DNA of 64,000 bases from Dehalococcoidales bacterium (lineage in GTDB: Bacteria > Chloroflexota > Dehalococcoidia > Dehalococcoidales > RBG-16-60-22): positions 600 to 64,599 of the forward strand of contig JBEKAC010000002.1 of the NCBI GenBank assembly GCA_050018395.1. Reading direction: 5' to 3'. Below, in pieces: positions 1-64,000 of this stretch (positions within the stretch are counted from its first letter, which is position 1; every line of letters begins with the position of its first letter). The translations under genes and the position numbers were made by a program. The notes below the pieces were generated by a model. The model was not told where the DNA came from. It did not search any database and was given only the letters and a program-made list of their open reading frames with translations.

Positions 1-2649
1 TCCGGTGAAATCCGCACCTGGATGTTCTCGCTGGAACCTATCACCATCGGCGGGGAGCAGTGTTTCATCGGGGTGGCGATGGATATTACGGAACGCAAGC
101 GCATGGAGCAGGCCCAGCGCGAATCGGAAGAGAAATTCGCCGCCGCCTTCCACTCCAGCCCGGACATGATAACCATCTCAAATATGAATAAGGACAATTA
201 TATCGAAGTAAATGACAGTTTTGTCCGTAACACAGGTTATACCCGTGAGGAGTTAGTCGGCCATCCCGTGGGTGAAATTAATATGTTTGCCAATCCCCAG
301 GAATCTGAAAAAATGGCCAGGCTCCTACAGGAGCAGGGGTATATAAGAAACGAAGAGTTCAGCTTTAAGATAAAATCCGGAGAAATACGCGCCTGGTTAT
401 GCTCGGCGGATGTAATCACTATCGGCGGGGAGCCGTGTACAATTGCCGTGGCTACTGATATCACGGAACGCAAGCAGGCGCAGCAGGCCCAGCGGGAATC
501 GGAGGAGAAATTCGCTGCCGCCTTCCACTCCAGCCCGGACATGATTATTATCACCAGTCTAACCGACGGTAAATATATTGATGTCAATGAAAGCTTCGTC
601 CAGAATACCGGCTATACCCGCGAGGAGTTCATCGGCCACACGGTCAACGAATTTGATTTGTGGGCGGACCCGGCCGAGGCGGAGAGCTTTTTGCGCATAT
701 TCCAGGAGCAGAACAAGGTGAGAAACCAGGTGTACCGCTTCCGCTGTAAGTCCGGCGAGATCCGTACCTGGCTCTGTTCGGCGGATTTTGTGACCATCGG
801 CGGTCAGACCCGTATGCTGGCGGTAGCCGCGGACATTACCGAGCGTAAGAAAGCCGAGGAGGCTTTACAGGAGTCGGAAGAGAAGTTCTCCAAGGCCTTC
901 TATTCCAGCCCCTTCTCCGTGTCCATCAGTCGCCTCGGTGACGGCGCATTCATCGATGTTAATGACCGCTTCCTCCGTGATAAGGGCTATACCCGTGAAG
1001 AGATCATCGGCCATAGCTCCAAGAGCCTGAACATCTGGGCGAATCACGACCAGGCGCTGAATATTATGCAGACGGTCAAGGGCGGCGGACAGATTCACAA
1101 CATGGAGGCCCAGTTCCTCACCAAATCAGGAGATGTCCGTACCGGTTTGATCTCGGCGGACATCATTAATATCAAGAACGAGCCGTGCATGATGGTGATC
1201 AATAGCGATATCACCCAGCAAAAACAGGCGGAGGAGCAACTGCGCATCTTGAGCTCCGTCACGGAGCAGGTATCGGACTCCACTGTCATCACCGATCCTG
1301 ATTTCAAGATTAATTACATGAACCAGGCCGCCCAGAAACTGTTCGGCTATACCATTGAAGAAGCCCGCGGCAAATCGCTCAATCTTTTCAGTGAAAAACC
1401 GATCGCGAAGAGCATGCGGCAGGAAATTGTCGATAAAATCGCCAGTGATAAAGTCTGGAGCGGGATTATCACCAAGAAGCAGAAAAACGGCAACATCATA
1501 TTGTGTGATTGCCACATGTCTCCGCTCTACGATGAAAAAGGCAATCTGGTCTTTTATATCGATGTCCAGCGGGACGTCACCCGGCAGAAAGAGATTGAAG
1601 CCAAGCTGCAGGAGCACAAGAAACTGATCGACAGCATCCTGGCCACCATGCCGGAAGGCGTGCTTGTCATCGATAGCCAGGACCGTATCGTCCTGGCCAA
1701 CAAGGCCTTTTACGCCATTTTCCACATGCCCACGGCCATGAAAAACAAAACGCTGGGTGAAATCCTCCCCGTCGACAGTTTCTTTGACCTCCATAAGGCG
1801 GTGAAACTGGGCATTGCGGAAAATAATACCCTGGAATTCCGCTACCAGGTGCAGGGGCTTGACCGCATTATTTACTGCATCGTCGTCAAAATGGATGGGG
1901 AACGCTCCCTGCTAACTTTCACGGACGTTACCGCCGAGCGGGAGAAGGAAGAAAAGCTCTACCTCACGGACCGCCTGGCCTCCCTCGGAGAGATGGCCGC
2001 CGGCCTGGCGCATGAGCTGAATAATCCTTTGACCGGTATCCTGGCCCTGTCTCAAATGCTCGTGGACAGTGACCTGCCGGCAGAGCATAAAGAGGACCTG
2101 GATTGCATTAACAATGAAGCCAAGCGGGCCGCCGGCATCGTGAGAAACGTTCTGCTGTTCGCCCGCAATAAATCCGATGTCAACGGCCGCTCCTCGATTA
2201 ATGAGGTCCTGACCGACGTCGTGCGGCTGCGCGAGTACGAGCAAAAGGCCAGCAATATCAAGGTCGTCACCGAGCTGGAAGACAACCTGCCGGAGATCCC
2301 GATCGATAAGGGCCAGCTTCAGCAGGTATTCCTGAACCTCATCTCCAACGCTGAAGCAGCGGTTAAAGAAGCCGGGCGGCCCGGCGTCATCACCGTTACC
2401 ACCCAGCGTACCAATGGTCACGTCAACATCCTCGTCAGCGATAACGGCTGCGGTATCAAGAAGGACGTCATGCCCCGGATTTTCGATCCTTTCTTCACCA
2501 CCAAGGAAATCGGCAAAGGCACCGGCCTGGGGCTGAGTATCTGCTATAGCATCATCGTGAAACACGGCGGCAAGATCAATGTGAAGAGCCAGGTAAATGA
2601 AGGCACCACTTTCACCATCAGGATGCCCGTGGTGCTGCCTGAAAGATAG
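1..2649 (+). CDS. Multi-PAS sensor histidine kinase (5' end lies outside the window)
   Basis: Frame is open from nt 1: SGEIRTW precedes the first ATG at 22 and matches the ends of later PAS modules. Several PAS modules are each closed by a DIT(E/Q)(R/Q)K linker. H-box [10 protein letters not shown]. HATPase_c motifs DNGCGI and GTGLGLS. Confidence 0.9.
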
Positions 2650-2660
2650 AGAGGTAAGAT

Positions 2661-3680
2661 ATGATAACATCGCCTGCTAAAGAAAACATCCTCATTGTTG
2701 ACGATGAAAAAACGGTACGGAGAAGCCTGAACAAATGCCTGACGATGAACGGCTTCTCCTGCGAGGAAGCCAGCAACGCCGAGGAAGCCATGGCCACGCT
2801 GGGTAAAAAGCCGGCGGACCTCGTTATCCTGGATATTACGATGCCCGGCGTTTCCGGCAGCGATCTGCTGCCCAGGATTAAAAAGTCCTACCCGGATACC
2901 GCCGTCGTCATGGCTACCGCCGTCGTTGAACCGGATATTATCATCAACTGCATGAAAAACGGCGCCCACGACTACATCACCAAGCCGTTTGACATCACCC
3001 AGCTCGTCAATAACATCCAGACCGTGCTGGATAAAAGGAACCTGGAGCTCCATCTTAAAGAGAAGAGCCAGGTCCTCGAAGGTAAGGTACAAACGCAGGC
3101 TAAAGAGCTCCAGAAACTCTTCATTGACGCCGTGGAATCGCTCGTCGTCGCGCTGGAAGCCAAGGACCAGTACACCGCCGGCCACTCGCGCCGCGTCACC
3201 AAGATCGCCCTGGACATCGCCTACGCCATGAAAATGGCGGGTGAAGACCTGGAAAACCTGCGCTGGGCAGCCCTCTTGCATGACATCGGTAAGATCGGCA
3301 TTGACCCCTCCATCCAGAACAAGCCGGGCAGCCTGACGCCCTCGGAGTACCATTATATTCTCACCCATTGCAGCATCGGCTCCGGTATCGTTCAGCCGCT
3401 CGTCAATGCCAGTATCGTCGAGGCCATCAAGCATCATCATGACAGTTATGACGGCACCGGCCTCAATCAGACCGTTACCGGCGAGCAGATTCCGCTCGCT
3501 TCCAGAATTCTCGCCGTGGCTGATTCTTTTGACGCGATGACTTCGGACCGGCCTTACCGTACCGCCATGTCCGCCGCCAAGGCCATCGCGGAAGTGCAGC
3601 GGTGCTCCGGCACCCAGTTCGATCCGGTTGTCGTCAAGGCATTTTTGATGACGGCTATCGTGAGCTCTCTAAAGTCCTAA
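2661..3680 (+). CDS. Response regulator with REC domain and HD-GYP-type phosphodiesterase domain (GYP motif degenerate)
   Basis: REC motifs ILIVDDE, DLVILDITMPG, TKPF. HD-GYP-type motifs HSRRV, LLHDIGKIGI, HHHDSYDGTG (followed by LNQ rather than YP), ADSFDAMTSDRPYR. Starts 12 nt after the kinase stop. Confidence 0.88.
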   Translation: MITSPAKENILIVDDEKTVRRSLNKCLTMNGFSCEEASNAEEAMATLGKKPADLVILDITMPGVSGSDLLPRIKKSYPDTAVVMATAVVEPDIIINCMKNGAHDYITKPFDITQLVNNIQTVLDKRNLELHLKEKSQVLEGKVQTQAKELQKLFIDAVESLVVALEAKDQYTAGHSRRVTKIALDIAYAMKMAGEDLENLRWAALLHDIGKIGIDPSIQNKPGSLTPSEYHYILTHCSIGSGIVQPLVNASIVEAIKHHHDSYDGTGLNQTVTGEQIPLASRILAVADSFDAMTSDRPYRTAMSAAKAIAEVQRCSGTQFDPVVVKAFLMTAIVSSLKS

Positions 3681-3865
3681 GACGAAAGTTAGTGGATGGA
3701 AGTGACCTTAGTAACAGTCATTATGACGAATTCTCTATTTACTCGGGTTGACGGCCGTATGAATAATGGAAATAGGGAACCTGCGCCCGGCGACAGGCCG
3801 CTAGCACTTGTTAACGGCCGGTACGCGGCGCTTTTTGATCCTGGCCTGCAGGAACATATAAGAAG

Positions 3866-4213
3866 ATGAAAAGTGAAAAGGGTAATACCTTGATTGAGGT
3901 ACTGGTGGCTCTGGCGTTGCTGGGCACCGTCAGCGTCCTGTTTTTGGGCGGCGTGATGAACTCCACCAACGCCCGCGTTCAGGCAGACAGCCGCGCCTCC
4001 TCCAAGGTTCTCGCGGAGGGCATTATCGATTCCGTGAAAAAAATGCCTTTCGATGCCTCGTACAACATCACTGTTCCGGCGGAATTCTCCACCTATAACG
4101 CCACTCTTACCGTGACCAGCCTGGCCAACGGTAATATTCAAAAACTGACGGTCGCTATCTCGCACCTTGGCAAGCAGGTATTAACACTGGAAGATTATAA
4201 GGTTAACCGATGA
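3866..4213 (+). CDS. Prepilin-type (type IV pilin / T2SS pseudopilin-like) protein
   Basis: N-terminus MKSEKG|NTLIEVLVALALLG: Gly cleavage site, Glu at +5, hydrophobic helix. 115 aa. Overlaps the next gene by 4 nt. Confidence 0.7.
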   Translation: MKSEKGNTLIEVLVALALLGTVSVLFLGGVMNSTNARVQADSRASSKVLAEGIIDSVKKMPFDASYNITVPAEFSTYNATLTVTSLANGNIQKLTVAISHLGKQVLTLEDYKVNR

Positions 4214-4737
4214 TGTTCCGTAAAATAAGATTGTTCCATCAAAATCGGGCGGGCTGGACGCTCATCGAGATGCTGGTGGCTATCGCCATTACCGGCATCA
4301 TCGCGCTGGGAGCTTCCGTCTCCATGGCCCAGGTCATGAACTCGACCACACGGAATAATGATTATACCACCGCCAGCCGCAACGCCATGAATGCTCTGCA
4401 CTGGATGAGCCGCGACGCGGAAATGGCGCAGACCATCAGCGGTACCGCCGGCTTCCCGGCCTCACAGAACCTTTCCATGACGTGGAGGGGATGGGATAAT
4501 TCTAACTACACCGCCAACTACACTCTGGTCGCCGGCCAGCTCAAACGTATTTTTTCCGTCGGTTCCACCACTTCGACCACGGTGATCGCGGAAAATATTA
4601 ACTCTTCAACGCAAAAGACATTCTGTTCCAGCGTTAATGGGACGATTAACATCACCGTTACCAGCAGCGTGGGCAGCGGCGCCAGGGTCATCGATGTCAA
4701 GCAGGAACGCAAAATATCTTCGCGGCCGAATTTGTAA
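4210..4737 (+). CDS. Prepilin-type pseudopilin (GspJ/PilW-like size)
   Basis: N-terminus ...NRAG|WTLIEMLVAIAITGIIALG with Glu at +5. 175 aa. Translationally coupled to the upstream gene. Confidence 0.7.
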   Translation: MMFRKIRLFHQNRAGWTLIEMLVAIAITGIIALGASVSMAQVMNSTTRNNDYTTASRNAMNALHWMSRDAEMAQTISGTAGFPASQNLSMTWRGWDNSNYTANYTLVAGQLKRIFSVGSTTSTTVIAENINSSTQKTFCSSVNGTINITVTSSVGSGARVIDVKQERKISSRPNL

Positions 4738-4742
4738 TAACT

Positions 4743-7700
4743 ATGAAAAATTACTTTAAATATCTCGCATCATTACTTAAATCCCAGGAAGCGGGGCAGG
4801 CCCTGATCATCGTGCTGGTTTTTATCCTTTTGGGGACCCTTACCCTCGTGCCCACCCTGGCGCACATGAGCACCGCACTGCAAAGCGGCAGGGTTTATGA
4901 GAACAAGAGCAACGAGTTTTTCACCGCCGACGCCGGCATTGAAAACGGCCTCTGGCGCATTAAATACGATGACCTGGGCCCTACTTATAGTCCTTATGAT
5001 TTCGATACAACCTTTTCCTACCAGACAGACCCCGTCAATAACCGCAATGCGGCGGTCACTGTCCAGAATATCTGGCTCCCCACTAACGTCACGCTGGCCT
5101 CGCTCGGCATTACGCCGGATGCGGCCCAGACCATGGTGGACTCGGAAAAACTGGTGGTCTCGGGTACTTCCGGCGCTATCCCGCACCAGCCCTACCACAT
5201 TGCCATAGCATTTACTCCCGCAACAGGCGATAACCTGACTATAAAATCGGTGGGCATCTGGCTGCCGCAGGACTTTACTTACGCTAATAACTGCACACTG
5301 GAAACCGGCGGACAGTTTACCAAATACTATCCTCATGCGGAGACCGTTACTACCGTACCGGGGGGTACGTCTATCGTCTGGAGCTATACCGCGCCCTACC
5401 CCGTGTTTACCGACTTCCCCAACATGGATACGGAAAACGGGACCCTGTCCTCCTCGATAACTTTTAGCTATAATCCTCCCGCCAGCAACCCCACCAAGCT
5501 GCCACTGGCGGTGGCCTGGGTTACCACCGACCAGGTTTCAGATTCGCCCGTCGCCTGGGACACGGATACGCGCTATTATAAAATCACCGGCGCCAACGGT
5601 AAGACGGAGATTGAGACCTATTCCTCCAAGTCTGAGTTGCGTAAGCTGGGTGACGCCATCGCCGGCTCTTATGTCGCCGTCGGCAACTCGCTGATGATCG
5701 GTGACGTCACCAAGCGTAACCAGTTGCTCTCTTCCAGCGCCTGCGATGTGTCCACGGTTTGGCCTATTCCGGCGGATGCGGATGTCCTTCAAGCCAAACT
5801 CTACTGGGCAGGCTTCCGTCTGGCTGGCAGCATTTTTTCCGATAGCTGCAACGACTTTTCTAAATGGGACAGGAGCAATGATGACGGTAACCAGACGGTG
5901 AAACCGACAGGTGATGGCGCTAATAGCGGCACACGCCATATGCTGCAAATAAGGCTACCGACAGGTGCGGGCGATACAAGCCAGATAGCTTCAGGTACAT
6001 ACGCCTCGCTGGATGAGTGTTCGTGGGATAATGTAGCCTGGAACACGTCGGATTACGAAAAAACCGGAACTACGGCGGGATATGGGCTATTTACCTTTGC
6101 CACACCTGCAATACCCACAGGAGCAACTATCAATAGTGTTAACGTTTACCAGTACACGAGAGATGATACCAGTGGCACTAATTATATACGAGAGTGCATC
6201 AAGGTCAAAGGTACTAGGTATGAGGGAAGCTCTAGCCATAACCCTGGAACGACGGCAACGTTCTATTCTACCTCATGGGCGACTAATCCAAATACCGGCT
6301 TAGCTTGGACAGTCAACGATGTTAATGGCTCAGGGCCAGCCTCTTTACAACAATTCGGCTTCGGCGGTATGACTGATAATGACTGGAACCCCGCCTTCAG
6401 AGTATGTTCCTGCTGGATGACGATAGACTATGATTTAGCCGGCAATTATTACACTTCGGTTGATGAGACGTCGCCTGACTATACGGACGGAGAATATTTC
6501 AATGCGGCTAGCGGCTCAAGCTATCAACATTTTACTTTCCCTTCTTTTAGTATCCCGGCAAGTTGCCCGGTAACCGACCTGAAAATAACCTACTCGGCTT
6601 GTGAATTTGATGCAAACACTTCGGCGGGCACGAATAATGTGAGGGCTGGCATAAAGGTTAACGGGATTCAATACGACACTACAGATTCAGGGAACGACCC
6701 TGGCTATACGCCCGCCACCTACACATATACATATACTGTTAATCCGAATACAAACTTAGCATGGACGGCCGCCGATATCAACGGCACGGGAGCGCATCCA
6801 TTACAACAGTTCGGGTTTGCCACCAGCGATTCCAGCCCGGCGGTGTTGTTCTCGATGGTCTATGCTCAGGTAGATTACACCAGTGACAGTCTCTGGACTA
6901 TTTCCTCCGGCCGGTTCCAGGGTCAGGGCAGTAGCAGTGGCACTACGGACGCCAGGACGCTCACCCTGAAAAACAGCATCGATTTATCCTCCTATGCGCC
7001 CGGAACCATCGCTTTATACTGGGACCAGAGTACCGGCGGCAGCCCGGGAACCACGGACTCCCTGTATTATGCCATCTCCGGTGACGGAGGGAATACCTGG
7101 AGCGCCAATACCGAAGCCTTCCACGGCAGCCCCTCGACCTCGTTCGGGGCCATCGTGCCTACCGCGAACATGACCAGTAACTTTAAATTCCGGCTCTACT
7201 TTAATTACACTTCTAATAGCAAATATGTGTACTTGGATAATATTCAGGTGCTCACCGTGCCGCCGGATACGGATGTTAACTTTTCAATCAACAACCAGCA
7301 GGTCTACTTGGACGGCAGCGGTAACCCCCAGGCGGGTTCACAAAAGCTCACGGCTTCCTCTAGCGCCGTGCTGGTCAACACGAATCTGAGTGCTATCGAC
7401 TCTGGTAAATACGGCTATTTCTATACTTGCCAACGGGACGTCTCCAAGCTGGTGAAGACATATCCAATTGTTCCGGGTGAGCAGCACCATACCGGCAATG
7501 CTTTGTACACGGTCGGCGATGTCACCGCGGATACCGGGCAGTACATCTCTTATGCCGGCTGGTCGCTCATCATCATTTATACCAGCCCGGCCACGGCGGG
7601 GCACTACCTTTATCTTAATGACGTCTTCGCTTACAACCCCGGCAACTCCAACCTGGATTTTGACCATGATGGGACTCCGGGCGGTGATGTTTCGGGCTTT

Positions 7701-8099
7701 GTGATTCCGGAGCCTATCAGGAATAAAAGCGGTCAGATCCTCGAGACCGTGGCGGCCAACATCACCTGCTTCGTCGGCGAAGGTGACGCCATTTACACCG
7801 GAGACTCGGTGATGATTACCGGTCAGCAGTCGGGTAACAGCGAGTATCTTTCCAACAGCGCCTCCCCTTCGAATAACGTCTGGAACGGCGCGGATACTGT
7901 CTCCAGCTATCCCGGCATTGATATCGATACTTTTTCCGTTCTCTGGAATGATAATATCTTAACGCCGGGCGATACCCGGTTGCATCTGGACTTGACCACT
8001 CAGACAGACGTCTGGGAACTGATATATATCATCATGTCCGTCCGCAGTGAGACGGTTACCGGCGGGACGGAGAACTTTATCATCCACAACACGTCCTAG
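4743..8099 (+). CDS. Large secreted/surface protein with PilX/GspK-like N-terminal anchor; putative pilus-tip adhesin
   Basis: 1118 aa. N-terminus QEAG|QALIIVLVFILLGTL has the hydrophobic helix but Ile instead of Glu at +5. The rest is Thr/Ser/Asn/Gly-rich. Two tandem ~150-aa modules share NPNT(G/N)LAWT..D(V/I)NG(S/T)G...LQQFGF. Asp-box SGDGGNTW. Starts 5 nt after the second pseudopilin. Confidence 0.65.
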   Translation: MKNYFKYLASLLKSQEAGQALIIVLVFILLGTLTLVPTLAHMSTALQSGRVYENKSNEFFTADAGIENGLWRIKYDDLGPTYSPYDFDTTFSYQTDPVNNRNAAVTVQNIWLPTNVTLASLGITPDAAQTMVDSEKLVVSGTSGAIPHQPYHIAIAFTPATGDNLTIKSVGIWLPQDFTYANNCTLETGGQFTKYYPHAETVTTVPGGTSIVWSYTAPYPVFTDFPNMDTENGTLSSSITFSYNPPASNPTKLPLAVAWVTTDQVSDSPVAWDTDTRYYKITGANGKTEIETYSSKSELRKLGDAIAGSYVAVGNSLMIGDVTKRNQLLSSSACDVSTVWPIPADADVLQAKLYWAGFRLAGSIFSDSCNDFSKWDRSNDDGNQTVKPTGDGANSGTRHMLQIRLPTGAGDTSQIASGTYASLDECSWDNVAWNTSDYEKTGTTAGYGLFTFATPAIPTGATINSVNVYQYTRDDTSGTNYIRECIKVKGTRYEGSSSHNPGTTATFYSTSWATNPNTGLAWTVNDVNGSGPASLQQFGFGGMTDNDWNPAFRVCSCWMTIDYDLAGNYYTSVDETSPDYTDGEYFNAASGSSYQHFTFPSFSIPASCPVTDLKITYSACEFDANTSAGTNNVRAGIKVNGIQYDTTDSGNDPGYTPATYTYTYTVNPNTNLAWTAADINGTGAHPLQQFGFATSDSSPAVLFSMVYAQVDYTSDSLWTISSGRFQGQGSSSGTTDARTLTLKNSIDLSSYAPGTIALYWDQSTGGSPGTTDSLYYAISGDGGNTWSANTEAFHGSPSTSFGAIVPTANMTSNFKFRLYFNYTSNSKYVYLDNIQVLTVPPDTDVNFSINNQQVYLDGSGNPQAGSQKLTASSSAVLVNTNLSAIDSGKYGYFYTCQRDVSKLVKTYPIVPGEQHHTGNALYTVGDVTADTGQYISYAGWSLIIIYTSPATAGHYLYLNDVFAYNPGNSNLDFDHDGTPGGDVSGFVIPEPIRNKSGQILETVAANITCFVGEGDAIYTGDSVMITGQQSGNSEYLSNSASPSNNVWNGADTVSSYPGIDIDTFSVLWNDNILTPGDTRLHLDLTTQTDVWELIYIIMSVRSETVTGGTENFIIHNTS

Positions 8100-8109
8100 G
8101 ATGGCCGTC

Positions 8110-9363
8110 TTAGGCCGCGTCCGTGCGGAAGCGCCAGATAGCGATCAGCCCGAAGGCTAAAGCGAAAGCCGCCAGCGCTATCATCGAAGGCGCGGCGTCC
8201 CCGAACCCCGCCCCGAACAGCATCAGCTTGTTGAAGCCCTCGGTCGCCCAGGCGTGGGGCACGATTTTCGAGATGTTTTGCAGCCATTGCGGGTAAAGGA
8301 AGGACGGCCACCAGCACCCGCCGAGAGGCGCCAGCAGCAGCGATGTCAGCACCGCCAGCGAGGAAGCGCTGCGCATTGTTCGGGCCAGCGTGGCCAGCAT
8401 TAAAGCGAACGCCGAGGACATGACCACCATCAGCACGGAAAGCAAAATGACCGCCCCCGGCGAAAGCCCCATGTCCACATTAAATACCAGTATACCTACC
8501 GCCCAGAAGATGATAATTTGTATCAGCCCCCGGATAACCGAACCCGTAAAAATACCGCCCAGTATCGCCTCTTTGCTCACGGAGGTGGAAAGCAGCCTTT
8601 CCAGGGTGTGGTTCTGGCGCTCCTGTACCACCGCTATCGCCGATAGCCCGGCCGCCATGAAGACGAACATGACCAGGTACCCAGGCACCACGAAGTTGGA
8701 GGAGTTGATGGCCTTGACGGCCCCGATGCTCTCCGTTCTGTAGGTCACGTAGGCCGCCGCCGCGTTAGCCGTCCCGCCGGCCATTTCCTTCGCCAGCAGG
8801 TCCTGGGAGGCTTTGGCGATGCTGGCGGAGTCGCTGCCGATAATGCCGTTCTTCACCATCAGGTCGATGCTGGCGTGGATGGCCACCTTATTCGTGCCTA
8901 TCTGCGAGGCTATCGCCTGGGCCATGCCGTTGAGCGCCGCCTGGGCGTTGGTGGCGCTGGCGTTCACATAGACTTCCAGGCTGGTGCCCGTCTCCGCGGC
9001 TACCGCCTGGGAGAAGTCCGCCGGGAATCCGATGAACCCGTCGATGGTGCCGTTATCCACCGCTGCTTTAGCGGCGTTATAATCACGGTCCCAGACAATT
9101 TGCGGGTCGCCCGGTTTTAAGAGCGATGGGTCCTGGGTCTCGATGCTGCCTAAAATCTGCTGGCTAAGGCCCCCGGCGGGCTCCTGGGTGGCCAAGTGCA
9201 GCGTCAGCCGCTTGTCTTCGCCCCCCACCCCTTTCAGCAGGAAGGTGAATAGAACGATGAACATGATAGGAAAAGCCAGGCTGAAGAACAACGACGTGCG
9301 GTCGGTGATGAAAATCTTCAGGTCTTTGATGGCGTAAAACCAGATATGCTTCAGGTTTTTCAT
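8110..9363 (-). CDS. ABC-2 type transporter permease
   Basis: Track ORF 8110..9456 trimmed to Met-32 (MKNLKHIWFYAIKDLKIF), 5 nt after the upstream permease stop. One N-terminal TM, a large loop, then a C-terminal cluster of TM helices typical of ABC-2 permeases. Confidence 0.8.
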   Translation of the reverse strand: MKNLKHIWFYAIKDLKIFITDRTSLFFSLAFPIMFIVLFTFLLKGVGGEDKRLTLHLATQEPAGGLSQQILGSIETQDPSLLKPGDPQIVWDRDYNAAKAAVDNGTIDGFIGFPADFSQAVAAETGTSLEVYVNASATNAQAALNGMAQAIASQIGTNKVAIHASIDLMVKNGIIGSDSASIAKASQDLLAKEMAGGTANAAAAYVTYRTESIGAVKAINSSNFVVPGYLVMFVFMAAGLSAIAVVQERQNHTLERLLSTSVSKEAILGGIFTGSVIRGLIQIIIFWAVGILVFNVDMGLSPGAVILLSVLMVVMSSAFALMLATLARTMRSASSLAVLTSLLLAPLGGCWWPSFLYPQWLQNISKIVPHAWATEGFNKLMLFGAGFGDAAPSMIALAAFALAFGLIAIWRFRTDAA

Positions 9364-9368
9364 TTTAT

Positions 9369-10544
9369 TTATTTCCCCGCCACCGGTTTGAATACCATCC
9401 GGCTGATGATCAGCCCCACGATGACCACCCCGGCCAAGACCAGCAGTGGCTGCCACGCCTGGCCCAGCGAGCCGCCGCTGCTGATGATCGTTCTATAGGC
9501 GCGGTTGGCGTAGGTATTCAGGGATATTTTGCTCAAAGTGTCCAGCACCGAGCCCTTGGCGATGGTGAAGAAAGTACCGCCCATCATCGTCATGAACATC
9601 GTTACCACCACCCCCACCCAGCTGGCGGCCCGCTCGGTGTGTGATATCGCGGCGACGATCAGTCCTATCGCTCCGGCCGCCGCCGTGAACAGCAACGTTA
9701 TCACCATCGCCGCCAGGAAAGACAGCGGCGTGAACATTTGAAAGACGGCGTAAGCCAGTATGAGTAAAATCAGGGTCTGCACGAACCCCCGCGCGATATT
9801 GGATAAAAACTTGCCCAGGAAAAGCTCGCCGATGCTCAAACGCGTGGTTAGCAGCCTTTCCAGCGTGCCCCGCCGCCTCTCCTCCACGATGGTCGTCGAG
9901 GAAAGAGACAGAGCAAAAAGCACGTACATCGTGACGATGCCCGGCAGGTACTGGTTGACAAAGTCCGGTTTGCCGCCGGTGGTTACCTGGCTGACGCTGA
10001 CCGCGGGTTGCTGGCGTTCCTGCGTCAGATAGTCCTGCACCATGGGTACGATTGCGGCATCGCTGATGCCCGTCCCCGCCAGATTAGCCGCCACCAGGTG
10101 CCGCGCCTGGAACTCCTGGTTGATGTTTTCCGCCTCGCCCCGGATGATGCTGGCGAGTATCTGCCCCTCCGTCCCCCCGTTGCCCCGTTGCTTGAATACG
10201 AGCTCCGCCTGCCCGCCGGCGGTGAGGTTATCGGAGAAGCCGGCCGGTATGAAAAGGACCATCAGCAGGTCGGAGCGGTCGAGCTTGGTGTCCGCTTCCT
10301 TCGCGCTCATCACGTCGACGCTGATGCCGTCGACGCTGTCAATACTTTTAATCAACTGCTGGGAATAGGCGCCTTTGTCCTCGTCCACGATGGAGGCGGT
10401 GGCTTTGAACAGCGTTTGCCCCCCGAAGGCCCCGTACATCAAGGCGAAGGTGAGTATCGGCAGCAAAAGCCCGAACGCCAGGTCGCCTTTGTCCTGGAGG
10501 TACAGCTTGACTTCGTTGAGGGTGATAAATAATGCTCTCTTCAT
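9369..10544 (-). CDS. ABC-2 type transporter permease
   Basis: 391 aa with the same architecture as the downstream paralog. Follows the ATPase gene by 6 nt. Confidence 0.8.
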   Translation of the reverse strand: MKRALFITLNEVKLYLQDKGDLAFGLLLPILTFALMYGAFGGQTLFKATASIVDEDKGAYSQQLIKSIDSVDGISVDVMSAKEADTKLDRSDLLMVLFIPAGFSDNLTAGGQAELVFKQRGNGGTEGQILASIIRGEAENINQEFQARHLVAANLAGTGISDAAIVPMVQDYLTQERQQPAVSVSQVTTGGKPDFVNQYLPGIVTMYVLFALSLSSTTIVEERRRGTLERLLTTRLSIGELFLGKFLSNIARGFVQTLILLILAYAVFQMFTPLSFLAAMVITLLFTAAAGAIGLIVAAISHTERAASWVGVVVTMFMTMMGGTFFTIAKGSVLDTLSKISLNTYANRAYRTIISSGGSLGQAWQPLLVLAGVVIVGLIISRMVFKPVAGK

Positions 10545-10550
10545 CGGTGT

Positions 10551-11300
10551 CTAGTCCCGCAGGCTGCGCCCGGTCAGCTTTAAGAAGACGTCTTCCAGGG
10601 TCACTTTGTCCGGCGACCCTAACTGCGATTTTAAATTGCGGGGCGTGTCCAGGGCGATGATCTGCCCCCCGTCCATGATGGCGACGCGGCTGCACAGGCG
10701 GTCCGCTTCTTCCATGTAGTGGGTGGTGTAAAGCACCGTCAGGCCCTTTTTCTCCAGGTTCTGGATGTTCTCGAAGATGTGGTTCCGCGACTGCGGGTCG
10801 ATGCCCACCGTGGGCTCATCCAGGAAAAGCAGCTCCGGCTCACCCATCAGCGCGATGGCCAGGTTGATGCGACGCTTCATGCCACCGGAGAACTTGGAAA
10901 CTTTACCTTTGGCCCGGTCCTCCAGACCCATCAGCTCCAGGTTTTTTTTCGCCTGCGCGCGGGATTCCTCGCCGCTTAGCCCCACCATCCGCCCGAAGAA
11001 GACCATGTTATCGAGGGCGGAGAGGTCTTCGTAAAGCGCCAGGTCCTGCGGGCACACGCCGATGATACTGCGCACGGCCTCGGCGTCATTTTTCACGGAA
11101 TGCCCCCCGATGATGATATCGCCGCTATCGGCCGGGAGCACGGTAGCCATCATGCGTATCGTCGTCGTCTTGCCGGCGCCATTGGGCCCTAAAAGCCCGA
11201 AAATCTCACCCTTGTTGATGGTAAAAGAAACGCCGTTGACCGCTTTAAAGTCCTTGAAGCTTTTGTGAATCTCTTTAACGACGACGAATGCCTCTGCCAT
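10551..11300 (-). CDS. ABC transporter ATP-binding protein
   Basis: Walker A GPNGAGKTT, signature SGGMKRR, Walker B LLFLDEP. Start trimmed to MAEAFVVVKEI (ATG at 11300). Confidence 0.9.
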   Translation of the reverse strand: MAEAFVVVKEIHKSFKDFKAVNGVSFTINKGEIFGLLGPNGAGKTTTIRMMATVLPADSGDIIIGGHSVKNDAEAVRSIIGVCPQDLALYEDLSALDNMVFFGRMVGLSGEESRAQAKKNLELMGLEDRAKGKVSKFSGGMKRRINLAIALMGEPELLFLDEPTVGIDPQSRNHIFENIQNLEKKGLTVLYTTHYMEEADRLCSRVAIMDGGQIIALDTPRNLKSQLGSPDKVTLEDVFLKLTGRSLRD

Positions 11301-11383
11301 GACCTTGCCTCCGCGTGCCTCGCCTGAAAAAAGCAAAATTCTTTGCCCATTATATACTTAGAGGGACTAGGGACACAAGAAGG

Positions 11384-11432
11384 AAAATCAAATCTCAAAA
11401 CTCAAATCTCAAAAACACAAATCAAAAGCTAA
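11384..11432. repeat. Degenerate heptamer tandem repeat, 7 units (AAAATCA AATCTCA AAACTCA AATCTCA AAAACAC AAATCAA AAGCTAA)
   Basis: Read directly from the sequence. Same family as 36011..36066 and 56584..56618. Confidence 0.9.
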
Positions 11433-12379
11433 AGATGTGGATTTGTGACCGGTTTTTTGGGGTAATATGTCTCTTGAGTTTCTAATAGCATGGGTGTTGC
11501 TTGATAATCAATAATTAAGTTAGGCTCAGGGACAAAAAAGCGCCTATCTCTGTTTTTTCCTGTTTTTTCTAAACGCTTTTTAATTATTTGAAAATATTCT
11601 TTTTTGTTATCTATCAACACAACGTTTCTGTTTAACTTTTCGGCGGCTACTCCTGTTGATCCACTGCCAGCAAATGGGTCCAGGACAATATCGCCTTCAC
11701 GAGTAAATAGCTTGATAAAAAACGCGGGAACTCCAATGGGAAAAGCAGCGGGATGCCCCATATTTTTTCCTACTAGAGGAACCCTTAGTGTATTTCCTGG
11801 TAGGACATCTTTTTTCCCAACCCACTTTCTCAAATCACGGCCAAAACCACTATCGTTTTCACTATTATGCCTGCCATTACTTTTACCGGTTAGTTTGGCA
11901 AGCCTTTTATTTGCCCATTCGCCTATTTCTTGTTTTACGTTATCTTGATACATAGAGAATTTTGGTTGTTTGGTCATATGAAAACAATATTCCCATTCAT
12001 CACGCAGCCGATTTGGCCAGTAACCTGGCATTGCGTTTGGTTTAACCCAAATATAATCATCAACACAAAGCCATCCATTTTTAGAAAGAGCTTCAATTGT
12101 GTGCCATACAAACCTGTGTCTAATACCATCAACTACTTTATCTTTTACATTCAATACAAATGAGCCATTATCAGCTAAGACTCTCCAAAACTGGTCATGA
12201 AAACTTAAAATGAATTCAACATATTTATCTGGATTAATACTATCATAGTGATTTGAACGCGCATCCGCATAAGGAGGAGAGGTAATAATCAGATTAAAAT
12301 ATCCATCCGGGTATTTAGAAAGTACTTCTCTATTATCACCTAAATGCACTTCAGTTTTATACATATGAGTCACCAACAA
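11429..12379 (-). CDS. DNA methyltransferase, beta-class amino-MTase (N4-cytosine or N6-adenine)
   Basis: Motif IV IITSPPYADA is N-terminal and motif I VLDPFAGSGSTGVAA is C-terminal. Composition is visibly AT-rich compared with the flanks. Confidence 0.85.
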   Translation of the reverse strand: MLVTHMYKTEVHLGDNREVLSKYPDGYFNLIITSPPYADARSNHYDSINPDKYVEFILSFHDQFWRVLADNGSFVLNVKDKVVDGIRHRFVWHTIEALSKNGWLCVDDYIWVKPNAMPGYWPNRLRDEWEYCFHMTKQPKFSMYQDNVKQEIGEWANKRLAKLTGKSNGRHNSENDSGFGRDLRKWVGKKDVLPGNTLRVPLVGKNMGHPAAFPIGVPAFFIKLFTREGDIVLDPFAGSGSTGVAAEKLNRNVVLIDNKKEYFQIIKKRLEKTGKNRDRRFFVPEPNLIIDYQATPMLLETQETYYPKKPVTNPHL

Positions 12380-12401
12380 ATTGTCATATCGTTTTTAGTT
12401 A

Positions 12402-13331
12402 CTAAATACTCTTGTTACCGCAGAAATATTTTATCAACTTATGAGGATCCACGAAGCAATCTTTATCATCTAGTAGTTCATTTTCCCTACAGCATTTACG
12501 GAAGGAATCTAGTAATTCTGGGGGTATTTCTTCACTGACTAAGTAAGGATTTTCACTCTCAAGTAATACGTCTAGTACCAATACTGCTATTTCTTCATAG
12601 GAATAGTTGGAAAAGAACGGCCAGAAATAGTCTGAAAACCATAATTCTGTATTGTACGAATAAGGGACTTTGGCTCTATTTCCTTTCATTAATCTAGTTC
12701 CTCGTTCGACACTCAAACCAAATACGCAAATGTAAGATCCATCACGATTTTTATCCCCACTAGCTACTCTTTCCAATGCAGCAATGGCTTTTGGCCAATC
12801 TTGTCCGCCCATCGTATTGGAACGATTTTTCACTGAGACATATATTGATAATTTTGACTTTCCATTTTTATAAGCTAATACCGCATTAAAATCAGCTTCA
12901 GCCAATCCGATGTCTGAAACAGTTTCAAACCTTTTAGATACTGCGGCGGCATCTTTAGCTATATATTGATACCTCCAAGCAGAATTCATCCTTTCTTTTT
13001 GGATACCTCGATTATGAAATTGTTCTCTAGCCACTTCTGAATAAGGCCTGCCTGTACACTGTAACGCGGTTATCGCTGCATCACCGCAATATTTAACAAA
13101 ATACCTGAATAGACTACGCCCTTCTTTTGTATATATCTTGGTTATTTCTTCTGAAGTAGCATTAGCCGGTAAGTCTAAAACAACTCTGCTTGACTTTCGA
13201 GAGGCGGTTTGAATAGCATCTCTTATGATTGCTTTTAGTTGTATTTTTGAGATATTCTTTACGTGTTGCTTTAGTTTACTATCATCAAGTAAATTATTAT
13301 TCAAACGTGGATACTTTTGAATAGTTACCAT
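12402..13331 (-). CDS. Putative type II restriction endonuclease (cognate of adjacent MTase)
   Basis: 309-aa ORF, co-directional, ending 22 nt upstream of the MTase, with the same AT-rich composition. No family recognised from memory. Possible PD-(D/E)XK variant core (EADFNAV ... IYVSVKNR). Confidence 0.45.
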   Translation of the reverse strand: MVTIQKYPRLNNNLLDDSKLKQHVKNISKIQLKAIIRDAIQTASRKSSRVVLDLPANATSEEITKIYTKEGRSLFRYFVKYCGDAAITALQCTGRPYSEVAREQFHNRGIQKERMNSAWRYQYIAKDAAAVSKRFETVSDIGLAEADFNAVLAYKNGKSKLSIYVSVKNRSNTMGGQDWPKAIAALERVASGDKNRDGSYICVFGLSVERGTRLMKGNRAKVPYSYNTELWFSDYFWPFFSNYSYEEIAVLVLDVLLESENPYLVSEEIPPELLDSFRKCCRENELLDDKDCFVDPHKLIKYFCGNKSI

Positions 13332-13441
13332 TTTTCATCTCTTTTTTTTATATTATCAACATTATTATTGATATATTACACTCCGTCATAGTTAGTTTCA
13401 AGTCTACCCTCTCCCTTAAACCTTGACAAAATCCCCTCGTT

Positions 13442-13470
13442 ATCTTAGAACTTATGTGCTATATTGTCAA
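13442..13470 (-). promoter_or_regulatory. Candidate sigma70-type promoter for the R-M operon
   Basis: The minus strand reads TTGACA, a 17-nt spacer, then TAAGAT, about 110 nt upstream of the ORF start at 13331. Confidence 0.3.
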
Positions 13471-13820
13471 CCTTGAAGAAGTAAATATTTTCTTACGTCA
13501 AGAACCCCTTCCTTTTCCCCCCGCCCGCCTCTATACTGTTCATAGATACCTGCAAATTAACAACCTGCTTAACATAATTCAAATATATAAACAATTCAGC
13601 CTCGCTTTGAATCTGGACCTTAATAAAAAAATATTTGAAAAAACAAAAAAACAAATCCCTTAAATCTTGTTTCTTCATATTCCCCTCTCCCTCGATGGGA
13701 GAGGGAAGCCAAGAGCCTGCCCTGAGCGGAGTCGAACGGGTGAGGGTTAAAGAGGGTAAAAAAGAAGCCCCCGTCCTTCGACAAGCTCAGGATGAACGAG
13801 GGCCCTTTATTATACCTAAC

Positions 13821-13848
13821 AGCTTATAGCTTACAGTTTACAGCTAAA
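13821..13848. repeat. Degenerate heptamer tandem repeat (AGCTTAT AGCTTAC AGTTTAC AGCTAAA)
   Basis: Read directly. Lies just 3' of the AOR gene. Confidence 0.85.
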
Positions 13849-13853
13849 CCCTT

Positions 13854-15701
13854 TTACGGCCAGAGCACCTTGGCCACGTCGTTCAAGCCAACATCCAGCA
13901 GTGCCTGCTTGCCCGGCTTGCCCGTCTGGGTGTCCCAGCCCATGGCCTCGTAGTATTCTTTAGCAAGCTCGGCGGGGTCCAGTGTGGCGCCGGCGCGGGG
14001 GCCCACCTTCTTCGGCGGGCGGCCCAGCATGCGGTCGTGGTGTTTCCAGGGTGTCTTCACGCCTTCCCGGGCGTTGAAAGCCTGCCGCATCATCTCGATG
14101 CGCCGCCCGGTCTTGAGCAGCTCTTCCTTGGTGACGTCCCAGCCGGTGATGGTGCGGAACCCTTCCAGCAGCTCGTCGAACTTGTTATACGCATCGCCGA
14201 TGACGATCATACAGACGCCGGCGGCATTATAGATGTTGGTCACGGCCACCCCGATGCTGTGAGGCACGCCTCTCCCCTTGAGCGACCCGCGGTCGTACTC
14301 CGGCAGCGAGCCGGCGGGCAGCGGACCTTCCCCGCCCATGGTGTGCCGCCCCGGCGTCGGGTTCGCCCCGTATCCGATGGCAAAGTTCAGGCCGCCGCGG
14401 GAATCATGGGCCGGGTATTCCTGCCCGCCCACGTGAATGGCATATTTCTCCGAGCCTTTGCCCACTCTCTCCGCCGCTTTCTTGACGCCATCGGCCAGGA
14501 CATCGCCGAGCCCTTCGCGCTTAGCTATCTTTTCCGTCATGGCGATGATGGCATTGGCATCGCCCCACTTCATCTCGATGCCATCCGTGTCTTTCTTCGT
14601 GATAAGGCCTTTTTCATAGCACTCCATCGCGAAAGCGACGCACGCCCCCACCGATATCGTGTCCAGCCCGTAGCGGTTGCAGATATCGTTGGCTTTAATG
14701 ATGGAAATCAGGTTATTGTTCAGCAGATTGCTGCCGAACATCGCCAGTGTTTCGTATTCCGGTTTATGGGCATGATCGTCATATTTAAACTCGCCGTCGG
14801 ACGGCTTCATGATGCCGCCGCAGCCTATCGGGCAGTGCCAGCAGCCGTATTTTCTCTGCTGCTGCTCTTTCACCGGTTGGGCGCAGATGTCCTTGTACTT
14901 GGGGAAGTCAACGACGACAACGCCGTCCCAGTTCTTGCACGGGGCGTCATCGCCCGCGCAGCTCATTTCCATCAGCGCCGCCGTGCCGAATCCGCCGATG
15001 AATTCCGAGCGCGGGTTCTTGCCGGATACCTGTCTTTTTCTCATTTCCTTGCCGGCGGCTTCATCAGCGACGGGTATCTTCATATTGCCCTTGACCGCGA
15101 TGGCCTTGAGCTTTTTCGAGCCCATCACCGCCCCCAGCCCGGAACGCCCCGCCGCCCGGCCCTTGTTATTCATGACCGCCGCGATAAGGCTCAGCTTTTC
15201 GCCGGACGGCCCGATACAGGCTACTTCCAGCTCTTTGCCGTGTTCCGCCCTTAAAATATCCTCGGTATCGAAGGTGTCTTTGCCCCAGAGTTTAGAAGCG
15301 TCCTTTATTTCCGCTTTACCGTTATCGATCAACAGATAAACCGGCTTGTCCGATTTGCCGGTGAAGAATACCGCGTCATATCCGGCGAATTTCAGATAGG
15401 GACCCACATTGCCGCCGGAGTTAGCATCGCCCCAGCCGCCGGTCAGCGGCGACTTCCCCACCATGACGTAACGTGAGCCGCCCATGGCGTCCGTTCCCGT
15501 CAGCACGCCGGTGACGAGACCCAGGATGGCGTCCGGTCCCATGGGGTCCACGCCGGCTTTTTGCCGGTTGAAGAGAATCCTGGCGCCAAGTCCGTAGCCG
15601 CCAAGGAAATCACGTCCCATCTTCTCATCGAGGGGTTCTTCTTTTATCTGCTTTTTAGTAAGATCAACCCAGAGTATCTTGCCCATAAAGCCATGCGCCA
15701 T
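13854..15701 (-). CDS. aor: Aldehyde:ferredoxin oxidoreductase (tungstopterin AOR family)
   Basis: 615 aa. N-terminus GKILWVDLTKKQI. [4Fe-4S] motif CWHCPIGC. Length and overall pattern are typical of AOR. Confidence 0.85.
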   Translation of the reverse strand: MAHGFMGKILWVDLTKKQIKEEPLDEKMGRDFLGGYGLGARILFNRQKAGVDPMGPDAILGLVTGVLTGTDAMGGSRYVMVGKSPLTGGWGDANSGGNVGPYLKFAGYDAVFFTGKSDKPVYLLIDNGKAEIKDASKLWGKDTFDTEDILRAEHGKELEVACIGPSGEKLSLIAAVMNNKGRAAGRSGLGAVMGSKKLKAIAVKGNMKIPVADEAAGKEMRKRQVSGKNPRSEFIGGFGTAALMEMSCAGDDAPCKNWDGVVVVDFPKYKDICAQPVKEQQQRKYGCWHCPIGCGGIMKPSDGEFKYDDHAHKPEYETLAMFGSNLLNNNLISIIKANDICNRYGLDTISVGACVAFAMECYEKGLITKKDTDGIEMKWGDANAIIAMTEKIAKREGLGDVLADGVKKAAERVGKGSEKYAIHVGGQEYPAHDSRGGLNFAIGYGANPTPGRHTMGGEGPLPAGSLPEYDRGSLKGRGVPHSIGVAVTNIYNAAGVCMIVIGDAYNKFDELLEGFRTITGWDVTKEELLKTGRRIEMMRQAFNAREGVKTPWKHHDRMLGRPPKKVGPRAGATLDPAELAKEYYEAMGWDTQTGKPGKQALLDVGLNDVAKVLWP

Positions 15702-15996
15702 ATACTATCCTCCTGTGACGATGTAACATTTCTTCTTTTTTCTTCGGATTCAATATGAAGCTTACAATGCCGTATAAATAATTGTCAACCGCAATATTTT
15801 TACTCGTAAGTTGAACGTAATATGCATTAATTGTGCTAGAACAAATATTCCATTATGCGCCGTTTGACATTCGCCCGAAAAGCAGATTAACATAGCTTCA
15901 AGAGTCGCCGCGTATGAGTGAGCGGTGTAACTAAAGCCGCTGATTTGATAAAAACGTTAGCTTATAAAGATGAATGGTTATATAGAGGAGGCTGAT

Positions 15997-16764
15997 ATGT
16001 CGCCGATACTTAAAGACAAGGTCGCCATCATCACCGGGGCCGGCCGCGGCCTGGGTAAAGAGTTCGCCCTGCGGTTCGCCGCGGAAGGCGCCAGGCTGCT
16101 CCTGCCGGATATCTCGCTGGAGCGCGCCCAGAACACCGTCAAAGAAATCAAGGCTAAAGGCGGTGAAGCTTACGCTATGCTGGCGGACATCTCCGATGAA
16201 AAGTCCACGCAAAAAATGGCGGAAGAGGTGATGCGGCTTTACGGCAAGGTTGATATCCTGCTTAACAACGCCGCTTTATACTACGGCGTGGAAAGACGCG
16301 CCTGGGACGCCTGGACGGTCAAAGACTGGGACCGCCTGTTCGAGATTAACGTGCGCGGCACGTATCTCTGCTGCAAAGCCATTGCCCCGCTCATGGTCAA
16401 AGCTAAAAAAGGCAAAATTATCAACATTGCCTCGGACGTTTTTAAAGTCGCGGCCGCCCATCAGCTGATGGCTTATGCCTGCTCCAAGTCCGCCGTCTAT
16501 ACGCTGACACAGTGCCTGGCACGGGCTTTAGGCCCCTCCGGCATCAACGTAAACAGCATCGGGCCCGGCTTTACCGCCACGGAAGCCAGCCTGGGGCAGG
16601 ACCCCGCCGGAGACGCTTTTAAAGCCACTATCGACGCCCAATGCCTCAAGCGCCGCGAGGAGCCGACCGACCTCCCCGGCGCGGCGGTGTTTTTAGCTTC
16701 ACCGGACTCCGATTTCGTTACCGGGCAGTTCATTATCGTCAACGGTGGGAGCGTGCTGGCGTAA
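15997..16764 (+). CDS. Short-chain dehydrogenase/reductase (SDR)
   Basis: TGAGRGLG dinucleotide motif, NNAA, catalytic YACSK. GGAGG lies 6 nt upstream of ATG 15997 (track ORF starts at 15970). Confidence 0.85.
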   Translation: MSPILKDKVAIITGAGRGLGKEFALRFAAEGARLLLPDISLERAQNTVKEIKAKGGEAYAMLADISDEKSTQKMAEEVMRLYGKVDILLNNAALYYGVERRAWDAWTVKDWDRLFEINVRGTYLCCKAIAPLMVKAKKGKIINIASDVFKVAAAHQLMAYACSKSAVYTLTQCLARALGPSGINVNSIGPGFTATEASLGQDPAGDAFKATIDAQCLKRREEPTDLPGAAVFLASPDSDFVTGQFIIVNGGSVLA

Positions 16765-16978
16765 AAACGGCACTCCGAGCCCTACCAAACTAAAGGAGCT
16801 GGGATAAGCAATTTTTAGATATTAGTGATGAGCTTTTTGTTTGGGGGAGGGAGTAAACACGCTCTCCTTTTGTTGGCTAATTTATTAAGAGAATTTTTAT
16901 TTGTCTTTTGAAGGAAATCATTTGTTTTACTTTATTCTAGGGTTTATAATCCAGTTAGGTTAGGTATTTTGAGAAAAT

Positions 16979-17824
16979 ATGACGTACGAGACATATTATT
17001 ACAAAGAAGATAGAGTCAAGCTATTATTAGGCAATTGTCTTGAGGTTCTACCTCAAGTCCCGGAAAACTCAATTGATATGATTTTTGCTGACCCACCATA
17101 TAATTTATCTAATGGTGGAATCACTTGTTATGCAGGGCGTATGGTATCTGTAAATAAAGGTGATTGGGATAAGTCAAAAGGCTTTGAGCAAGACCATCAA
17201 TTTACTTTGGATTGGCTTAATGCATGCCGCCGCGTATTGAAAGATGACGGTACTATCTGGATTTCGGGCACTATTCATAACATATATTCAATCGGATTTG
17301 CTTTGCAACAACTTGGTTATAAAATACTCAACGAAATATGTTGGTACAAACCAAATGCTGCACCAAACCTCTCTTGCCGTTATTTTACACATAGCCATGA
17401 GGTGGTGTTATGGGCTGCAAAATCAAAAAACAGTAGGCATAAGTTTAATTACGAACGAATGAAAAAAATAGCCGGTGGTAAACAGATGCGTTCTGTTTGG
17501 ATGGATATAGATAAAGAAGAATCTGTACCAGACATTTGGACAATCAATACGCCGTCAGTAGAAGAAAAACATTTTGGAAAGCATCCAACACAAAAACCTG
17601 TAGCGTTATTAGAAAGAATTATCTTAGCTTCAACAAATCCATATGATACAATTCTCGATCCTTTTACTGGTTCATCAACAACTGGCGTTGTCGCCATCAA
17701 GCATGGTAGAAAATTTATTGGGATTGATAGCAGTAAGGAATATATGGATTTATCCACTAAACGTATTGAAGAGATAACAAGGGAAATAACATTCAATCCT
17801 AAACTTGTCGAAGAATCGGTTTAG
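16979..17824 (+). CDS. DNA methyltransferase, beta-class N6-adenine type (CcrM/M.HinfI-like architecture)
   Basis: Motif IV IFADPPYNL is N-terminal. HPTQKP, then motif I ILDPFTGSSTTGVVA, are C-terminal. Colinear by recall with CcrM-family enzymes. AT-rich cassette. Confidence 0.85.
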   Translation: MTYETYYYKEDRVKLLLGNCLEVLPQVPENSIDMIFADPPYNLSNGGITCYAGRMVSVNKGDWDKSKGFEQDHQFTLDWLNACRRVLKDDGTIWISGTIHNIYSIGFALQQLGYKILNEICWYKPNAAPNLSCRYFTHSHEVVLWAAKSKNSRHKFNYERMKKIAGGKQMRSVWMDIDKEESVPDIWTINTPSVEEKHFGKHPTQKPVALLERIILASTNPYDTILDPFTGSSTTGVVAIKHGRKFIGIDSSKEYMDLSTKRIEEITREITFNPKLVEESV

Positions 17825-17842
17825 TATAGTAGGTGAGTAAAG

Positions 17843-18406
17843 ATGGAATATTCTACCCAAATACCTACAATGAGTTTTACAAAAGAAAATGTTATACATG
17901 AACCTATAAAAACATTCCAAGTAAATGGGAACACTATACTCGCAGTTTATCGAGGTTCGCTTAGTCCGCTAGATATCTTAATAAAATACCGACAAAAACA
18001 GAAAAATGGGAAATGGTCAAATATTCGAACTCCAAAGCATATCCATTGGACTGTGGATATACTAATGAAAACACAGACATATGGGGATTTAACTCGGCAA
18101 TTCCTCGACTACTTCATTGAGGTTTGGAATAATACAAAACCTCTTAAAAGCGAAAAAGAAAGACAATCTCTAGATCTGGCCAAACTCCTTGAATACAGTT
18201 CTACAGAGCTAGAAAAATTCAAGGCGCTAAGCGAAAAAGGGGAATACAGCGTAAGATTTTTAATACTATTGGCAAAGCTACTTATGATACAAGAAAAAAC
18301 TAATAGAGCCGATGCTTACATGTTTAGAAAAGTCTTAGAGGGCTTAAGGTCAGGAAGTGATTTGTTCAGTGTCCTTTCACGTGCAACGTTACGTGGTGGT
18401 GGGTAA
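17843..18406 (+). CDS. Hypothetical protein, 187 aa, coupled to the MTase (possible small endonuclease or other effector)
   Basis: AGGTGAG RBS. Starts 18 nt after the MTase stop with the same AT-rich composition. No motif recognised. Confidence 0.5.
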   Translation: MEYSTQIPTMSFTKENVIHEPIKTFQVNGNTILAVYRGSLSPLDILIKYRQKQKNGKWSNIRTPKHIHWTVDILMKTQTYGDLTRQFLDYFIEVWNNTKPLKSEKERQSLDLAKLLEYSSTELEKFKALSEKGEYSVRFLILLAKLLMIQEKTNRADAYMFRKVLEGLRSGSDLFSVLSRATLRGGG

Positions 18407-18544
18407 CAAAGTATAACGTAATTTAGACATCATATAAATCACAATTTACAACGTTTACATGAGTTTCACATACCTAATATATTACTAAGTAACAGTAAAT
18501 TGTACCTGCCTTTTAGTCAATTATCAATGAGGGAGACCAACATC

Positions 18545-20473
18545 ATGCCGGACTTCGGTTATGCCGGACAGATACTTAAAGTAGATTTATCCAACGAAAA
18601 AGTAAGCAAACAACCCAGCGCCGAATATACGGGAAAATACATCGGCGGGCACGGCCTCGCCGCCCGGCTTTACTGGGAAATGGTGCCGCCCCAGGCTAAA
18701 GCCGCCGACCCGGAGAACTGTTTCGTCTGCGCCAGCGGCCCGCTTACCGGCTTCCCCGGGTTCGCCGGCTTTCGCTGGAAAATTTGCGCCAAGACATCAC
18801 TCAACGTCCCCGAATCATTTAATTACTGCAACCTCGGGGACAAATGGGGGGCGATTTTAAAGTACGCCGGCTATGATGCCCTGGCGGTGCAGGGCAAAGC
18901 GGATAAACCCGTCTACATTTATCTCCACAATGCCGAAGTGGAAATTAAAGACGCCTCGCACCTGCGTTGCCAGTCCACGTTCGATACGAGCGACGCCCTG
19001 AAAGCGGAATTGGGGAAAGGCGTCAGCATCCTCACCATCGGCCCCGCCGCCGAGGCCCGGATCCCTTTTTCCACCGTGCTGGCCGAGGGCGGCGCTTCCG
19101 GCTCCGGCGGTATGGGCGCGGTAATGGGGTCGAAAAATCTTAAAGCCATCGTGGTCGCCGGCAACAAAAGGCCCGTCGCCGCGCACCCGGATAAAGTCAA
19201 GGAACTGGTGGGGATAATCCAGGCCAACCTCCGGAAATCCAGCATGCTCCCGATGGCGATACCCGGCCTGACACGCCTCCATAACTGCTTCGGCTGCGGC
19301 ATCGGCTGCTACCGTGAAATTTACACCAAGGAAAGTAGGGATTATAAAGTCCTCTGCCAGGCATCCATGATGTATGGCATGCACTCCATGAAATACACCG
19401 GTAAAAACGACGGCGCACACCTGCTGGCGACGCGACTCTGCGACGGCTACGGACTGGATACATCGGTAATGCAAAGCATGATCGAGTGGCTGGAAATCTG
19501 TTATAACGAAGGTATTCTCGATGAAAAGAAAACCGGACTGCCGCTTTCAAAAATCGGCAGCTCCGAGTTTATCAGTGAGCTGACACGGATAATCACTCTG
19601 AAAGAAGGTTTTGGTGCTACTTTAGCGAAAGGCATTATCCCCGCCGCCGACGACATCGGTCCCAAAGCTAAGGCACTAATGCCCATGGTCGTCGCCACCC
19701 GCGGCAGCGAGAAAAAAGATTACGACCCGCGCATCTTAATTACCACCGCGCTCGCCTATGCTACCGAGCCCCGCCGCCCTATCCAGCAGCTCCATGAAGT
19801 CAGCATGCTGGCGATGATGTGGGTGGGCATGGGCCCGCCCGGCGCCGATATCAAGCCCGGCTCGATGTTCTCCACGGAAAACTTACGCCGGTACGCGGAA
19901 AAAAACTGGGGCAGCGCCGCCGCCGCGGACTTTTCTACCTACGATGGTAAGGCCCTGGCCGCCAAAAATATCCAGGACAATGTCTTTGCCAAGGAAAGCC
20001 TCGTGACCTGCGACCTGCGCTGGACGATGGCCCAGGTCAATTACACTTTAGGCCTTAATGGTGATACGGTCAGTCCGGCCCGGGTGTATTCCGCCATCAC
20101 CGGCAAAGAAACCGATGAAACCGAATTATCCCGCCTAGGCGAAAAAGTCTTTAATCTACAGCGGGCAATCCTCCTCCGCCAGGGCTGGCAGGGCAGAAAG
20201 GACGATACGCTCCTCGACTATTTCTTCACCACGCCGGTGCAAAAGGGCGAGCTGTTCTTTAACGCCAATGGCCTGATGCCCGGTAAAAACGGCGAAGTTA
20301 TCTCCCGTGTCGGCTGCGTGGTGGAAAAAGATAAGTTTGAAAAGATGAAGACAGAGTATTACGGCTACCGCGGCTGGGACGCCGCCACCGGCCTGCCAAA
20401 GCAATCTAAGCTTAACGAGCTTGGACTCCAGGACATCGCCGCGGACCTGGCGGGGCGGGGACTGGCTAAATAA
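18545..20473 (+). CDS. Aldehyde:ferredoxin oxidoreductase family protein (divergent paralog)
   Basis: Start trimmed to MPDFGYAGQILKVDLS. [4Fe-4S] motif CFGCGIGC. AOR-like N-terminal domain GYDALAVQGKADKPVYIY. Confidence 0.8.
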   Translation: MPDFGYAGQILKVDLSNEKVSKQPSAEYTGKYIGGHGLAARLYWEMVPPQAKAADPENCFVCASGPLTGFPGFAGFRWKICAKTSLNVPESFNYCNLGDKWGAILKYAGYDALAVQGKADKPVYIYLHNAEVEIKDASHLRCQSTFDTSDALKAELGKGVSILTIGPAAEARIPFSTVLAEGGASGSGGMGAVMGSKNLKAIVVAGNKRPVAAHPDKVKELVGIIQANLRKSSMLPMAIPGLTRLHNCFGCGIGCYREIYTKESRDYKVLCQASMMYGMHSMKYTGKNDGAHLLATRLCDGYGLDTSVMQSMIEWLEICYNEGILDEKKTGLPLSKIGSSEFISELTRIITLKEGFGATLAKGIIPAADDIGPKAKALMPMVVATRGSEKKDYDPRILITTALAYATEPRRPIQQLHEVSMLAMMWVGMGPPGADIKPGSMFSTENLRRYAEKNWGSAAAADFSTYDGKALAAKNIQDNVFAKESLVTCDLRWTMAQVNYTLGLNGDTVSPARVYSAITGKETDETELSRLGEKVFNLQRAILLRQGWQGRKDDTLLDYFFTTPVQKGELFFNANGLMPGKNGEVISRVGCVVEKDKFEKMKTEYYGYRGWDAATGLPKQSKLNELGLQDIAADLAGRGLAK

Positions 20474-20520
20474 CAAGCCGGTACTATTTTTATTGGCGTT
20501 AAATATACCTCCACCATCCA

Positions 20521-20564
20521 ACCTCACCCCCTTTAGTTCCCCCTCTCCGCTGGCGGAGAGGGGG
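20521..20564. repeat. Hairpin module ACCTCACCCCCTTTAGTTCCCCCTCTCCGC-TG-GCGGAGAGGGGG
   Basis: Perfect 12-bp stem at 20539..20564. Related copies in inverse orientation at 33874..33917 and 46284..46312. Confidence 0.9.
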
Positions 20565-20689
20565 GATAATTAGAGAGGAGGCTGCGCCCCCTCTCGCTAC
20601 GCACTCCCGCTTTTTAATTTTGCTTAATAAAGAGAAGTTAGTTTGCTCCATGGCGGAAAAAGTGAACTCCAGCGCTTAATATTCCCTAT

Positions 20690-21451
20690 TTACGCCACGG
20701 CTTTACGATACACCCGTGTCGCCCACCAGAGCGCCACCGCCGTGAGCGGTATCAGCACCAGGAAAGCCAGCCCCACTGTACCGTTCGTAATGCTTCCGGT
20801 TGCCAGCCGCCTGTCCGCTTCCACCACGTAGTACAGCGGGTCGAAATGCGCGAGGACGCGCATCCAGGCCGGCCCCAACGAAAGGGGCAGCAGCACGCCG
20901 GAAAGCAGCATTATCGGCAGGTTCAAGCCGTTGAGGACGGCGGAAAGGGTGCTGACATCCTTGGTGAGAAAAGCGATGGAGTTGGAAAAGGCCGAAGTCA
21001 TAATCATGATTAAAGCCAGCAGCACCAGGGCTACCAGCATCCCGCCGACGTGCAGATTAAACCCGAAAGGTATGGCGGCGGCCACCAGAATGACGATAAA
21101 GATATACAGCCAGACGACGTTGGACAGGATGGGGCTCATCATCAGCGCCAGCCGGCTTACCGGGGTGACGCGGAGCCGTTCCGTGGTGCCCTCCTGGATT
21201 TCAAAAATAGTGGTATAGCCGGCGGAAAACCCGCTCCCGAAAGCCAGGAACGCCAGGATGCCGGGCAAAAACACGTCCAGCGCGCTGCCAGCGGGGAACC
21301 CCGGCCCGCCCGCCAGCTTTTTTAACAGCGGTGTGAATAAAAAGAGATATAACAGCGGCGTGGAAATGCCCACGATTACCCACAACCCGTTGCGCATTTC
21401 CTCGATGAAACTGCGCCGGTAAAGCAGCCCGATGTCCCGCAGTAGCTTCAT
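20690..21451 (-). CDS. ABC-2 type transporter permease
   Basis: 253 aa with six predicted TM segments. Overlaps the ATPase stop by 4 nt. Confidence 0.8.
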   Translation of the reverse strand: MKLLRDIGLLYRRSFIEEMRNGLWVIVGISTPLLYLFLFTPLLKKLAGGPGFPAGSALDVFLPGILAFLAFGSGFSAGYTTIFEIQEGTTERLRVTPVSRLALMMSPILSNVVWLYIFIVILVAAAIPFGFNLHVGGMLVALVLLALIMIMTSAFSNSIAFLTKDVSTLSAVLNGLNLPIMLLSGVLLPLSLGPAWMRVLAHFDPLYYVVEADRRLATGSITNGTVGLAFLVLIPLTAVALWWATRVYRKAVA

Positions 21452-22425
21452 TTTCTTTCTCCGTTATTTTTCGTTGCCTCGGTGTCCCGCAGCGACCGCC
21501 CCGTTTTACGCAAGAACACGTCGTCCAGCGTCGGCTCGGAGAGGGCTATCGTCCGGGCGGCCAGGTTTTCTCCGTCGAGCAGCCGGATAATGTCCGGCAG
21601 GACCGCCGCGCCGTCCTTGACGTAAAGCCGCACCTGCTCGGCTTCGATGCTTGCTTCTCTAACGTAAGATTGCTGTTTCAAGAGATTCGCGGCTTTTTGG
21701 AGGTTGGCTCCGTCGTTCTTAAGGCTGATGACGATGCTGTCCCCGGAGATTTGCTGTTTTAATTCTTTGGAGGTGCCCTCGGCCACGATTTTCCCGTAGT
21801 CCATGATGGCTATCCGATCAGCTAATACGTCGGCTTCTTCCAGGTAATGGGTGGTCAGAAAGATGGTCGTGCCAGTGCCCCGCAGTTTGCGTATCTGTTC
21901 CCAGAGATTGGCGCGGTTCTGCGGGTCGAGCCCGGACGTCGGCTCGTCAAGAAAGAGGACGTCCGGCCGGTGCATGATACCCAGCGCCACGTGCAGGCGC
22001 CGCCTCTGGCCGCCGGAATAGGTGCTTATCCTCCGGTCGATGAAGTCCGTCAGGTCCAGGGCGGTAACCAGCTCTGCCGCCCGCGTAGCGGCACCGGCGG
22101 CGTCCATGCCATAGAGCTTGCCCTGAAGGAGCAGGTCCTCGCGCCCGGTCGCCAGGTGGTCGGCCCCGCCTGCCTGCCCTACATAGCCCAGGCGCTTGCG
22201 CACCTCGTGCGGCTGCTTTTGCACGCTGAAGCCGGCTATCGTCGCCTCGCCGCTGTCTATCGGCAGGAGCGTGGCCAGCATGCGCAGCGTCGTTGTCTTG
22301 CCCGCCCCGTTCGGCCCCAGGAAGCCGAAGATTTCCCCGGCTTCTATCTCCAGGTCGACGCCGTCCACCGCCCGCACTTTCCTGGCGAACGTTTTACTTA
22401 GTTTTCTAGCGGTAATCATACTCAT
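21448..22425 (-). CDS. ABC transporter ATP-binding protein (DrrA-like)
   Basis: Walker A GPNGAGKTT, signature SGGQRRR, Walker B VLFLDEP. Start trimmed to MSMITARKL. Confidence 0.88.
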   Translation of the reverse strand: MSMITARKLSKTFARKVRAVDGVDLEIEAGEIFGFLGPNGAGKTTTLRMLATLLPIDSGEATIAGFSVQKQPHEVRKRLGYVGQAGGADHLATGREDLLLQGKLYGMDAAGAATRAAELVTALDLTDFIDRRISTYSGGQRRRLHVALGIMHRPDVLFLDEPTSGLDPQNRANLWEQIRKLRGTGTTIFLTTHYLEEADVLADRIAIMDYGKIVAEGTSKELKQQISGDSIVISLKNDGANLQKAANLLKQQSYVREASIEAEQVRLYVKDGAAVLPDIIRLLDGENLAARTIALSEPTLDDVFLRKTGRSLRDTEATKNNGERK

Positions 22426-22538
22426 AATGCGTCCTTTGTCATCTTCAAATTCGGAAATCCGGTTCGTCAAAACGGCCGGCTCAAGGCCGGCCGTCCGGCA
22501 CTCCGGCATGTCTTTCGCCCATCATCCGCCCGTACTTG

Positions 22539-23087
22539 TTATTCCACGTGGACCTTAATGTTTTCCCCGTGTCTGCCCTCGATATCTATTTCCATGTCTC
22601 CCAGGGCATCGATCAGACCCTCGATGTCTTCATTCTTGATAGAGTCAAAATCAAAGCTGAGTCCCCTTTCCCGGAAGGCATTGTTGATCTTATCTTTAGC
22701 TTCCGGCGGCACCAACGACTTCATCTTAATGCCCGCGCGAATCAGAGACATCGGGATACGCACATTCACCTTATCCGGGCGGCCATGGTGATGGTTCCAG
22801 TCATCGTGGCTGTGATGATGGTCCCGGTCGTCATGAGGGTCGAGTTCCTGGTCGTCATCACCGGGCTGCCAATTCGGGTCCGGGGTAATGGTCACGCGCA
22901 GGTACTTGCGCTTGCTTTTATCTTCCGGGCCCCGGGGCGCCGGGTCTTCATGCACGGCATTATCGCGGCCGGTATTGTCGCTCTTGCCTTCATCTTTGTC
23001 CATCGCGCTCAAGAGCCGGTAGGCTTCATCGGCGCTGATTTTATTCTGCGCCAGCATTTCCAGTATTTTCTTCTTTTGGTCAGACAT
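22539..23087 (-). CDS. SHOCT-like domain protein with His/Asp-rich tract
   Basis: N-terminus KKILEMLAQNKISADEAYRLLSAM. Central DPHDDRDHHHSHDDWNHHHG. Confidence 0.6.
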   Translation of the reverse strand: MSDQKKKILEMLAQNKISADEAYRLLSAMDKDEGKSDNTGRDNAVHEDPAPRGPEDKSKRKYLRVTITPDPNWQPGDDDQELDPHDDRDHHHSHDDWNHHHGRPDKVNVRIPMSLIRAGIKMKSLVPPEAKDKINNAFRERGLSFDFDSIKNEDIEGLIDALGDMEIDIEGRHGENIKVHVE

Positions 23088-23112
23088 GGCCGTAAACCTC
23101 CCTTTCCCTTTC

Positions 23113-23391
23113 TTAAATGACGGTCACTCGCACAACGCCGTCGCGGTTTTGTATGTCGACGCTTAAGCCCTTGAGCGCCCAGAGCGAGTCCACCCCCGCC
23201 TTAAAAGCCTGTACCAGCCACCGCCCCCAACCGCTAGGCCACATCAACAACAAACAAATCAAAATCAACGGCGATAATGCCAGCAGGATGATAAACGCTA
23301 TCAGGATGAACAGGAACAACGGCAGCCACAACCCGAAATTGTGGTCCTTGTTCTTGATTTTCACATGCATCAGCATTGGCGGCATTCTCAT
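23113..23391 (-). CDS. Small membrane protein
   Basis: 92 aa with two hydrophobic helices. Overlaps the upstream gene by 4 nt. Confidence 0.55.
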   Translation of the reverse strand: MRMPPMLMHVKIKNKDHNFGLWLPLFLFILIAFIILLALSPLILICLLLMWPSGWGRWLVQAFKAGVDSLWALKGLSVDIQNRDGVVRVTVI

Positions 23392-23750
23392 TTGTCTAAC
23401 CTCCTGATGGCCTCGTCGGCAGTGATGTCTCCCCGCTCCAACTCTTCGAGGACGGCCTCTTCCGGCGTTAATTTTTCTATCTGCACGAACTCCAACTGTT
23501 TGGCGATTTTACTAATCCGGTTTTTCACGGTGGGGTAGCTGATGCCGAACATCTTTTCCATTTCTTTGATGGAACCGTCGGAGCGCACAAAACCCATCAC
23601 GAAGACCTGGTCCTCGGCGGAGAGGTTGGCCAGCGGCGGCAGCGAAAAGCTCCCCTCGATGGCGATATCGCTGTCCACCAGTTTTACCCGCTCCACCGTT
23701 ACCGGTTTGCCCTGGGTCATTTTGGTCAGTTCCTGCCAGTCTCTTGCCAT
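23388..23750 (-). CDS. DUF2089-like HTH protein with C-terminal SHOCT-like helix
   Basis: Sigma-70 region-4-like HTH (SIKEMEKMFGISYPTVKNRISKI). C-terminus LERGDITADEAIRRL. Confidence 0.6.
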   Translation of the reverse strand: MARDWQELTKMTQGKPVTVERVKLVDSDIAIEGSFSLPPLANLSAEDQVFVMGFVRSDGSIKEMEKMFGISYPTVKNRISKIAKQLEFVQIEKLTPEEAVLEELERGDITADEAIRRLDK

Positions 23751-23911
23751 CGCTATGCCTCATTACTTAACTTTTTTAACCTTAAACTTAATTATCTTAA
23801 TATATTATAATGTTGAATATTGATTTTGTCAATACCTTCTTTAACAATATTAATTTTCTGATTGATATATATTGATTTTCTTAATTAATGGTTAAAAAAC
23901 TATCCCCCTTA

Positions 23912-23938
23912 CCCCCTTCCTTTACGAAAGGAAGGGGG
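23912..23938. repeat. Hairpin module CCCCCTTCC-TTTACGAAA-GGAAGGGGG
   Basis: Perfect 9-bp stem. Half copy at 24164..24184. Related TCCCTCYTTAYGAARGAGGGA hairpins at 38733..38754 and 49971..49992. Confidence 0.85.
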
Positions 23939-24074
23939 AGGAGAACGAGAGGGGCGTTGCCCCTCTCTCTAGGCACTCCTCATCTAGATCAAATTTGAAG
24001 CTTCAAGAAAACAAAATCCTACTCTGTCCCCCTTTCCTCCGGCCTGGTTCGACCCGCCTACGCGATGGTTCGAT

Positions 24075-24150
24075 GGGCTCACCATGAGCGCTCCGGCGGG
24101 CAAGCGGGCCACCATGAGAACTCCGGTGGGCAAGCAGGCTCACCACAGGT
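24075..24150. repeat. About 2.5 tandem copies of a 30-31-nt unit (GGGCTCACCATGAGCGCTCCGGCGGGCAAGC)
   Basis: Read directly from the sequence. Confidence 0.8.
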
Positions 24151-24285
24151 GCTCAAGACAGGCTCTTTACGAAAGGAAGGGGGAAACAAAAAAGAGGGGC
24201 GCTAGCCCCTCGTGTTGCATGAGCATAATACAATATACCTTTTAACTTTAGAAATCGCGCCGTAAAACAAGCGATCCAGGTTCCA

Positions 24286-24969
24286 CTAATCAATCTTAAG
24301 CCGATAGCCTACGCCGGGTTCAGTGATAATGAACTGCGGACGTCCCGGGTCGGGCTCTATCTTGCGGCGCAGATTGCTGATATTCACATGCAGCATGTGG
24401 AATTCCTCGCCGTATTCCGTACCCCACACCTCCCGCAAGAGAAAGTGATGGGTCAACACTTTTCCCGCATGCGTAACCAGCACGCGAAGTAATTCGTATT
24501 CGGTGGGCGTCAGTTGTACCTCAAGTCCGGAAACGGTTATGACCCTTCTTGCCAGGTCAACTTTCAAACTGCCGCTGGCAAAAACAGGCTCGCCGGTTGT
24601 TTGAATAGCGCGGCGCAGGGCCGCACGGAGCCTCGCCAGCAGTTCTCCAACGCCGAAGGGTTTGGTCAAATAGTCATCCGCCCCGGCATCCAGCGCCGCG
24701 ATTTTATCGCTTTCCGCCCCCCGGACCGATAGGATAATAATCGGTATCTGTGTCCACTGGCGCAGCAGCCTGGTGACCTCGACGCCATCCATGTCCGGCA
24801 AACCTAAATCGAGAACGATGATATCCGGTTTATCCGCAGCCGCTTTGGCAAGAGCCTCCTGCCCGGAGGACGCTTCAATGCAGTTGTAAGACTGGGCGGT
24901 CAGCGTGACCCGTAAAAATTTCCTGATTGCCGGCTCATCATCGACTATCAGCACTCGCTCGTCAGCCAT
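24286..24969 (-). CDS. kdpE: KdpE, OmpR-family response regulator
   Basis: Start trimmed to MADERVLIVDDEP, with an 8-nt overlap (ATGGCTGA) with the kdpD stop. REC plus winged-helix (LTPTEYELLRVL). Confidence 0.9.
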   Translation of the reverse strand: MADERVLIVDDEPAIRKFLRVTLTAQSYNCIEASSGQEALAKAAADKPDIIVLDLGLPDMDGVEVTRLLRQWTQIPIIILSVRGAESDKIAALDAGADDYLTKPFGVGELLARLRAALRRAIQTTGEPVFASGSLKVDLARRVITVSGLEVQLTPTEYELLRVLVTHAGKVLTHHFLLREVWGTEYGEEFHMLHVNISNLRRKIEPDPGRPQFIITEPGVGYRLKID

Positions 24970-27664
24970 GAGATTGCTCTCCCCTGGCAAGGTCATTCCC
25001 GGATATCGGAAGGGAAAGCCTGATGATAGTACCACCACCCGGACGATTCTCGGCAGCGATATGCCCATCGTGAGCCTCAACAATACCTTTGCTAATCGAT
25101 AAACCAAGCCCCGTTCCCGTGATGCTATCGGGACGCTGAATGCGGAAAAACTTATCGAAAACGTGTGATAAGTCCTGAGAAGGAATACCGATACCCCGGT
25201 CAGCTATCTCAATCTGCATCTCCTGGCGAACCTGTCGCGCCTTAATATCAATCGGAGAATTATCCGGCGAATATTTAAGAGCATTGTCCAGAATGTTTAC
25301 TAATGTCTGCACGATAAGGCCAAAATCCACTGATACAAAAGGCAACTCCGGCGGTATTTCCATATTAACCGGATGGGAACCGACGCGGCTAACCAGCTGT
25401 TCCAAAGCGGCACCGACCAAATCCTGAACATCGGACGGCTGCCGGGATATTTTGATTGCCCCGGCTTCAATCCTCGAGACATCAAGCAAATTGGTTATCA
25501 GGTGGTTCAAGCGTTCCGCTTCCTCACGGGCAACCTGGATTAGATTCATTTTGGCGGTATTATCCAGATGCATCCCTTTTTCTTGAAGACTGCTGAGAAC
25601 CCCGATAACCGATACCAGCGGTGTGCGCAGGTCGTGTGAAACCGCGTTCAGAAGGGCGGTCTGCAGCTTTTCCGTATCGCGTAAGACCCGGGCATTTTGC
25701 GCTTCGTTTGCCAGGCGGATGCTTTCGATAGCCACCGCCGCAAGGTCAGCATAGGCTTCCAGAAGGCGTTCCTGCTCGAGGGTCAATTCGCTCGAGGAAC
25801 CAATGGCAGAAACGGCGATGACACCTACAGTTCCCCTGGCCGTTACCAGCGGTAAATATCGGGCTTTAGCACCGGGGAGAGTATCGGTGCCATGCCCCAC
25901 TGTTTTTTGATGTTGAAAGGCCCAGGTAGCGGCGGCAAATTCATTTTCATCGATAGTTATATTCGGGACTTCAGAGTACGGCTTGAGAATTTCCTTATTA
26001 TCAGGGTCGGGTATGAAAATCGTGATATTATCCCCAAATGTCTCTTTGGCCCTCTTGATGATGGCATGGATATAAGACGCCAGGTCGCTGGATAAGGCCA
26101 GGTCCCGCCCCAGGGCATAAAGGGCCGCCGTTTCGCTCTCACGCCGTCTGGCCGACCCGGTTTGCTCATGGACGCGCGACGCCAGATAACTGATGACCAC
26201 GCCGACGGCAAGCAAGGCGATAAACGTAAAAATATATTGCGCGTCAGACACTTTGAAAGTCAGGAACGGCGGAACATGGAAAAAATCGAAGGCCGCCACG
26301 CCGACAAAGGAGACCAGTATCGATGGCCCCAGGCTCCAGAAATATGCCGTAATAACGACAGCCAGAAGATAAAGCATGGCTACGGTCGTTGGAGTAACGA
26401 GGTTATGTATTAACTCGCCCAGCAGGGTTGCCAGGGCCACCAATACGAGGCTAAATACATAGCCCCGCCAGTTGGTAAATTGCGCACTTTCCGGGGTCTT
26501 GTCTTTTTCCTTTGCTGGGGATTCTCCCCGCCCGCCGATGACATAAACATCAAAATGCTCACTCCGGCTCATGAGTTGATTCACGATCGACCGGCCGTAG
26601 AATCGGCGCCACCAGGTTTTTGGTGATTTGCCAACGATTATCTTGGTAATATTATTCTTGCCGGCGAATTCCGTTACGGCATTCACCACGCTGCTGCCCG
26701 TGATAGTGGCTACTTTAGCCCCCATTCTCTCCGCCATCCGCAGCGTGCTCGTGAGACGTGTTTGCCGGTCGGGCGATAGATGAGTACCGGGTGTCTCAAC
26801 ATAAATAACAAACCATTCGGCACCCAGTTGATAAGCCAGCCGGCGGGCGTTACGCACCACACGGGTACCGGCGGGGCTGGCGCTGACACATACCAGCAGG
26901 CGCTCGCCGGACGGCCAGGGGCCCTGTATGGCATGGGTCTTCATATAAGCGAGCGTCTGCTCGTCAACGTGTTTGGCGGCATTACGCATGGCTAACTCGC
27001 GCAGCGCCATCAGATTTCCCTTGCGGAAGTATTCTTCGGTGGCGCGGGCGATTTGCTCGGTCAGGTAAACTTTCCCTTCCTTGAGTCGTTTCAGCAGCTC
27101 TTCGGGGGGCAGGTCAACAATCTCGATTTCTGTCGCGCTATCGACAAAACTGTCAGGCACGGTCTCGCGTACCCACACGCCGGTAATCTGGGCAACCGCA
27201 TTCCGCCCGCTTTCTATATGCTGGATGTTAAGCGTAGTATAGACATCGATTCCCGCTTCCAGCAGTTCCTCGATATCCTGATAGCGCTTGGGGTGACGGG
27301 AACCCGGCGCATTCTCGTGGGCGAGTTCATCCACCAGTGCCAGCTGCGGGTGACGCCCCAGCACCGCGTCGAGGTCCATCTCCGTGAGCTTAATACCCCG
27401 GTATTCCACCGGCCGCCGCGGTATAATTTCAAAACCTTCCAGAAGAGCTTCGGTCTCAACCCGTCCGTGAGTTTCGACCACCCCGATGACGACATCCGTG
27501 TCCTTTTTCCGCAGGCGGGCCGCTTCCAGCATAGTATAGGTCTTACCAACGCCGGGAGCGTAGCCGAGAAAGATTTTGAGTTTGCCGCGCTTTTTTTGCG
27601 CTTCTTCGGCTTTAACCTGCGCCAGTAATTCATCGGGATCAGGACGCGATAAGTCTTCAGCCAT
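24962..27664 (-). CDS. kdpD: KdpD sensor histidine kinase
   Basis: 900 aa. N-terminal KdpD domain with GYAPGVGKT, a Usp-like region, four TM helices, a GAF-like region, H-box SHDLRTPL, and HATPase_c. Confidence 0.92.
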   Translation of the reverse strand: MAEDLSRPDPDELLAQVKAEEAQKKRGKLKIFLGYAPGVGKTYTMLEAARLRKKDTDVVIGVVETHGRVETEALLEGFEIIPRRPVEYRGIKLTEMDLDAVLGRHPQLALVDELAHENAPGSRHPKRYQDIEELLEAGIDVYTTLNIQHIESGRNAVAQITGVWVRETVPDSFVDSATEIEIVDLPPEELLKRLKEGKVYLTEQIARATEEYFRKGNLMALRELAMRNAAKHVDEQTLAYMKTHAIQGPWPSGERLLVCVSASPAGTRVVRNARRLAYQLGAEWFVIYVETPGTHLSPDRQTRLTSTLRMAERMGAKVATITGSSVVNAVTEFAGKNNITKIIVGKSPKTWWRRFYGRSIVNQLMSRSEHFDVYVIGGRGESPAKEKDKTPESAQFTNWRGYVFSLVLVALATLLGELIHNLVTPTTVAMLYLLAVVITAYFWSLGPSILVSFVGVAAFDFFHVPPFLTFKVSDAQYIFTFIALLAVGVVISYLASRVHEQTGSARRRESETAALYALGRDLALSSDLASYIHAIIKRAKETFGDNITIFIPDPDNKEILKPYSEVPNITIDENEFAAATWAFQHQKTVGHGTDTLPGAKARYLPLVTARGTVGVIAVSAIGSSSELTLEQERLLEAYADLAAVAIESIRLANEAQNARVLRDTEKLQTALLNAVSHDLRTPLVSVIGVLSSLQEKGMHLDNTAKMNLIQVAREEAERLNHLITNLLDVSRIEAGAIKISRQPSDVQDLVGAALEQLVSRVGSHPVNMEIPPELPFVSVDFGLIVQTLVNILDNALKYSPDNSPIDIKARQVRQEMQIEIADRGIGIPSQDLSHVFDKFFRIQRPDSITGTGLGLSISKGIVEAHDGHIAAENRPGGGTIIRLSLPISGNDLARGEQSHG

Positions 27665-27711
27665 GCGGTTTATATCCCCCGACCAATTCTATACCTTGTT
27701 TTTGGTCAAGT

Positions 27712-28284
27712 CTATGGCAGGGCATCCAGCGCCAGATTAAGCTTTAAAACATTAACGCGCGGCTCGCCCAGGATACCAAACTGCCGGCCTTCGGTAAATT
27801 TGCTCACCAGGGTGCTGACCTGCGCCTCGCTTAACCCGCGGTAGCGCGCGACGCGCGAAATCTGGTAATTTGCGGCAGCCACGCTGATATCAGGGTCAAG
27901 GCCGCTGGCGGAAAAGGTCACCAGATCCGCGGGTACCGGTTGGTTATTACCCGGATCGACAGCTTGCAGGGCGTTGATTCTGGTTTGAACAGCATCGATT
28001 AGTGCCGGATTCGAAGGTCCGTAGTTGGAACCCGAGGAGGCAGCCGCGTTAAAAGGGAACGGCGCCGTGGCCGAAAGCCTGCCCCAGAAATACTTCGGGT
28101 CGCTGAACGGCTGCCCGATCAGGTCCGAGCCGACGCTCTTACCGTTTTCTGCAATCAGGCTGCCGTTAGCCTGACGGTGAAATAATGCCTGCGCGACGCC
28201 GGTGACGAACAATGGATAGATTATCCCGGTGATAACCGTGAAAATCCCCAGGAATATCAGGGCAGTTTTTAGCTGGCGCAACAT
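27712..28284 (-). CDS. kdpC: K+-transporting ATPase subunit C
   Basis: 190 aa. Single N-terminal [11 protein letters not shown] and [10 protein letters not shown] motifs. Confidence 0.9.
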
Positions 28285-28306
28285 AATTCTTCTTTTACCT
28301 ACCTCT

Positions 28307-30436
28307 TTATACCAGATGTAACGCTACCAAAATCATATCGATTAATTTGATGCCGATAAACGGCGCTATCAGCCCGCCGACCCCATAAATAAACAGGTTG
28401 TCACGCAGCAGTCTGGCCGCCCCAACCGGCCGGTACGGCACACCGCGCAAAGCCAGCGGCACGAGCGCCATGATAATCAGGGCATTAAAAATTACCGCCG
28501 AGAGGACGGCGCTTTCCGGCGTGGCCAGGTGCATGATGTTCAATGCCCCGAGGGCAGGGTAAGTGGTGGCAAAAGCCGCCGGGATAATAGCGAAATACTT
28601 GGAAACATCGTTGGCGATACTGAAGGTGGTCAAAGCCCCCCGCGTCATGAGCAGCTGCTTGCCGGTCTCCACGATTTCAATGAGCTTGGTGGGATTGCTG
28701 TCCAGGTCAATCATATTGGCCGCTTCGCGGGCCGCCTGCGTGCCGGTATTCATCGCCACCGCCACGTCGGCCTGCGCTAAAGCCGGGGCGTCGTTAGTGC
28801 CATCGCCCGTCATTGCCACCAGCCGCCCGCCGGCCTGATGCTCGCGTATCAACTTGAGCTTGGCCTCGGGCGTGGCCTGGGCCAGGAAATCATCCACCCC
28901 TGCCTCGGCGGCGATGGCCGTCGCCGTCAGCGGGTTATCCCCGGTAATCATGACGGTTTTGATGCCCATCTTCCGCATTTTGATAAAGCGCTCTTTGATG
29001 CCGCCCTTCACGACGTCTTTAAGGTGAACCACGCCCAGGGCTTCGCCGTTACGCGCCACCACCAGTGGCGTGCCGCCGCTCCGGGCGATACTATCCGAGA
29101 TAGTTTTAAGCTCCGCCGGTACACTATTACCCTGTTCCCGGATGTAAGCGGTAATAGCATCATCCGCGCCTTTACGGATGGCCAGCCCGTCCATATCCAC
29201 CCCGCTCATACGCGTCTGGGCGGAAAAGGGGATAAAACGCATGCCTCCTTGTTTCTCGGCGCCGGCGCTGCCGCGCAGCCCGTACTTTTCCTTCGCCAGT
29301 ATGACGATACTCCGTCCTTCCGGCGTTTCGTCGGCCAGCGATGCCAGCTGCGCCGCCTCGGCTAATTCATGCTCACTAACCCCTCCCACCGGTATGAACT
29401 CCGTGGCCTGGCGGTTACCCAGAGTGATCGTCCCCGTCTTGTCTAAAAGCAATACATCGACGTCTCCGGCTGCCTCCACGGCACGTCCCGAAAGCGCGAT
29501 GACATTACGCCGGATGAGGCGGTCCATCCCGGCGATACCGATAGCCGGCAGCAACCCGCCGATAGTGGTGGGGATAAGACAGACCAGCAGCGCCGCCAGC
29601 ACCGTAATCGTGATCGGCGTACCCAGGTGATTCACGTTGACGCTGTAGATGGAAAACGGCAGCAGCGTCATACAAACGACGAGAAAGACAATGGTAAACG
29701 CCGCCAGCAGGATATTGAGGGCGATTTCATTGGGAGTCTTCTGGCGTTTGGCGCCTTCCACCAGGCTAATCATGCGGTCGAGGAAACCCTCGCCGGGGTT
29801 AGCGGTCACACGGACTATCAGCCAGTCGGACAGAATACGCGTCCCGCCGGTAACGGCGCTGCGGTCGCCGCCGGACTCACGGATGACGGGGGCGCTCTCG
29901 CCGGTGACGGCGCTCTCGTTCACCGAAGCGATACCTTCAATCACCTCGCCATCGGTGGGAATAATATCACCGGCCTCGACGATGAAGACATCGTTCTGCC
30001 GTAACTCGCTGGAAGAAACCGACTCGTATTCAGCCCCGTGTTTCGGCTGTGTAAGCCGCTTGGCCTGAGTTTCCTGGCGTGTCCGGCGCAGTGCCGCCGC
30101 CTGTGCTTTACCGCGACCCTCCGCCAGCGCCTCGGAGAAATTGGCGAAGAGCACGCACAGCCAGAGCCACAATGTCACCCCGCCGACAAAGGCAGCCCGT
30201 ACCTCGCCGTGCCCGAACAGCGCCTGAAGCCATAAGACTGTGGTCAGGACGCTGCCCACTTCGGTGACGAACATGACCGGATTACGCAGCATCCAGCGCG
30301 GGTTAAGTTTGAAAAAAGCGTCGGCAATGGCCCGGCGGTACAGCGGCTGTCCGGGGCGCGACGGTTTCTTCGAAGGCGGTAAAGCCGTTCCTCCGGCTGC
30401 CCGGGGCTTTATTTCCGGTTGCATGTCTTCTGTCAT
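28307..30436 (-). CDS. kdpB: K+-transporting P-type ATPase subunit B
   Basis: DKTGTIT phosphorylation motif, [18 protein letters not shown]. Confidence 0.95.
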
Positions 30437-30442
30437 TTTCTG

Positions 30443-32182
30443 CTACTTTAACAACAAGTGCTCCACGATAGGCCCGAGAGAAAGCGCGGGGAGGAAGCTC
30501 AACGCTCCCACAATCACAACTACAGCTATGAGCCAAAAGATAAAGAGCGGGGTATGTGTCGGCAGCGTGCCGGCGGTAACCGGCACTTTCTTCTTCTGCA
30601 CCAGGGAACCGGCTATCGCCAGCGCCGGAATTGCCAGCCAGTAGCGACCGATGAACATGGCAAAGCCGAGGGCGACATTATAAAAGGGCGTATTGGTGCC
30701 TAACCCGGCAAAAGCGCTGCCGTTGTTATTACCGGCCGAGGAGAAAGCGTACAGCACTTCACTGAAACCGTGGGCGCCGGGATTAAACACCGCCGCTCTG
30801 CCGGCCGAAGTTGCCACGGCAATAGCGGTGCCGAATAAGACCATCAGGACCGGGATAAGCACCATCAGCGAAGCCATTTTCATTTCATAGGCCTCGATTT
30901 TCTTGCCCAGGTATTCCGGGGTACGACCTATCATCAGGCCCGCCACGAAAACCGCGATGATGACGAAAGCCAGCATACCATATAAACCGGAGCCGACGCC
31001 GCCATAGACTACCTCCCCCAGCTGCATGAGCCACATCGGCACGAGACCGCCCAGCGGTGTGAACGAATCGTGCATCGAGTTTACCGAACCGTTCGAGGCG
31101 CCGGTCGTTGCCGCCGCCCACAGGGCCGAGTTGGCGGCGCCGAAGCGCACCTCTTTGCCCTCCATATTACCGCCGGACTGCACGCTGCTGGCCGCCTGGT
31201 TAACGTTAATCCCCGTTAGAGCAGGATTGCCGCGCTGCTCCGCCCAAACGGATACTGACAACATGGCAACGAAGATGATAGTCATTACAGCCAGCAGCGC
31301 CCAGCCTTTACGCGTATCGCCAACCATCTTGCCGAAGGTGTAACACAGCGCCGCGGGAATGAGCAAAATCGCCAGCATCTCAAGTAAGTTGGAGAGGGGG
31401 GTGGGGTTTTCAAAGGGGTGGGCGGAGTTAACGTTGAAAAAGCCGCCGCCGTTCGTCCCCAACTGCTTAATTGCCACCTGGGCAGCCGCCGGGCCGACGG
31501 CTATCACCTGTTGATTGACAGTTTGTCCGCCGGCGTCTTGCGTTGATTGCACGAGCGCAACTTGCTGGGAGCCGTGAAACGTCTGTACCACGCCCTGGGT
31601 GACTAAAATTACTGCCAGAATAATGGATAACGGTAACAGAACGTAAAGGACGCTCCGGGTCATGTCCACCCAGAAATTACCGATCGTCTTGGCGGAATGC
31701 CTCACGAAACCACGCACCAGAGCAACGAGGATGGCTATACCCGTAGCCGCGGATACAAAATTCTGGACGGTCAGAGCTATCATCTGGGTGAGATAGCTCA
31801 TGGTACTTTCCCCGGCATAGCTCTGCCAGTTGGTATTGGTGGCAAAGCTGACGGCCGTATTGAAGGCCAGGTCCGGCTTAACCGCAACCAGGTGCTGGGG
31901 GTTAATGGGGAGGACGGACTGGAGACGCTGCAAAGCATACACTAAAATCAAGCCGGCAAAGTTGAAGAGCAGCATCACAACCGCGTAGGTCTTCCAGTCC
32001 ATCTCCTCGTCGGAACGTATGCCAGCGATACGATAAATAAAGCGTTCAATGCGCCCGACGGCCGGTGTCAGCAAGACGCGTTCGCCCTGAAAGACCCGCG
32101 CCATGTAAGCTCCCAGCGGCTTGGCCAGCAATAAGAGGAGAAGGAGATACAACCCGATTTGAAGCCAATCGAAAATGCTCAC
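30443..32182 (-). CDS. kdpA: K+-transporting ATPase subunit A
   Basis: 579 aa polytopic protein with NTNWQSY and GTNGGGF selectivity-type motifs. GTG start overlaps the kdpF stop. Confidence 0.93.
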
Positions 32183-32271
32183 TTAAACCACTCCGGCTTC
32201 AGAAGCGCTAAAATGAGGTATACCAGCAGGCAGAGGGAAATCACCCCAGAGATAATATACAGAATATGCAT
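32179..32271 (-). CDS. kdpF: K+-transporting ATPase subunit F (30 aa)
   Basis: Not in the ORF track. The minus strand reads [36 protein letters not shown], with the stop overlapping the kdpA GTG (AAGTGA). Confidence 0.7.
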
Positions 32272-32272
32272 C

Positions 32273-32365
32273 TCACGACCTCATCAAGCGCTGACAGATC
32301 AGTACCAGCCCTAAGGTCACCAGGAAAAATAAAACAACAATGGATAACGCCAGAATGTCATTCAC
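32273..32365 (-). CDS. Possible second small hydrophobic peptide upstream of kdpF (30 aa)
   Basis: GTG..MNDILALSIVVLFFLVTLGLVLICQRLMRS-TGA, ending 1 nt before the kdpF ATG. May instead be 5' UTR. Confidence 0.25.
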   Translation of the reverse strand: MNDILALSIVVLFFLVTLGLVLICQRLMRS

Positions 32366-32389
32366 TGTTCTGATTTTAGTAAGATGACG

Positions 32390-32439
32390 GTCAAGAAAGC
32401 ATCAAGAAAGTTATATGGTATATCAAGAAATTATCAAGA
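32390..32439 (-). promoter_or_regulatory. Four direct TCAAGAA repeats (spacing 11/21/11 nt); candidate KdpE operator
   Basis: Copies at 32390, 32401, 32422 and 32433. A TAAAAT -10-like hexamer (minus strand, 32378..32373) lies just downstream, with no good -35. Confidence 0.4.
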
Positions 32440-32550
32440 ATCCACCACCTGGTAGCGTTTACATCGCTGACGGCTAAGATTACCTTCGGGTTATCAAAGT
32501 TGACCGCCAGCCCTATCAACTGTAAATTGTTCGCGGTGAACTTCGCTTCG

Positions 32551-32579
32551 TTGACGCATTTGCGCAATTCCTCTATAAT
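32551..32579 (+). promoter_or_regulatory. Sigma70-type promoter for parA
   Basis: TTGACG (32551), a 17-nt spacer, then TATAAT (32574), 19 nt before the ATG at 32598. Confidence 0.6.
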
Positions 32580-32597
32580 CGTTCGGGAGTTTCAATC

Positions 32598-33383
32598 ATG
32601 TCCGTAATCTGTATCGCCAACCAGAAAGGCGGCGTCGGTAAAACCACCACGGCCGCCGCCCTGGCCGAAGCTTTTACCGAGCATAAAAAGCGCGTCCTCC
32701 TCATCGACTGGGACCCGCAGGCCAGCCTGACCATCAGCCTGGGCATCAACCCGGAAAGCCTCCAGCTCACGGGCTATGACGTCATTACCAGCGCCATCCA
32801 GGGCAACGGCCGCTATGGGCTGCAGGATGTCGCCGTCAAAACCGGCAACCCGAAAATCGACCTCGTGCCCGCCAACGTCGAGCTTTCCGGGGCACAGCTC
32901 GACCTGGTGAACGTGCCCGCCCGCGAGCTGGTGCTGAAAAAAATGCTGCAGTCCGTGCGTAAAGACTACGATTATATCGTGCTGGACTGCCTCCCCAGCC
33001 TGGGGCTGCTGACCATCAACGCGCTTTCCGCCGCGGACAGCGTCCTGATTCCCCTCCAGGCGGACTTCCTGGCGATGAAGGGCCTGGCGATGCTTTTAAA
33101 TACCATCCTCCGCGTGCAGGAAAAGATAAATCCTTCGCTGGAGATACTGGGGATACTCTTTACGATGACCAACCCGCGCACCTTGCACAGCCGCGAGGTC
33201 ATCGAGGTTACCAAGCGAGCTTTCGGGAAGCGCATCAGGGTCTTTGACATTACCATACCCGTCAGCGTCCGCTTTAAGGAAGCCCCGGCCGCCGGGATGT
33301 CCATCCTGAAATACGCCCCGTCTTCCGAGGGGGCTGAAGCCTACAGATTACTCGCTAAAGAGGTGCTGCATGAAAAGAGTTAA
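32598..33383 (+). CDS. parA: ParA/Soj-family ATPase
   Basis: Deviant Walker A NQKGGVGKTTT. 261 aa. Confidence 0.9.
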   Translation: MSVICIANQKGGVGKTTTAAALAEAFTEHKKRVLLIDWDPQASLTISLGINPESLQLTGYDVITSAIQGNGRYGLQDVAVKTGNPKIDLVPANVELSGAQLDLVNVPARELVLKKMLQSVRKDYDYIVLDCLPSLGLLTINALSAADSVLIPLQADFLAMKGLAMLLNTILRVQEKINPSLEILGILFTMTNPRTLHSREVIEVTKRAFGKRIRVFDITIPVSVRFKEAPAAGMSILKYAPSSEGAEAYRLLAKEVLHEKS

Positions 33384-33720
33384 AATAACCGAGGAAATCG
33401 CTTACCCCAAATCGTCCGCGCTGGACCGATTTACCGGCGGCGACCGCCCCGCGGTTTCCCCGGAAGCCAGGCCGTCTGTTCCCCCGCCGGCGGCTGCCCG
33501 CGCGTCGATGATCAAGCTCTCCGTCTTTCTCAACCGCGACGAGGACGCCTACCTGGAATCGCTGGCTTCCACCGCCAAGTTCAGCGGGGGGAAAAAGTTG
33601 AGCAAGACCCGGCTCATCGAGGCGATGGTGCGCGCTTTCCGCAAGACCAGCCTGGATGTACGCGGCGTAAAAGACGACCAGGAACTCTTAAACCGGATTT
33701 CCGCGCAGCTGAATAAATAG
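33370..33720 (+). CDS. Small ParA partner, RHH-like C-terminal half (ParG-type candidate)
   Basis: 116 aa, overlapping parA by 14 nt. Disordered Pro/Ala-rich N-terminus, then a KLSVFLNRDEDAYLESLA strand-helix pattern. Confidence 0.45.
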   Translation: MKRVKITEEIAYPKSSALDRFTGGDRPAVSPEARPSVPPPAAARASMIKLSVFLNRDEDAYLESLASTAKFSGGKKLSKTRLIEAMVRAFRKTSLDVRGVKDDQELLNRISAQLNK

Positions 33721-33742
33721 CGGCATTTATCTGTGTTTCCCA

Positions 33743-33799
33743 AATTTCCTCTCCCCTTGCGCCTGCCCGCCGTAGCTTTAGCATAGGCAGGGGAGAGGA
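33743..33799. repeat. 57-nt hairpin element, copy 1 (AATTTCCTCTCCCCTTGCGCCTGCC...GGCAGGGGAGAGGA)
   Basis: Near-identical to 33924..33980. Confidence 0.9.
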
Positions 33800-33873
33800 T
33801 TATGGGGTGGGGTGCATGATTTCACACTCTCCCGTGAATCACCCGGGGTTTTTCCTCCGACCTTTCCTCCTGA

Positions 33874-33917
33874 CCCCCTCTCCGCCGGCGGAGAGGGGGA
33901 ACCGAAGGGGGTGAGGT
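33874..33917. repeat. Hairpin module, inverse-orientation copy of the 20521 family
   Basis: CCCCCTCTCCGCCGGCGGAGAGGGGGAACCGAAGGGGGTGAGGT. Confidence 0.9.
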
Positions 33918-33923
33918 CGAAAT

Positions 33924-33980
33924 AATTTCCTCTCCCCTTGCGCCTGCCCGCCGTAGCTTTAGCATAGGCAGGGGAGAGGA
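33924..33980. repeat. 57-nt hairpin element, copy 2
   Basis: Direct repeat of 33743..33799, offset by 181 nt. Confidence 0.9.
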
Positions 33981-34125
33981 CTAAAGGTGAGGGGTATTTT
34001 ATGCCTATTATTTCACCCTCAACCTGCCCTCTCCCATCGAGGGAGAGGGATGTTTATCAGATTTCCGCTGGAATTTATACTTGCACAAAGATACGGGAAG
34101 GGTTGACAACAAACTTACCCGTTTT

Positions 34126-34806
34126 TCAGGCGGCCTGCCCCACCAGTCGACCTACATCACCCTTGGCAGGCGCCGCAGGCTTTATTTTTAATCCTGCGCT
34201 TTCCGGGGAGGGTTTCACCAGCGGCTCCGGCCAGAATGTGGTGTCCAGTTGCCGGACGGACGGGGGGTGGGCGAAACGGAACCGCGCCATCAGCTCGTTG
34301 TGAGTAAGAGATATAGCCACCGGTTGCGGCATCACCGGTTCAGTCATCACTGTTTTGATTATCACCGGTTCCGGCGGTCTTTCCTCCGGTAATTTTACAG
34401 TCTCTTTGATTTCTTCAGCGGCAGTTTTCACGGGCGTGACATAGCAAATCATCCGCGTCATTTCCAGCTCATCCGGGTCGTAGCCCGGCCGGTCTCCGGC
34501 GAAGCCTTGCTGCAAGACCTCGATTTCATCCATGTCCGCGACGCGGTAGAGCTTCCACCCCTCCGTTTTCCCCATGTCGCTGAAACCCGCGGTCTGGTAG
34601 CAGATAAGCGATTCGTTTTTCGCTTCGCCTTTCATCACGATGCCCAGGCAGTAGGGCTCCACGGTGCGGTAGCCGCCGTGGTAATGAAACCCGATGGTCT
34701 TCATCTGCTTGATGGCGCCGCAGAGTACCCAGCGTTTGTATTCGCGGTTCATGCCGACATTTAGTATTTGCTTTAGTTTAGGCACGCTGCAATCTCGCCT
34801 TTCCAA
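34126..34806 (-). CDS. Hypothetical protein with WYL-like N-terminal beta-barrel pattern
   Basis: HYHGGYRTVEPYCLGIV...EGWKLYRVADMDEIEVL resembles the WYL/Sm-like pattern. The likely start is MNREYKRW at 34752. The C-terminus is Pro-rich and runs into the repeat region. Confidence 0.4.
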   Translation of the reverse strand: MERRDCSVPKLKQILNVGMNREYKRWVLCGAIKQMKTIGFHYHGGYRTVEPYCLGIVMKGEAKNESLICYQTAGFSDMGKTEGWKLYRVADMDEIEVLQQGFAGDRPGYDPDELEMTRMICYVTPVKTAAEEIKETVKLPEERPPEPVIIKTVMTEPVMPQPVAISLTHNELMARFRFAHPPSVRQLDTTFWPEPLVKPSPESAGLKIKPAAPAKGDVGRLVGQAA

Positions 34807-34928
34807 ATAGAACTCTAGGAAAACAGAAGCCTTTTGTCAAATAACAAAGCTCGCTAATAAAAAGAACAGGTGTTTCTTTTTAGAAAACGATGCAAAATAG
34901 GCACGAAAGGTAATATTATGTCAATCGT

Positions 34929-35978
34929 TTAGCGGACCCTGATCCGGCCCCTGTTTTCCGCCGTCACCTTCCCGATGATGGCGGCCGCGGAGACGCCCTG
35001 TTCGTGCAGCTTCTTCAGCAGCCGGGCAGCCCTGGCTTTGGGTACGGCGATGAGCAGGCCGCCGGAGGTCTGCGGGTCGTAGAGAATATCCTTCAAATAT
35101 TTAGGAACACTTTTATTCATGTCCACCATGTGCTTGCGGAAGTCCCGGTTGCGCCCCAGCCCACCGGCCACCATGCCCGCCTCGTAATATTCCTTCGCCT
35201 CGGGGAAAAGGGGGACGGCGGCGGCATCTATTTCCATGCCCACGGCCGTACCCTCGACCATCTCGCAGGCGTGCCCCAGCAGCCCGAAACCGGTAATGTC
35301 CTTGCAGGCGTTAACGCCCACCTCCAGCATGATTTGGGAAGCCGTGCGGTTGAGCGCGGTCATGGAGGCAGTCACCCTAGCGATGGCCTCTTTACCGGCG
35401 GCGCCTCGCTTGATGGCGGTGCTGATGATGCCGGTGCCCAGCGGTTTCGTTAAAATAAGGCTGTCTCCGGGACGGGCGGTATTATTGTGGACAACCTTGT
35501 CCGGCCGGATGGTGCCGGTGACGGCCAGCCCGTACTTTATCTCCGGGTCGTCCACGGTGTGCCCGCCCAGCAGTATCACCCCGGCCTCGTGCATTTTATC
35601 CAGGCCGCCTTTAAGGACTTTTCTCAAGATGGCAAAGTCCAGCGTATCTTTGGGGAAGCAGACGATGTTGAGCGCCGTCAGGGGCTTACCGCCCATGGCG
35701 TAAACGTCACTTAAAGCGTTGGCCACAGCGATACGGCCGAAGTCGTAAGGGTCATCGACGACGGGCGTGAAAAAATCGACTGTCTGGACGAGGGCGAGGT
35801 CGTCTGTAATTTTAAAGACGCCGGCATCCTCCGCCCTTTCCATCCCCGCGATGATATCGGGGTGGGTCTGGAAGGGCAGCCCGGCCAGCGCTTTGGCGAG
35901 GTCCGCCGGACCTATCTTACAAGCTCAACCCGCGCCGTGGACGGTCTCGGTCAACCGCAGCTTCTTTTCTTTGGACAC
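34929..35978 (-). CDS. selD: Selenide, water dikinase SelD with in-frame UGA (selenocysteine) at codon 18
   Basis: The track ORF starts at 35843, but the same frame continues upstream: GTG(35978) SKEKKLRLTETVHGAG-TGA(35927..35925)-ACKIGPADL. This aligns with E. coli SelD RLTQYSHGAGCGCKISP, placing UGA at the Cys17 position. AAGAGG lies 8 nt upstream of the GTG. Confidence 0.9.
35899..35913 (-). promoter_or_regulatory. Candidate bacterial SECIS hairpin
   Basis: AGGUCC-GGC-GGACCU, a perfect 6-bp stem beginning 11 nt after the UGA. Confidence 0.5.
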
Positions 35979-36010
35979 GTTACTTACCTCTTGAGGGTAT
36001 TGTACTATAT

Positions 36011-36066
36011 AAAATCAAAAGTCAAAAATCAAATCTCAAAAACACAAAGTGAAAACGTAAATCTTG
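36011..36066. repeat. Degenerate heptamer tandem repeat, 8 units (AAAATCA AAAGTCA AAAATCA AATCTCA AAAACAC AAAGTGA AAACGTA AATCTTG)
   Basis: Read directly. An inverted partner TGTGTTTTTGATTTTTG lies at about 36094..36110. Confidence 0.9.
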
Positions 36067-36174
36067 GTCAAAATCATTTTTCAATTTTTTATCTGTGTTT
36101 TTGATTTTTGTGCCGATTCCTTAAGATCATCCGGCATCCCGCATGCCATCGGGAAGATTTGAGATTTTATTTTT

Positions 36175-36510
36175 CTAAAGGCAAACCATCTCCGTGCTTA
36201 GCATCGTTTGGATGGACTTGGCCATATTGGTCGCCTTGCCTACTTTTATCTTACCCGTCAGCTCGAAAAAGTCCAGGCATGTGGCGCAGGCCAGGATTTC
36301 CACGCCCTGCTGCTCCAGCTTTTTCAGGTGCGCCAGCGCCCACGAGCCTTCCGCCACCAGCTTCACGCCGGTGTTCCAGAACACCAGCGCCGCCGGTTTT
36401 TCCTTGCTTTCACTCAACGTCCCTAAAAATTTGGACATCAAAAGCGTCCCGAGCTCGTCATTGCCCCTGCCCAGCGTTTCCGATTGTATCAACAACGTTT
36501 TCGATGGCAT
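36175..36510 (-). CDS. YedF-like DsrE-fold selenium-metabolism protein (lacks the TusA-like N-domain)
   Basis: Pattern SETLGRGNDELGTLLMSKF...ALVFWNTGVKL...GVEILACATCLDFF...VGKATNM matches the recalled YedF C-terminal domain. GGAGGG lies 9 nt upstream of ATG 36510. Confidence 0.7.
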   Translation of the reverse strand: MPSKTLLIQSETLGRGNDELGTLLMSKFLGTLSESKEKPAALVFWNTGVKLVAEGSWALAHLKKLEQQGVEILACATCLDFFELTGKIKVGKATNMAKSIQTMLSTEMVCL

Positions 36511-36524
36511 ATCGCGTCCCTCCA

Positions 36525-37280
36525 TCAATTTCTGATTTTACCGGATTTGGCCAATAGCGCGGCGCCCAGCGCGCCGACGGTCTGCGGCGATTCCGGAACG
36601 ATCAGTTTTTGCTCCATTTTTTGTTCCAGTAATTTAACCAGACAACGGTTATAAGCACCGCCGCCGGCGAAGATTATCTCCCCTTTGATGCCGACCCTCC
36701 TCACCATGGTCTCGATGCGCGTGGCGATAGCCTCATGCAGGGCCAGCGCAATCGTGCTGATTTCTTCCCCTTTGGCGATAAGTGAAACCACTTCCGATTC
36801 CGCGAAGACCGTGCACAGACTGTTGATGTGGATAACGCCGGAAGCGCTTAAAGCCAGGGCGCCTATTTCGGAAATCGGCACCTCCAGCGTCTGGGCCATG
36901 ATTTCCAGGAATTTGCCCGTCCCGGCGGCGCAGCGGTCGTTCATCTCGAACTTCTGGACTTCACCCTTTTCCGATAGCTGGATGACCTTGCAGTCCTGCC
37001 CCCCGATATCGATAACGTCGCGGCACCCGGGATACAGATAGCGGGCACCGACGGCAAAGGCTTTTATCTCCGAGACAACCTCCCCGCCTGCGGCGGGCGC
37101 CACCAGGTGACGGCCGTAGCCGGTCAGCACCAGCCCGGCATAGTTTTTACCCGCCAGCAGCTCCTGGCAACGCCGCAGCGGATTTACGCCCGCGGGTATG
37201 ACCACCGCATCCCGGACGGCGGTATCCAGGGTAACCAGCTTGATGGTGCGGGAGCCTACGTCCAGTCCGGCATAAATCAA
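36525..37280 (-). CDS. BcrAD/BadFG/HgdC-type ATPase (activase of 2-hydroxyacyl-CoA dehydratase-like enzymes)
   Basis: MIYAGLDVGSRTIK, DIGGQDCK, RCAAGTG (bridging-cluster Cys). Overlaps both neighbours by 1-4 nt. Confidence 0.85.
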   Translation of the reverse strand: MIYAGLDVGSRTIKLVTLDTAVRDAVVIPAGVNPLRRCQELLAGKNYAGLVLTGYGRHLVAPAAGGEVVSEIKAFAVGARYLYPGCRDVIDIGGQDCKVIQLSEKGEVQKFEMNDRCAAGTGKFLEIMAQTLEVPISEIGALALSASGVIHINSLCTVFAESEVVSLIAKGEEISTIALALHEAIATRIETMVRRVGIKGEIIFAGGGAYNRCLVKLLEQKMEQKLIVPESPQTVGALGAALLAKSGKIRN

Positions 37281-38554
37281 TGCTTCACCATCTCCAAAAA
37301 TGCTTCGATGCGGCTCTTTAGCTGCCCGGCGTCTTCGTCGCTGTAGTCCGTCTCGATGCGCAGCAGCGGAATGCCTTCTTTTTCCAGCCGCTTTTCCACC
37401 CGCACGGCCTCGGTGGCGTAGGTATGGCAGAACTGGAGGTTGTAGTGTATCACGCCGTCGGCCTTATATTCCCCGGCCAGTCTTACAATGTCATCCAGCC
37501 GGTCCTCGTTAGGCGTGAAACAGGCGCAGTGGATGTTCATATAGCGGTCGGCGATGGCTTTAATCTGTGAGTCCAGTGTTGCCGGCGATGGCTTTACGAG
37601 CTCGCTGAAGAGCCGGGTGCCGGTGCAGGACTCCTCGCAGACCACCACCGCCCCGAGCGACTCGATGATATGGTGCAGCTTCCAGTTGGGGATAGCCATG
37701 GGACTGCCGGAGACCAGGATGCGCGGGGCATCAGCCGGGGCGACGCCCTCCCCGGCGGCCACCCGCTTGTCCAGCTCGTCACAGAGGGTGTTTATCATCT
37801 GGGTATTGCGTTTGACATCGTCGTAGAAAGACACCTGGGTCACCAGCAGGGCGTCCTTGCCGCTGATGGGCACGGGGCTGGTTTTGCGTAGATTGTAAAG
37901 CCGCTGCAAAGCCTGGCGGCGGGCGTTGACGGTAGCGATAGCCTGCTTCAGATTTTCCGCCGTTATTTTGTTGCCTGTCAGCTTTTCGATAACGGCTTTA
38001 AAAGCCTTAACTTCCTCCAGCCACAGCTGCCGGCTCTTTTCCGTCTTTTTATTCGGTACTTCCATCACGTAAACCGGCTGGTACTCGTTTAAAATTTCGA
38101 ACATTTTTTTCTTGCCGTCGCAGGTAGTCTCCCCCACGATGAGGTGGCTGGCCTGCACGTAAGGGCATACCCGCCCCAGCTTAAAGCCGAACGACGACTT
38201 GATCAGCGCACAGGTGTTACGCGGCAGCACGGTTTCTGCCATCGGGATGGAAAACTGCGTCCCGGCGCATAGCCCCACCGGTATGCCGCCCGCCGCCCAG
38301 ACAAGCTCTTCCGGCACGAAAACGCAGTACGTAGCCACCACTTTGCCGCCGTTTTTGGCGTGCTCCCGTAGCTCTTTTACCCGGATGCCGTGGATATCCC
38401 CGACGACGAAGTCGTAAAACCCCATCCCCGCCGGGCGGTTTGGCTGGGAAAGATAGATTTCCTGGAACATAGGCCCCAGAGCAGTCATGAGCGCGCCGTG
38501 CGGCTTCAGGTCGATGCCCAGTTCCTGCCACATTTGTTCGTTTTCGTTAGCCAT
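37277..38554 (-). CDS. 2-hydroxyacyl-CoA dehydratase family / double-cubane-cluster-type protein
   Basis: 425 aa, single subunit. Conserved Cys positions: NTCALIKS, GRVCPYV, ETTCDGKKK, CEESCTG, HCACF, LQFCHTY. C-terminus ETDYSDEDAGQL is typical of the HgdB/BcrC superfamily. Confidence 0.75.
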   Translation of the reverse strand: MANENEQMWQELGIDLKPHGALMTALGPMFQEIYLSQPNRPAGMGFYDFVVGDIHGIRVKELREHAKNGGKVVATYCVFVPEELVWAAGGIPVGLCAGTQFSIPMAETVLPRNTCALIKSSFGFKLGRVCPYVQASHLIVGETTCDGKKKMFEILNEYQPVYVMEVPNKKTEKSRQLWLEEVKAFKAVIEKLTGNKITAENLKQAIATVNARRQALQRLYNLRKTSPVPISGKDALLVTQVSFYDDVKRNTQMINTLCDELDKRVAAGEGVAPADAPRILVSGSPMAIPNWKLHHIIESLGAVVVCEESCTGTRLFSELVKPSPATLDSQIKAIADRYMNIHCACFTPNEDRLDDIVRLAGEYKADGVIHYNLQFCHTYATEAVRVEKRLEKEGIPLLRIETDYSDEDAGQLKSRIEAFLEMVKH

Positions 38555-38619
38555 AAGTCCTTTGCTCCTTCTTGATGAATCAGCTTTGATACGTTAAAAT
38601 AACCTCGGGAGATTATAGC

Positions 38620-38657
38620 ATAAGTATTTTCTTAGCGCAATATAAGAATTACTTATA
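38620..38657. promoter_or_regulatory. Two LTTR-type T-N11-A-like dyads (ATAAG-N7-CTTAG; TATAAG-N5-CTTATA)
   Basis: Located 66-103 nt upstream of the 38554 start, within the divergent lysR intergenic region. Confidence 0.45.
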
Positions 38658-38710
38658 GAGAAGAGGGGGGAGGGAATAGGGACACTGGATTCCCGCTTCC
38701 GCGGGAATAG

Positions 38711-38754
38711 CATGAATAAAATCTCCCTCTTATCCCTCTTTATGAAAGAGGGAC
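38711..38754. repeat. About 44-nt module CATGAATAAAATCTCCCTCTTATCCCTCTTTATGAAAGAGGGAC
   Basis: Second copy at 49951..49993 in the same orientation. Confidence 0.85.
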
Positions 38755-38837
38755 GTCAATACCCCAAAATGGACAGAGGAAAAGTGTAAATGGAGATTGC
38801 CGCGACCCGATTGTATCGGGTCTCGCAATGACAACAG

Positions 38838-39740
38838 ATGAACATTGAACAACTGAACACTTTCCGGGAAATAGCCCGGCGTGGCAGCTTTTCGGAAGTC
38901 GCTAGGAAGCTGGGCATCAGCCAGCCGGCGGTCTCCTTCCAGGTGCAAAAACTGGAGCAGGAGCTCGGCATCCGCCTGATCGACCGCAGCCAGCGGGTAG
39001 TGACGCTCACCCAGGCCGGCCAGCGCCTCTTGCGCTTTGCGGAGAACGTGGCCGCGGAGCGCGAAAACCTCGCCAAAGACCTGGACGTACTGCGCGAGGA
39101 TGTTTCCGGCGACCTGCACATCGCCGCCAGCACCATCCCCGGGGAGTTCCTGTTGCCGGCGCTGCTGGCAGAGTTCAAAAAGCGCCACCCGGCCGTCGAT
39201 ATCCGGCTGGACGTGTCCGATTCGCTCACGGTCATCGGCAGAATACGCGATAATACCTGCGAAATTGGTTTCTGCGGCGTGGCGCCGGAGGGCAAAGACC
39301 TGGCATCTTTCCGGGTTGGCGGCGATGAAATCGTGCTGAGCGTCTTTCCCGGGCATCCCTTCGCCCGTAAAAAGGAAATCCCGCCGGACGAGCTGGAAGG
39401 AGAGCCGCTCATCTTCCGCGAGGCCACCTCCGGCACGCAGCGCAGCCTGGAAAACCTGTTGGCCCGCGCCGGAGTTGATACCGGCAAATGGAAGCCAAAC
39501 ATGGTGCTGGGCAGCACGCAGTCGGTAGTCTCCGCCGTCGCCACCGGGGCCGGCATCGCTTTCGTATCTGACCTGGCGATTAAAAACTGCCTGGCGCAGG
39601 GTTCGGTCATACAAGTAAATGTAAGGGGACTACACCTAACGCGTGACTTTTATTGCGTTTACCGACAGGAAAGGATCGTTTCCCGCCTGCTCGGAGGATT
39701 TGTTGATTTTATCAAGATAGCGACGGCACAACATGAATGA
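38838..39740 (+). CDS. LysR-family transcriptional regulator
   Basis: N-terminal HTH FREIARRGSFSEVARKLGISQPAVSFQVQKLE. 300 aa. Divergent from the dehydratase-like operon. Confidence 0.9.
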   Translation: MNIEQLNTFREIARRGSFSEVARKLGISQPAVSFQVQKLEQELGIRLIDRSQRVVTLTQAGQRLLRFAENVAAERENLAKDLDVLREDVSGDLHIAASTIPGEFLLPALLAEFKKRHPAVDIRLDVSDSLTVIGRIRDNTCEIGFCGVAPEGKDLASFRVGGDEIVLSVFPGHPFARKKEIPPDELEGEPLIFREATSGTQRSLENLLARAGVDTGKWKPNMVLGSTQSVVSAVATGAGIAFVSDLAIKNCLAQGSVIQVNVRGLHLTRDFYCVYRQERIVSRLLGGFVDFIKIATAQHE

Positions 39741-40485
39741 TAATAACGCCCCTGATTATTCAGCCATAAAAAGCCTGCCCCTGGAGGTCAACGGCCGCCG
39801 CGTGCTTTACCGCCAGGCGGGTAAAGGACCTCCGGTGGTGCTCATTCACGGCGGCGCCAGCGACTCGCGCGACTGGCTGGACACGATGCAGGCGCTGGCC
39901 GGCCGATTTACTTTTTACGCGCCGGACCTGCCCGGCTTCGGGCAAAGCGCCAGGGATGAGAAAGGCTATTACCTCTCGGATTTCACCGATTTTCTCGCCG
40001 GCTTTTTCGATGAGCTAAAGATACAAAACCCCGTGCTGGTGGGGCACTCTTTCGGGGCCAGGGTCTGCCTGGACATGGCGCGTCTTTACCCGGACAGGAT
40101 CGGCAGGCTCGTCCTCATCGATGCTTCCGGCCTGGGCAAAATGTCGCTGTTTGGCAGCGTCCTGTTTACCTTTTTCTGGGCGCTGCGCAAGGCATTGGGC
40201 CGGCCGCAGCCTTTTCCCCGCTTCCTCTCTAAAGAGGGGGACGACTACAACCGGGTGAGCGACGAGGTATTAAAGAGCATCAAGGTGCCCACGCTGCTGA
40301 TGTGGAAAGGCTTCGATCCTTATATGCCTTTGAAGTGTGCCCGCCGCGCGCAAAAGCTGATACCCGGCGCCAGGCTGGAAATCGTGCCCGGCTACGGCCA
40401 CGCGCCGCACCAGCAGAAAAACCACGAAGAGTTCCTGCGGATATTCACGGAATTCCTGGACGGCAATAAGGCGGGGGAAACCTAA
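39733..40485 (+). CDS. Alpha/beta-fold hydrolase
   Basis: HGGASD oxyanion region, nucleophile elbow GHSFGA, C-terminal GYGHAPH. Confidence 0.8.
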   Translation: MNDNNAPDYSAIKSLPLEVNGRRVLYRQAGKGPPVVLIHGGASDSRDWLDTMQALAGRFTFYAPDLPGFGQSARDEKGYYLSDFTDFLAGFFDELKIQNPVLVGHSFGARVCLDMARLYPDRIGRLVLIDASGLGKMSLFGSVLFTFFWALRKALGRPQPFPRFLSKEGDDYNRVSDEVLKSIKVPTLLMWKGFDPYMPLKCARRAQKLIPGARLEIVPGYGHAPHQQKNHEEFLRIFTEFLDGNKAGET

Positions 40486-41114
40486 AGCGATAAAATGACG
40501 ACCTGCGTCACCAGCGGCAGGTTGGACTTGCTGACGGTCAGTTTGGGGCGGGGCTCCGCCATGGTTACCCCCATCTCCTTGAGGAAGTTGTCCACCGGGT
40601 CCAGTTCGCGGGAGGTTTTAGGCGTTTTATAGTGCATCGGCAGGACAATCTTGGGCTCGAGTTTGCGGACCGTCTCGGCGGCCATGGCGGCATTGATGGT
40701 GGAAACGCCGCCCACCGGCACCATCAGGACGTCCACTTTCCCCAGCTCCTCCACCTGCGCCTCGGTTAAAACGTGCCCGATGTCGCCCAAGTGGCAAATC
40801 GTCACGCCGTCCACTTCCATCAAATAGACGGTGTTTTTTCCTTTGGTCTGCCCCTTGATGGAATCGTGAAAGGTGGTTATCCCCAACATTAAAACGCCGC
40901 TGATTTCATATTCGCCGGGGCCTTTGACCAGCCGGTGTACACCGTTGATGCCCTGGCTGTAGGAGTGCGAGGGGTGCGGGTGGCTGACGGTAACGATGTC
41001 CGCCGTGATTTTCCCCAGCGTATAGCCCAAGGTCGGCGGGAAAGGATCCGTAACGATGATGGCCTGACTGCCTCTTATCTTGAAACAGGAGTGACCTAAC
41101 CAGGTGATGTCCAC
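40482..41114 (-). CDS. Metallo-beta-lactamase-fold hydrolase (UPF0173-like)
   Basis: MDITWLGHSCFKI; VSHPHPSH metal motif. 210 aa. Confidence 0.8.
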   Translation of the reverse strand: MDITWLGHSCFKIRGSQAIIVTDPFPPTLGYTLGKITADIVTVSHPHPSHSYSQGINGVHRLVKGPGEYEISGVLMLGITTFHDSIKGQTKGKNTVYLMEVDGVTICHLGDIGHVLTEAQVEELGKVDVLMVPVGGVSTINAAMAAETVRKLEPKIVLPMHYKTPKTSRELDPVDNFLKEMGVTMAEPRPKLTVSKSNLPLVTQVVILSL

Positions 41115-41168
41115 GTTTACAATTTAGCACATTTAGCTTTGCGGGGTCAAGGAAAAGGGGGAGAGGGA

Positions 41169-41203
41169 GTAATTGGTAATTAGTAATTAGTAGTTTGTAG
41201 TTG
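41169..41203. repeat. Degenerate heptamer tandem repeat (GTAATTG GTAATTA GTAATTA GTAGTTT GTAGTTG)
   Basis: Read directly from the sequence. Confidence 0.9.
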
Positions 41204-41326
41204 GGAGGGGTAATGATTAAGCCTTTTTATCATGACCCGTCCCTTTCCCTCGAGCCAGAAAGAAAGACGGGCAAAATTTCATATTTTTGTAATGCTCTGC
41301 CGCGAGTTTTGTAGCTGTCACTACTC

Positions 41327-41355
41327 TTGACAAACAACCCCTCAAAGTGTTAAAT
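41327..41355 (+). promoter_or_regulatory. Sigma70-type promoter of the hrcA operon
   Basis: TTGACA (41327), a 17-nt spacer, then TTAAAT (41350), immediately upstream of CIRCE. Confidence 0.55.
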
Positions 41356-41363
41356 TATATGTG

Positions 41364-41390
41364 TTAGCAGTCGGCTGCGGAGACTGCTAA
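41364..41390 (+). promoter_or_regulatory. CIRCE operator (HrcA binding site)
   Basis: TTAGCAGTC-N9-GACTGCTAA compared with the consensus TTAGCACTC-N9-GAGTGCTAA. Confidence 0.85.
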
Positions 41391-41406
41391 TCAAAGCTGA
41401 ACGGAG

Positions 41407-42450
41407 ATGGGAATGATTACTGCCAGAGGCGGCAAGATACTTAACTATATCGTGGCGCAGTACATCGCCAATGCGATGCCGGTGCCCTCACAGGTCGTGG
41501 CGGAAAAAGCCAACCTCGGGGTCAGCCCGGCCACCGTTCGTAACGAGATGGCGAGCCTGGAAAAAGAGGGCTATCTCATCCGCCCCCACACCTCCGCCGG
41601 GTGTATCCCCTCGGACAAGGGCTACCGCTACTACGTAGAATCGATCGAAAATCTCGTTCTGCCGCGCGAAGAGCAATACCTTATTTCCCACACCTTCCAC
41701 CAGGTGGAAAAAGAGGTCGAGGCGTGGGTCAGCCTCACGGCGACACTGCTGGCCAAGCTGACGCAGAACGTGGCCGTGGTCAGCCTGCCCAAAGCCACCG
41801 ACTGCAAGCTGAAGCACCTGGAGTTCATCGCCGTGCAGGACGCCAACGCCCTGGCGGTCGTCGTCCTCGAAGGTACGGTGGTCAAGCAGAAGCTCATCAC
41901 CTTTGACGAGCCGGTGACCCAGCCGTCGCTATCCGTCATCAGCAATAAACTGAACGGTGTCTTTGCCGGTTTTACCAGCCGCCAGATTGAAGAGAGCCAG
42001 ACCGAGCTTACGCCGCTGGAGAAAAAAGCCACCGGATTCCTCCTGGAAATCATGCACTCGGAAGACAGCAAGGAATACCAGGAGCCGTACCTGGAAGGCT
42101 GGCACTTCATGCTCAACCAGCCGGAGTTCGCCCACAGCGACCAGATGCGCACCCTCATGGAGCTCTTCGAACGCCGCGGCCTGCTTAAGGTCATTTCCCC
42201 GTCCACGCTGGTCCAGCCGGGTGTTAATGTTATCATCGGCAAAGAAAACCAATTTGAAGCCATCCGCAACTGCAGCGTGGTTCTTTGCCGCTACGGCCTC
42301 CCGGAGGAAGCCTCCGGCACCATCGCGGTAGTAGGGCCGACGCGTATGCCCTATTCCCACACCATTCCCACGGTCTATTACCTGTCTACAGTGTTGAGCC
42401 AGCTGGTGGGCGGGCTTTACGGCAAGGAAATCCGCGGCGAGTCCAGCTAA
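41407..42450 (+). CDS. hrcA: Heat-inducible transcription repressor HrcA
   Basis: Winged-helix N-terminus (ILNYIVAQYI...PVPSQVVAEK...SPATVRNEMASLEKEGYL). 347 aa. The start could be ATG 41413. Confidence 0.88.
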   Translation: MGMITARGGKILNYIVAQYIANAMPVPSQVVAEKANLGVSPATVRNEMASLEKEGYLIRPHTSAGCIPSDKGYRYYVESIENLVLPREEQYLISHTFHQVEKEVEAWVSLTATLLAKLTQNVAVVSLPKATDCKLKHLEFIAVQDANALAVVVLEGTVVKQKLITFDEPVTQPSLSVISNKLNGVFAGFTSRQIEESQTELTPLEKKATGFLLEIMHSEDSKEYQEPYLEGWHFMLNQPEFAHSDQMRTLMELFERRGLLKVISPSTLVQPGVNVIIGKENQFEAIRNCSVVLCRYGLPEEASGTIAVVGPTRMPYSHTIPTVYYLSTVLSQLVGGLYGKEIRGESS

Positions 42451-42473
42451 ATTTTATTTTATGGGATTTAATT

Positions 42474-42966
42474 ATGATGCCGAAAAAACCGGAAGAAAAA
42501 CAGAACAACGAAATTACGCCCGGGGAAGCCGCCCCGGAAGCAAATGAAACTCTGGAAAAAGAGTTAGCCGAGGCGAAGAAAAAGGCCGAGGAAAACCTGG
42601 CTAACTGCCACGCTGTACTGCAGCATCCTGCCCGTCCTCGATGACCTGGAGCGCGCCCTTAACGCCGTTCCGGAGGAATACGCTAAGGACGACTGGGTGG
42701 AGGGGGTCAGGCTGGTGGAGCGTAAATTCAAGACAATTTTGGAGGGTCAGGGAGTAAAACCCATCTGCGCCCTGGGCATGGACTTCGACCCCAGTCTGCA
42801 CGAGGCTTTGCGCCAGGAAAAAGGCAAAGAGGGCATGGTCATCTCCGAGGTGCAGAAGGGCTATACATTACACGATAAGCTGCTCCGTCCGGCGCGCGTC
42901 ATCGTGGGGAGCGGCGAAGGCGACTCGCATGATACCGAGGAACCGGATAATATTACAAAATTTTAG
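42474..42966 (+). pseudogene. grpE: grpE, disrupted (frameshift plus missing central segment)
   Basis: The N-terminal coiled-coil part (MMPKKPEEK...AEAKKKAEENLAN) stops at TGA 42642..42644. The GrpE core (ILPVLDDLERAL...GVKPI...FDPSLHEAL...VQKGYTLHDKLLRPARVIVG) is only readable in the +1 frame from 42568. No frame contains the (D/E)FxN(Y/F)(R/K)(K/R)R segment. Confidence 0.7.
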
Positions 42967-43035
42967 ATTTTTGTCACATACAATATCATGTTTTTATTCC
43001 ATCATAATTGATGGATGCTTGAAGGAGGCAGAAAA

Positions 43036-44967
43036 ATGGCAAAAGCAGTAGGCATAGACTTAGGGACAACTTTCAGCGAGGTTGCCGTACTGGAGGGAGG
43101 CGAGCCGGTCGTCATTACCAGCTCGGAGGGCAGCCGCCTGTTTCCCTCGGTGGTAGCGATAAACAAAAACGGGGAGCGCCTGGTGGGGCAGATCGCCAAG
43201 CGCCAGGCTATCATCAACCCGGAAAATACGATTTACAGCATCAAGCGCTTTATGGGGCGGAAGTGGGGCGAACCGGCCGGCCGCGAGCTGCCGGTCGAGG
43301 AAGACGCCAAGCGCAAGACGTATAAAGTGACCCGCGCCGCCAATAACGACGTGCGCGTTTTAATGGGCGGCAAGGAATACAGCCCGCCGGAAATCTCGGC
43401 GATGATCTTGCAGAAGCTCAAGACGGACGCCGAGGCTTACCTGGGCGAAAAAGTGACCGACGCCGTCATCACCGTGCCGGCCTATTTCAACGACGCCCAG
43501 CGGCAGGCCACCAAGGACGCCGGCGCCATCGCCGGATTGAACGTGCTGCGCATCATCAACGAGCCCACGGCCGCCGCGCTGGCTTACGGGCTGGATAAGA
43601 AGACCGACGAAACCGTCGCCGTGTACGACCTGGGCGGCGGCACTTTCGATATTTCCATCCTGGAGCTGGGCGAAGGCACCTTCCAGGTAAAGTCCACCAA
43701 CGGCGATACCCACCTCGGGGGGGACGATTTCGACCAGCGCATCATGGACTGGCTGGTGACCGAGTTCAAGAAGGACCAGGGCATCGATTTAAGCAAGGAC
43801 AAGACCGCTCTGCAGCGTCTCAAGGAAGCCGCGGAGAAAGCCAAAATCGAGCTTTCCAGCGTCCAGCAGACGGAGGTTAACCTGCCCTTTATCACCGCGG
43901 ACGCCAGCGGCCCCAAGCACCTCAATATCACCCTGACCCGCGCCAAGCTGGAGCAGCTGGTGATGGACCTGGTGGACAAATCGATGGGACCCTGCAAACA
44001 GGCACTGACCGACGCCGGCAAGACGACCGCCCAGATCGACGAGGTCATCCTCGTCGGCGGGCAGACGCGTATGCCGCTGGTGCAGGACAAAGTCAAGCAG
44101 TTCTTCGGCAAGGACCCGAACCGGAGCGTCAACCCGGACGAGGTGGTCGCCATCGGCGCCGCCATCCAGGCCGGCGTGCTCAAGGGAGAAGTCAAAGATG
44201 TGTTGCTCCTCGACGTCACGCCTCTAACGCTCGGCATCGAGACGCTCGGAGGCGTAGCTACCCCCCTTATCCCCAGGAACACCACCATCCCCACCGCCAA
44301 GAGCCAGATTTTCAGCACGGCGGCGGACAGCCAGCCCGGCGTGGAGATTCACGTTCTCCAGGGCGAGCGCCCCATGGCCGCGGATAACCGCACGCTCGGC
44401 AGGTTCATGCTGGACGGCATTTTACCGGCCCCGCGCGGCGTACCGCAGATCGAGGTCACTTTCGACCTCGACGCCAACGGTATCCTCAACGTCAGGGCGC
44501 AGGACAAAGGCACCGGCAAAGAGCAGAAGATAACCATCACCGCCTCCAGCGGCCTCTCCAAGGACGAGGTCGGCAAGATGCAGAAGGAAGCGGAAGCCCA
44601 CGCCGCCGAAGATACGAAGCGCCGCGAGGAAATCGAGGCTAAGAACACGGCGGACACCATGGCTTACCAGGCGGAAAAGACCCTGCGCGATAACAAGGAA
44701 AAGATTCCCGCCAACCTCAACAGCGAAGCGGAAGCCAAGATTGCCGCGGTCAAGAGCGCTTTACAGGGTACGGATACCAACGCCATTAAGAGCGCCACGC
44801 AGTCTTTGAACGAAACGATGCAGAAGATAGGCCAGGCCGTCTATCAACAGCAGCCGCCCCCGCCCGGCGGTCAACAGCCGCCACCCGGCGGGCAGCAGCC
44901 TCCTCCTCCGGGGGGACAGGGCGGTAAAGACGAGGGCACGGTGGAGGGCGAGTTTAGAGAGGTTTAA
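43036..44967 (+). CDS. dnaK: Chaperone DnaK (Hsp70)
   Basis: [40 protein letters not shown]-terminal PPPGGQQ repeats. Confidence 0.97.
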
Positions 44968-44972
44968 AAGCC

Positions 44973-45007
44973 GTAAGCTGTAAGCTATTAGCTTTAAGCC
45001 TTAAGCA
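44973..45007. repeat. Degenerate heptamer tandem repeat (GTAAGCT GTAAGCT ATTAGCT TTAAGCC TTAAGCA)
   Basis: Read directly. Lies between the dnaK stop and its terminator. Confidence 0.9.
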
Positions 45008-45009
45008 CA

Positions 45010-45046
45010 GGGGCGGGCGTAAGAACCCGCCCCTTTTTTTGTTTTT
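45010..45046 (+). terminator. Rho-independent terminator after dnaK
   Basis: GGGGCGGG-CGTAAGAA-CCCGCCCC followed by TTTTTTTGTTTTT. Confidence 0.85.
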
Positions 45047-45068
45047 ATGGTATAATATACCTAGTAAA

Positions 45069-45257
45069 ATGAAAGCCATCGAAAAATTATTTGTTATTGT
45101 TATTCTTATTGTTGTAGCGGCTTATAGTGAACATTTATTTGCCGGTGCACCCAGAAGTGCAGGCCTGCCTTTTTTTGTATCTGAAATACTTTCGGGTTCT
45201 TGTGTTACCTATGCCTTACTCAAGTCTGTGAAATTGGCAAACACAGAATATAATTGA
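45069..45257 (+). CDS. Small hydrophobic hypothetical protein
   Basis: MKAIEKLFVIVILIVVAAY.... AT-rich islet. Followed by the hairpin terminator at 45288..45314. Confidence 0.3.
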   Translation: MKAIEKLFVIVILIVVAAYSEHLFAGAPRSAGLPFFVSEILSGSCVTYALLKSVKLANTEYN

Positions 45258-45287
45258 ACTATATAATGACCGACATAATTGTCAAGT

Positions 45288-45314
45288 GGGGGCGCAAAAG
45301 CCCCCTCTTTTTTC
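45288..45314 (+). terminator. Hairpin plus T-run
   Basis: GGGGGC-GCAAAA-GCCCCC, then TCTTTTTTCTC. Confidence 0.6.
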
Positions 45315-45350
45315 TCTCTCCCTCAGACATATTTTAACCGATTGCAAAAC

Positions 45351-46202
45351 TCATTTATTGCCTGATAATCCTCCTATGTTATAACCGATGTTGGACAATG
45401 TAACTGTTCCTCCGCCCACAGCTTTGAATTGTAGGTCAAACCAATAGGTTGTCCCTACAGTAAGATTGGGCAAATCGGATAGAATACTAAATATGCGTGC
45501 TTGGCTATTTACCTGACCTTGCATAAGTCCAAGAATCTTTGTACCCTGAAAAATACCTTGTGCATCAGCACCACTACTTGGAGCTATCCCAGTACCATAG
45601 CAAGCTTGTACCTGCCCACTTACATCCATGTGGGCTGTACCCCATATGGTTAAATGTACGCTTCCAGTGCTGGAAGGAGTAAAGGTAATAGCCAGACCAG
45701 TCATAACGAAAGAATCCGAATATGTGCTATAAGAAGTTGATGGTTGTTCAGGTGTAGATAATGGCGTGGGCGTGGGTGTGGATTGTTCTAAATTGACACT
45801 GAATATACTTTTCCACCAGTTACTATCCTTCCAAGAGGCATCCATATATACAGAATCTTCTCCTTGTTTGAAGTGAAAAGCGAGTGATGTTTCTTGTTTA
45901 ACATTTATTTGCGGTTGAGTCCAAGTAATTGTTTGTTGTTCTCTAAACTGCCCCTTTTCATAGAGTTGAACAAGGTAAGTAGTATTAGCCTTTGCATTTT
46001 GAGGTTTAAGCCACACCAATAACCCAAACATTGGCACTTTTGCGTCTATGCCTGTTACTTCTGCAATACCCCTTGTGGATATGCTAGTCTTTTGTGAATT
46101 TGTGGAGGTATCTGATGTAGATAATCCAGCGCAACTCGTAATCAAACTACCAATTATTACCAAAATCATAGATAACAACACCCAAAGTAATTTGTTGGTC
46201 AT
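45351..46202 (-). CDS. Lipoprotein of unknown function, two domains joined by a TPTPTP linker
   Basis: Start trimmed to MTNKLLWVLLSMILVIIGSLITSC (lipobox LITSC). AT-rich composition. Confidence 0.6.
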   Translation of the reverse strand: MTNKLLWVLLSMILVIIGSLITSCAGLSTSDTSTNSQKTSISTRGIAEVTGIDAKVPMFGLLVWLKPQNAKANTTYLVQLYEKGQFREQQTITWTQPQINVKQETSLAFHFKQGEDSVYMDASWKDSNWWKSIFSVNLEQSTPTPTPLSTPEQPSTSYSTYSDSFVMTGLAITFTPSSTGSVHLTIWGTAHMDVSGQVQACYGTGIAPSSGADAQGIFQGTKILGLMQGQVNSQARIFSILSDLPNLTVGTTYWFDLQFKAVGGGTVTLSNIGYNIGGLSGNK

Positions 46203-46283
46203 CTTATCCTCCCCTCGCAATTCTGTTAGGGGGATTATATACCTAATTACTCTCATAAAGCACCTTCCAAAGAGAGTAGCCAA

Positions 46284-46312
46284 CGGAGAGGGGGAACTAA
46301 AGGGGGTGAGGT
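46284..46312. repeat. Partial inverse copy of the 20521 hairpin family
   Basis: CGGAGAGGGGGAACTAAAGGGGGTGAGGT. Confidence 0.8.
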
Positions 46313-46318
46313 TGAGGG

Positions 46319-46669
46319 CTATTTCTTCTTCTCGTAAGTTTCCACCGGCTCATAAAAGCCCGCCCAGATAAGATCGACGCACTTGGGGGCTTCTGTTTCG
46401 TAGTGTATTTTAGCGTCCTGCATCAGCGGGTCCGCATAAAAAGCGTCAATGTCCTCCGGCTTATCGAACTCGTAAATCGTCAGGTATAAAGGAGCATATT
46501 TCCCGTTCGGCCCTGCCCCTTTGTACATCTTGCTGCGGTTCACCCGCTTCAGCCCCCCGAAGGCGAAAAGGTCGGTAATGTGCTTGTGGTACCACTCGTT
46601 ATATTCCTTTTCCTTGCCCGGCAGCGGCCGTGAGCCGACGACTTCCATGTATTTGTTGATTCTCATCAT
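46319..46669 (-). CDS. Small alpha+beta (EthD/dimeric-barrel-like) protein, function unknown
   Basis: 116 aa. The PGKEKEYNEWYHKHITDL pattern is recalled from ferredoxin-fold EthD-like families. Lies 20 nt downstream of the bicupin gene. Confidence 0.4.
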   Translation of the reverse strand: MMRINKYMEVVGSRPLPGKEKEYNEWYHKHITDLFAFGGLKRVNRSKMYKGAGPNGKYAPLYLTIYEFDKPEDIDAFYADPLMQDAKIHYETEAPKCVDLIWAGFYEPVETYEKKK

Positions 46670-46689
46670 TTCTCCTTTTTTCTCAACCG

Positions 46690-47796
46690 TTAACGGTAAC
46701 CCCTGCCTTTCGGCCAGATTATTTTGCGTTCCCAGTTATCGTACCCTACATCCGTGAACATCATTTTCTCCCGCTCTTTGGGGTCGGGCACCAGCTCCGT
46801 AAGCGCTTTTTCCGTATGTTTGGGAGATTGATTCACCTCGATGAAGATGAACGGCCGGGTGACTTTCATCACGGTGGAAGGGCCGTGAGCGAAATGGGGC
46901 GGCAGGAAGCCTACTTTGGTCTTGGTGCCTAAACTCATCTCCAGCTCCGGCCCCATGCCGGCCCAGAATTCCGCCCCGAGGTCTGCCGGGTTTGCCGGGT
47001 CCGTACCGAGCAGGGCGACGACTTCCGGATGCTTATGCATATGCGGCCCGTGAGTGATATCCGGCCAGTTTTTCCAGCCGGGCACGTTCAGCGGCTGCTC
47101 GAACGCCCAGTGCGACCAGTACTCGTTAGCGCCCTCGAAAGTGTCGCCGTCGATATGCGCTATCGATTTGCCACTGCTGTCCCTCTCCCCCGGGCGGAGT
47201 CCCGACAGGATGTATTTATCATATTTCCCTGTTCTGGGGTTGCCCTTGTTCTCAACAGGTTTTTTACCTGTTTTTTCCGGCCGCCGCACTACCCTTTCGC
47301 TGCTTGCATAACCCTGGTCGATAAAAAACATGTTTTTACGGAGTCCTCCCGGCACGAGTTCCGCTAATGCCTTCTCCGTGTGCGCGGTGGACTGATTGAC
47401 GTCGAAGACGATAATCGGCTTCTTAACCTCCCGGATGACCCACCAGCCATGGACGAAATTAGCCGGTATGAAAATAAGGCAGGACCTGGTCAGCGTATAC
47501 TTTTCCTGCTCCGGGCCCAGGCACATTTCTACCGTGGCGCCAAGGTCGAGCGGGTCTTCCCGGTTGGACCCTAACAGGTAAATTACCTGGGGATATTTGT
47601 GCGTGTGCGGGCCGTAAATAACCTGGTCCCACTTTGTCCAGCCGGGCGTATTTAAAGGCTTTTCATACAGCCAGTAGCAGTTATATTCGTTGCACCCTTC
47701 AAATTTAGCGCCGTTAAGCCTCGCGATGGTTTTACCGGGACCTTCCGGCTCGCCCTTGGCGGCTCCGTAAACGGATAAATAATCGTATTTTCCCAT
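46690..47796 (-). CDS. Bicupin-like protein with internal duplication, function unknown
   Basis: Start trimmed to MGKYDYLSVYG (AAGGAGG RBS). Two homologous halves each carry GPH(T/M)HK(Y/H)P(Q/E)V...G and ...P..F(V/A)HG..., and each ends with VNQS..HTEKAL.ELVP. Confidence 0.55.
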   Translation of the reverse strand: MGKYDYLSVYGAAKGEPEGPGKTIARLNGAKFEGCNEYNCYWLYEKPLNTPGWTKWDQVIYGPHTHKYPQVIYLLGSNREDPLDLGATVEMCLGPEQEKYTLTRSCLIFIPANFVHGWWVIREVKKPIIVFDVNQSTAHTEKALAELVPGGLRKNMFFIDQGYASSERVVRRPEKTGKKPVENKGNPRTGKYDKYILSGLRPGERDSSGKSIAHIDGDTFEGANEYWSHWAFEQPLNVPGWKNWPDITHGPHMHKHPEVVALLGTDPANPADLGAEFWAGMGPELEMSLGTKTKVGFLPPHFAHGPSTVMKVTRPFIFIEVNQSPKHTEKALTELVPDPKEREKMMFTDVGYDNWERKIIWPKGRGYR

Positions 47797-47935
47797 AGTT
47801 CGGCACCTCCTTGTTGGTGTGTATTTTACTCCTGACGGGTAGCCGTAGCAATCTTTGCCTCCGGCCATCAACCGCAAGTCCCATTTGCCTCTTTTCCTCT
47901 CCAACCCCTATAATTCTAAAGTCTGGAGGCGCATT

Positions 47936-49744
47936 TTGCTGAGCAACGAAATCCTGCACCAGGTTATCCGCCCCGCCCGCTATACCGGCGGGGAATGGAA
48001 CAGCATCGTTAAAGACTGGGACGCCTCGCCCGTAAGGTTCGCCCTGGCTTACCCGGACAGCTATGAGCTGGGCATGTCCAACATGGCTATCCCCATCCTG
48101 TATGAAATCCTCAACCGCCAGGCGGACGCCCTTGCCGAGCGCGTTTACGCCCCTTGGGTGGACATGGAGGCGGCACTGCGGCAGAACGGCATCCCCCTCT
48201 TCAGCCTGGAAAGCCAGCGCCCGCTGAAGGACTTCAATATCATCGGGTTTTCGCTGGGGTACGAGCTGTGCTACACCAACGTGCTGAACATGCTCGAGCT
48301 GGCCGGCATCCCTGTTCTCGCGGCTGACCGGGGCGACGCCCATCCCCTGGTCATCGCCGGGGGCAGCGGCGCGCTCAACCCGGAACCGATGGCGGACTTC
48401 ATCGACGCCTTCGTCATCGGCGACGGCGAGGACGTCATCCTGGAATTTTTAGATGTGTACCGGGGGGAAAAAGGGCGGGGTAAAAAAGAGCTGCTCAAAA
48501 AGCTGGCGGCGGTCCCCGGCGTTTATGTGCCGAGTCTATATCATGTGGAATATCACGCTGACGGCCAGATAAAAAGCATTACCCCCACCGTCCCCGAAGC
48601 TAAAGCCAAAATCCAGCGCCGCCTGGTCACGAAGCTGCCCCCGCCGGTCGTCAAGCCCATCGTACCCTTTATCGAGATTACCCACGACCGCGGCGCCATC
48701 GAGGTGCAGCGCGGGTGCAGCCGCGGCTGCCGCTTTTGCCAGGCCGGGATGATTTACCGCCCCGTGCGCGAACGCCCCGTGGAAGAGGTCGTTAAAGCGG
48801 CCGGAGACATTATCGCCAACTGCGGCTACGACGAGCTTTCGCTGGTTTCCCTGAATACCTCCGATTATTCCGGAGTGGGGGAGCTGGTGGCGGGCCTCGT
48901 CAAGCGCTATCCCCGCCTGGCGATATCCCTGCCCAGCCTCCGCCTGGATAACTCTTCCGTCCGCCTGGTGGAAAGACTGCCCACGCGCAGCCGCACCGGC
49001 CTCACCTTCGCTCCTGAGGCCGGCAGTGAAAGGCTGCGGCGCGTTATCAACAAGACCGTGACGGACGCCAGCCTGCTGGAAACGGCTGCCATGGCTTTCG
49101 AGCGCGGCTGGACCAGCCTAAAGCTTTATTTTATGGTCGGCTTACCCACGGAAACTCTTGATGACGTGGCCGGCATCGTGACCCTGGTGGACCGGGTGCG
49201 GGCGGAGGGCAAAAAAGCCAGCGGCCGGAAGCCGATGATAAGGGTCAGCGTGGCCACCTTCGTGCCCAAGCCGCATACGCCTTTCCAGTGGAGTAAGCAG
49301 GCAGACGAGGAATCTTTGAAAATCAAGCAGGAGCTCCTGCAGAACGGGCTACAGCAGAAGGGCGTCCGGCTCTCCTGGAACGACCCCCGTATCAGCCTCA
49401 TCGAAGCTGCCATGTCCCGCGGCGACCGGCGTCTGGGCAAGGTCATTCTCCGCGCCCGGGAGCTCGGCTGCCGCTTCGATGCCTGGAGCGAACACTACAG
49501 CCATGAAAAATGGCTCCGCGCTTTTGCCGATAACGGTCTCGACCCCGCCTTTTATGCCTCCCGCGAACGCGCGCTGGATGAAATCCTGCCCTGGTCGCAC
49601 ATCGATGCGGGCGTCAGCGACGCGTTTTTAAAGCGGGAGTACCAGCGGGCGGTAGAAGAGCTGGAAACGCCGGACTGCCGTACCGGCGCCTGCTTCGCCT
49701 GCGGCCTGGAAAAAACGGAGGTCTGCCTTTCCAGGAAGGTATAG
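47936..49744 (+). CDS. Radical SAM protein (B12-binding-like N-domain; TIGR03960-like uncharacterised family)
   Basis: TTG start 6 nt after TGGAGG. N-terminus ILHQVIRPARYTGGEWNS. CxxxCxxC = CSRGCRFCQAG. Confidence 0.8.
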   Translation: MLSNEILHQVIRPARYTGGEWNSIVKDWDASPVRFALAYPDSYELGMSNMAIPILYEILNRQADALAERVYAPWVDMEAALRQNGIPLFSLESQRPLKDFNIIGFSLGYELCYTNVLNMLELAGIPVLAADRGDAHPLVIAGGSGALNPEPMADFIDAFVIGDGEDVILEFLDVYRGEKGRGKKELLKKLAAVPGVYVPSLYHVEYHADGQIKSITPTVPEAKAKIQRRLVTKLPPPVVKPIVPFIEITHDRGAIEVQRGCSRGCRFCQAGMIYRPVRERPVEEVVKAAGDIIANCGYDELSLVSLNTSDYSGVGELVAGLVKRYPRLAISLPSLRLDNSSVRLVERLPTRSRTGLTFAPEAGSERLRRVINKTVTDASLLETAAMAFERGWTSLKLYFMVGLPTETLDDVAGIVTLVDRVRAEGKKASGRKPMIRVSVATFVPKPHTPFQWSKQADEESLKIKQELLQNGLQQKGVRLSWNDPRISLIEAAMSRGDRRLGKVILRARELGCRFDAWSEHYSHEKWLRAFADNGLDPAFYASRERALDEILPWSHIDAGVSDAFLKREYQRAVEELETPDCRTGACFACGLEKTEVCLSRKV

Positions 49745-49924
49745 AACCATCACGTTTTTCTTGACACTCTGATTTTCCCACCCCGCCTCCAGATTCTTCG
49801 GTCGCTCTCACCTGCCAAAGTCTTATACGGCGAGCAGGTCGCTCCCTCAGAATGACAATCTAAACTTCATGAATTTTTTATGTCATGCTGAGTGCAACGA
49901 AGCATCTCGGCGTGGGGAAAAGAG

Positions 49925-49955
49925 CAATTGCGCAATTACGCAGTTACGCGCATGA
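49925..49955. repeat. Degenerate octamer tandem repeat (CAATTGCG CAATTACG CAGTTACG CGCATGA)
   Basis: Read directly. Contains the 12-nt palindrome AATTGCGCAATT. Confidence 0.85.
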
Positions 49956-49993
49956 GTAAAATCTCCCTTTATCCCTCCTTACGAAGGAGGGAC
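49951..49993. repeat. Second copy of the 38711 module
   Basis: CATGAGTAAAATCTCCCTTTATCCCTCCTTACGAAGGAGGGAC. Confidence 0.85.
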
Positions 49994-50054
49994 AATCTAT
50001 TTGTTGAAGAAAATGACATCGTCTCCCTTTTTTAAAGGGAGAGTGAGAGGGTTT

Positions 50055-50086
50055 TCTAAACAAAGAGGGGGCTTTTCGCCCCCTCT
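50055..50086 (-). terminator. Hairpin terminator after gyrA
   Basis: The minus strand reads AGAGGGGGC-GAAAA-GCCCCCTCT, then TTGTTTAG. Confidence 0.55.
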
Positions 50087-50121
50087 ATTCAGACTTCAAT
50101 TCTGGATTATATTTCTAAAGC

Positions 50122-52575
50122 CTAGTCTTCTTTCGTCTCTTCAAAGGCGGTAATCGCCACCAGCCGGTCACCCTCGTCCAGCGTCATCACCCGCACGCCC
50201 TGGGTGCTGCGTCCCTGGGTGGTGATGCCGTGCTTCGGGTCTTCCTCTTTTACCGGCGTGCGTGTCATCATGCCTTCCGCGGAGATAAGCATCACTTGAT
50301 GGCTCTCCGCTACTACCCTGGAGGCGGTCACGTCACCCGTTTTGTCGACGATCTTGAACGTCCGCACACCGCTGCCGGACCGGTGCTGCCTGGGATACTG
50401 GTCTACCGACGTCACCTTGCCATAGCCTTTCTCCGTCACCACCAGCACATAGCCGTCCGGGATGACCCGGTCCATGCTGATAATGCCGTCGCCCAGGGCC
50501 ACCTTCATGGCGCGTACGCCGCCGGAGGTCCGCGAGGCCGCCCGCAGGCTGGCCACGTCAAAGCGGATGGACTGCCCCTTGCGCGTTACCAGTAATATAT
50601 CGTCCTTGTCTTTGGCCAGGCAGACGGAGACCAGCTCGTCGCTAGGCGCCAGGTCCATGGCGATAAGCCCGCTGCTGCGTACTGCGGTGAACTTGTCCAC
50701 CGCCGTTTTCTTGATTTCGCCCAGCTTCGTGGCCATGATCATCGAGGTGCCGGGCATCAGCCCGGTGGTGGCCACCAGCGCGGTCACCCTCTCCCCCTCG
50801 GCGATGGACAGCAGGTTAATGATGGCCAACCCCTTCGAGGTACGGGTGCTGCCGGCCGGTATTTCGTGGCATTTCAGGTAAAATACCTTGCCCTTGTTGG
50901 TAAAGAAAAAGAGGTCATCGTGCGTATCGGCCACGGTGAGTATCATCACGGCGTCCTCTTCCCGGGTGACCTGCCCGATGATGCCCTTGCCGCCGCGGTG
51001 CTGGAGCACATAATACTTTGAAGGTATCCGCTTGATGAAGCCGCGGCTGCTCAAGGTGACGACGTCTCGCTCGTGGGGGATAAGGTCTTCCTCGGTAAAG
51101 TCCAGCTTGCCCTGCTCGAGGATTTCCGTGCGCCGCTTGTCGCCGTACTTCTGCTTGAGCTCGGTCACGTCCTGTTTAATCACGGCCAGGATGCGGCGCG
51201 GGCTGGCCAGCAGGTCTTCCAGGTAGGAGATGGTCTTGATGACCTCGGCGTACTCTTCCTCGATTTTCTGTCTTTCCAGGCTGGCCAGGCGCCTTAGCTG
51301 CATATCAAGTATGGCCTGCGCCTGAAGCGTAGAAAGACTGAATTGAGTCATGAGGTTCTTGCGCGCCGCTTCAGTGGTCTCGGACTCACGGATGCATTTA
51401 ATGACAGCGTCGATGTTATCCAGCGCTATTCTTAAGCCTTCCAAAATGTGGGCGCGGGCCTTGGCCTGTTTCAATTCAAACTTGGAGCGGCGGGTAATGA
51501 CGATTTTGCGGAAATCGATGTAAGCCTGCAGCGCTTCCTTAAGGCTGATGACCTTGGGCTGGCCGTCCACCAGTGCCAGCATGTTCACGAAGAACGATGT
51601 CTGCATGGCCGTATGCTTGAAGAGGTTATTGAGCACCTTTTCCGGCTGGGCATCTCTTTTAAGCTCGATGACGATGCGCATCCCCTGCCGGTCGGACTCG
51701 TCACGCAGGTCGCCGATGCCCTCGATTCTCTTGTCTTTAACCAGGTCGGCGATGTTCTCGATCAGGGCCGCTTTGTTCGTCTGGTACGGCAGCTCGCTGA
51801 CGATAATCTGCTGCTTGCCGCCGGCGCTGATGCTGGAGATATGCGCCTTGGCCCGCACCACCACCTTGCCGTGCCCGGTAGCGTAAGCGTTCTGGATGCC
51901 CTCCCGCCCCTGGATGATGCCGGCAGTGGGGAAATCCGGCCCTTTGACCACTTTGATCAGCTCATCGATGGTCACCTGCGGAGTATCGATGAGCAAAGCA
52001 ATAGCATCGCAGATTTCATTGAGGTTGTGCGGAGGAATATTGGTGGCCATGCCTACGGCGATGCCGGCGCTGCCGTTGAGGAGGAGATTAGGGAGACGGG
52101 CGGGCAGGACCGTGGGCTCCTTGAGGCTTTCATCATAGTTAGGCATGAAGTCGACGGTCTCTTTTTCAATGTCGACCAGCATTTCTTCAGCGATTTTCGA
52201 AAGCTTGGCCTCGGTATAACGCATCGCGGCCGGAGGGTCGGCGTCGACGCTGCCGAAGTTGCCCTGGCCGAAGATGAGCGGGTAGCGCATGGAAAATTCC
52301 TGGGCCAGGCGCACCATGGCGTCGTAGATGGCGGTATCGCCGTGCGGGTGGTACTTGCCCATCACCTCGCCGACGATGAGGGCGCTTTTGCGGGTCGGCC
52401 CGCTGAAACGCAGGTTCATATCGTTCATGGCATAAAGAATGCGCCGCTGCACCGGCTTGAGCCCGTCTCTCACGTCCGGCAGCGCCCGGGCCACGATGAC
52501 GCTCATCGCATAATCGAGGTAAGAGCCCCGCATTTCGTCTTCTATATTTACAGGCTTCACTGTTCCTGTTACCAT
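50122..52575 (-). CDS. gyrA: DNA gyrase subunit A
   Basis: [34 protein letters not shown], and a C-terminal beta-pinwheel. 817 aa. Confidence 0.97.
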
Positions 52576-52590
52576 CGGTTGTAATGCCCC

Positions 52591-53394
52591 CTATTCGTCG
52601 TCGTTTCCGGTATCGTCGTTCGTTTCTTCCGCGTCCTCCGGCATCACTTCCACCTCGTCCCCGCCGATAATCGTATAACCGGATTCGTCCTCTTCCTCGC
52701 CGGCGGATTCCACTTTCAAGAGCTTATCACTGGCGTAAGGCCGGAACTCGTCCATGCCTTTCGGCGAGAAGGACAGCTTGCCGGCCTGGCTGGGATGCTG
52801 GAAGGTCTCCCGCACCATCACCGTCATACCTTCCGCGGTGGATTTAACCACTACCGCCGAGTATTTGTTACCGCCTAACATCAACCTCACCAGACGCTGC
52901 CCCCGCCTGGGCTCCACCTTGCCCAAATATTCACCCCGCCCGTTTTCCACCACCATGGAGGAGCCTTCGACCCTGACCAGAGCTTTGTCCCCGGCCACCG
53001 TCAGGGCGCGTTTTTCTTTTTGCGCCAGTTCCACCAGCGTCACCACACCCGCCTTGCCGATTTCCTCGATGAATTGCTCCGGCTCGACCTTGTCGGTCTC
53101 GACTTCCGTCTTACCCGCGTCCTTCAGGTCGTTCAGGCGCCGCAGGTTGCGGTTGGCGATGGCGTTATAGGGGTCCAGCTTGACCGCCTGGTTGTAATAT
53201 TCCCGCGAAAGCTTGAACTGGCCCAGCTCCAGGTAAGCCCGGCCGAGGCGGTTGAGCGTATCCACATCCTCCGGAAAAGTGGCCAGGATTTCTTTGTTCA
53301 CGCCCACGGCTTCCTGCCATTTGGCCTGCATCGCCAGGTCGATGGCTTCTTTGCTGCGCTGCTCTTTATATCTCATCTGTTTTTCGTCAATCAT
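52591..53394 (-). CDS. TPR-repeat protein with acidic C-terminal tail
   Basis: TPR-like LNRLGRAYLELGQFKLSREYYNQAVKLDPYN. Lies 15 nt upstream of gyrA. Confidence 0.6.
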   Translation of the reverse strand: MIDEKQMRYKEQRSKEAIDLAMQAKWQEAVGVNKEILATFPEDVDTLNRLGRAYLELGQFKLSREYYNQAVKLDPYNAIANRNLRRLNDLKDAGKTEVETDKVEPEQFIEEIGKAGVVTLVELAQKEKRALTVAGDKALVRVEGSSMVVENGRGEYLGKVEPRRGQRLVRLMLGGNKYSAVVVKSTAEGMTVMVRETFQHPSQAGKLSFSPKGMDEFRPYASDKLLKVESAGEEEDESGYTIIGGDEVEVMPEDAEETNDDTGNDDE

Positions 53395-53560
53395 ATTTAT
53401 CCCCGGAAAATGTCATTTTAGATAAACTATTCTACATCAGTGAAATCGGGCTTACAAGAGAAATCGGCCATAAAATGCGCCCTGTTTGACAAATAGGACC
53501 GTTACCAGATACAATTTACATTAGAGGCCTTTCATAAATTTTAAAGGAGTTTAGTCTAAA

Positions 53561-53779
53561 ATGCAAGAAAAAGTGAAGGAAGTCCTGGATAAAGTCCGCC
53601 CGTACCTGGTGCGCGATGGCGGCAACGTAGAACTGGTGGCGGTTGAAGGTGGAACCGTTAAAGTAAAACTCGTCGGCGCCTGCGCCGGCTGTCCCATGTC
53701 CAAGTTGACCCTGAAAAACGGCATCGAGAAGATACTCAAGCAGGAAGTCCCGGAAGTTAAAGAAGTAATTGCCGTTTAA
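53561..53779 (+). CDS. NifU C-terminal-domain (Nfu-type) Fe-S scaffold protein
   Basis: 72 aa. [14 protein letters not shown] and GACAGCPMS. Confidence 0.85.
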
Positions 53780-53808
53780 CGGTCGTTAAAAAAACCTGAT
53801 AATAAATA

Positions 53809-53847
53809 ACCCCCTTCGTCGGCCCGGGCGGAAGGGGGTTTTTATTT
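53809..53847 (+). terminator. Rho-independent terminator
   Basis: ACCCCCTTC...GAAGGGGGT followed by TTTTTATTT. Confidence 0.8.
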
Positions 53848-53870
53848 AGCAGCGGGGTAATGGGGAGGGG

Positions 53871-53905
53871 ATTTGAGATTTAGCATTTGGTATTTAGAAT
53901 TTATC
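53871..53905. repeat. Degenerate heptamer tandem repeat (ATTTGAG ATTTAGC ATTTGGT ATTTAGA ATTTATC)
   Basis: Read directly from the sequence. Confidence 0.9.
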
Positions 53906-53907
53906 TA

Positions 53908-55128
53908 TTAGGTCTCTTTATCCAGCTCGAAAGCCTTGTGCAAAGCCCGCACGGCGTCTTTAATCCTGGATTCTTCGATGATGCAGGTTATCCTGATCTC
54001 GGACGTCGTAATCAGCTGGATGTTAATGCCCTCTTTGGAGAGCGTATCGAACATGCGGGCGGCGTAGCCCGGCGCGTTCTGCATGCCGGTGCCGATAATG
54101 CTTATTTTCCCCAGGTGGGCGTCGCCGACGCACTGGGTAGCGCCGATGGATTCCGCGATGGGCGCAACCACCGCCATCGCCACGTCCAGCTGCCCCCGGG
54201 TTACCGTAAAAGTAAGGTCGGTGATATTTTGAATACTGGCGTTCTGCACGATGGTGTCGATGCTGATGCCGGCTTCCGCCAGGGGCACGAAGATGCCGGC
54301 GGCGATGCCGGGATGGTCCGGAACGCCAACGATGGTTATCTTGGCGACATCAAGGTCCTGGGCGATGCCTCTTACTTTGTTGCGTATTTCCATAGACACC
54401 TCTTTGTGAATTAGCGTACCGGGATTTTCATTAAAGCTGGACGCCACCAGCAGCGTGACGTTATACAGCTCGGCCAGCTCGACGGCGCGGGGCTGGATGG
54501 CTTTGAAGCCGTAGGTCACCATCTCCAGCATTTCATCGTAACTGATATCTTTTAACTTGCGGGCTTCCTGGAGGAGCCGCGGGTCGGTCGAATATATACC
54601 GTCGACGTCCGTGTAGCGCTCACAGCGCTCGGCTTTGAGCGAGGCCGCCAGGGCCACGGCGCTTAGGTCGGAGGCGCCCCTGCCCAGCGTGGTCACGTCC
54701 ATGTCCTCGGTCACGCCCTGGAACCCCGCCACGACGACGATATTACCTTTTTCCAGCTCCTCGACCACCCGCTGGGATTCCACCTTGACGATGCGCGCCT
54801 GCCGGTAGGCAGTGTCCGTACGGATGCCGGCCTGGGCGCCGCTCAGGCTGATGGCGCGAAAGCCCATACCGTGGATGGCCATCGTCAAAAGGCTGGAGGA
54901 TACCAGTTCGCCGGTGGAGACCAGGGCGTCCAGCTCCCGCTTGTCCGGGAACTCGTTGATCTGATAGGCCAGCTGGATGAGCTCGTCGGTGGTGTCCCCC
55001 ATGGCGGAAACGACCACCACCACCTGATTGCCGGCCTCGTAGGTCTTGACGATGCGCCGCGCCACGTTCTTGATTTTGGCCGCGTCCGCCACCGAGGAGC
55101 CGCCGTATTTCTGCACAATTAAAGACAT
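53908..55128 (-). CDS. lysC: Aspartate kinase
   Basis: MSLIVQKYGGSSV, VVVVSAMGDTTD, and two C-terminal ACT domains. 406 aa. Confidence 0.93.
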   Translation of the reverse strand: MSLIVQKYGGSSVADAAKIKNVARRIVKTYEAGNQVVVVVSAMGDTTDELIQLAYQINEFPDKRELDALVSTGELVSSSLLTMAIHGMGFRAISLSGAQAGIRTDTAYRQARIVKVESQRVVEELEKGNIVVVAGFQGVTEDMDVTTLGRGASDLSAVALAASLKAERCERYTDVDGIYSTDPRLLQEARKLKDISYDEMLEMVTYGFKAIQPRAVELAELYNVTLLVASSFNENPGTLIHKEVSMEIRNKVRGIAQDLDVAKITIVGVPDHPGIAAGIFVPLAEAGISIDTIVQNASIQNITDLTFTVTRGQLDVAMAVVAPIAESIGATQCVGDAHLGKISIIGTGMQNAPGYAARMFDTLSKEGINIQLITTSEIRITCIIEESRIKDAVRALHKAFELDKET

Positions 55129-55141
55129 TTGCTTAAATCCT

Positions 55142-55173
55142 CATTTACTCAATTGCGCAACTGCGCAGTAAGT
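55142..55173. repeat. Degenerate octamer tandem repeat (CATTTACT CAATTGCG CAACTGCG CAGTAAGT)
   Basis: Read directly. Lies 14-45 nt upstream of the lysC start. Confidence 0.85.
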
Positions 55174-55186
55174 CTTTTAGTTAACA

Positions 55187-55207
55187 GTTTACGGTTTACG
55201 GTTTACA
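55187..55207. repeat. Heptamer tandem repeat (GTTTACG GTTTACG GTTTACA)
   Basis: Read directly from the sequence. Confidence 0.9.
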
Positions 55208-55225
55208 GTACCTCTCCCATATACC

Positions 55226-55260
55226 CAGGACTGCGCAATTGCGCAGGTACTCTTTTGCGT
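55226..55260. repeat. Degenerate octamer tandem repeat (CAGGACTG CGCAATTG CGCAGGTA CTCTTTTG)
   Basis: Read directly. Contains the palindrome GCGCAATTGCGC. Confidence 0.8.
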
Positions 55261-55269
55261 ATTGGCGCT

Positions 55270-56454
55270 TTACTTCCCCACCAGTTTCCCCATTATTTTA
55301 TATGCTTCGGGCATAAAAATGCCAGTCGCTCTGGCTGCCGCCTCGGTAAATCTTTTAGCGCCGCCGGCTTTTATACCCTTGCCCCACATCAGGAATGGCA
55401 CCGGCTCACCGATATGGGTGCGGACGGTCAGCGGCGTGGGATGGTCCGGCATGACCAGCACGCGCAGGTCGCCTTTAAAGTTACGCAGGCGGGAGACTAC
55501 CTCTTTATCCACTTTTTCAATGGCTTTTATTTTTTCCTCGATAAGCCCGCCGTGTCCCGCTTCGTCGGCCGCCTCGATATGCACTACCACGAGGTCGTTT
55601 TTCTTTAAAGCTTCCAAAGCGCCGGCCGCCTGCCCGGCGTCGTCGCTATCCGGCCCGTCCGTCACGCCTTTGATATCCAGTATTGCCATGTCGGCCATCA
55701 TCGCCAGGCCCCGCAGCAGGTCCACGCCGGAAGTCATCGCGGCGGCCAGGCCGTACTCTTTTCTAAAGGCGGGCATGGGCGGCACCTGCCCGCTGCCCCA
55801 GAAAAGCCAGATAGTGGTAACGGGCAGCTCGCCCCGCTCACGGCGCGCCACGTTGATTTTGCTGCTTCTCATCACGGTTTCAGAACGCGCCATGAAGTCT
55901 TTCAGCAGGTCGCTGCCCGGCCCCTGCGGCAGAAAGCCCGCGACGGGCTTACCGGGGATATCGTGGGGCGGGGTGCATTTTGCATCGAGAGTCTCCGGGT
56001 GCCCCTTGATTTTCAGGATGTGCCGGAAACTGACGCCGGGGTAGAAAATGATGTCCTCCCCGCCGATTTTTTCATTAAGCGCTTTTATAATTTCCGCGGC
56101 TTCCGCGGTGGGGATATGCCCGGCGCTATAGTCTTTCATTTTACCATCGGTGACGTTGACCAGGTTGCAGCGGAAAACCGCTTCATCTTTGGCGATGTCT
56201 ATTCCCATGCTTTTAGCCTCGATGGAAGCACGGCCTTTATAATAAATGACCGGGTTATAACCCATCACGGACATACAGGCGCAGGCGCTGCTCGGCTCCA
56301 TGCCCGGCGGCACGGTTTGCGCCAGCCCCAGCGTCCCTCCCGCCACCATGGCATCCAGGTTGGGGGTACGCGCCGCCTCCAGGCTGGTCCGGCCGCCTTT
56401 TTCCGGCACCGGCAACCCCGCCGCTCCGTCGATAATCAAAACGATGTATTTCAT
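55270..56454 (-). CDS. Cofactor-independent phosphoglycerate mutase-like protein (archaeal ApgM type; possibly the proposed alternative homoserine kinase)
   Basis: MKYIVLIIDGAAG...RTPNLD...MEPSSACA...HIEAADEAGH. Adjacent to and co-directional with aspartate kinase. Confidence 0.75.
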   Translation of the reverse strand: MKYIVLIIDGAAGLPVPEKGGRTSLEAARTPNLDAMVAGGTLGLAQTVPPGMEPSSACACMSVMGYNPVIYYKGRASIEAKSMGIDIAKDEAVFRCNLVNVTDGKMKDYSAGHIPTAEAAEIIKALNEKIGGEDIIFYPGVSFRHILKIKGHPETLDAKCTPPHDIPGKPVAGFLPQGPGSDLLKDFMARSETVMRSSKINVARRERGELPVTTIWLFWGSGQVPPMPAFRKEYGLAAAMTSGVDLLRGLAMMADMAILDIKGVTDGPDSDDAGQAAGALEALKKNDLVVVHIEAADEAGHGGLIEEKIKAIEKVDKEVVSRLRNFKGDLRVLVMPDHPTPLTVRTHIGEPVPFLMWGKGIKAGGAKRFTEAAARATGIFMPEAYKIMGKLVGK

Positions 56455-56464
56455 ATTATTTACT

Positions 56465-56496
56465 CATTTGCGCAAATGCGCTGTTACGCATTTACT
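56465..56496. repeat. Degenerate octamer tandem repeat (CATTTGCG CAAATGCG CTGTTACG CATTTACT)
   Basis: Read directly. Contains the palindrome ATTTGCGCAAAT. Lies 11-42 nt upstream of the 56454 start. Confidence 0.85.
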
Positions 56497-56583
56497 CTTT
56501 TACCGGGTATTGTTCCTTTTTTCCCGCTAAATGGTTTGACATTCAATCCCGTCTAACCTAAAATATCTAGGTTGCCTCCGTTC

Positions 56584-56618
56584 ATTTTTGAGATTTGATT
56601 TTTAATCTTTGAGATTTC
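56584..56618. repeat. Heptamer tract of the AAATCTCA family (inverse orientation)
   Basis: ATTTTTGAGATTTGATTTTTAATCTTTGAGATTTC, ending 3 nt before tRNA-Pro. Confidence 0.85.
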
Positions 56619-56620
56619 AT

Positions 56621-56699
56621 CGGGGCGTAGCGCAGCTTGGTTTAGCGCGCAGCGTTCGGGACGCTGAGGTCGGTGGTTCAAATCCACTCGCCCCGACCA
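56621..56699 (+). tRNA. tRNA-Pro (anticodon CGG), CCA encoded
   Basis: Manual cloverleaf: acceptor CGGGGCG/CGCCCCG, D arm GCGC..GCGC, anticodon stem CAGCG/CGCTG with loop TTCGGGA, T arm GGTGG-TTCAAAT-CCACT, discriminator A, then CCA. Confidence 0.9.
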
Positions 56700-56707
56700 T
56701 TAATCCC

Positions 56708-56980
56708 TTAAAGATTACGGTAGGTTTTCTCACTACGACGGGCTATTCTTTTAATGTAAACGATCCTGTACTCACTATCAACAGAGTAAATGATTCTAAA
56801 ATCCCTAACCCTAATCTTATAAAGATTCTCTTTATATGTTCCGCGTAATGAAACTGATCTGTTCGGCCATGGCTCTTCTTCAAGTGAATCAACAACCGCG
56901 GAGATAGCTTTAAAATTACTGGAATTTAGGCGTAGAACAGCCTTTTCCGCTTCGCGGCTAAAGACAATTTTGTATTTCAT
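56708..56980 (-). CDS. RelE/ParE-family type II toxin
   Basis: 90 aa. MKYKIVFSREAEKAVLRL...YKIRVRDFRIIYSVD...IVYIKRIARRSEKTY. Confidence 0.85.
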   Translation of the reverse strand: MKYKIVFSREAEKAVLRLNSSNFKAISAVVDSLEEEPWPNRSVSLRGTYKENLYKIRVRDFRIIYSVDSEYRIVYIKRIARRSEKTYRNL

Positions 56981-57255
56981 CCCTGTTTATAGTTTTCTTT
57001 CCATTTGCCCTTAACTTCTTCCCAGGGAATAGATTGATTTCCTTCTTTTTCAGCTTCCTGGATAGCCCGAATATCCTCATCATCTTCCAGCATTTCAAGG
57101 ACGGCTTCCCGGATTAGATTGGCCATCGAGGTCCGCCGCTCGTACGCAAGGCGCCGCAACTCCTCATGATGTTCTTCAGTTAAAAAAATGGTTGTTCTTT
57201 TCAGATTAGATTTGTTCTTATCTTTAGCCTTAGCCTTAGTTAATGTCATCGCCAT
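56977..57255 (-). CDS. RHH (CopG-type) antitoxin
   Basis: RTTIFLTEEHHEELRRLAYERRTSMANLIREAV. 4-nt overlap with the toxin gene. The start is ambiguous (57276, 57255 or 57249). Confidence 0.8.
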   Translation of the reverse strand: MAMTLTKAKAKDKNKSNLKRTTIFLTEEHHEELRRLAYERRTSMANLIREAVLEMLEDDEDIRAIQEAEKEGNQSIPWEEVKGKWKENYKQG

Positions 57256-57283
57256 CACCCCCTTTTGACACATCATAACATAT

Positions 57284-57307
57284 AAACATATATATGTCTA
57301 TATGTTT
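57284..57307. promoter_or_regulatory. Perfect 9-bp inverted repeat AAACATATA-N6-TATATGTTT; candidate TA operator
   Basis: Lies immediately upstream of the antitoxin gene. Confidence 0.4.
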
Positions 57308-57594
57308 ATTATCTAGTTGAGAAGAAATCCACTCGCCCCGACCATTCAAAGTACCGGCCCTTTCTCCTGTCATCTCCTTGACACCATTTTACCCGGGACT
57401 TATCATTCTCCAGAGGCACCTCGTATGAAAACCTTCGGGCTTGTCTTATGCGTTCTCGGCTTTTTTATACCTGTCATTTTACCTGAATCCCTCGACGTTA
57501 ATGAAACGCCGGCGCCTTAGTATCTATATGGCCATCGGTCCGACGCTGATTAATATCGGGCTTTTATTATGGCGCTTCTCTTGAAATCTTCCCC

Positions 57595-58386
57595 TTATTT
57601 TTCCGCCTTTCCTTCCCCCCTTTTCACCTCCTCCCACAGGTCGTCCCACTCCTTAAAAGATAGTTTCTGCAATTCTTTGCTGCGTTTCCGCGCGAGCTCC
57701 TCCACGGCGGTAAAGCGCCGGAAAAACTTCTGGTTCGCTTCCCGCAGCGCCGCCTCCGGGTCCACGCCCTCCCATCGGGCGTAATTGACCATGGTAAAAA
57801 GCAGGTCGCCGATTTCTTGCGCTTTCTCTGCCTGATTTTTCGCTTCTTTTATTTCTTTAACTTCTTCGAGAAGTTTTTCGAGCACCCCATCCAGGTTTTT
57901 CCATTCGAAGCCGACGCGTACCGCCCGCCGCGATATTTCGTAAGCGTAAGCGAGGGCCGGCATCTCTTTCGGTACACCGGCCAGCATCGATTTTCCTTCT
58001 TCTCTTTCCTGGCTTTTCAAAGCCTCCCAGTTGTGCATTACTTCCTCGGCGTCTTTAACCTTTTTCGTTCCGAAGATGTGCGGGTGCCGGCGTATCAGCT
58101 TGGTGGAAATGCTTTTTACCACGTCGTCTATCTGGAATTCTCCGTCGTCTTTGGCTATCTGCGCGTGCAATACAATCTGCAGCAGCAGATCACCCAGCTC
58201 TTCGCAGAGTGCCGCGGCGTTGCCTTCGTCCAGCGCTGCCAGCACTTCATAGGTCTCGGAAAGCAGGTTGCCCCGCAGCGTCTGATGGGTCTGCTCTTTG
58301 TCCCAGGGACAGCCGTCTTTGCCGCGCAGGCGCGCGATGATAGCCACCAGCGTATCGAACTTATTTAAATCTTCCGGTAAGGTCAA
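57595..58386 (-). CDS. mazG: Nucleoside triphosphate pyrophosphohydrolase MazG
   Basis: CPWDKEQTHQTL, EEAYE-type EVLAAL...ELGDLLLQIV, and a second MazG repeat EEIGDLLF. 263 aa. Confidence 0.88.
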   Translation of the reverse strand: MTLPEDLNKFDTLVAIIARLRGKDGCPWDKEQTHQTLRGNLLSETYEVLAALDEGNAAALCEELGDLLLQIVLHAQIAKDDGEFQIDDVVKSISTKLIRRHPHIFGTKKVKDAEEVMHNWEALKSQEREEGKSMLAGVPKEMPALAYAYEISRRAVRVGFEWKNLDGVLEKLLEEVKEIKEAKNQAEKAQEIGDLLFTMVNYARWEGVDPEAALREANQKFFRRFTAVEELARKRSKELQKLSFKEWDDLWEEVKRGEGKAEK

Positions 58387-58429
58387 GGTTTTCTCCTTTT
58401 GCCCGATGTTGCCTATCTGCTTTATTGCT

Positions 58430-58461
58430 CATTTGCGCTATTGCGCACTTACGCATATGCG
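58430..58461. repeat. Degenerate octamer tandem repeat (CATTTGCG CTATTGCG CACTTACG CATATGCG)
   Basis: Read directly. Lies 44-75 nt upstream of the mazG start. Confidence 0.85.
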
Positions 58462-58476
58462 TTATAAATACTAATT

Positions 58477-59412
58477 TTAGCCCGGTAATACCGACCCGAT
58501 AAAGTCCCTTTGCCCCCGCAGGAACTCGGCGGCGGTCATGTCCCGCTTTCCCTCGTATTGTAAACGTTTTACCCCCAGGACGCCCGCTCCCGTGGTTATT
58601 CCCAGCCCTGCCTCCCCGTTTAGAGCTATCACGCACCCTGCCTCTTTGCCGCTTTCGCCCCCGATGATATACGCCTCATTTATTTTCAACTGTTTTCCCT
58701 TCCACCTTGTAAAGCAGCCGGGCCAGGGGTAAAAAGCGCGCACGCGGCGCCAGATTTCCCGCGCCGCCTTTGTCCAGTCGATTTCCCCCTCCTCCTTATT
58801 CACCTGACCGAAGTAGCTCGCCGCGGCTTCATCCTGTGGGCGGGGTATGATTTCACCGCGCCGCCAGCCTTCCAAAGCTTCCTGGAGCAGGCGCGCCCCC
58901 ACGATGGAAAGCTTCTCCATCAGCGTTCCGGTATTGTCTAAAGCGGCAATCGGTACGGCCGCCCCGGCCAGCAGCGGGCCGGTATCCAGTTTCTTTCTCA
59001 CGAGCTGTATGGTTACCCCGCCGAACTCATCCCCGGCCAGTATCGCTGCCGCCACCGGCGCAGCCCCCCGGTACTTTGGTAGCAGAGAAAAGTGGACATT
59101 AATGCACTGGTAAGGTGGAATGTCCAGTAACGCCTGCGGCAGTATCTGCCCGAAGGCGCAGACGACGATTACGTCCGGCTTAAAGTCCGCCAGCTGCTGT
59201 AGCGCCGGCGCTTCCCGGACACTTTCCGGCTGCATCACTTTCAAGCCGTAATTTAATGCCGCTTCCTTTACCGCCGACGCCGCTATCCCGCGCCCCCGGC
59301 CGGACGGCCGGTCCGGCTGCGTATAGACCGCTACCAGCTCGTGCCCGCTCGTAAAAAGCTGCTCTAAAGAAGGTATGGCCGCCTGCGGCGAACCCATGAA
59401 AACGATGCGCAA
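58477..59412 (-). CDS. fmt: Methionyl-tRNA formyltransferase
   Basis: MRIVFMGSP, INVHFSLLPKYRGAAP. 311 aa. Confidence 0.92.
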   Translation of the reverse strand: MRIVFMGSPQAAIPSLEQLFTSGHELVAVYTQPDRPSGRGRGIAASAVKEAALNYGLKVMQPESVREAPALQQLADFKPDVIVVCAFGQILPQALLDIPPYQCINVHFSLLPKYRGAAPVAAAILAGDEFGGVTIQLVRKKLDTGPLLAGAAVPIAALDNTGTLMEKLSIVGARLLQEALEGWRRGEIIPRPQDEAAASYFGQVNKEEGEIDWTKAAREIWRRVRAFYPWPGCFTRWKGKQLKINEAYIIGGESGKEAGCVIALNGEAGLGITTGAGVLGVKRLQYEGKRDMTAAEFLRGQRDFIGSVLPG

Positions 59413-59768
59413 ATTAACCCTCCGGACGCCAAAATTGTATCACTAAAATATTTTTTTTACCACCATTCGTCACCAAGCGAGGAACACCCGAAAACCCGTA
59501 AAAAACAGAGGTTTCAAGAGCTAACAAGAGCGGTTACGGGGGGCAAACGGCTGGTTGCCGTCCCCATAAAATTTGCCATTAGCGGGTTTACGGTTGTATG
59601 CTATGTTCTGTTAATAAGTTAACGTTTGTTAGCTTTTTAACGCTTCAGGACCCGCCGGGACGGGCGGTCAATCCAGATATATTTTAACACGGGGAATGCT
59701 TGTGCCTAAAAAGGATGGGAGGGCGCTGCGCTGGGTATCTCTTATCCGGATAGGCGTTTAGAATTTTT

Positions 59769-61121
59769 ATGGATTCTTTCAAGGCCAGAACACCCAAGGA
59801 AATATGGGATATTGCCCTCGGCGACCTGCAGATTCAGGTCAGCAAACCTAACTACCGTACCTGGTTCAGCAAGACGATCGGCTTAAGCTACCAGGACAAC
59901 GAGTTCGTCATCGGCGTGCCCAACACTTTTGCCGCCGAATACCTGGAGAAAAACCAGCGTTCTTTAATCGAAAAATCTTTAGTCGGGCTCACCGCGCCGG
60001 ATATCCGGGTAGTCTTTCAGGTGAACGGCCACCATCACCCTTCCCCGGCCGCGGCCAGCGCCGCTTCTTTGCCCGCCGCCCCGCCCGTTTATACCCGGTT
60101 GAACCCGGATTACATCTTCGACTCTTTCATCGAGGGCAGCGGCAACCGCCTTGCCCGCGCCGCGGCGCTCTCCGTGGCGCAGAACCCGGGGCACAGCTAC
60201 AATCCGCTCTTCATCTACGGCGCCGCCGGCCTGGGCAAGACCCACCTGCTGCACGCCATCGGTCAGGCGGCCGCCGCCAGTCAAATCAACGTTATCTGTG
60301 CCAGCGCCGAGCAGTTCACCAATGAGTTCGTCGGCGCCCTGCGCGACAGGACCACCGAGGAGTTCCGCAACAAGTACCGCAGCATCGGCATGCTGCTCAT
60401 CGACGATATCCAGTTCATCGGCGGCAAAGAGCAGACGGAGGAAAGCTTTTTCCACACCTTCAACGAGCTGCACAACACCAACCGCCAGATTGTCATCACC
60501 AGCGACTGCCCGCCAAAGTCCATGCCTCTATTAGAAGAACGCCTGCGCTCCCGCTTCGAGTGGGGCCTGATCGTCGATATCCAGCCGCCGGACTACGAGA
60601 CGCGTCTGGCCATTCTGCAGTCCAAGGCGCGCCAGAAGAGTATCAACGTCCCTTCGGAGGTCTTCGAGCTTATCGCTAAAGACGCGCAGGACAACATCCG
60701 GGTGCTGGAGGGCTCGCTCAACCGGGTTTTCGCTTTCGCCAGGCTGGTGAGGTCGGCGCCTACGCTGGAAATCGCCACCCGCGCCCTGGAGGACGTCGCC
60801 AGCAAGGAGTTCACGCCGGACGACATCACCCCTTCCCTGATTATCGAGGCCGTGGCGACGTGTTTCGGGCTTTCCCGTGACGCCCTGCTCGGCCGCGTAC
60901 GTGATAAAGACACCACCCTGGCCCGCCGCCTCGCCATGTATCTGATGCGCCAGGAAACCAACTTTTCCCTCGCCCAGATCGGCGAGGAGCTGGGCAACCG
61001 CGACGCGGCTTCCGTCACCACCGCCTGTAAGAAAATCGCCACCGATATCAACGTCAGCCCCTTTTTAAAACGCAAAGTGCGCGATATCCAGCGCAACCTG
61101 CACCACCAGCCTCTCTCCTGA
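59769..61121 (+). CDS. dnaA: Chromosomal replication initiator DnaA
   Basis: Walker A GAAGLGKTHLL, LLIDDIQF, and C-terminal DNA-binding domain (RRLAMYLMRQET..SLAQIGEELGNRD..SV). Confidence 0.95.
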   Translation: MDSFKARTPKEIWDIALGDLQIQVSKPNYRTWFSKTIGLSYQDNEFVIGVPNTFAAEYLEKNQRSLIEKSLVGLTAPDIRVVFQVNGHHHPSPAAASAASLPAAPPVYTRLNPDYIFDSFIEGSGNRLARAAALSVAQNPGHSYNPLFIYGAAGLGKTHLLHAIGQAAAASQINVICASAEQFTNEFVGALRDRTTEEFRNKYRSIGMLLIDDIQFIGGKEQTEESFFHTFNELHNTNRQIVITSDCPPKSMPLLEERLRSRFEWGLIVDIQPPDYETRLAILQSKARQKSINVPSEVFELIAKDAQDNIRVLEGSLNRVFAFARLVRSAPTLEIATRALEDVASKEFTPDDITPSLIIEAVATCFGLSRDALLGRVRDKDTTLARRLAMYLMRQETNFSLAQIGEELGNRDAASVTTACKKIATDINVSPFLKRKVRDIQRNLHHQPLS

Positions 61122-61431
61122 AATCCGGCCGCCGTTTTATTTTAGTGTTATTACTAATATAAGCTTTTTTGCGCCTTATTATAGCTTCGTTACGGAGATT
61201 AACCTTGTGAATGTTTTGGCATTTTCTTGCCCCTGTTTTTCCTTTTTATTAAGGATTTTTTGTGGTCAATTTTAGTTTTCCCGCCGCCGGTCTGCGCCTG
61301 CGTCCGCGTCTGCGTCCGTCAGACCGACGCGTTTCGCCCCGGCCGCCTTATTACTGGTGATTAATACTGTAAAACCTATCCTAGTACATTTGTTGTATAA
61401 TCTTATTGTTAATTTTTAGTGTTTAGTTTAT

Positions 61432-63318
61432 ATGATCGATAAAGTTGAAATCAGGGTTAAAGCAGGGGACGGCGGGAGGGGGGCGGTCAGCTTCCGGCGG
61501 GAGATGTACGTGCCTTTCGGGGGGCCGGACGGCGGTGACGGAGGCAAGGGAGGCGATGTCGTTATCCGTGTGGACAAGTCCACCGATAATCTGCGTTTTT
61601 ACGTTAAGAACCGGCTGTACCAGGCGGAGAGAGGGTTGGGCGGCGGCGCTAAAAAAAAGCACGGACATGACGGCGCGGACCTTATCCTCAAGGTGCCGGC
61701 CGGCACGCTGGTCACTTCGGTAGATGAAAACGGTGCAAAGATATTGCTGGCGGACCTCAACGTTGCCGGCGAACAGATTATCGTCGCCGCGGGGGGTAAA
61801 GGCGGCGGGGGCAACGTCCATTACCGGTCCTCGGTCAACCAGGCGCCCCGCATCGCGCAAAAGGGTGAGACCGGCGAGGAAAGGGCCATTAGCCTGGAAA
61901 TGCGTCTTATCGCCGACGTGGGTATCATCGGTTATCCTAATGCCGGAAAATCCACCCTGCTGGCCGCGGCTTCCGCGGCCCGGCCTAAGGTGGCGGACTA
62001 CCCCTTCACCACCCTCGAGCCGGTGCTGGGCGTCGTCGCACAGGGGCAGGAAAGCTTTGTCCTGGCGGAAATCCCCGGGCTCATCGAGGGCGCGCACCTG
62101 GGCAAGGGACTCGGCATCGACTTTTTGCGCCATGCCATGCGCACCAAAATTTTGCTCCACCTCCTTAGCGGGGATGCTCCTTCGCCTTTGGACGACATGA
62201 TTAAGGTTAACAACGAGTTGGCGGCCTTTGATGTTTCACTGGCGCAGCGGCCGCAAATCGTCGCCGTGAATAAAATCGACCTCCCTGCGGTGCAGGAAAA
62301 GATGGCAGGCATTAAAGCAGATCTAGCCGCCGCCGGCGTTAAGGCGCACTTCATTTCCGCCGCCACCGGGCAGGGCGTTAGAGAACTGATGGCGGCGGTC
62401 TTCGAGACTCTAAAAAGGGAAACGGTTGCCTCCCCGCCCGCGGAACCGGGTGAAAAGGTCTTTCGGCCCCAGCCCCGCCAGCCTCGCATTAAGGTCGCCC
62501 GGGAAGGCGATGGTTTTGTTATCGATGCCCCCGGGCTGGACCGGATTATCGCTGGCCGGGGCGTCACCACCGGCGAACTGCGCTGGCAGCTGAATTTCCA
62601 GCTGGAGAAAATGGGCATCAACAAGGCCCTTCAGAAAGCGGGCGTCAACCGGGGGGACAAGATCCGCTGCGGCGACCTTACCTGGGAATGGTCCTTCCCC
62701 GGTGAAGAGGGGCGGAAAATAGGCGTGTTCGGCGGGACCTTCGACCCCGTCCATCTCGGGCACCTGATGATAGCGGAAGAGGCGAAAACCGCGCTGGACA
62801 TGGCGGAGGTCGTCCTGGTGCCGGCCGGCCAGCCGATGTCCCGCCGCGATGAAAACGTTACCCCCGCCCGCCATCGTCTGGAGATGCTCCGCCTGGCCAT
62901 CGAAGGCAAACCGGAGCTTAAAATATCGGAAATGGAAATCGAACGCAAGGGCCCCTCTTACACGGTGGATACCATCGCGGGCATGAAAAAGCTCTATGCC
63001 CGCGGCGACGAGCTTTATTTTATCCTGGGCTGGGACAGCCTGGAGCAGCTGCCGGACTGGCATGAACCCTCCCGGCTGGTCAATAGCTGTTACTTGGTGG
63101 CCGTACCGCGCCCGGGCTGGAAACGCCCCAATATAAAAGCGCTGGAGGGTATACTGCCGGGCATTACGCAGAAGGTGATATGGCTGGATAAACCCCGGGT
63201 GGACATCGGCGCCACCGCTATCCGGGAACTGGCAGCCAGAGGAGAGCCCATCGACCACCTTGTCCCCAAAACAGTGGCCGAATATATCAGGAAGAACAAG
63301 CTATATATAAACCAATAG
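61432..63318 (+). CDS. obg: Obg GTPase fused in frame to nicotinate-nucleotide adenylyltransferase (NadD)
   Basis: Obg fold MIDKVEIRVKAGDGGRGAVSFRRE, G domain GYPNAGKST/NKIDL, OCT-like domain (GDKIRCGDLTWEW). After an 8-residue linker comes NadD: IGVFGGTFDPVHLGH...SYTVDT...ISATAIR-like. Confidence 0.85.
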   Translation: MIDKVEIRVKAGDGGRGAVSFRREMYVPFGGPDGGDGGKGGDVVIRVDKSTDNLRFYVKNRLYQAERGLGGGAKKKHGHDGADLILKVPAGTLVTSVDENGAKILLADLNVAGEQIIVAAGGKGGGGNVHYRSSVNQAPRIAQKGETGEERAISLEMRLIADVGIIGYPNAGKSTLLAAASAARPKVADYPFTTLEPVLGVVAQGQESFVLAEIPGLIEGAHLGKGLGIDFLRHAMRTKILLHLLSGDAPSPLDDMIKVNNELAAFDVSLAQRPQIVAVNKIDLPAVQEKMAGIKADLAAAGVKAHFISAATGQGVRELMAAVFETLKRETVASPPAEPGEKVFRPQPRQPRIKVAREGDGFVIDAPGLDRIIAGRGVTTGELRWQLNFQLEKMGINKALQKAGVNRGDKIRCGDLTWEWSFPGEEGRKIGVFGGTFDPVHLGHLMIAEEAKTALDMAEVVLVPAGQPMSRRDENVTPARHRLEMLRLAIEGKPELKISEMEIERKGPSYTVDTIAGMKKLYARGDELYFILGWDSLEQLPDWHEPSRLVNSCYLVAVPRPGWKRPNIKALEGILPGITQKVIWLDKPRVDIGATAIRELAARGEPIDHLVPKTVAEYIRKNKLYINQ

Positions 63319-63329
63319 TTGCCAGGTCG

Positions 63330-63361
63330 CAATTGCGTAAATGCGCAAATACTGAAATACG
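63330..63361. repeat. Degenerate octamer tandem repeat (CAATTGCG TAAATGCG CAAATACT GAAATACG)
   Basis: Read directly. Lies 26-57 nt upstream of the 63387 start. Confidence 0.85.
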
Positions 63362-63386
63362 CATTAAACTTCTTGAGGAGAACAAA

Positions 63387-63947
63387 ATGAAAGCAGTTGG
63401 TATCGTCGGCAGCCCGCGGCGGGGCGGCAACACGGAAATTCTAACGGCGCATTGCCTTAAAGCTATTGCGGAGGAAGGCATTAAAACGGAGCTGATACGG
63501 CTGGCTGGCAAGGATATCCGGGGCTGTCAGGCCTGCGATTACTGCCATACGCATGCCGGGGAGTGTTCCATCAAGGACGGCATGCAGGCGATTCAGAAAA
63601 AGATGCAGGCGGCGGATATCATCATCGTCGGCGCGCCGGTGTATTTCGGGTCGGCCACGGCTTTGGTGAAAGGACTGCTGGAGCGGGCGGCGTTTTCCTC
63701 GCGCGGCAGCTTACGCGGCAAGGTAGGTGGACCGCTGGTGGTGGCGCGGCGGGCGGGACAGAACTTTACCTTCGCCGAGCTACTGTTCTGGTTCCACATC
63801 AACGGCATGGTCAACCCCGGCTCGATATACTGGAACGTGGCTTTCGGCCGCGAAAAAGGGGAGGTGGAAAAGGATGAGGAGGGGCTGCGCATCGTCTGGG
63901 AGTTCGGTAAGAACTGCACTAACGTGGCCAAGAAACTGCTGGGATAG
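63387..63947 (+). CDS. Iron-sulfur flavoprotein / NADPH-dependent FMN reductase family
   Basis: Start trimmed to MKAVGIVGSPRRGGNT (GAGGAG RBS). Compact Cys motif CQACDYCHTHAGEC. Flavodoxin-like fold pattern. Confidence 0.8.
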   Translation: MKAVGIVGSPRRGGNTEILTAHCLKAIAEEGIKTELIRLAGKDIRGCQACDYCHTHAGECSIKDGMQAIQKKMQAADIIIVGAPVYFGSATALVKGLLERAAFSSRGSLRGKVGGPLVVARRAGQNFTFAELLFWFHINGMVNPGSIYWNVAFGREKGEVEKDEEGLRIVWEFGKNCTNVAKKLLG

Positions 63948-64000
63948 CCCCCAACTATCTTTTAGCCCATCAAAGCCACGGGATTTTTATTTTAACGCTT

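Follow-up and report, generated by a model that had tools for sequence, protein, structure and literature searches.

Genes for two small prepilins and a much larger pilin-like protein form a compact operon in the genome of an uncultured Dehalococcoidales bacterium, and we think it probable that the three products are the I-, J-, and K-type minor-pilin set of a type IV pilus (T4P) of this organism. Together, they most likely make up the adhesive tip of that pilus, as its cap. We call the small proteins p1 and p2, the large one BIG, and the three together the trio; the window is the whole stretch of 64,000 nucleotides (nt) that was analyzed. The features discussed below are as follows.

22..2649, + strand, histidine kinase with multiple PAS domains, truncated at its 5' end by the window start (Pfam domains)
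2661..3680, + strand, response regulator with REC and an HD-GYP-family output domain (Pfam)
3699..3777, + strand, conserved promoter/operator element (alignment of 16 kinase-linked intergenic regions)
3866..4213, + strand, p1, small prepilin of 115 aa (ORF, N_methyl)
4210..4737, + strand, p2, prepilin of 175 aa (ORF, N_methyl)
4743..8099, + strand, BIG, 1118 aa, K-like (Glu5-less) modular pilin, putative cap subunit/adhesin
4743..4964, + strand, BIG residues 1 to 74, leader to Gly18 and long hydrophobic alpha-1-type helix (model helix 2 to 74)
5010..5912, + strand, BIG residues ~90 to 390, conserved N-proximal beta-sandwich region (pLDDT ~80 to 95, full-length model)
6006..6878, + strand, BIG residues 422 to 563 and 572 to 712, tandem duplicate of a ~140-aa module (Smith-Waterman)
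7050..8087, + strand, BIG residues 770 to 1115, family-defining conserved C-terminal beta-rich domain (pLDDT ~80 to 95)

The coordinates, strand, and tight packing of the three open reading frames given in the initial annotation were confirmed (3866 to 4213, 4210 to 4737, and 4743 to 8099), as were both junctions behind its claim of translational coupling: a 4-nt ATGA overlap between p1 and p2 and a 5-nt gap between p2 and BIG. The neighbors that it named, a multi-PAS kinase and a REC/HD protein, do lie upstream of the trio. The kinase has Pfam matches to PAS_9, PAS_4, PAS (4 to 5 copies), HisKA, and HATPase_c, and on the source contig the full gene encodes 1621 aa (full length seen in L001); the regulator has a REC plus HD_5/HD architecture (Response_reg, 1e-30; HD_5, 5e-33). 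The operon had been called an orphan, and for the window this holds. None of the 38 larger ORFs outside the trio (about 150 aa or more, with spurious-looking overlapping ORFs left out) matched T2SSE, T2SSF, PilM/N, or peptidase A24, and a prepilin-motif scan of all window ORFs of at least 60 aa returned p1 and p2 only and no further pilin.

The small proteins had been said to carry canonical prepilin N termini with Glu5, and both motif and profile agree (a slash marks the predicted cleavage site). The signal sequences are canonical class III, MKSEKG/NTLIE in p1 and NRAG/WTLIE in p2, with predicted cleavage after Gly6 and Gly15, respectively, and Glu at +5; the Pfam N_methyl scores are 28.1 and 29.8 bits against a gathering cutoff of 21.2. 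The +1 residues, Asn in p1 and Trp in p2, are unusual among prepilins. Gly6 and Glu11 of p1 are invariant among 70 homologues, and Gly15 and Glu20 of p2 are at least 90% conserved among 76. Throughout both families the top matches are minor-pilin models. The best NCBIfam matches of p1 are ComGE, GspI, and PilV, and the best models for p2 are GspJ (1e-6, confined to the N-terminal region), HpsC, and ComGF, all under their curated cutoffs; by these sub-threshold best matches, p1 would be a GspI/ComGE/PilV-like and p2 a GspJ/HpsC/ComGF-like minor pilin.

The N terminus of BIG, QEAG/QALIIVLVFILLG, has a leader ending at Gly18 and no Glu at +5. The pilin-like helix without Glu5 that had been claimed for this protein is a property of its whole family: Gly at -1, followed by a hydrophobic helix, is found in 83/83 members, and Gln occupies +1 in 54 of the 83 and Glu occupies +5 in 0. 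This helix is the single hydrophobic segment of BIG. The further claim that BIG is of the GspK/PilX type stands for the Gly at -1, the helix, and the missing Glu5, but not for fold or HMM membership. PilX_N matches BIG weakly, under the Pfam cutoff, and N_methyl does not match it. Foldseek with a model of the BIG N-domain of modest quality (pLDDT 59.7) returned no GspK or PilX fold, and in profile searches against PDB sequences the similarity to solved pilins was limited to alpha-1N, with none past the N-terminal helix.

In the AF2 model of BIG (mean pLDDT 74.5), the 74-residue N-terminal helix is followed by beta domains. The passenger had been described as rich in Thr, Ser, and Asn, and these make up 11.7%, 10.3%, and 6.8% of BIG. 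The tandem modules align with a Smith-Waterman score of 215 (shuffles, 41.6 ± 7.1). The first copy has a pLDDT of <35 and lies within a stretch, residues 395 to 571, that is missing from most homologues of ~950 aa. The duplication accounts for BIG having 1118 aa where most homologues have about 950. Foldseek matched the BIG model to reelin repeats, CBM22, and other jelly rolls, and matched the N-proximal domain to generic Ig-like sandwiches only (YcnI, cohesin, and RrgB). No Pfam domain was found in any of 71 full-length homologues. Long members of the BIG family exceed the Pfam score for Reelin_subrepeat-B. The C-terminal domain matches just 330 of 1.84 billion representatives and sits at the C terminus in nearly all of the matches listed. 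Because some 1000 aa of BIG are beta-sandwich and jelly-roll modules, we read it as an adhesin; from this architecture, BIG is probably an adhesin displayed at the tip, and its fold class suggests a glycan or other polymer ligand.

The trio recurs at 79 loci in species-representative genomes of Dehalococcoidia, so it is more than a chance arrangement. Homologues with the order kept lie inside complete T4P clusters of other Dehalococcoidia, which are laid out as PilB, PilC, pilin, pilin, K-like protein, PilO-like, PilM/N, and PilT, with the BIG gene third, after p1 and p2. The distant BIG homologue P0067 has the context PilB-PilC-pilin-pilin-BIG-X-PilM/N-PilT, a layout also present at PilC-anchored loci and in 12 species-representative genomes, and in further PilB-anchored clusters the third gene encodes a short K-like protein whose N terminus is homologous to that of BIG. 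In best local alignments, all three window proteins are 33 to 41% identical to those of machinery-linked trios: p1 and p2 are each 34 to 37% identical to the first and second pilins of the clusters, and the C-terminal domain of BIG is 40 to 41% identical to that of their BIG proteins. Judged by these alignments and the gene order, the window trio is a detached version of the machinery-linked T4P trio; three genomes have both a machinery-linked trio and an additional detached one. A separate canonical PilA-like pilin is encoded near pilT at four machinery-linked loci (L028, L072, L076, and L089), and such genes also stand beside further PilB-anchored clusters.

Since same-order homologues lie inside T4P clusters, some with a separate PilA-like pilin, we read the trio as a GspI/J/K-like priming and tip set. 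The minor-pilin priming or tip complex proposed in the initial annotation is thus supported, also by the minor-pilin models and the Glu5-less large subunit. The synteny survey that it called for found the trio order kept in detached and machinery-linked loci alike, and homologues of BIG tied to pilus loci do exist. In the mechanism we propose, a prepilin peptidase encoded elsewhere would cut after Gly6, Gly15, and Gly18, and the three alpha-1 helices would form a staggered complex in the membrane, with BIG topmost because a subunit without Glu5 need not neutralize one above it. In known tip complexes the K subunit lacking Glu5 is the cap (PMC9934059), and modular pilins fit at the tip only (PMC9934059, PMC8179133). 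With this complex as primer, a PilB/PilC/PilM-N/PilO machine whose genes lie outside the window would polymerize the major pilin, a separate PilA-like protein, and the complex would then remain at the tip. There the ~1000-residue extracellular part of BIG, consisting of an Ig-like sandwich, duplicated reelin-subrepeat/CBM-like jelly rolls, and the conserved C-terminal domain, would be shown as an adhesin.

The conserved element 90 to 170 nt upstream of p1 contains the direct repeats TGACCTTAGTAAC (3703 to 3715) and TGACGAATTCTCTA (3724 to 3737), whose starts are 21 nt apart, followed by a -35-like TTTACT (3738 to 3743) and a -10-like AATAAT (3762 to 3767); both hexamers were also found by a promoter scan. 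By nhmmer, the window has a single copy, most kinase-linked and many stand-alone loci have one copy each 5' of the first pilin gene, and no machinery-linked locus has any. This distribution points to a promoter/operator specific to detached trios. The window cassette would be transcribed from its own promoter, and the two direct repeats are a putative site for a DNA-binding regulator.

In 25 species-level genomes the kinase and regulator genes precede the trio, and the two proteins probably tune the same pilus as the trio. Of the c-di-GMP-linked control that had been suggested, the synteny, conserved in these 25 species, stood, but two observations speak against the rest: the operon has its own promoter, and the regulator, which keeps the HD and HHHD motifs, has GLN at the GYP position. 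Its 28 orthologues all have HD (28/28) and never GYP (0/28); all have GLN (19/28) or GLK at that position. Without the GYP motif, phosphodiesterase activity is uncertain. None of the window genes was identified as a diguanylate cyclase, and conserved synteny is the only pointer to a possible link between c-di-GMP and the trio. A plausible route for the regulator, which we offer as conjecture, would be c-di-GMP acting on a PilB of the MshEN type. Some Dehalococcoidales have a short PilB with intact MshEN c-di-GMP motifs (two 24-residue motifs with a 5-residue spacer, as defined in PMC5013675), but no PilB is known from a genome with a kinase-linked trio.

It is quite possible, if somewhat less than probable, that kinase and regulator adjoin the trio by inherited synteny alone, with neither control of it nor c-di-GMP action. 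The trio's own conserved promoter, which also occurs at stand-alone trios that lack a neighboring kinase or regulator, fits this, as do the lack of a DNA-binding domain in the regulator and the replacement of GYP in every orthologue; moreover, LarN and ABC-2 flanks are co-conserved with the trio, which suggests plain synteny. On the other hand, kinase, regulator, and trio are still adjacent in PPR_0277 despite a different upstream flank and a downstream flank broken by rearrangement. Two-component arrays are embedded in machinery-linked T4P clusters of Dehalococcoidia, and these, like the PilB proteins with intact MshEN motifs, also argue for a functional connection.

For the trio itself, a self-contained short pseudopilus (T2SS/Com-like), with p1 as the main polymerizing subunit that pushes, secretes, or displays BIG, seems unlikely. 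Here BIG would be pushed through the S-layer instead of capping a long PilA fiber. The p1 gene is the first pilin gene right after pilC in machinery-linked clusters, as comGC is after comGB; a PilA-like gene was not seen within the 10-kb flanks at most machinery-linked loci, and detached trios, except L040 and L060, have no PilA of their own. However, the p1 family best fits ComGE, GspI, and PilV and not GspG, PilA, or ComGC, canonical FTLIELL-type PilA-like genes adjoin many clusters, and most clusters include a PilT-like retraction ATPase, which fits dynamic pili.

Its great size for a pilin, the absence of a detectable pilin fold past the helix, and the poor N_methyl and PilX_N results would suit a BIG that is anchored in the membrane by its N terminus, as a protein of the surface or associated with the S-layer, outside any filament and adjacent to pilins only through shared export or regulation. 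We consider this very unlikely: Gly -1 and the hydrophobic helix are invariant in the family, BIG is in every case preceded by genes for an I-like and a J-like pilin, pilB-pilT clusters included, and is translationally coupled to them in the window, a short K-like version fills its slot in other clusters, and the lost Glu5 is what marks a capping K subunit (PMC9934059). Least credible is the reading of the detached copy as a paralogue that is redundant, decaying, and without a function today. In its favor, the BIG gene is split in PPR_0277 (two places ~50 kb apart, L018 and L024) and is called as 827 + 142 aa at L008; against it, the ORFs are intact in the window and most of the 25 species, the C-terminal domain is 45 to 59% identical between kinase-linked loci, and leader, promoter, and coupling are conserved.

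As an I/J/K-type tip set, the trio resembles GspI-GspJ-GspK of the T2SS and FimU/PilV-PilW-PilX of T4aP, in which small Glu5 pilins are followed by a larger Glu5-less capping subunit, and, as with HIJK sets, its genes accompany PilB/PilC-type machinery or form a satellite of it. The HMM likeness reaches no curated cutoff (p1 to GspI/PilV/ComGE, p2 to GspJ, and BIG to PilX_N). Unlike HIJK sets, the trio has no H-like fourth pilin (GspH/FimU-like), and unlike GspK and PilX, BIG has no detected GspK alpha-domain or PilX fold; it is 3 to 4 times larger and carries beta-sandwich modules. The PilA-PilB-PilC operon of Streptococcus sanguinis likewise encodes three minor pilins, one of them Glu5-less, and the host of the trio would, like S. 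sanguinis, be monoderm-type by the classing of the reviews on that system (PMC8179133, PMC9934059). There, adhesive modules (vWA, or a lectin plus Ig-like) are grafted on tip-only pilin modules (PMC8179133, PMC9934059); the modules of BIG are also beta-sandwich or lectin-like. However, the two systems share no sequence homology, and the S. sanguinis modular pilins (~50 kDa, versus 1118 aa for BIG) keep Glu5 while the Glu5-less PilA is small, whereas here the Glu5-less subunit bears the modules.

CofB and TcpB (T4bP) and Thermus ComZ, which are discussed in PMC8179133, are oversized tip minor pilins whose extra beta-rich domains accompany roles in starting assembly and presenting a binding surface. 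BIG, too, is one outsized pilin-like protein that carries additional beta-rich domains, but these proteins belong to different T4P classes, homology to BIG was not detected, and CofB and TcpB are homotrimers without I/J partners. Myxococcus xanthus has several alternative minor-pilin/PilY1 clusters, presumably serving one machine, with the non-pilin PilY1 as effector. The three genomes with linked and detached trios similarly have several paralogous, putative priming/tip sets; in contrast, the K-like pilin itself bears the effector, and a PilY1-like protein was not found. The regulator matches RpfG-type REC/HD-GYP regulators in its REC plus HD_5 domains but not in the GYP motif, and the Dehalococcoidales PilB proteins with MshEN motifs, from genomes other than those known to have a kinase-linked trio, resemble MshE-type c-di-GMP-binding ATPases (PMC5013675). 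The trio is a new family on the already known theme of modular tip pilins and not a novel type of system.

Three tightly spaced genes encode two small prepilins (p1 and p2) and a large K-like protein (BIG), together called the trio.

3866-4213, + strand: p1, 115 aa
4210-4737, + strand: p2, 175 aa
4743-8099, + strand: BIG, 1118 aa

The p1 and p2 genes overlap at an ATGA, and a 5-nt gap separates p2 from BIG, so that the tight coupling described in the initial annotation is confirmed. All three proteins have a class III signal peptide leader (short, positively charged, and with Gly at -1): MKSEKG precedes NTLIE in p1, ...NRAG precedes WTLIE in p2, and ...QEAG precedes QALIIVLVFILLG in BIG. The canonical prepilin N-termini attributed to the two small proteins were recovered by profile search. 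Both proteins exceeded the gathering score of 21.2 bits for Pfam N_methyl (PF07963; p1, 28.1 bits; p2, 29.8 bits) and the cutoff of 16.3 for TIGR02532 (20.7 and 25.9, respectively), and both have Glu at +5 of the mature protein (Glu5). Gly(-1) and Glu5 (Glu11) of p1 were invariant across 70 relatives, and Gly and Glu5 (Glu20) of p2 were at least 90% conserved across 76.

BIG matched neither PF07963 nor TIGR02532. Gly(-1) was found in 83 of 83 members of its family and Gln at +1 in 54 of 83, and no member (0/83) had Glu at +5; BIG does, as had been noticed, have a pilin-type leader and helix but not Glu5. The K subunit, which caps HIJK tip complexes, is distinguished by its loss of Glu5 (PMC9934059), and the absence of Glu5 from BIG is this known exception for K-type subunits. 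BIG is also rich in Thr (11.7%), Ser (10.3%), and Asn (6.8%), another feature read correctly at the outset. The original interpretation, a minor-pilin tip set ending in a large subunit without Glu5, is essentially right.

Of the families proposed for the trio, N_methyl held for p1 and p2, GspI, GspJ, and PilX_N gave only matches below cutoff, and GspK gave none. Among the 70 p1 relatives, the commonest NCBIfam matches were ComGE (61), GspI (48), and PilV (47). A generic prepilin N-terminal domain model matched 60 of the 76 p2 relatives, the other commonest matches being a prepilin-peptidase-dependent protein model, HpsC, GspJ, and ComGF. The matches of p1 and p2 to minor-pilin models were confined to the N-terminal 50 to 60 residues and were all below curated cutoffs: GspI (TIGR01707) scored 26.4 on p1 versus an equivalog cutoff of 44.35, and GspJ (TIGR01711) scored 28.6 on p2 versus 64.85. 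For these reasons we do not claim membership in the GspI or GspJ equivalogs and call the proteins I-, J-, and K-like. When the p1 and p2 family profiles were compared with PDB sequences, only the alpha-1N helix of full-length pilins was matched. The sole Pfam match of BIG was PilX_N (PF14341), below threshold (E = 0.037 to 0.14; 12.6 to 14.4 bits versus a cutoff of 25.5); PilX_N matched 6 of 15 relatives, with a best E of 0.0013. The GspK model (T2SS_GspK, NF037980) did not match BIG, nor did profiles of the PilY1 and Neisseria PilC families, BIG having a pilin-type leader and helix instead. As a candidate for the major pilin, p1 was downgraded because it best fits minor-pilin models and because separate PilA-like genes lie near many machinery clusters.

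The decisive result was gene context. P0067, a distant homologue of BIG, sits inside a complete type IV pilus (T4P) cluster with the following order.

Start: MerR-type HTH, REC/GerE regulator, PilB (Mrr_cat + MshEN + T2SSE), PilC (T2SSF)
Middle, after PilC: 135-aa pilin, 179-aa pilin, BIG
End, after BIG: 227-aa protein, PilM/PilN fusion, PilT-like ATPase

Another locus, reached through a related PilC, had an identical layout. Compared gene for gene with these machinery-linked trios, p1 and p2 of the window were each 34 to 37% identical, and BIG was 33 to 34% identical over its N-terminal 380 to 430 residues and 40 to 41% over its C-terminal 350 to 400. Clusters anchored on PilB contained p1, p2, and, in the same slot, a short K-like protein of 281 to 432 aa; the N-termini of the two that were checked (347 and 432 aa) were homologous to that of BIG. 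Upstream of pilB, these clusters also encode a separate pilin of 123 to 137 aa with a canonical KGFTLVELL N-terminus. Homologues of the trio are thus tied to pilus loci, as the reading of the operon as a pilus component implied. Because trios recur in machinery clusters, the I/J/K-like trio is a standard component of Dehalococcoidia T4P clusters. It is distinct from the probable major pilin, and the trio in the window is a detached copy.

The clusters had other features. Dehalococcoidia have two types of PilB (loci L006, 5525-7810, and L009, 7685-9988; compare L068, 3852-5558): a long one (~765 aa), which has no c-di-GMP motif and whose N-terminus consists of Mrr_cat-like domains (restriction-endonuclease fold) in duplicate, and a short one (568 aa), in which two MshEN c-di-GMP motifs are intact. 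A signaling array (PAS kinase, REC, REC-kinase, REC) stands before many of the T4P clusters of Dehalococcoidia, its last member being a REC-ParA/MinD fusion encoded immediately upstream of pilB (L092, 5385-10014; L094, 5683-9983; L101, 5651-7199). The K slot of such clusters encodes a short K-like protein with a beta-helix like that of bactofilins. A second tandem pair of small pilins, sometimes with a short K-like gene, was seen in L078 (6002-11467), L087, L088, L068 (12690-13492), L066, and L071; these tandem copies suggest that the cassette is often duplicated in place.

One genome per GTDB species was scanned, and the best 80 of 282 relatives gave 79 loci, all in Dehalococcoidia and all with the order p1-p2-BIG. 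Annotation by tblastn with reference proteins separated three contexts: machinery-linked (type A), kinase-linked as in the window (type B), and stand-alone (type C), types B and C being the detached forms. Among the best 80 of 282 relatives, type A occurred in at least 12 genomes and type B in at least 25. The type B order is LarN (- strand), PAS kinase, REC/HD-GYP protein, p1, p2, BIG, and ABC-2 (- strand), and both the trio order and its adjacency to the kinase and regulator recur across species-level genomes of Dehalococcoidia. The contexts of type C trios were heterogeneous, and no common regulator was found upstream of them. Three genomes (W156, W589, and CAZTBG) had both a type A and a type C locus, and PilA-like genes flank four type A and two type C loci. 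In a rough neighbor-joining tree of the BIG C-terminal domain, the window fell among type B loci and type C loci adjacent to ABC-2 genes, and type A loci were mostly in other clades. A cassette that moved and then diversified would fit this pattern; the crudeness of the tree permits no further conclusion.

The large pilin gene of one MAG (PPR_0277) lies in two pieces, in L018 (10001-11758) and L024 (10001-11266), both on JBGLNK010000001.1. The N-terminal 742 residues of BIG remain with the kinase, regulator, and pilins, and the C-terminal 415 residues lie with the ABC-2 genes ~50 kb away on the opposite strand, a rearrangement that is an inversion, a pseudogene, or a misassembly. One other locus has a probable frameshift in the large gene; otherwise the BIG family is intact and conserved. 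Locus L005 was discarded as proof that five genes moved together between different flanks, its downstream difference being a breakpoint inside the large gene.

The 71 full-length homologues of BIG (~950 aa) came without exception from MAGs or metagenomes of Dehalococcoidia, and no Pfam domain was found in them. The N-terminus of BIG is its sole hydrophobic segment. An AlphaFold model of BIG (48 homologues) had a pLDDT of 74.5; its regions and an internal duplication are as follows.

BIG residues 2-74: N-terminal helix (model)
BIG residues ~90-390: confident beta region (model)
BIG residues 395-571: low-confidence stretch (model)
BIG residues 590 to 1100: confident beta domains (model)
Window 6006-6878, + strand: tandem duplication of a ~140-aa module, BIG residues 422-563 versus 572-712

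The two module copies aligned with a score of 215, versus 41.6 ± 7.1 for shuffled sequences, and contain an NPNT(G/N)LAWT...LQQFGF motif. The low-confidence stretch of the model is the first copy. The duplication is shared with the ~1135-aa relatives P0020 and P0029 and is absent from most ~950-aa homologues; it accounts for the greater length of BIG. Whole-chain Foldseek searches returned reelin repeats, CBM22, Cry-toxin domains, and viral jelly rolls, with low TM scores that make these matches useful for fold class only. Longer members of the family matched Reelin_subrepeat-B above the Pfam threshold and also contained GEVED domains. Modeled alone, the N-terminal 392 residues gave a poorer pLDDT (59.7) than the full-length chain, and the top 50 Foldseek matches of this model were generic Ig-like sandwiches (e.g., YcnI, cohesin, BslA, and RrgB), with neither GspK nor PilX among them. 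The C-terminal 349 residues define the family. They had only 330 matches among 1.84 billion representative proteins (clusters), nearly always at the C-terminus of proteins of ~100 to 1900 aa, many of which are probably fragments.

A modular pilin consists of an N-terminal pilin module fused to one or more modules that are not T4P-specific (Raynaud et al. 2021, PMC8179133). Because BIG has a pilin-type N-terminus onto which modules predicted to be beta-sandwiches and jelly rolls are grafted, it looks like a modular pilin, and for steric reasons such a protein would be placed only at the filament tip (PMC8179133). The signature used there as the operational criterion, IPR012902, is missing from BIG because Glu5 is absent.

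The 185-nt spacer between the regulator gene and p1 contains a conserved promoter-like block.

3699-3777, + strand: conserved promoter-like block
3703-3715, + strand: direct repeat 1, TGACCTTAGTAAC
3724-3737, + strand: direct repeat 2, TGACGAATTCTCTA; repeat starts 21 nt apart
3738-3743, + strand: -35-like TTTACT
3762-3767, + strand: -10-like AATAAT

The repeats (13 to 14 nt, of the type TGAC-N5-TAAC) overlap the -35 and are a likely operator for a DNA-binding protein. An nhmmer profile of the block matched once per locus, always upstream of p1, in most type B and many type C loci but never in type A loci, and the window has no second copy. The block is specific to detached trios in dozens of Dehalococcoidia genomes. 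By this conservation, detached trios come with a promoter of their own and a likely operator. A generic scan of 2500-8600 for promoters and terminators gave no more than expected from shuffled sequence; the promoter call depends on cross-species conservation instead. No c-di-GMP riboswitch or other RNA family was found upstream of p1 with Rfam.

The multi-PAS histidine kinase (truncated at the window start) and the regulator described as lying directly upstream of the trio were both identified with Pfam, the regulator as REC plus HD_5. It has a canonical REC domain, an HD_5 domain (5e-33) with LLHDIGK and HHHD motifs, and no DNA-binding domain. At the GYP position, the window protein reads DGTGLNQ (GLN). 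Among 28 orthologues, HD was present in all 28, and the position held GLN in 19, GLK in 3, GPN in 2, and GYP in none. This REC/HD-GYP subfamily (window 2661-3680; orthologues in L002-L082), which retains the HD and HHHD motifs and lacks GYP throughout, may have diverged in catalysis or function. The c-di-GMP-binding MshEN motif is 24 residues long and occurs in two copies with a 5-residue spacer (PMC5013675), and the short PilB proteins of several Dehalococcoidales have two intact 24-residue motifs with that spacer. Because of these motifs, a link to c-di-GMP is plausible but conjectural. Two-component arrays are also embedded in machinery-linked clusters.

Within the window, the trio is an orphan, as first proposed. 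Pfam found no T2SSE, T2SSF, PilM/N, or peptidase A24 among the 38 larger ORFs outside the trio, and a prepilin-motif scan of all ORFs of at least 60 aa found only p1 and p2. None of the 120 PilC and 120 PilB matches listed from a collection of 5.8 billion proteins could be traced to an assembly with a kinase-linked trio, and the six matches examined in context were all in other assemblies. The DNA belongs to a contig of a JGI metagenome, its source being an uncultured Dehalococcoidales bacterium. Elsewhere, the window has housekeeping genes (kdp operon, dnaK, gyrA, dnaA, and obg), and these neighbors are of note.

8110-9456, - strand: convergent ABC-2 permease gene, stop codon 10 nt from the end of the BIG stop
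11429-13331, - strand: N6_N4 DNA methylase and adjacent 309-aa protein, low-GC stretch (0.39 versus ~0.55)
16979-17824, + strand: second N6_N4 methylase
50122-52575, - strand: gyrA
59769-61121, + strand: dnaA

Given gyrA and dnaA, the probable replication origin region is ~55 kb from the pilin operon. The sequence between BIG and the ABC-2 permease gene (8099-8113) contained no hairpin resembling an intrinsic terminator. The low-GC stretch is probably an inserted restriction-modification island; its 309-aa protein had no family match.

Sediments, aquifers, and dechlorinating consortia harbor abundant Dehalococcoidia, and to our knowledge, essentially nothing has been established about how these bacteria attach to surfaces, particles, or partners. 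The literature searched contained no description of their T4P minor pilins. We regard the giant K-like modular pilins, together with their I- and J-like partners, as a new family restricted to this lineage; the cassette in the window is a detached one, under a promoter of its own and next to a sensor kinase and an HD-GYP-family regulator. Diversification of the K-like cap into a family-specific giant modular protein provides concrete adhesin candidates for Dehalococcoidia, and the detached copy makes signal-controlled choice of the pilus tip a testable idea. A broader proposal, which we put forward as speculative and on balance doubtful, is that one conserved T4P machine is primed by interchangeable I-J-K trios. 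What the K-like cap carries would vary widely, with a 200-aa beta-helix at one extreme and shuffled jelly-roll modules totaling more than 1800 aa at the other. Detached cassettes would be switched on separately through their own promoter/operator and the PAS-kinase/HD-GYP-family pathway, and environmental signals would thereby reprogram pilus adhesion, e.g., to particles, polymers, or partner cells. If this were true, a family of giant cap-borne adhesins without described relatives would exist in a hard-to-culture, environmentally important class.

By analogy with GspIJK/PilVWX and with PilABC of S. sanguinis, and from its architecture, the trio would be located at the tip and act in priming and adhesion. 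BIG extends the modular pilin concept to a capping subunit without Glu5, a kind that escapes signature-based surveys, since these rely on the N_methyl motif. In kind, the trio matches what is already known of minor-pilin tip complexes, modular pilins, and multiple alternative priming sets.

Follow-up and report, generated by a model that had tools for sequence, protein, structure and literature searches.

A predicted selenocysteine-containing selenophosphate synthetase with an in-frame UGA codon, truncated by gene calling, in a Dehalococcoidales genome

Reading frame of selD and the start of translation

The gene for selenophosphate synthetase (SelD; selenide, water dikinase) on the minus strand of a 64,000-nucleotide stretch of DNA from a Dehalococcoidales bacterium (hereafter, the window) raises the question of where its protein begins and of how an in-frame TGA codon near its 5' end is read. 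Standard ORF calling gives an ORF at 34929..35843 that starts at an ATG (35841..35843, minus strand), the codon for what would be residue 46 of a longer protein (Met-46), and the initial annotation had noted the same start in its ORF track. It proposed instead that the gene begins at a GTG at 35978 and passes through a TGA at 35927..35925 that encodes selenocysteine (Sec), and on the minus strand both codons are read exactly so. The full-length coding sequence (34929..35978) comprises 349 codons and a TAA stop (34931..34929). Its N-terminal part consists of 17 sense codons (VSKEKKLRLTETVHGAG), the TGA at codon 18 (35925..35927), and then ACKIGPADLAKAL, from where the frame is open to the TAA.

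We fixed the start by reading the frame directly back to the upstream in-frame stop, a TGA at 36017..36015; the GTG (35976..35978) is the earliest start available past that stop, and a 361-codon open frame containing one TGA, recovered in the search of the genome, agrees with it. The ribosome-binding site AAGAGG, which had been placed 8 nucleotides (nt) ahead of the GTG, is read directly in the sequence at 35987..35992 on the minus strand with a spacer of that length. Relatives carry an ATG at the equivalent of the GTG, e.g., MSKEKKLRLTETV in loci L022 and L025 and MSEKKKLRLTETV in locus L103, where the AAGAGG site is also arranged as in the window. ORF calling with TGA translated as U was uninformative as a guide to the start, since it runs through three more upstream TGAs to give 406 aa.

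Identity of the protein and its catalytic loop

The 349-aa read-through translation scores far above the cut-offs of the SelD families, with 397 bits against TIGR00476 (cut-off, 125; residues 8 to 316) and 362 bits against NF002098 (cut-off, 299; residues 4 to 348), and it contains the AIR-synthase-related domains PF00586 (AIRS; residues 50 to 156) and PF02769 (AIRS_C; residues 169 to 348). The SelD profile matches thus begin at residues 4 to 8, well ahead of Met-46. Alignment with Escherichia coli SelD (PDB code 3u0o) covers residues 4 to 346 (E = 9.5e-78) and sets U18 opposite Cys17, with HGAG-U-ACKIGP over HGAG-C-GCKISP and the next Lys (E. coli Lys20) conserved. In the alignment with the Aquifex aeolicus SelD chain (PDB code 2yye), which spans residues 8 to 342 (E = 5.6e-71), U18 falls at the corresponding Cys of the deposited chain. 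The two alignments thereby bear out the earlier placement of the UGA exactly at the Cys17/Sec position of the glycine-rich loop. A protein starting at Met-46 lacks this catalytic loop, with its Sec/Cys and Lys. The genome holds a single selD above the cut-off, which carries the one TGA; the other matches are weaker members of the AIRS family, HypE among them, and the rest fall well short of the SelD cut-off. Taken with the evidence below, the family assignment and the aligned loop make it very probable that the window gene encodes a genuine Sec-containing selenophosphate synthetase.

The window SelD shares with the E. coli enzyme the HGAG-C/U-xCK-I-xP loop, the AIRS fold, and, as predicted from these, the same reaction. 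The E. coli protein has a catalytic Cys (TGY) and needs no SECIS, whereas the window gene has UGA and so needs its own pathway for the synthesis of SelD. With the Sec-containing SelDs of other bacteria, such as A. aeolicus (PDB codes 2yye and 2zod) and Acetomicrobium mobile (BSepDB), it has in common Sec in an N-terminal G-U-A-x-K loop and a coding-region hairpin after the UGA. No functional difference from these known proteins was detected; the lineage is that of the Dehalococcoidia-type Chloroflexota.

Conservation of the UGA codon and the Cys-containing forms

Conservation was assessed in 80 homologous loci from contigs chosen as one genome per species, of which 78 were informative and 2 were lost at contig ends. 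TGA was verified at the position of codon 18 in 64 of these 78, and 12 more have an in-frame stop there, giving a total of 76 from several phyla. Two of the 80 loci, from Sporosarcina and from a metagenome-assembled genome (MAG) of the Anaerohalosphaeraceae, have Cys at this codon; Cys occupies the equivalent of U18 in E. coli SelD, in the homologs P0004 to P0006, and in loci L056 and L097. Closer to the window, selD was recovered in 46 of 60 relatives from the same genus, family, and order, and every N-terminally complete match has exactly one TGA. Given this conservation, an assembly error at the TGA is very unlikely. The upstream peptide RLTETVHGAG and the position of the start are likewise conserved. 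The initial annotation had allowed that close homologs might start at the equivalent of Met-46 with the preceding 45 codons unconserved; these codons turn out to be conserved in the relatives.

Three metagenomic homologs of 349 aa (P0004 to P0006) have Cys at the position of U18, and L103, the only one of them represented by DNA, encodes it with TGT. These Cys-containing Dehalococcoidia proteins are 76% identical to the window SelD across all 349 residues, and locus L103 shares the gene neighborhood of the window (HGD-D, BcrAD activase, a yedF-like ORF, selD, and a 226-aa ORF). In the selD tree, all three fall in a single clade (100/100 support) nested far inside the Sec-containing forms. One reversion of Sec to Cys is the simplest reading of this position, and such reversion has already been documented in SelD (PMC1794560). 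In the same tree, the Dehalococcoidia-type clade is placed together with Syntrophales and with two MAGs of Actinomycetota, apart from the other Chloroflexota SelDs (L058, L068, L070, L072, and L095). This placement may reflect horizontal transfer of selD between anaerobes.

A hairpin downstream of the UGA

The perfect 6-bp hairpin that the initial annotation described 11 nt after the UGA, AGGUCC-GGC-GGACCU, is indeed present at 35899..35913 on the minus strand, with a 3-nt GGC loop that begins 17 nt from the UGA. We compared it with the published consensus model of the bacterial SECIS (PMC13188914, Fig. 2), which specifies a loop of 3 to 9 nt with at least one G in its first two positions, an upper stem of 4 to 16 bp, a UGA-to-loop distance of 16 to 37 nt, and a minimum free energy (MFE) no higher than -7.5 kcal/mol. 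The hairpin conforms to this model in its loop (3 nt), stem (6 bp), G (GGC), and spacing (17 nt), and its energy, -7.4 kcal/mol in isolation and -7.9 kcal/mol in a 50-nt context, is borderline relative to the cut-off. The commoner hairpin in close relatives, AGGUC-CGGGY-GACCU, has 5 bp, a 5-nt loop, and an energy of -4.6 to -4.9 kcal/mol.

Tests of structure gave mixed results. Folding of the region around the UGA (35870..35935) as a single sequence placed the hairpin within the MFE structure, with an unremarkable z-score of +0.82 (not significant). Rfam searches of the window at gathering thresholds returned tRNA-Pro as the only match and no SECIS. RNAalifold, applied to the 27-sequence clade of Dehalococcoidia-type Sec-containing genes, recovered the same stem, which is invariant and shows no covariation, along with outer pairs of uncertain value. 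The stability test by synonymous randomization was not significant in the window's own clade: for the window, the fraction of randomizations at or below the native energy was 0.18, and 18% of the randomizations of its peptide yielded an equally good bSECIS-type hairpin. At the equivalent position, Bacillota, Desulfobulbales, Actinomycetota, and other Chloroflexota have different hairpins with G-first loops, and in these clades the hairpins are significantly more stable than the synonymous randomizations.

The codon alignment of the 27 Dehalococcoidia-type Sec-containing selD genes revealed a marked synonymous constraint on the stem. Counting from the UGA, codon +4 is ATA in 24 of 26 genes, +5 is GGT, +6 is CCG, and +8 is GAC in all 27, and CTC stands at +9 in 24 of 27, whereas codon +7, in the loop, is variable. 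Of 198 windows in the gene, the one made up of codons +4, +5, +6, +8, and +9 shows the strongest synonymous constraint (rank 1), and none of 100,000 random draws was as low. The hairpin codons are minor ones in this genome (ATA, GGT, and CTC make up 17%, 15%, and 19% of their respective families), so codon bias does not explain the constraint. It also extends toward the UGA: codons +1 to +3 are constrained, the eight windows of lowest entropy in selD all lie around the UGA, and the Gly codon at -1 (35928..35930, minus strand) is GGT in 27 of 27 members of the clade versus 15% of Gly codons genome-wide, which points to constraint on the sequence context 5' of the codon decoded as Sec. In L103, where TGT replaces TGA, the Ile codon at +4 is ATT rather than the stem-closing ATA, and the remainder of the hairpin is kept; because the Cys form retains most of the hairpin, its conservation could stem in part from the GPGDL peptide.

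On balance, the hairpin is likely to be the core of a SECIS. The initial proposal to this effect stands as regards loop, stem, G, spacing, and synonymous constraint; the energy is borderline, the stem shows no covariation, and the hairpin is no more stable than synonymous randomizations of its peptide. Further, the canonical SelD SECIS of A. mobile (Synergistota) in BSepDB contains the identical core, GGUCC-GGC-GGACC (PMC13326102).

Sec could also be inserted with the help of a larger or partly sequence-specific SECIS spanning roughly codons -1 to +9, or through an alternative GGCG/CGCC pairing or more distal pairings. Such an arrangement would accommodate the synonymous constraint that runs from the GGT at codon -1 to codon +9, where the lowest-entropy windows lie, as well as the 5-bp hairpin of the relatives, with an energy that falls short of the consensus requirement, the nonsignificant stability test in the clade, and the uncertain outer pairs from RNAalifold. 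We consider it rather improbable, as L022 and L025 disrupt the GGCG/CGCC pairing but keep the main stem intact, the invariant codons are those of the stem and not loop codon +7, and a core identical to ours is annotated as the SECIS in the Synergistota protein. Moreover, the 11-nt spacing of the hairpin in the window is reportedly that of the minimal SECIS of E. coli. While thus retaining the 6-bp hairpin as the preferred SECIS core, we note that most members of the clade have a stem of 5 bp (about -4.9 kcal/mol, which misses the energy threshold) and that codons -1 to +9 are almost frozen. On this basis, we would speculate, with no great confidence, that the SECIS here is unusually minimal and largely defined by sequence and that a short YedF-like gene upstream (see below) is a possible dedicated selenium donor for a self-dependent Sec-containing SelD. 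If true, the stability of the hairpin would count for less in recognition by SelB in this lineage than would sequence and position.

The Sec-decoding machinery

The initial annotation implied that the organism has a working Sec-decoding system and pointed to a lack of selA, selB, and selC as evidence to the contrary. All three are present on one contig (C16) of the 2.51-Mb assembly, consistent with such a system: selA (554 bits), selB (347 bits), and tRNA-Sec (74 bits with Rfam) score above their cut-offs, and ARAGORN likewise reports a tRNA-SeC with the anticodon tca (UCA) on this contig. The selB match covers profile positions 2 to 579 of 581, which indicates that the C-terminal part is present. 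No selU was found in the genome, which argues that selenophosphate serves here mainly for Sec synthesis. The tRNA-Sec gene directly follows hypD, hypE, and a hydrogenase maturation protease (contig C16, 31320..34272; locus L104, 1320..4273), the last of which has a subthreshold match to the NiFeSe-hydrogenase maturation protease.

We infer that Sec is actually inserted at codon 18, that SelB binds the hairpin, and that SelD takes part in a feedback loop, along the following lines. Translation would begin at the GTG at 35978, and SelB, seated on the coding-region hairpin, would bring Sec-tRNA(Sec) to UGA-18 for decoding. The product would be a 349-aa enzyme with the loop HGAG-U-AC-K, in which Sec takes the place of E. 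coli Cys17 and is followed by the conserved Lys. SelD would make selenophosphate, which SelA would use in converting Ser-tRNA(Sec) to Sec-tRNA(Sec); the Sec-containing SelD would thus belong to the Sec pathway and at the same time be made by it. This self-dependence might be bridged by inherited enzyme or by low-level misreading.

Further selenoprotein genes in the genome

The expectation that other UGA-split ORFs would be found in the genome was borne out by a de novo scan that sought TGA codons lying in frame, flanked on either side by sequence of coding potential and accompanied by a bSECIS-like hairpin; it recovered selD and four further selenoprotein genes. Only a handful of in-frame TGAs were of coding quality, and these are located at Cys-equivalent positions of known selenoprotein families. 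A first, stricter scan missed selD itself (-7.4 versus the cut-off of -7.5 kcal/mol), and most of its 32 matches were antisense shadow frames.

The four genes are the following. FdhA (987 aa; contig C1, UGA at 77705, minus strand) has Sec at residue 361 (CARLUHAPT), matches TIGR01591 with 834 bits (cut-off, 666), and has a strong hairpin, GGUGGCC-GGUCU-GGCCACU. A UGSC-family fusion protein of 565 aa (contig C1, UGA at 6035, plus strand) contains GGUDGC and matches PF24696 with 69 bits (cut-off, 25). An AhpC/TSA redoxin of 160 aa (contig C47, UGA at 9451, plus strand) contains FFUPHC. The fourth is a 162-aa protein with FGUPITTG (contig C17, UGA at 29916, minus strand) that is weakly related to PF01035, the MGMT DNA-binding domain; TGA is found in 10 of its 13 full-length relatives and TGC (Cys) in two, L106 and L110 (among loci L105 to L110). 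The FdhA and UGSC families and Prx-type redoxins are published selenoprotein families, and PF01035 is likewise already listed as one (PMC13188914). As observations on individual genes, standard calling would split fdhA into two ORFs, and in the Sec-containing forms of the PF01035-type protein an Arg codon (CGN) puts a G into the loop of the downstream hairpin, where the Cys-containing forms have Lys (AAA).

Other candidates were set aside. In a GalU-like gene (contig C4, TGA at 62048, plus strand, codon 149), the frame decays after about 206 aa and the match to TIGR01099 is below the cut-off (242 versus 327 bits); this is probably a pseudogene or degraded gene or an assembly error and no selenoprotein. 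CobT-like and deacetylase-like candidates proved to be spurious 5' extensions. BSepDB records 46 to 49 selenoproteins in some Dehalococcoidia (PMC13326102); our scan is conservative, and the genome may hold more.

These genome-wide data bear on whether the UGA of selD might be read through by means other than Sec, with a near-cognate tRNA inserting Trp or Cys or with UGA reassigned throughout the genome. Low-level read-through of UGA does occur in bacteria, and the residue inserted at codon 18 is predicted here from the sequence. Nevertheless, TGA is an ordinary stop that terminates 295 of 1,654 long ORFs (18%), which excludes genome-wide reassignment; the coding-quality in-frame TGAs are few and lie where known selenoprotein families have Cys or its equivalent; and the Sec machinery is complete. 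Read-through without Sec is thus very unlikely, and insertion of Sec is the reading that we adopt.

Truncated database entries and the Met-46 start

The database copy of the window SelD (P0002) is a 304-aa truncation, as from Met-46, and its relatives are mostly stored as proteins of 304, 316, 320, or 328 aa because the same TGA was taken as a stop. That Met-46 (35843) is the true start, or that the gene is a 5'-truncated pseudogene, with the upstream frame a decaying remnant behind a true stop, agrees with standard ORF calling and with the 304 to 328 aa of most database entries of relatives but is scarcely credible, given that the protein would miss the catalytic glycine-rich loop with its Sec/Cys and Lys, that more than 70 genomes conserve the protein sequence of the 45 upstream codons together with the start position and ribosome-binding site, that this is the sole selD of a genome retaining selA, selB, selC, and other selenoprotein genes, and that the one TGA accounts for all of the truncated entries.

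The product to be recorded under the Sec reading is therefore a 349-aa selenoprotein in place of the 304-aa fragment, and most relatives are misrecorded likewise. Among prokaryotic selenoprotein families, SelD ranks second in size, and it is described as "frequently misannotated" (PMC13188914 and PMC13326102). As Sec-containing SelD, its SECIS, its misannotation, and the richness of Dehalococcoidia in selenoproteins have all been published (PMC1794560, PMC13188914, and PMC13326102), the present case is a correction of annotation and nothing biologically new in kind. Left as it is, the truncated entry would falsely point to a nonfunctional selenium pathway; once the Sec trait is recognized, it flags further miscalled genes in the genome, namely, those for FdhA, the UGSC-family protein, the redoxin, and the PF01035 protein.

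Gene neighborhood of selD

Directly upstream of selD on the same strand lies a gene for a YedF-like selenium metabolism protein of 117 aa (36175..36528, minus strand; TIGR03527, 129 bits with a cut-off of 110). The match covers profile positions 86 to 191 of 194, corresponding to the DsrE-like C-terminal half; the protein lacks the N-terminal, SirA/TusA-like domain. A YedF-like match occurs in 24 of 81 loci, including those of Desulfobulbales; where locus coordinates were examined, it falls within a few hundred bases of selD on the upstream side. The encoded protein may be a dedicated selenium-handling partner. Just downstream of selD, a 226-aa ORF (34126..34806, minus strand), for which no Pfam or NCBIfam match was found, is conserved after selD in 12 loci (40 to 47% identity), among them the Cys-containing L103.

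Between the YedF-like gene and selD, a promoter-like site, TTGATT-17-TATAGT, is present at 36004..36032 on the minus strand; the evidence for it is weak, the promoter consensus scan having found 3 sites versus 1.2 expected by chance. The AT-rich intergenic region (36000..36175) further contains several repeats of the TTTTGA/GATTTT type (...tttgagatttgatttttgacttttgatttta...) that overlap the promoter-like site at 36032..36004 and could represent an array of regulator-binding sites.

Follow-up and report, generated by a model that had tools for sequence, protein, structure and literature searches.

Gene organization of the locus

The 64-kb window (the whole stretch of DNA analysed) carries four co-directional minus-strand genes and a divergent lysR. 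All five were confirmed at the positions given in an initial annotation of this DNA, and profile matches upheld their identities (Table 1). In operon order, the minus-strand genes encode a double-cubane-cluster protein (DCCP), the DCCP reductase, a YedF-like DsrE-fold protein and SelD. The reductase gene overlaps the DCCP stop codon by 4 nt, and the YedF-like ATG lies 14 nt past the reductase stop. On the plus strand, an alpha/beta hydrolase gene overlaps the lysR stop codon by 8 nt; such a gene comes after the orthologous lysR at 26 of 80 metagenome loci, and it is uncertain whether it is part of the selenium system. No gene for YedE, TusA, DUF3343, SelA, SelB or tRNA-Sec was found within the window.

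Table 1. Genes and predicted elements of the DCCP-selD locus, in window coordinates
Feature	Position	Strand	Size	Remarks
selD	34929..35978	-	349 aa	GTG start, Sec-encoding
Candidate SECIS apical hairpin	35899..35913	-		AGGUCC-GGC-GGACCU, 11 nt past UGA
In-frame TGA (Sec18) of selD	35925..35927	-		codon 18, read-through translation
A/T-rich spacer, YedF-like gene to selD	35979..36174	-		direct and inverted repeats
selD-proximal promoter-like site	35999..36032	-		TTGATT-17-TATAGT, consensus scan
YedF-like DsrE-fold gene	36175..36510	-	111 aa	
DCCP reductase gene	36525..37280	-	251 aa	TTG start
DCCP gene	37277..38554	-	425 aa	class I
lysR promoter-like site	38572..38600	+		TTGATG-17-TAAAAT, back-to-back with DCCP promoter
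Predicted DCCP operon promoter	38612..38640	-		-35 TTGCGC (38640..38635), 17-nt spacer, -10 TATAAT (38617..38612)
Predicted LysR_Se operator	38620..38656	.		two dyads flanking -35 box: TAAG-N5-CTTA (T-N11-A), TAAG-N6-CTTA
Hairpin-rich insert in lysR leader	38660..38835	.	~175 nt	
lysR (LysR_Se-type)	38838..39740	+	300 aa	divergent from DCCP operon
Alpha/beta hydrolase gene	39733..40485	+		Pfam Abhydrolase_1/6

DCCP and its reductase

DCCP scored 523 bits against NF040772 ("double-cubane-cluster-containing anaerobic reductase"; cutoff 350) and matched PF06050 with E = 3e-131. It aligned with the crystallised Carboxydothermus hydrogenoformans DCCP (PDB 7YYL/6ENO; E = 5e-156) over residues 4-424, N-terminal extension included, at ~53% full-length identity. 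All seven motif cysteines (77, 96, 115, 145, 310, 343 and 376) are present. C96 aligns with a non-ligand cysteine beside the cluster, and C130 is a further invariant cysteine outside the motif. These cysteines are invariant in 90/90 relatives, and none of the 90 sequences is a selenoprotein form.

The reductase scored 222 bits against TIGR00241 (cutoff 125), matched PDB 4EHT (1e-51) and 7YYL_E (6e-43), and keeps both cluster-cysteine contexts (NDRCAAGTG and SLCTVFAESE). By sequence, it is a BcrAD/HgdC-type "archerase" ATPase with a predicted inter-subunit [4Fe-4S] cluster, in agreement with the activase first assigned here.

The only characterised member of the family, the C. hydrogenoformans DCCP, is an ATP-dependent small-molecule reductase whose N-terminal extension blocks the CoA channel. 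Recombinant enzyme made in E. coli was reported to contain [8Fe-9S] and to be active, and neither dithionite nor Ti(III) citrate can reduce the double cubane cluster without the ATPase (PMC9351452). The window pair resembles this DCCP/DCCP-R system (CHY_0487/CHY_0488) in its seven-cysteine motif, N-terminal extension and adjacent archerase, and ATP-driven [8Fe-9S] reduction with small-molecule chemistry is expected from the sequence. It differs in its setting, an operon under LysR_Se control that also encodes a YedF DsrE domain and SelD. Function cannot be transferred from the reference enzyme.

Could the pair instead be a conventional system of the 2-hydroxyacyl-CoA dehydratase or aryl-CoA reductase kind that lies near selD through chance synteny? 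PF06050 and BcrAD_BadFG are also the Pfam families of dehydratases and benzoyl-CoA reductases, older database names include "dehydratase", and the pair shares with 2-hydroxyacyl-CoA dehydratases, class I benzoyl-CoA reductases and their HgdC/BcrAD activators the fold superfamily and the archerase type of ATP-coupled low-potential electron injection. However, such enzymes consist of different subunits that each carry one [4Fe-4S] cluster, have a wide CoA channel and are encoded beside CoA-transferase or ligase genes, none of which applies to the window pair. DCCP is a single subunit with the seven-cysteine motif and a retained channel-blocking extension, its equivalog scores fall far below the cutoffs (NF052456 (HadC), 118 against 700; BzdN, 136 against 454; BcrC, 71 against 421), and it groups with the crystallised small-molecule DCCP, apart from HadBC and benzoyl-CoA reductase. 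No CoA-transferase or ligase occurs among the annotated recurrent neighbour families of DCCP, and linkage to selenium genes recurs in different gene orders and in three or more phyla (P below 1e-17). A CoA-dehydratase identity was thus effectively refuted, leaving this explanation extremely improbable.

The YedF-like protein and selD

The YedF-like protein matched TIGR03527 with 129 bits (cutoff 110), over profile positions 86-191 of 194 only. The TusA domain is therefore absent, as initially described, and the protein is the stand-alone C-terminal DsrE half of the two-domain YedF. An alignment revealed a conserved C75-x-T-C78-L motif and a conserved C-terminal Cys110, and at least 120 distinct 111-aa relatives exist. 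The AF2 model (pLDDT 89) matched YchN, TusBCD and DsrEFH in Foldseek with TM scores of 0.65-0.72.

In the list of open reading frames, selD spans 34929-35843 only; reading through the in-frame TGA yields the full-length protein from the GTG at 35978, with the Sec motif HGAG-U-ACKIGP and a TIGR00476 score of 358 bits. TGA stands at the same codon in 40/41 SelD genes of related loci, which agrees with a Sec-containing SelD. In the candidate SECIS hairpin, 79.5% of cells were paired, compared with 55% or less in slid controls; the hairpin showed no covariation, and an Rfam search gave no match.

The repeat-filled spacer before selD is real: it contains A/T-rich direct repeats (three, with 14-nt spacing) and 11 pairs of inverted repeats, but relatives do not keep the repeats, which are absent or different in loci L001, L004, L084, L098 and L111 and hence lineage-specific. 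Within the spacer, only the -10-like TAGTA(A/C)AAT and the Shine-Dalgarno sequence before selD are kept in relatives. The selD-proximal promoter-like site overlaps the conserved TAGTACAAT, which is followed by the AAGAGG Shine-Dalgarno, and TAGTA(A/C)AAT..AAGAGG is invariant in 6/6 aligned loci.

The LysR regulator and its operator

LysR scored 263 bits against NF040786, "selenium metabolism-associated LysR" (cutoff 250), a subfamily that takes in the archaeal HrsM (Lin et al., PMC5322559). Its orthologues, 54-75% identical, are divergent to YedE, YedF, DCCP or SelD operons. The two T-N11-A-type dyads initially noted in the shared intergenic region proved real and conserved in orthologous loci, one with an N5 and the other with an N6 spacer. 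They read ATAAGTATTT and AATTACTTAT and enclose TCTTA-N8-TAAGA; the consensus across related loci is ATAAGnAnnnnTTAT-cTTGCAc-TAAGAnAnnACTTAT. A strict regular expression for the operator matched 25/71 upstream regions, and most non-matching regions with an identified selenium-gene neighbour held near-matches by eye.

The promoter core cTTGCAc-N17-TATAAT is kept in most related loci, whichever gene comes first, and CTTGATGAT..ATGGCATA(G/A)AAT beside LysR is conserved as well. Since the lysR promoter-like site stands back-to-back with the DCCP promoter, lysR transcription would start upstream of the predicted operator, an autorepression layout. The hairpin insert in the lysR leader is missing from the closest relatives.

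Conservation of the linkage between DCCP and selenium genes

Our survey of DCCP loci took in 80 at species level, drawn from three or more phyla, and counted neighbours within 8 kb. SelD, YedF, YedE or SelB was present in 31/80, so that the adjacency, whose conservation the initial annotation had put up for checking, recurs across phyla. In 21 of these 31 loci the genes run in one direction as a chain whose gaps do not exceed 450 nt, and the linked loci show at least eight gene orders and are scattered across the whole DCCP tree; at the other 49 loci, no strict selenium gene lies close to DCCP. SelD itself lies near DCCP in 17 of the 80 species, an adjacency that exceeds chance (binomial P ~6e-18 against a background of 1%, which is generous). 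The reductase gene adjoins DCCP in 68/80 loci, SelB in 9/80, and NifS-like and HesB-like neighbours occur at 7 and 6 loci. At Firmicutes loci, the gene for a DUF3343 "Se/S carrier" directly follows DCCP or lies between DCCP and the reductase. PstS-type and other ABC importers, TIM-barrel and HdrD/MvhD genes also recur beside DCCP.

Many genomes hold at least two DCCP paralogues, sometimes side by side, as Haft and Gwadz also noted. In Desulfosporosinus youngiae the DCCP-reductase pair stands alone, and the Carboxydothermus locus (a C. islandicus contig whose DCCP shares 96% identity with the crystallised enzyme) has glycine-cleavage genes downstream, its upstream side lying beyond the contig end.

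In related metagenome loci, the common LysR operator-promoter is followed by YedF-SelD, YedE…YedF-SelD or DCCP-reductase-YedF-SelD, and YedE and DCCP occur together in locus L121. Because one operator-promoter drives operons with YedE, with DCCP or with neither, DCCP is an optional module in a slot upstream of SelD, the same slot that the putative selenium importer YedE occupies. The window thus shares the regulator subfamily, the YedF-SelD core and the divergent operator-promoter layout of related Chloroflexota loci with the LysR_Se/YedE/YedF/SelD clusters (Lin et al. 2015; NF040786, TIGR04112, TIGR03527). It differs from its sister loci in having the DCCP-reductase pair where YedE stands and a YedF reduced to its DsrE half.

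Discussion

The initial annotation knew of no description of such a link, yet three prior reports exist. Haft and Gwadz (bioRxiv 10.1101/2022.07.06.499078) found 955/970 NF040772 proteins in SelD-positive assemblies and proposed either selenium-compound processing or a selenium-bridged cofactor. In Table 1 of Lin et al. 2015 (PMC5322559), a dehydratase-like subunit and an activase appear as top STRING partners of LysR_Se, YedE, YedF and DUF3343, and Kountz and Balskus describe DCCP as "provisionally linked to selenium metabolism" (PMC10418091). The pairing of DCCP with selenium is thus already in the literature.

We tentatively propose that the locus is a selenium-supply operon of a Dehalococcoidia bacterium in which the DCCP pair uses ATP to reduce selenium at the Se(0) level, providing selenide for SelD. 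The earlier hypothesis of a pair that mobilises or reduces selenium for use by SelD is plausible and is strengthened by the modular operon layout. Gene identities, conserved motifs and fold, linkage to selenium genes across phyla and the common operator are results of the analysis; in the scheme that follows, we infer which substrate is reduced, which way selenium flows, that a carrier takes part and that the operon responds to selenium status. LysR_Se would bind both dyads flanking the -35 box and control transcription of DCCP, the reductase and the YedF DsrE domain, reaching selD by read-through; it would also repress its own promoter, because the lysR start site is upstream of the operator. 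The reductase dimer would take an electron from ferredoxin or flavodoxin and, through ATP hydrolysis, drive it onto the double cubane [8Fe-9S] cluster in DCCP, which would be reached through narrow channels only, with the conserved free cysteine C96 beside it. DCCP would then turn Se(0)-level selenium (candidates are elemental or polyselenide selenium and carrier-bound perselenide) into selenide, the DsrE-fold protein with its CxxC would hand selenium to the Sec-containing SelD, and SelD would produce selenophosphate.

Calculated from constants of standard tables (E0(Se/H2Se) = -0.399 V; pKa 3.89), the Se(0)/HSe- potential at pH 7 is ~-0.72 V for selenide at 1 M and ~-0.54 V for selenide at 1 uM; both values fall below ferredoxin, which counts for a supply role, as do the dependence of the double cubane on the ATPase for its reduction, the close relationship to the characterised ATP-dependent reductase, the linkage to selenium genes in varied gene orders and the DUF3343 neighbours in Firmicutes. 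Perselenide reduction may not need so low a potential, and a protein-bound substrate fits poorly with the narrow channels. Thiol routes (glutathione/thioredoxin) and NifS routes (CsdB/NifS-like selenocysteine lyase) supply SelD with Se(-II) while avoiding toxic selenide in free form. The window pair would serve the same end, but these routes use thiols or PLP chemistry and no ATP-driven Fe-S reductase. Independent support for selenide supply comes from the genome-level co-occurrence with SelD. An analogy is offered by Methanococcus maripaludis, in which selenium starvation induces yedE and PstS-type binding proteins and HrsM, a LysR-type member of the LysR_Se subfamily, controls a selenium-dependent isogene switch (PMC11097638). 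Against it stand the 49 loci that lack a neighbouring selenium gene, the lone pair of D. youngiae and the glycine-cleavage neighbours in C. islandicus; in addition, multiple DCCP paralogues exceed the needs of trace-element supply, and the DsrE, DUF3343, TusA, NifS and HesB neighbours could act in sulfur or Fe-S cluster assembly instead.

Genes for SelD clients (selenoproteins and Se-dependent Mo hydroxylases, for example) are likewise found clustered with selD, so adjacency alone gives no direction. The main alternative, which we regard as unlikely, is that DCCP itself depends on selenium as a client of SelD, with selenium required in its double cubane or at some other site (for example a mu2-Se bridge replacing the ninth sulfide), with SelD, the YedF DsrE domain, DUF3343, NifS and HesB as maturation factors. 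Haft and Gwadz raised this formal possibility from the SelD co-occurrence. Known selenium-dependent enzymes typically adjoin selD, selA or selB, the SelB, NifS-like and HesB-like neighbours would be expected for cofactor assembly, and the seven motif cysteines plus one invariant cysteine provide an unligated thiol next to the bridge. However, the E. coli-made enzyme was reported as active [8Fe-9S] protein, a DCCP-specific maturase-like gene is not consistently present, the sequences include no selenoprotein, and the YedE-or-DCCP slot upstream of YedF-SelD better fits supply.

It is likewise doubtful that DCCP acts on another small Se, S or metal compound, or is merely co-regulated by selenium status, without feeding SelD directly; examples would be organoselenium or organometallic intermediates (the SAO model), selenium detoxification and methylselenide salvage. 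This would suit the enrichment of DCCP paralogues beside the SAO selenoprotein ABC system (2.2 per genome; Haft and Gwadz), DCCP inside type I mlp clusters proposed for methylselenide metabolism (PMC10418091), the recurrent importer, TIM-barrel and HdrD/MvhD neighbours, and the regulation of selenium-free isoenzymes by the LysR_Se homologue HrsM in Methanococcus (PMC11097638). The window resembles the SAO locus in having DCCP and reductase beside selenium-related genes and in the genome-level SelD dependence, but no SAO, mlp or transporter genes were found within it. In place of SAO genes, the pair is accompanied by genes of selenium activation (YedF domain, SelD) and by the selenium regulator. 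The YedF domain and SelD are the only conserved operon partners of the pair in the window and its relatives, and the operator is common to plain YedF-SelD and YedE-YedF-SelD operons.

If DCCP were a selenium-dependent client, it would represent a fourth selenium-utilisation trait. The pairing within one operon makes the role of DCCP directly testable.

Gene Content of the Selenium Unit

The selenium unit comprises four minus-strand genes, encoding the double-cubane cluster protein (DCCP), its ATPase (DCCP-reductase, DCCP-R), a YedF-like protein, and SelD, together with a divergent gene for a LysR regulator. Family profiles and coordinates showed that the initial annotation had described these genes accurately, and refinement was confined to two gene starts, namely the actual 5′ end of selD and the YedF-like ATG. 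The DCCP-R and DCCP genes overlap by 4 nt, the YedF-like gene starts 14 nt past the activase stop, and an A/T-rich spacer of 196 nt separates it from selD. The unit is flanked by kdpAB and a parA-like gene upstream and by hrcA, grpE, and dnaK downstream. No gene for TusA, DUF3343, YedE, SelB, or NifS and no tRNA-Sec was found within the 64-kb window. Each gene falls within an existing curated family (NCBIfam); the locus is thus not new in kind and is itself an ordinary, correctly annotatable member of these families.

Features of the window, with family matches
Feature	Position	Strand	Product	Family match or remark
DCCP	37277-38554	-	425 aa	NF040772 "double-cubane-cluster-containing anaerobic reductase", 523 bits (cutoff 350)
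DCCP-reductase (archerase ATPase/acyl-CoA-dehydratase activase)	36525-37280	-	251 aa	TIGR00241, 222 bits (cutoff 125)
YedF-like protein	36175-36510	-	111 aa	TIGR03527, 129 bits (cutoff 110)
selD	34929-35978	-	349 aa	TIGR00476, 358 bits; GTG start at 35978, TGA read through
Sec TGA of selD	35927-35925	-
LysR	38838-39740	+		NF040786 "selenium metabolism-associated LysR", 263 bits (cutoff 250)
DCCP -10 box	38617..38612	-		TATAAT
lysR promoter-like element	38572-38600			TTGATG-17-TA(A/G)AAT
Insert in lysR leader	38660-38835			~175 nt
Insert arm	38794-38829			ATTGCGAGACCC…GGGTCGCGGCAATCT
Alpha/beta hydrolase	39733-40485	+
MBL-fold hydrolase	40482-41114	-
AOR family	13854-15701	-
AOR family	18500-20473	+
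DNA methylase	11429-12379
Pfam-less ORF	4743-8099	+
Pfam-less ORF	45351-46283	-
Pfam-less ORF	46690-47904	-
Pfam-less ORF	34126-34806	-
dnaA	59769-61121	+
gyrA	50122-52575	-

Elsewhere in the window, the region between two genes of the tungsten AOR (aldehyde:ferredoxin oxidoreductase) family includes a low-GC stretch (12-14 kb, GC 0.39), which a DNA methylase gene adjoins. Four ORFs had no Pfam match at E ≤ 1e-5, among them a 1118-aa protein and a 226-aa ORF directly downstream of selD. The window also holds dnaA and gyrA, which places the selenium operon ~20-25 kb from the probable chromosomal origin region.

DCCP and Its Reductase

The window DCCP aligned end to end (residues 4-424) with the crystallised enzyme of C. 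hydrogenoformans (PDB 7YYL/6ENO) at ~53% identity (E = 5e-156). Its assignment as a single-subunit, double-cubane-type protein was upheld by the NF040772 match above cutoff, by a lone HGD-D gene in the operon with no paralogous partner subunit, and by the complete Dobbek seven-cysteine motif (C77, C96, C115, C145, C310, C343, and C376). A count of the cluster-ligating cysteines had been proposed as a check, and all seven motif positions are present and aligned to 7YYL. The motif consists of six cluster ligands and one cysteine beside the cluster (PMC7317905); C96 aligns with this nonligand residue. The seven motif cysteines and a further one, C130, were invariant in 90 of 90 relatives. The idea that DCCP is a hidden selenoprotein was rejected, as an in-frame TGA occurred at no cysteine position in 90 sequences.

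The N-terminal extension is kept as well: the alignment to 7YYL begins at residue 4 versus 3 and is ungapped, with 76 residues before the first motif cysteine. In the crystallised DCCP, this helical extension shuts the CoA channel and leaves two narrow channels; it marks class I, as opposed to the YjiM-like class II, and is shared by the window protein. The motif and the extension together therefore indicate a class I, small-molecule-type DCCP and not an acyl-CoA dehydratase. By sequence, the protein belongs to NF040772/Dobbek cluster IV, class I, with [8Fe-9S] binding and ATP-dependent reduction predicted. Both cysteine contexts of the inter-subunit [4Fe-4S] cluster, whose roles were described previously (PMC9351452), are conserved in the window reductase relative to 4EHT and 7YYL_E, and DCCP was paired with an adjacent activase in 68 of 80 related loci.

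An ordinary 2-hydroxyacyl-CoA dehydratase would be in keeping with the Pfam families of the pair (PF06050 and BcrAD_BadFG), and the initial annotation had named kinship with acyl-CoA dehydratases beside CoA-transferase genes as an outcome that would speak against a selenium role. Equivalog scores of the window DCCP were far below cutoff (HadC, 118 versus 700 bits; BzdN, 136 versus 454; BcrC, 71 versus 421). No CoA-transferase or CoA-ligase was found among the annotated recurrent neighbour families of the 80 DCCP loci or among the window ORFs scanned. This reading is effectively excluded.

Linkage of DCCP to Selenium Genes across Phyla

The DCCP protein served as query against one genome from each GTDB species, and we took the 80 closest loci, which come from Dehalococcoidia, Bacillota, Desulfobacterota, Synergistota, and Leptospirales. 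Every ORF within ±8 kb was clustered without prior bias, and the clusters were then annotated.

Families recurring near DCCP in 80 loci
Neighbour family	Loci
Activase	68
YedF	19
SelD	17
SelB	9
YedE	8
TusA-like	8
DUF3343 "Se/S carrier", short form	8
DUF3343 "Se/S carrier", long form	7
NifS-like	7
LysR of the window's cluster	7
HesB-like	6

At least one of SelD, YedF, YedE, and SelB lay near DCCP in 31 of the 80 loci. The count rose to 47/80 when NifS, HesB, TusA, and DUF3343 were added, but these families may serve sulfur metabolism or Fe-S assembly, and we therefore relied on the strict count. In 21 loci, DCCP and SelD, YedF, YedE, or SelB formed one co-directional chain with gaps of ≤450 nt (31 loci with the carrier, NifS, and HesB families included). 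At least eight gene orders link DCCP to selenium genes, and the selenium-linked loci were dispersed throughout a neighbor-joining tree, including a second paralogue clade. The frequency of SelD (17/80) compares with ~0.4% expected by chance for a single-copy gene and 16 kb; at 1%, P would be ~6e-18. The neighbourhood conservation that had been proposed as a check was thus positive, with 31 of 80 loci and at least eight gene orders.

The linkage is not universal. In Desulfosporosinus youngiae the DCCP-reductase pair stands alone, and in C. islandicus, whose protein is 96% identical to the crystallised DCCP, the pair is followed by glycine-cleavage genes; this contig ends 320 nt upstream of the DCCP gene, so that the upstream context lies beyond it. 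In Firmicutes loci, a DUF3343 carrier gene lies beside DCCP or between DCCP and its reductase.

Several further arrangements recurred. Two DCCP paralogues of different clades lie side by side (DCCP-activase-DCCP-DUF3343) in many Firmicutes loci, among them L014, L018, L020, L022, L024, L026, and L044, an arrangement suggestive of either a heteromeric enzyme or two different substrates. A family of ~168 aa (c6) with no Pfam or NCBIfam match occurs in 18 of the 80 loci, mostly from Desulfobacterota (e.g. L064:5979-6488), directly after DCCP-R and before SelD, YedF, or YedE, and is a candidate for a further component of the system. A four-gene cassette of YedE, TusA, long DUF3343 (184 aa), and a Carb_kinase-like protein (PF01256) adjoins DCCP in L016, L043, L045, L055, L057, L064, and L067; in L150 (5473-6884), the long DUF3343 and Carb_kinase-like genes form a LysR-divergent operon with SelD and without DCCP. 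A gene for an AP_endonuc_2/xylose-isomerase-like TIM barrel lies between DCCP and the reductase, or after YedF, in L031, L034, L043, L051, and L066; in L127 (2840-3724) it heads a LysR-divergent operon that also encodes an ABC importer.

The Operons Divergent from LysR_Se

For the reciprocal view, metagenome contigs were scanned with an alignment of the LysR proteins, which gave 80 loci at 46-75% identity; the upstream sequence could be read in 71 of them. Divergent from LysR lay YedE in 26, YedF in 15, DCCP in 7, TusA in 2, and SelD in 1, and in the remaining 20 a neighbour of no assigned family. LysR faces YedF-SelD or YedE…YedF-SelD in some loci, DCCP-activase-YedF-SelD in the window, L001, L004, and L111, and DCCP-activase-SelD in L006, L008, and L117, whereas L121 alone combines YedE with DCCP-activase-YedF-SelD. 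One operator-promoter is common to all these operon types. We conclude from this common element before varied operons that the DCCP-reductase pair is an optional module in a slot upstream of YedF-SelD, a slot otherwise taken by YedE, the putative selenium importer.

The lysR-DCCP intergenic region (283 nt) contains two dyads, TAAG-N5-CTTA, which fits T-N11-A, and TAAG-N6-CTTA, flanking a -35-like TTGCGC that lies 17 nt from a perfect TATAAT. The two dyads reported in the initial annotation were borne out and lie within a conserved block: ATAAGnAnnnnTTAT-cTTGCAc-TAAGAnAnnACTTAT-G-nTATAAT is kept in Dehalococcoidia relatives, the LysR proteins of which are only 54-75% identical. A promoter-like element reading toward lysR is also conserved. 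These back-to-back positions place the predicted operator upstream of the point where DCCP transcription would start and downstream of that for lysR, the layout of a classical divergent LysR-type system, which would combine target activation with autorepression.

The element TATTTTATGGCAT…AATCATCAAG downstream of the DCCP -10 box was considered as an RNA leader motif and rejected, since its reading on the other strand is the lysR promoter; it is also conserved beside LysR relatives that face transketolase. Those relatives (L151, L152, L154, L156, and L161; 46-55% identity) do not have the selenium operator and probably form a different subfamily. The score of the window LysR exceeds the NF040786 cutoff by no more than 13 bits, which makes for a narrow family boundary here. 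The LysR_Se subfamily (Lin et al. 2015, PMC5322559) includes HrsM of Methanococcus, the only member for which a response to selenium status is known (PMC5322559, PMC11097638); the effector is possibly selenophosphate.

Between the operator and the lysR start codon, the lysR leader carries a hairpin-rich insert that is absent from the closest relatives, including L001 and L004. One arm, which occurs once in the window, is similar to an insert that L085 carries at this position. An alpha/beta hydrolase gene overlaps the lysR stop codon by 8 nt; such a gene lies 3′ of the LysR_Se orthologue in 26 of the 80 metagenome loci irrespective of the content of the divergent operon, and is accompanied in 18 by a convergent MBL-fold hydrolase, as in the window. 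This adjacency may reflect a functional link or no more than synteny within the lineage.

The YedF-like Protein Is a Stand-alone DsrE Form

The YedF-like protein covers only positions 86-191 of the TIGR03527 profile and does not contain the ...RGLxCPxPV... motif of its full-length relatives. The absence of a TusA domain, noted earlier from the sequence, was thus confirmed: the N-terminal TusA/SirA-like domain with its CPxP cysteine is missing from the 111-aa protein, and no TusA-like ORF was found anywhere in the window. The Pfam DsrE match alone was sub-threshold (20.9 versus 22.7). An AlphaFold2 model (pLDDT 89) matched YchN, MTH1491, TusBCD, and DsrEFH in Foldseek (TM 0.65-0.72; E = 2e-5 to 4e-4 for YchN, TusBCD, and DsrEFH), and at the level of the predicted structure the DsrE fold is confirmed. 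The protein contains a CxxC (C75-A-T-C78), and the C-x-T-C-L motif is kept across short and long YedF forms. It matched neither TusA nor NF008242, the 77-aa TusA-fold YedF of E. coli type; as E. coli YedF consists of the TusA-like half only, the window protein is the complementary half and has no region in common with it. Short forms are frequent, with at least 120 distinct 111-aa clusters, and NCBI and JGI already use the name "selenium metabolism protein YedF" for them.

Decoding and Expression of selD

The ORF finder gave selD as 34929-35843 only; read-through of an in-frame TGA restores the full protein, with U in its N-terminal loop HGAG-U-ACKIGP. The same Sec TGA is present in 40 of 41 SelD genes of related loci. 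A hairpin, AGGUCC-GGC-GGACCU, begins 11 nt past the UGA, with 79.5% of cells paired versus ≤55% in slid controls and no covariation. Because single-sequence folding of this region gave z = +0.8 and RNAalifold returned no consensus structure, we keep the hairpin as a candidate SECIS only. An Rfam scan of 34000-40000 at E ≤ 1 had no match, and thus no known riboswitch or SECIS model applies there.

The element TAGTA(A/C)AAT…AAGAGG 5′ of selD is invariant in six aligned loci, and no terminator-like site was found in the spacer that follows the YedF-like gene; besides read-through from the upstream genes, selD is probably transcribed from a promoter of its own. The A/T-rich repeats reported in this spacer are real, but relatives do not have them, and we therefore treat them as lineage-specific; for the same reason an operator array was rejected.

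A Possible Role in Selenide Supply

The initial annotation knew of no description of a link between such a pair and selenium, but the association is in print. Haft and Gwadz (bioRxiv 10.1101/2022.07.06.499078), who built NF040772, found 955 of 970 high-scoring members in SelD-positive assemblies and proposed selenium-compound processing or a selenium-bridged cofactor; their text names neither YedF nor LysR. Lin et al. (PMC5322559) defined LysR_Se, YedE, YedF, and DUF3343 as selenium candidates, and their Table 1 ranks a "2-hydroxyglutaryl-CoA dehydratase subunit" first among the STRING partners of LysR_Se, an entry left undiscussed in the text. Kountz and Balskus (PMC10418091) drew DCCP and DCCPR among "putative selenium metabolism" genes. 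The structural papers state the physiological function of DCCP as unknown and do not mention selenium (PMC7317905, PMC9351452), and our full-text literature search on double-cubane/8Fe-9S proteins found no paper assigning a function. Those texts do not contain the modular layout at the operon level, the operator common to the operons, or the direct coupling of a stand-alone DsrE form to DCCP.

We tentatively propose that the DCCP pair is a supply pathway, in which ATP would drive the reduction of Se(0)-level selenium to selenide for SelD. Spending ATP, the reductase would charge the double cubane with electrons whose potential lies beyond ordinary donors, DCCP would reduce Se(0)-level selenium to selenide, and the DsrE-fold CxxC protein would relay selenium to SelD. 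The standard potential of Se/H2Se is -0.399 V, with a pKa of 3.89. From these constants, we calculated Se(0)/HSe- potentials at pH 7 of -0.72 V (1 M selenide) and -0.54 V (1 µM selenide). Both values lie below ferredoxin, so that ATP-coupled electrons would be warranted at this step and at no other in selenium assimilation. Neither dithionite nor Ti(III) citrate alone reduces the double cubane (PMC9351452), and the slow turnover of DCCP with acetylene in the structural literature, ~4 per minute, is compatible with trace-element flux.

The supply pathway is favoured by the slot upstream of YedF-SelD that either YedE or DCCP takes, by the Firmicutes carrier genes beside DCCP or between it and its reductase, and by the narrow channels and free cysteine of class I DCCP. 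It is also favoured by analogy with M. maripaludis, where selenium starvation induces yedE and PstS-type transporters and HrsM controls a selenium-dependent switch; according to the same work, no selenium-specific transporter is known in any organism (PMC11097638). Against it, selenium genes are missing from many DCCP loci, the multiplicity of DCCP paralogues is hard to explain by a trace-element need, clients of SelD likewise cluster with selD, and the NifS, HesB, TusA, and DUF3343 neighbours may serve Fe-S or sulfur chemistry.

The main rival reverses the direction, with DCCP itself needing selenium, for example as a bridging atom. The YedE-or-DCCP slot fits supply better, and we consider this reversal unlikely. 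A third reading, in which DCCP acts on other selenium or organometallic small molecules or is merely selenium-regulated, appears equally improbable.

In its most specific form, the supply pathway would make DCCP/DCCP-R the selenide-generating enzyme of strict anaerobes, a nitrogenase-like reductase driven by ATP and yielding HSe- from Se(0)-level selenium, whether elemental, polyselenide, or carrier-bound perselenide; we regard this as speculative yet possible. The DsrE-fold carrier might then hand HSe- to SelD, with the pathway under a selenium-sensing LysR, a suggestion we make with the same reserve.

Taken together, the cross-phylum linkage, the YedE-or-DCCP slot, and the shared LysR_Se operator sharpen a published correlation into a specific, testable form. 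The operon joins two questions, the role of DCCP and the source of selenide for SelD in strict anaerobes without glutathione. If the supply pathway is true, a physiological function would be assigned for the first time to the orphan [8Fe-9S] enzymes, and the gap ahead of selenophosphate synthesis would be closed; if selenium instead sits in the DCCP cofactor, this would be a new selenium-utilisation trait, and the outcome would be significant either way.
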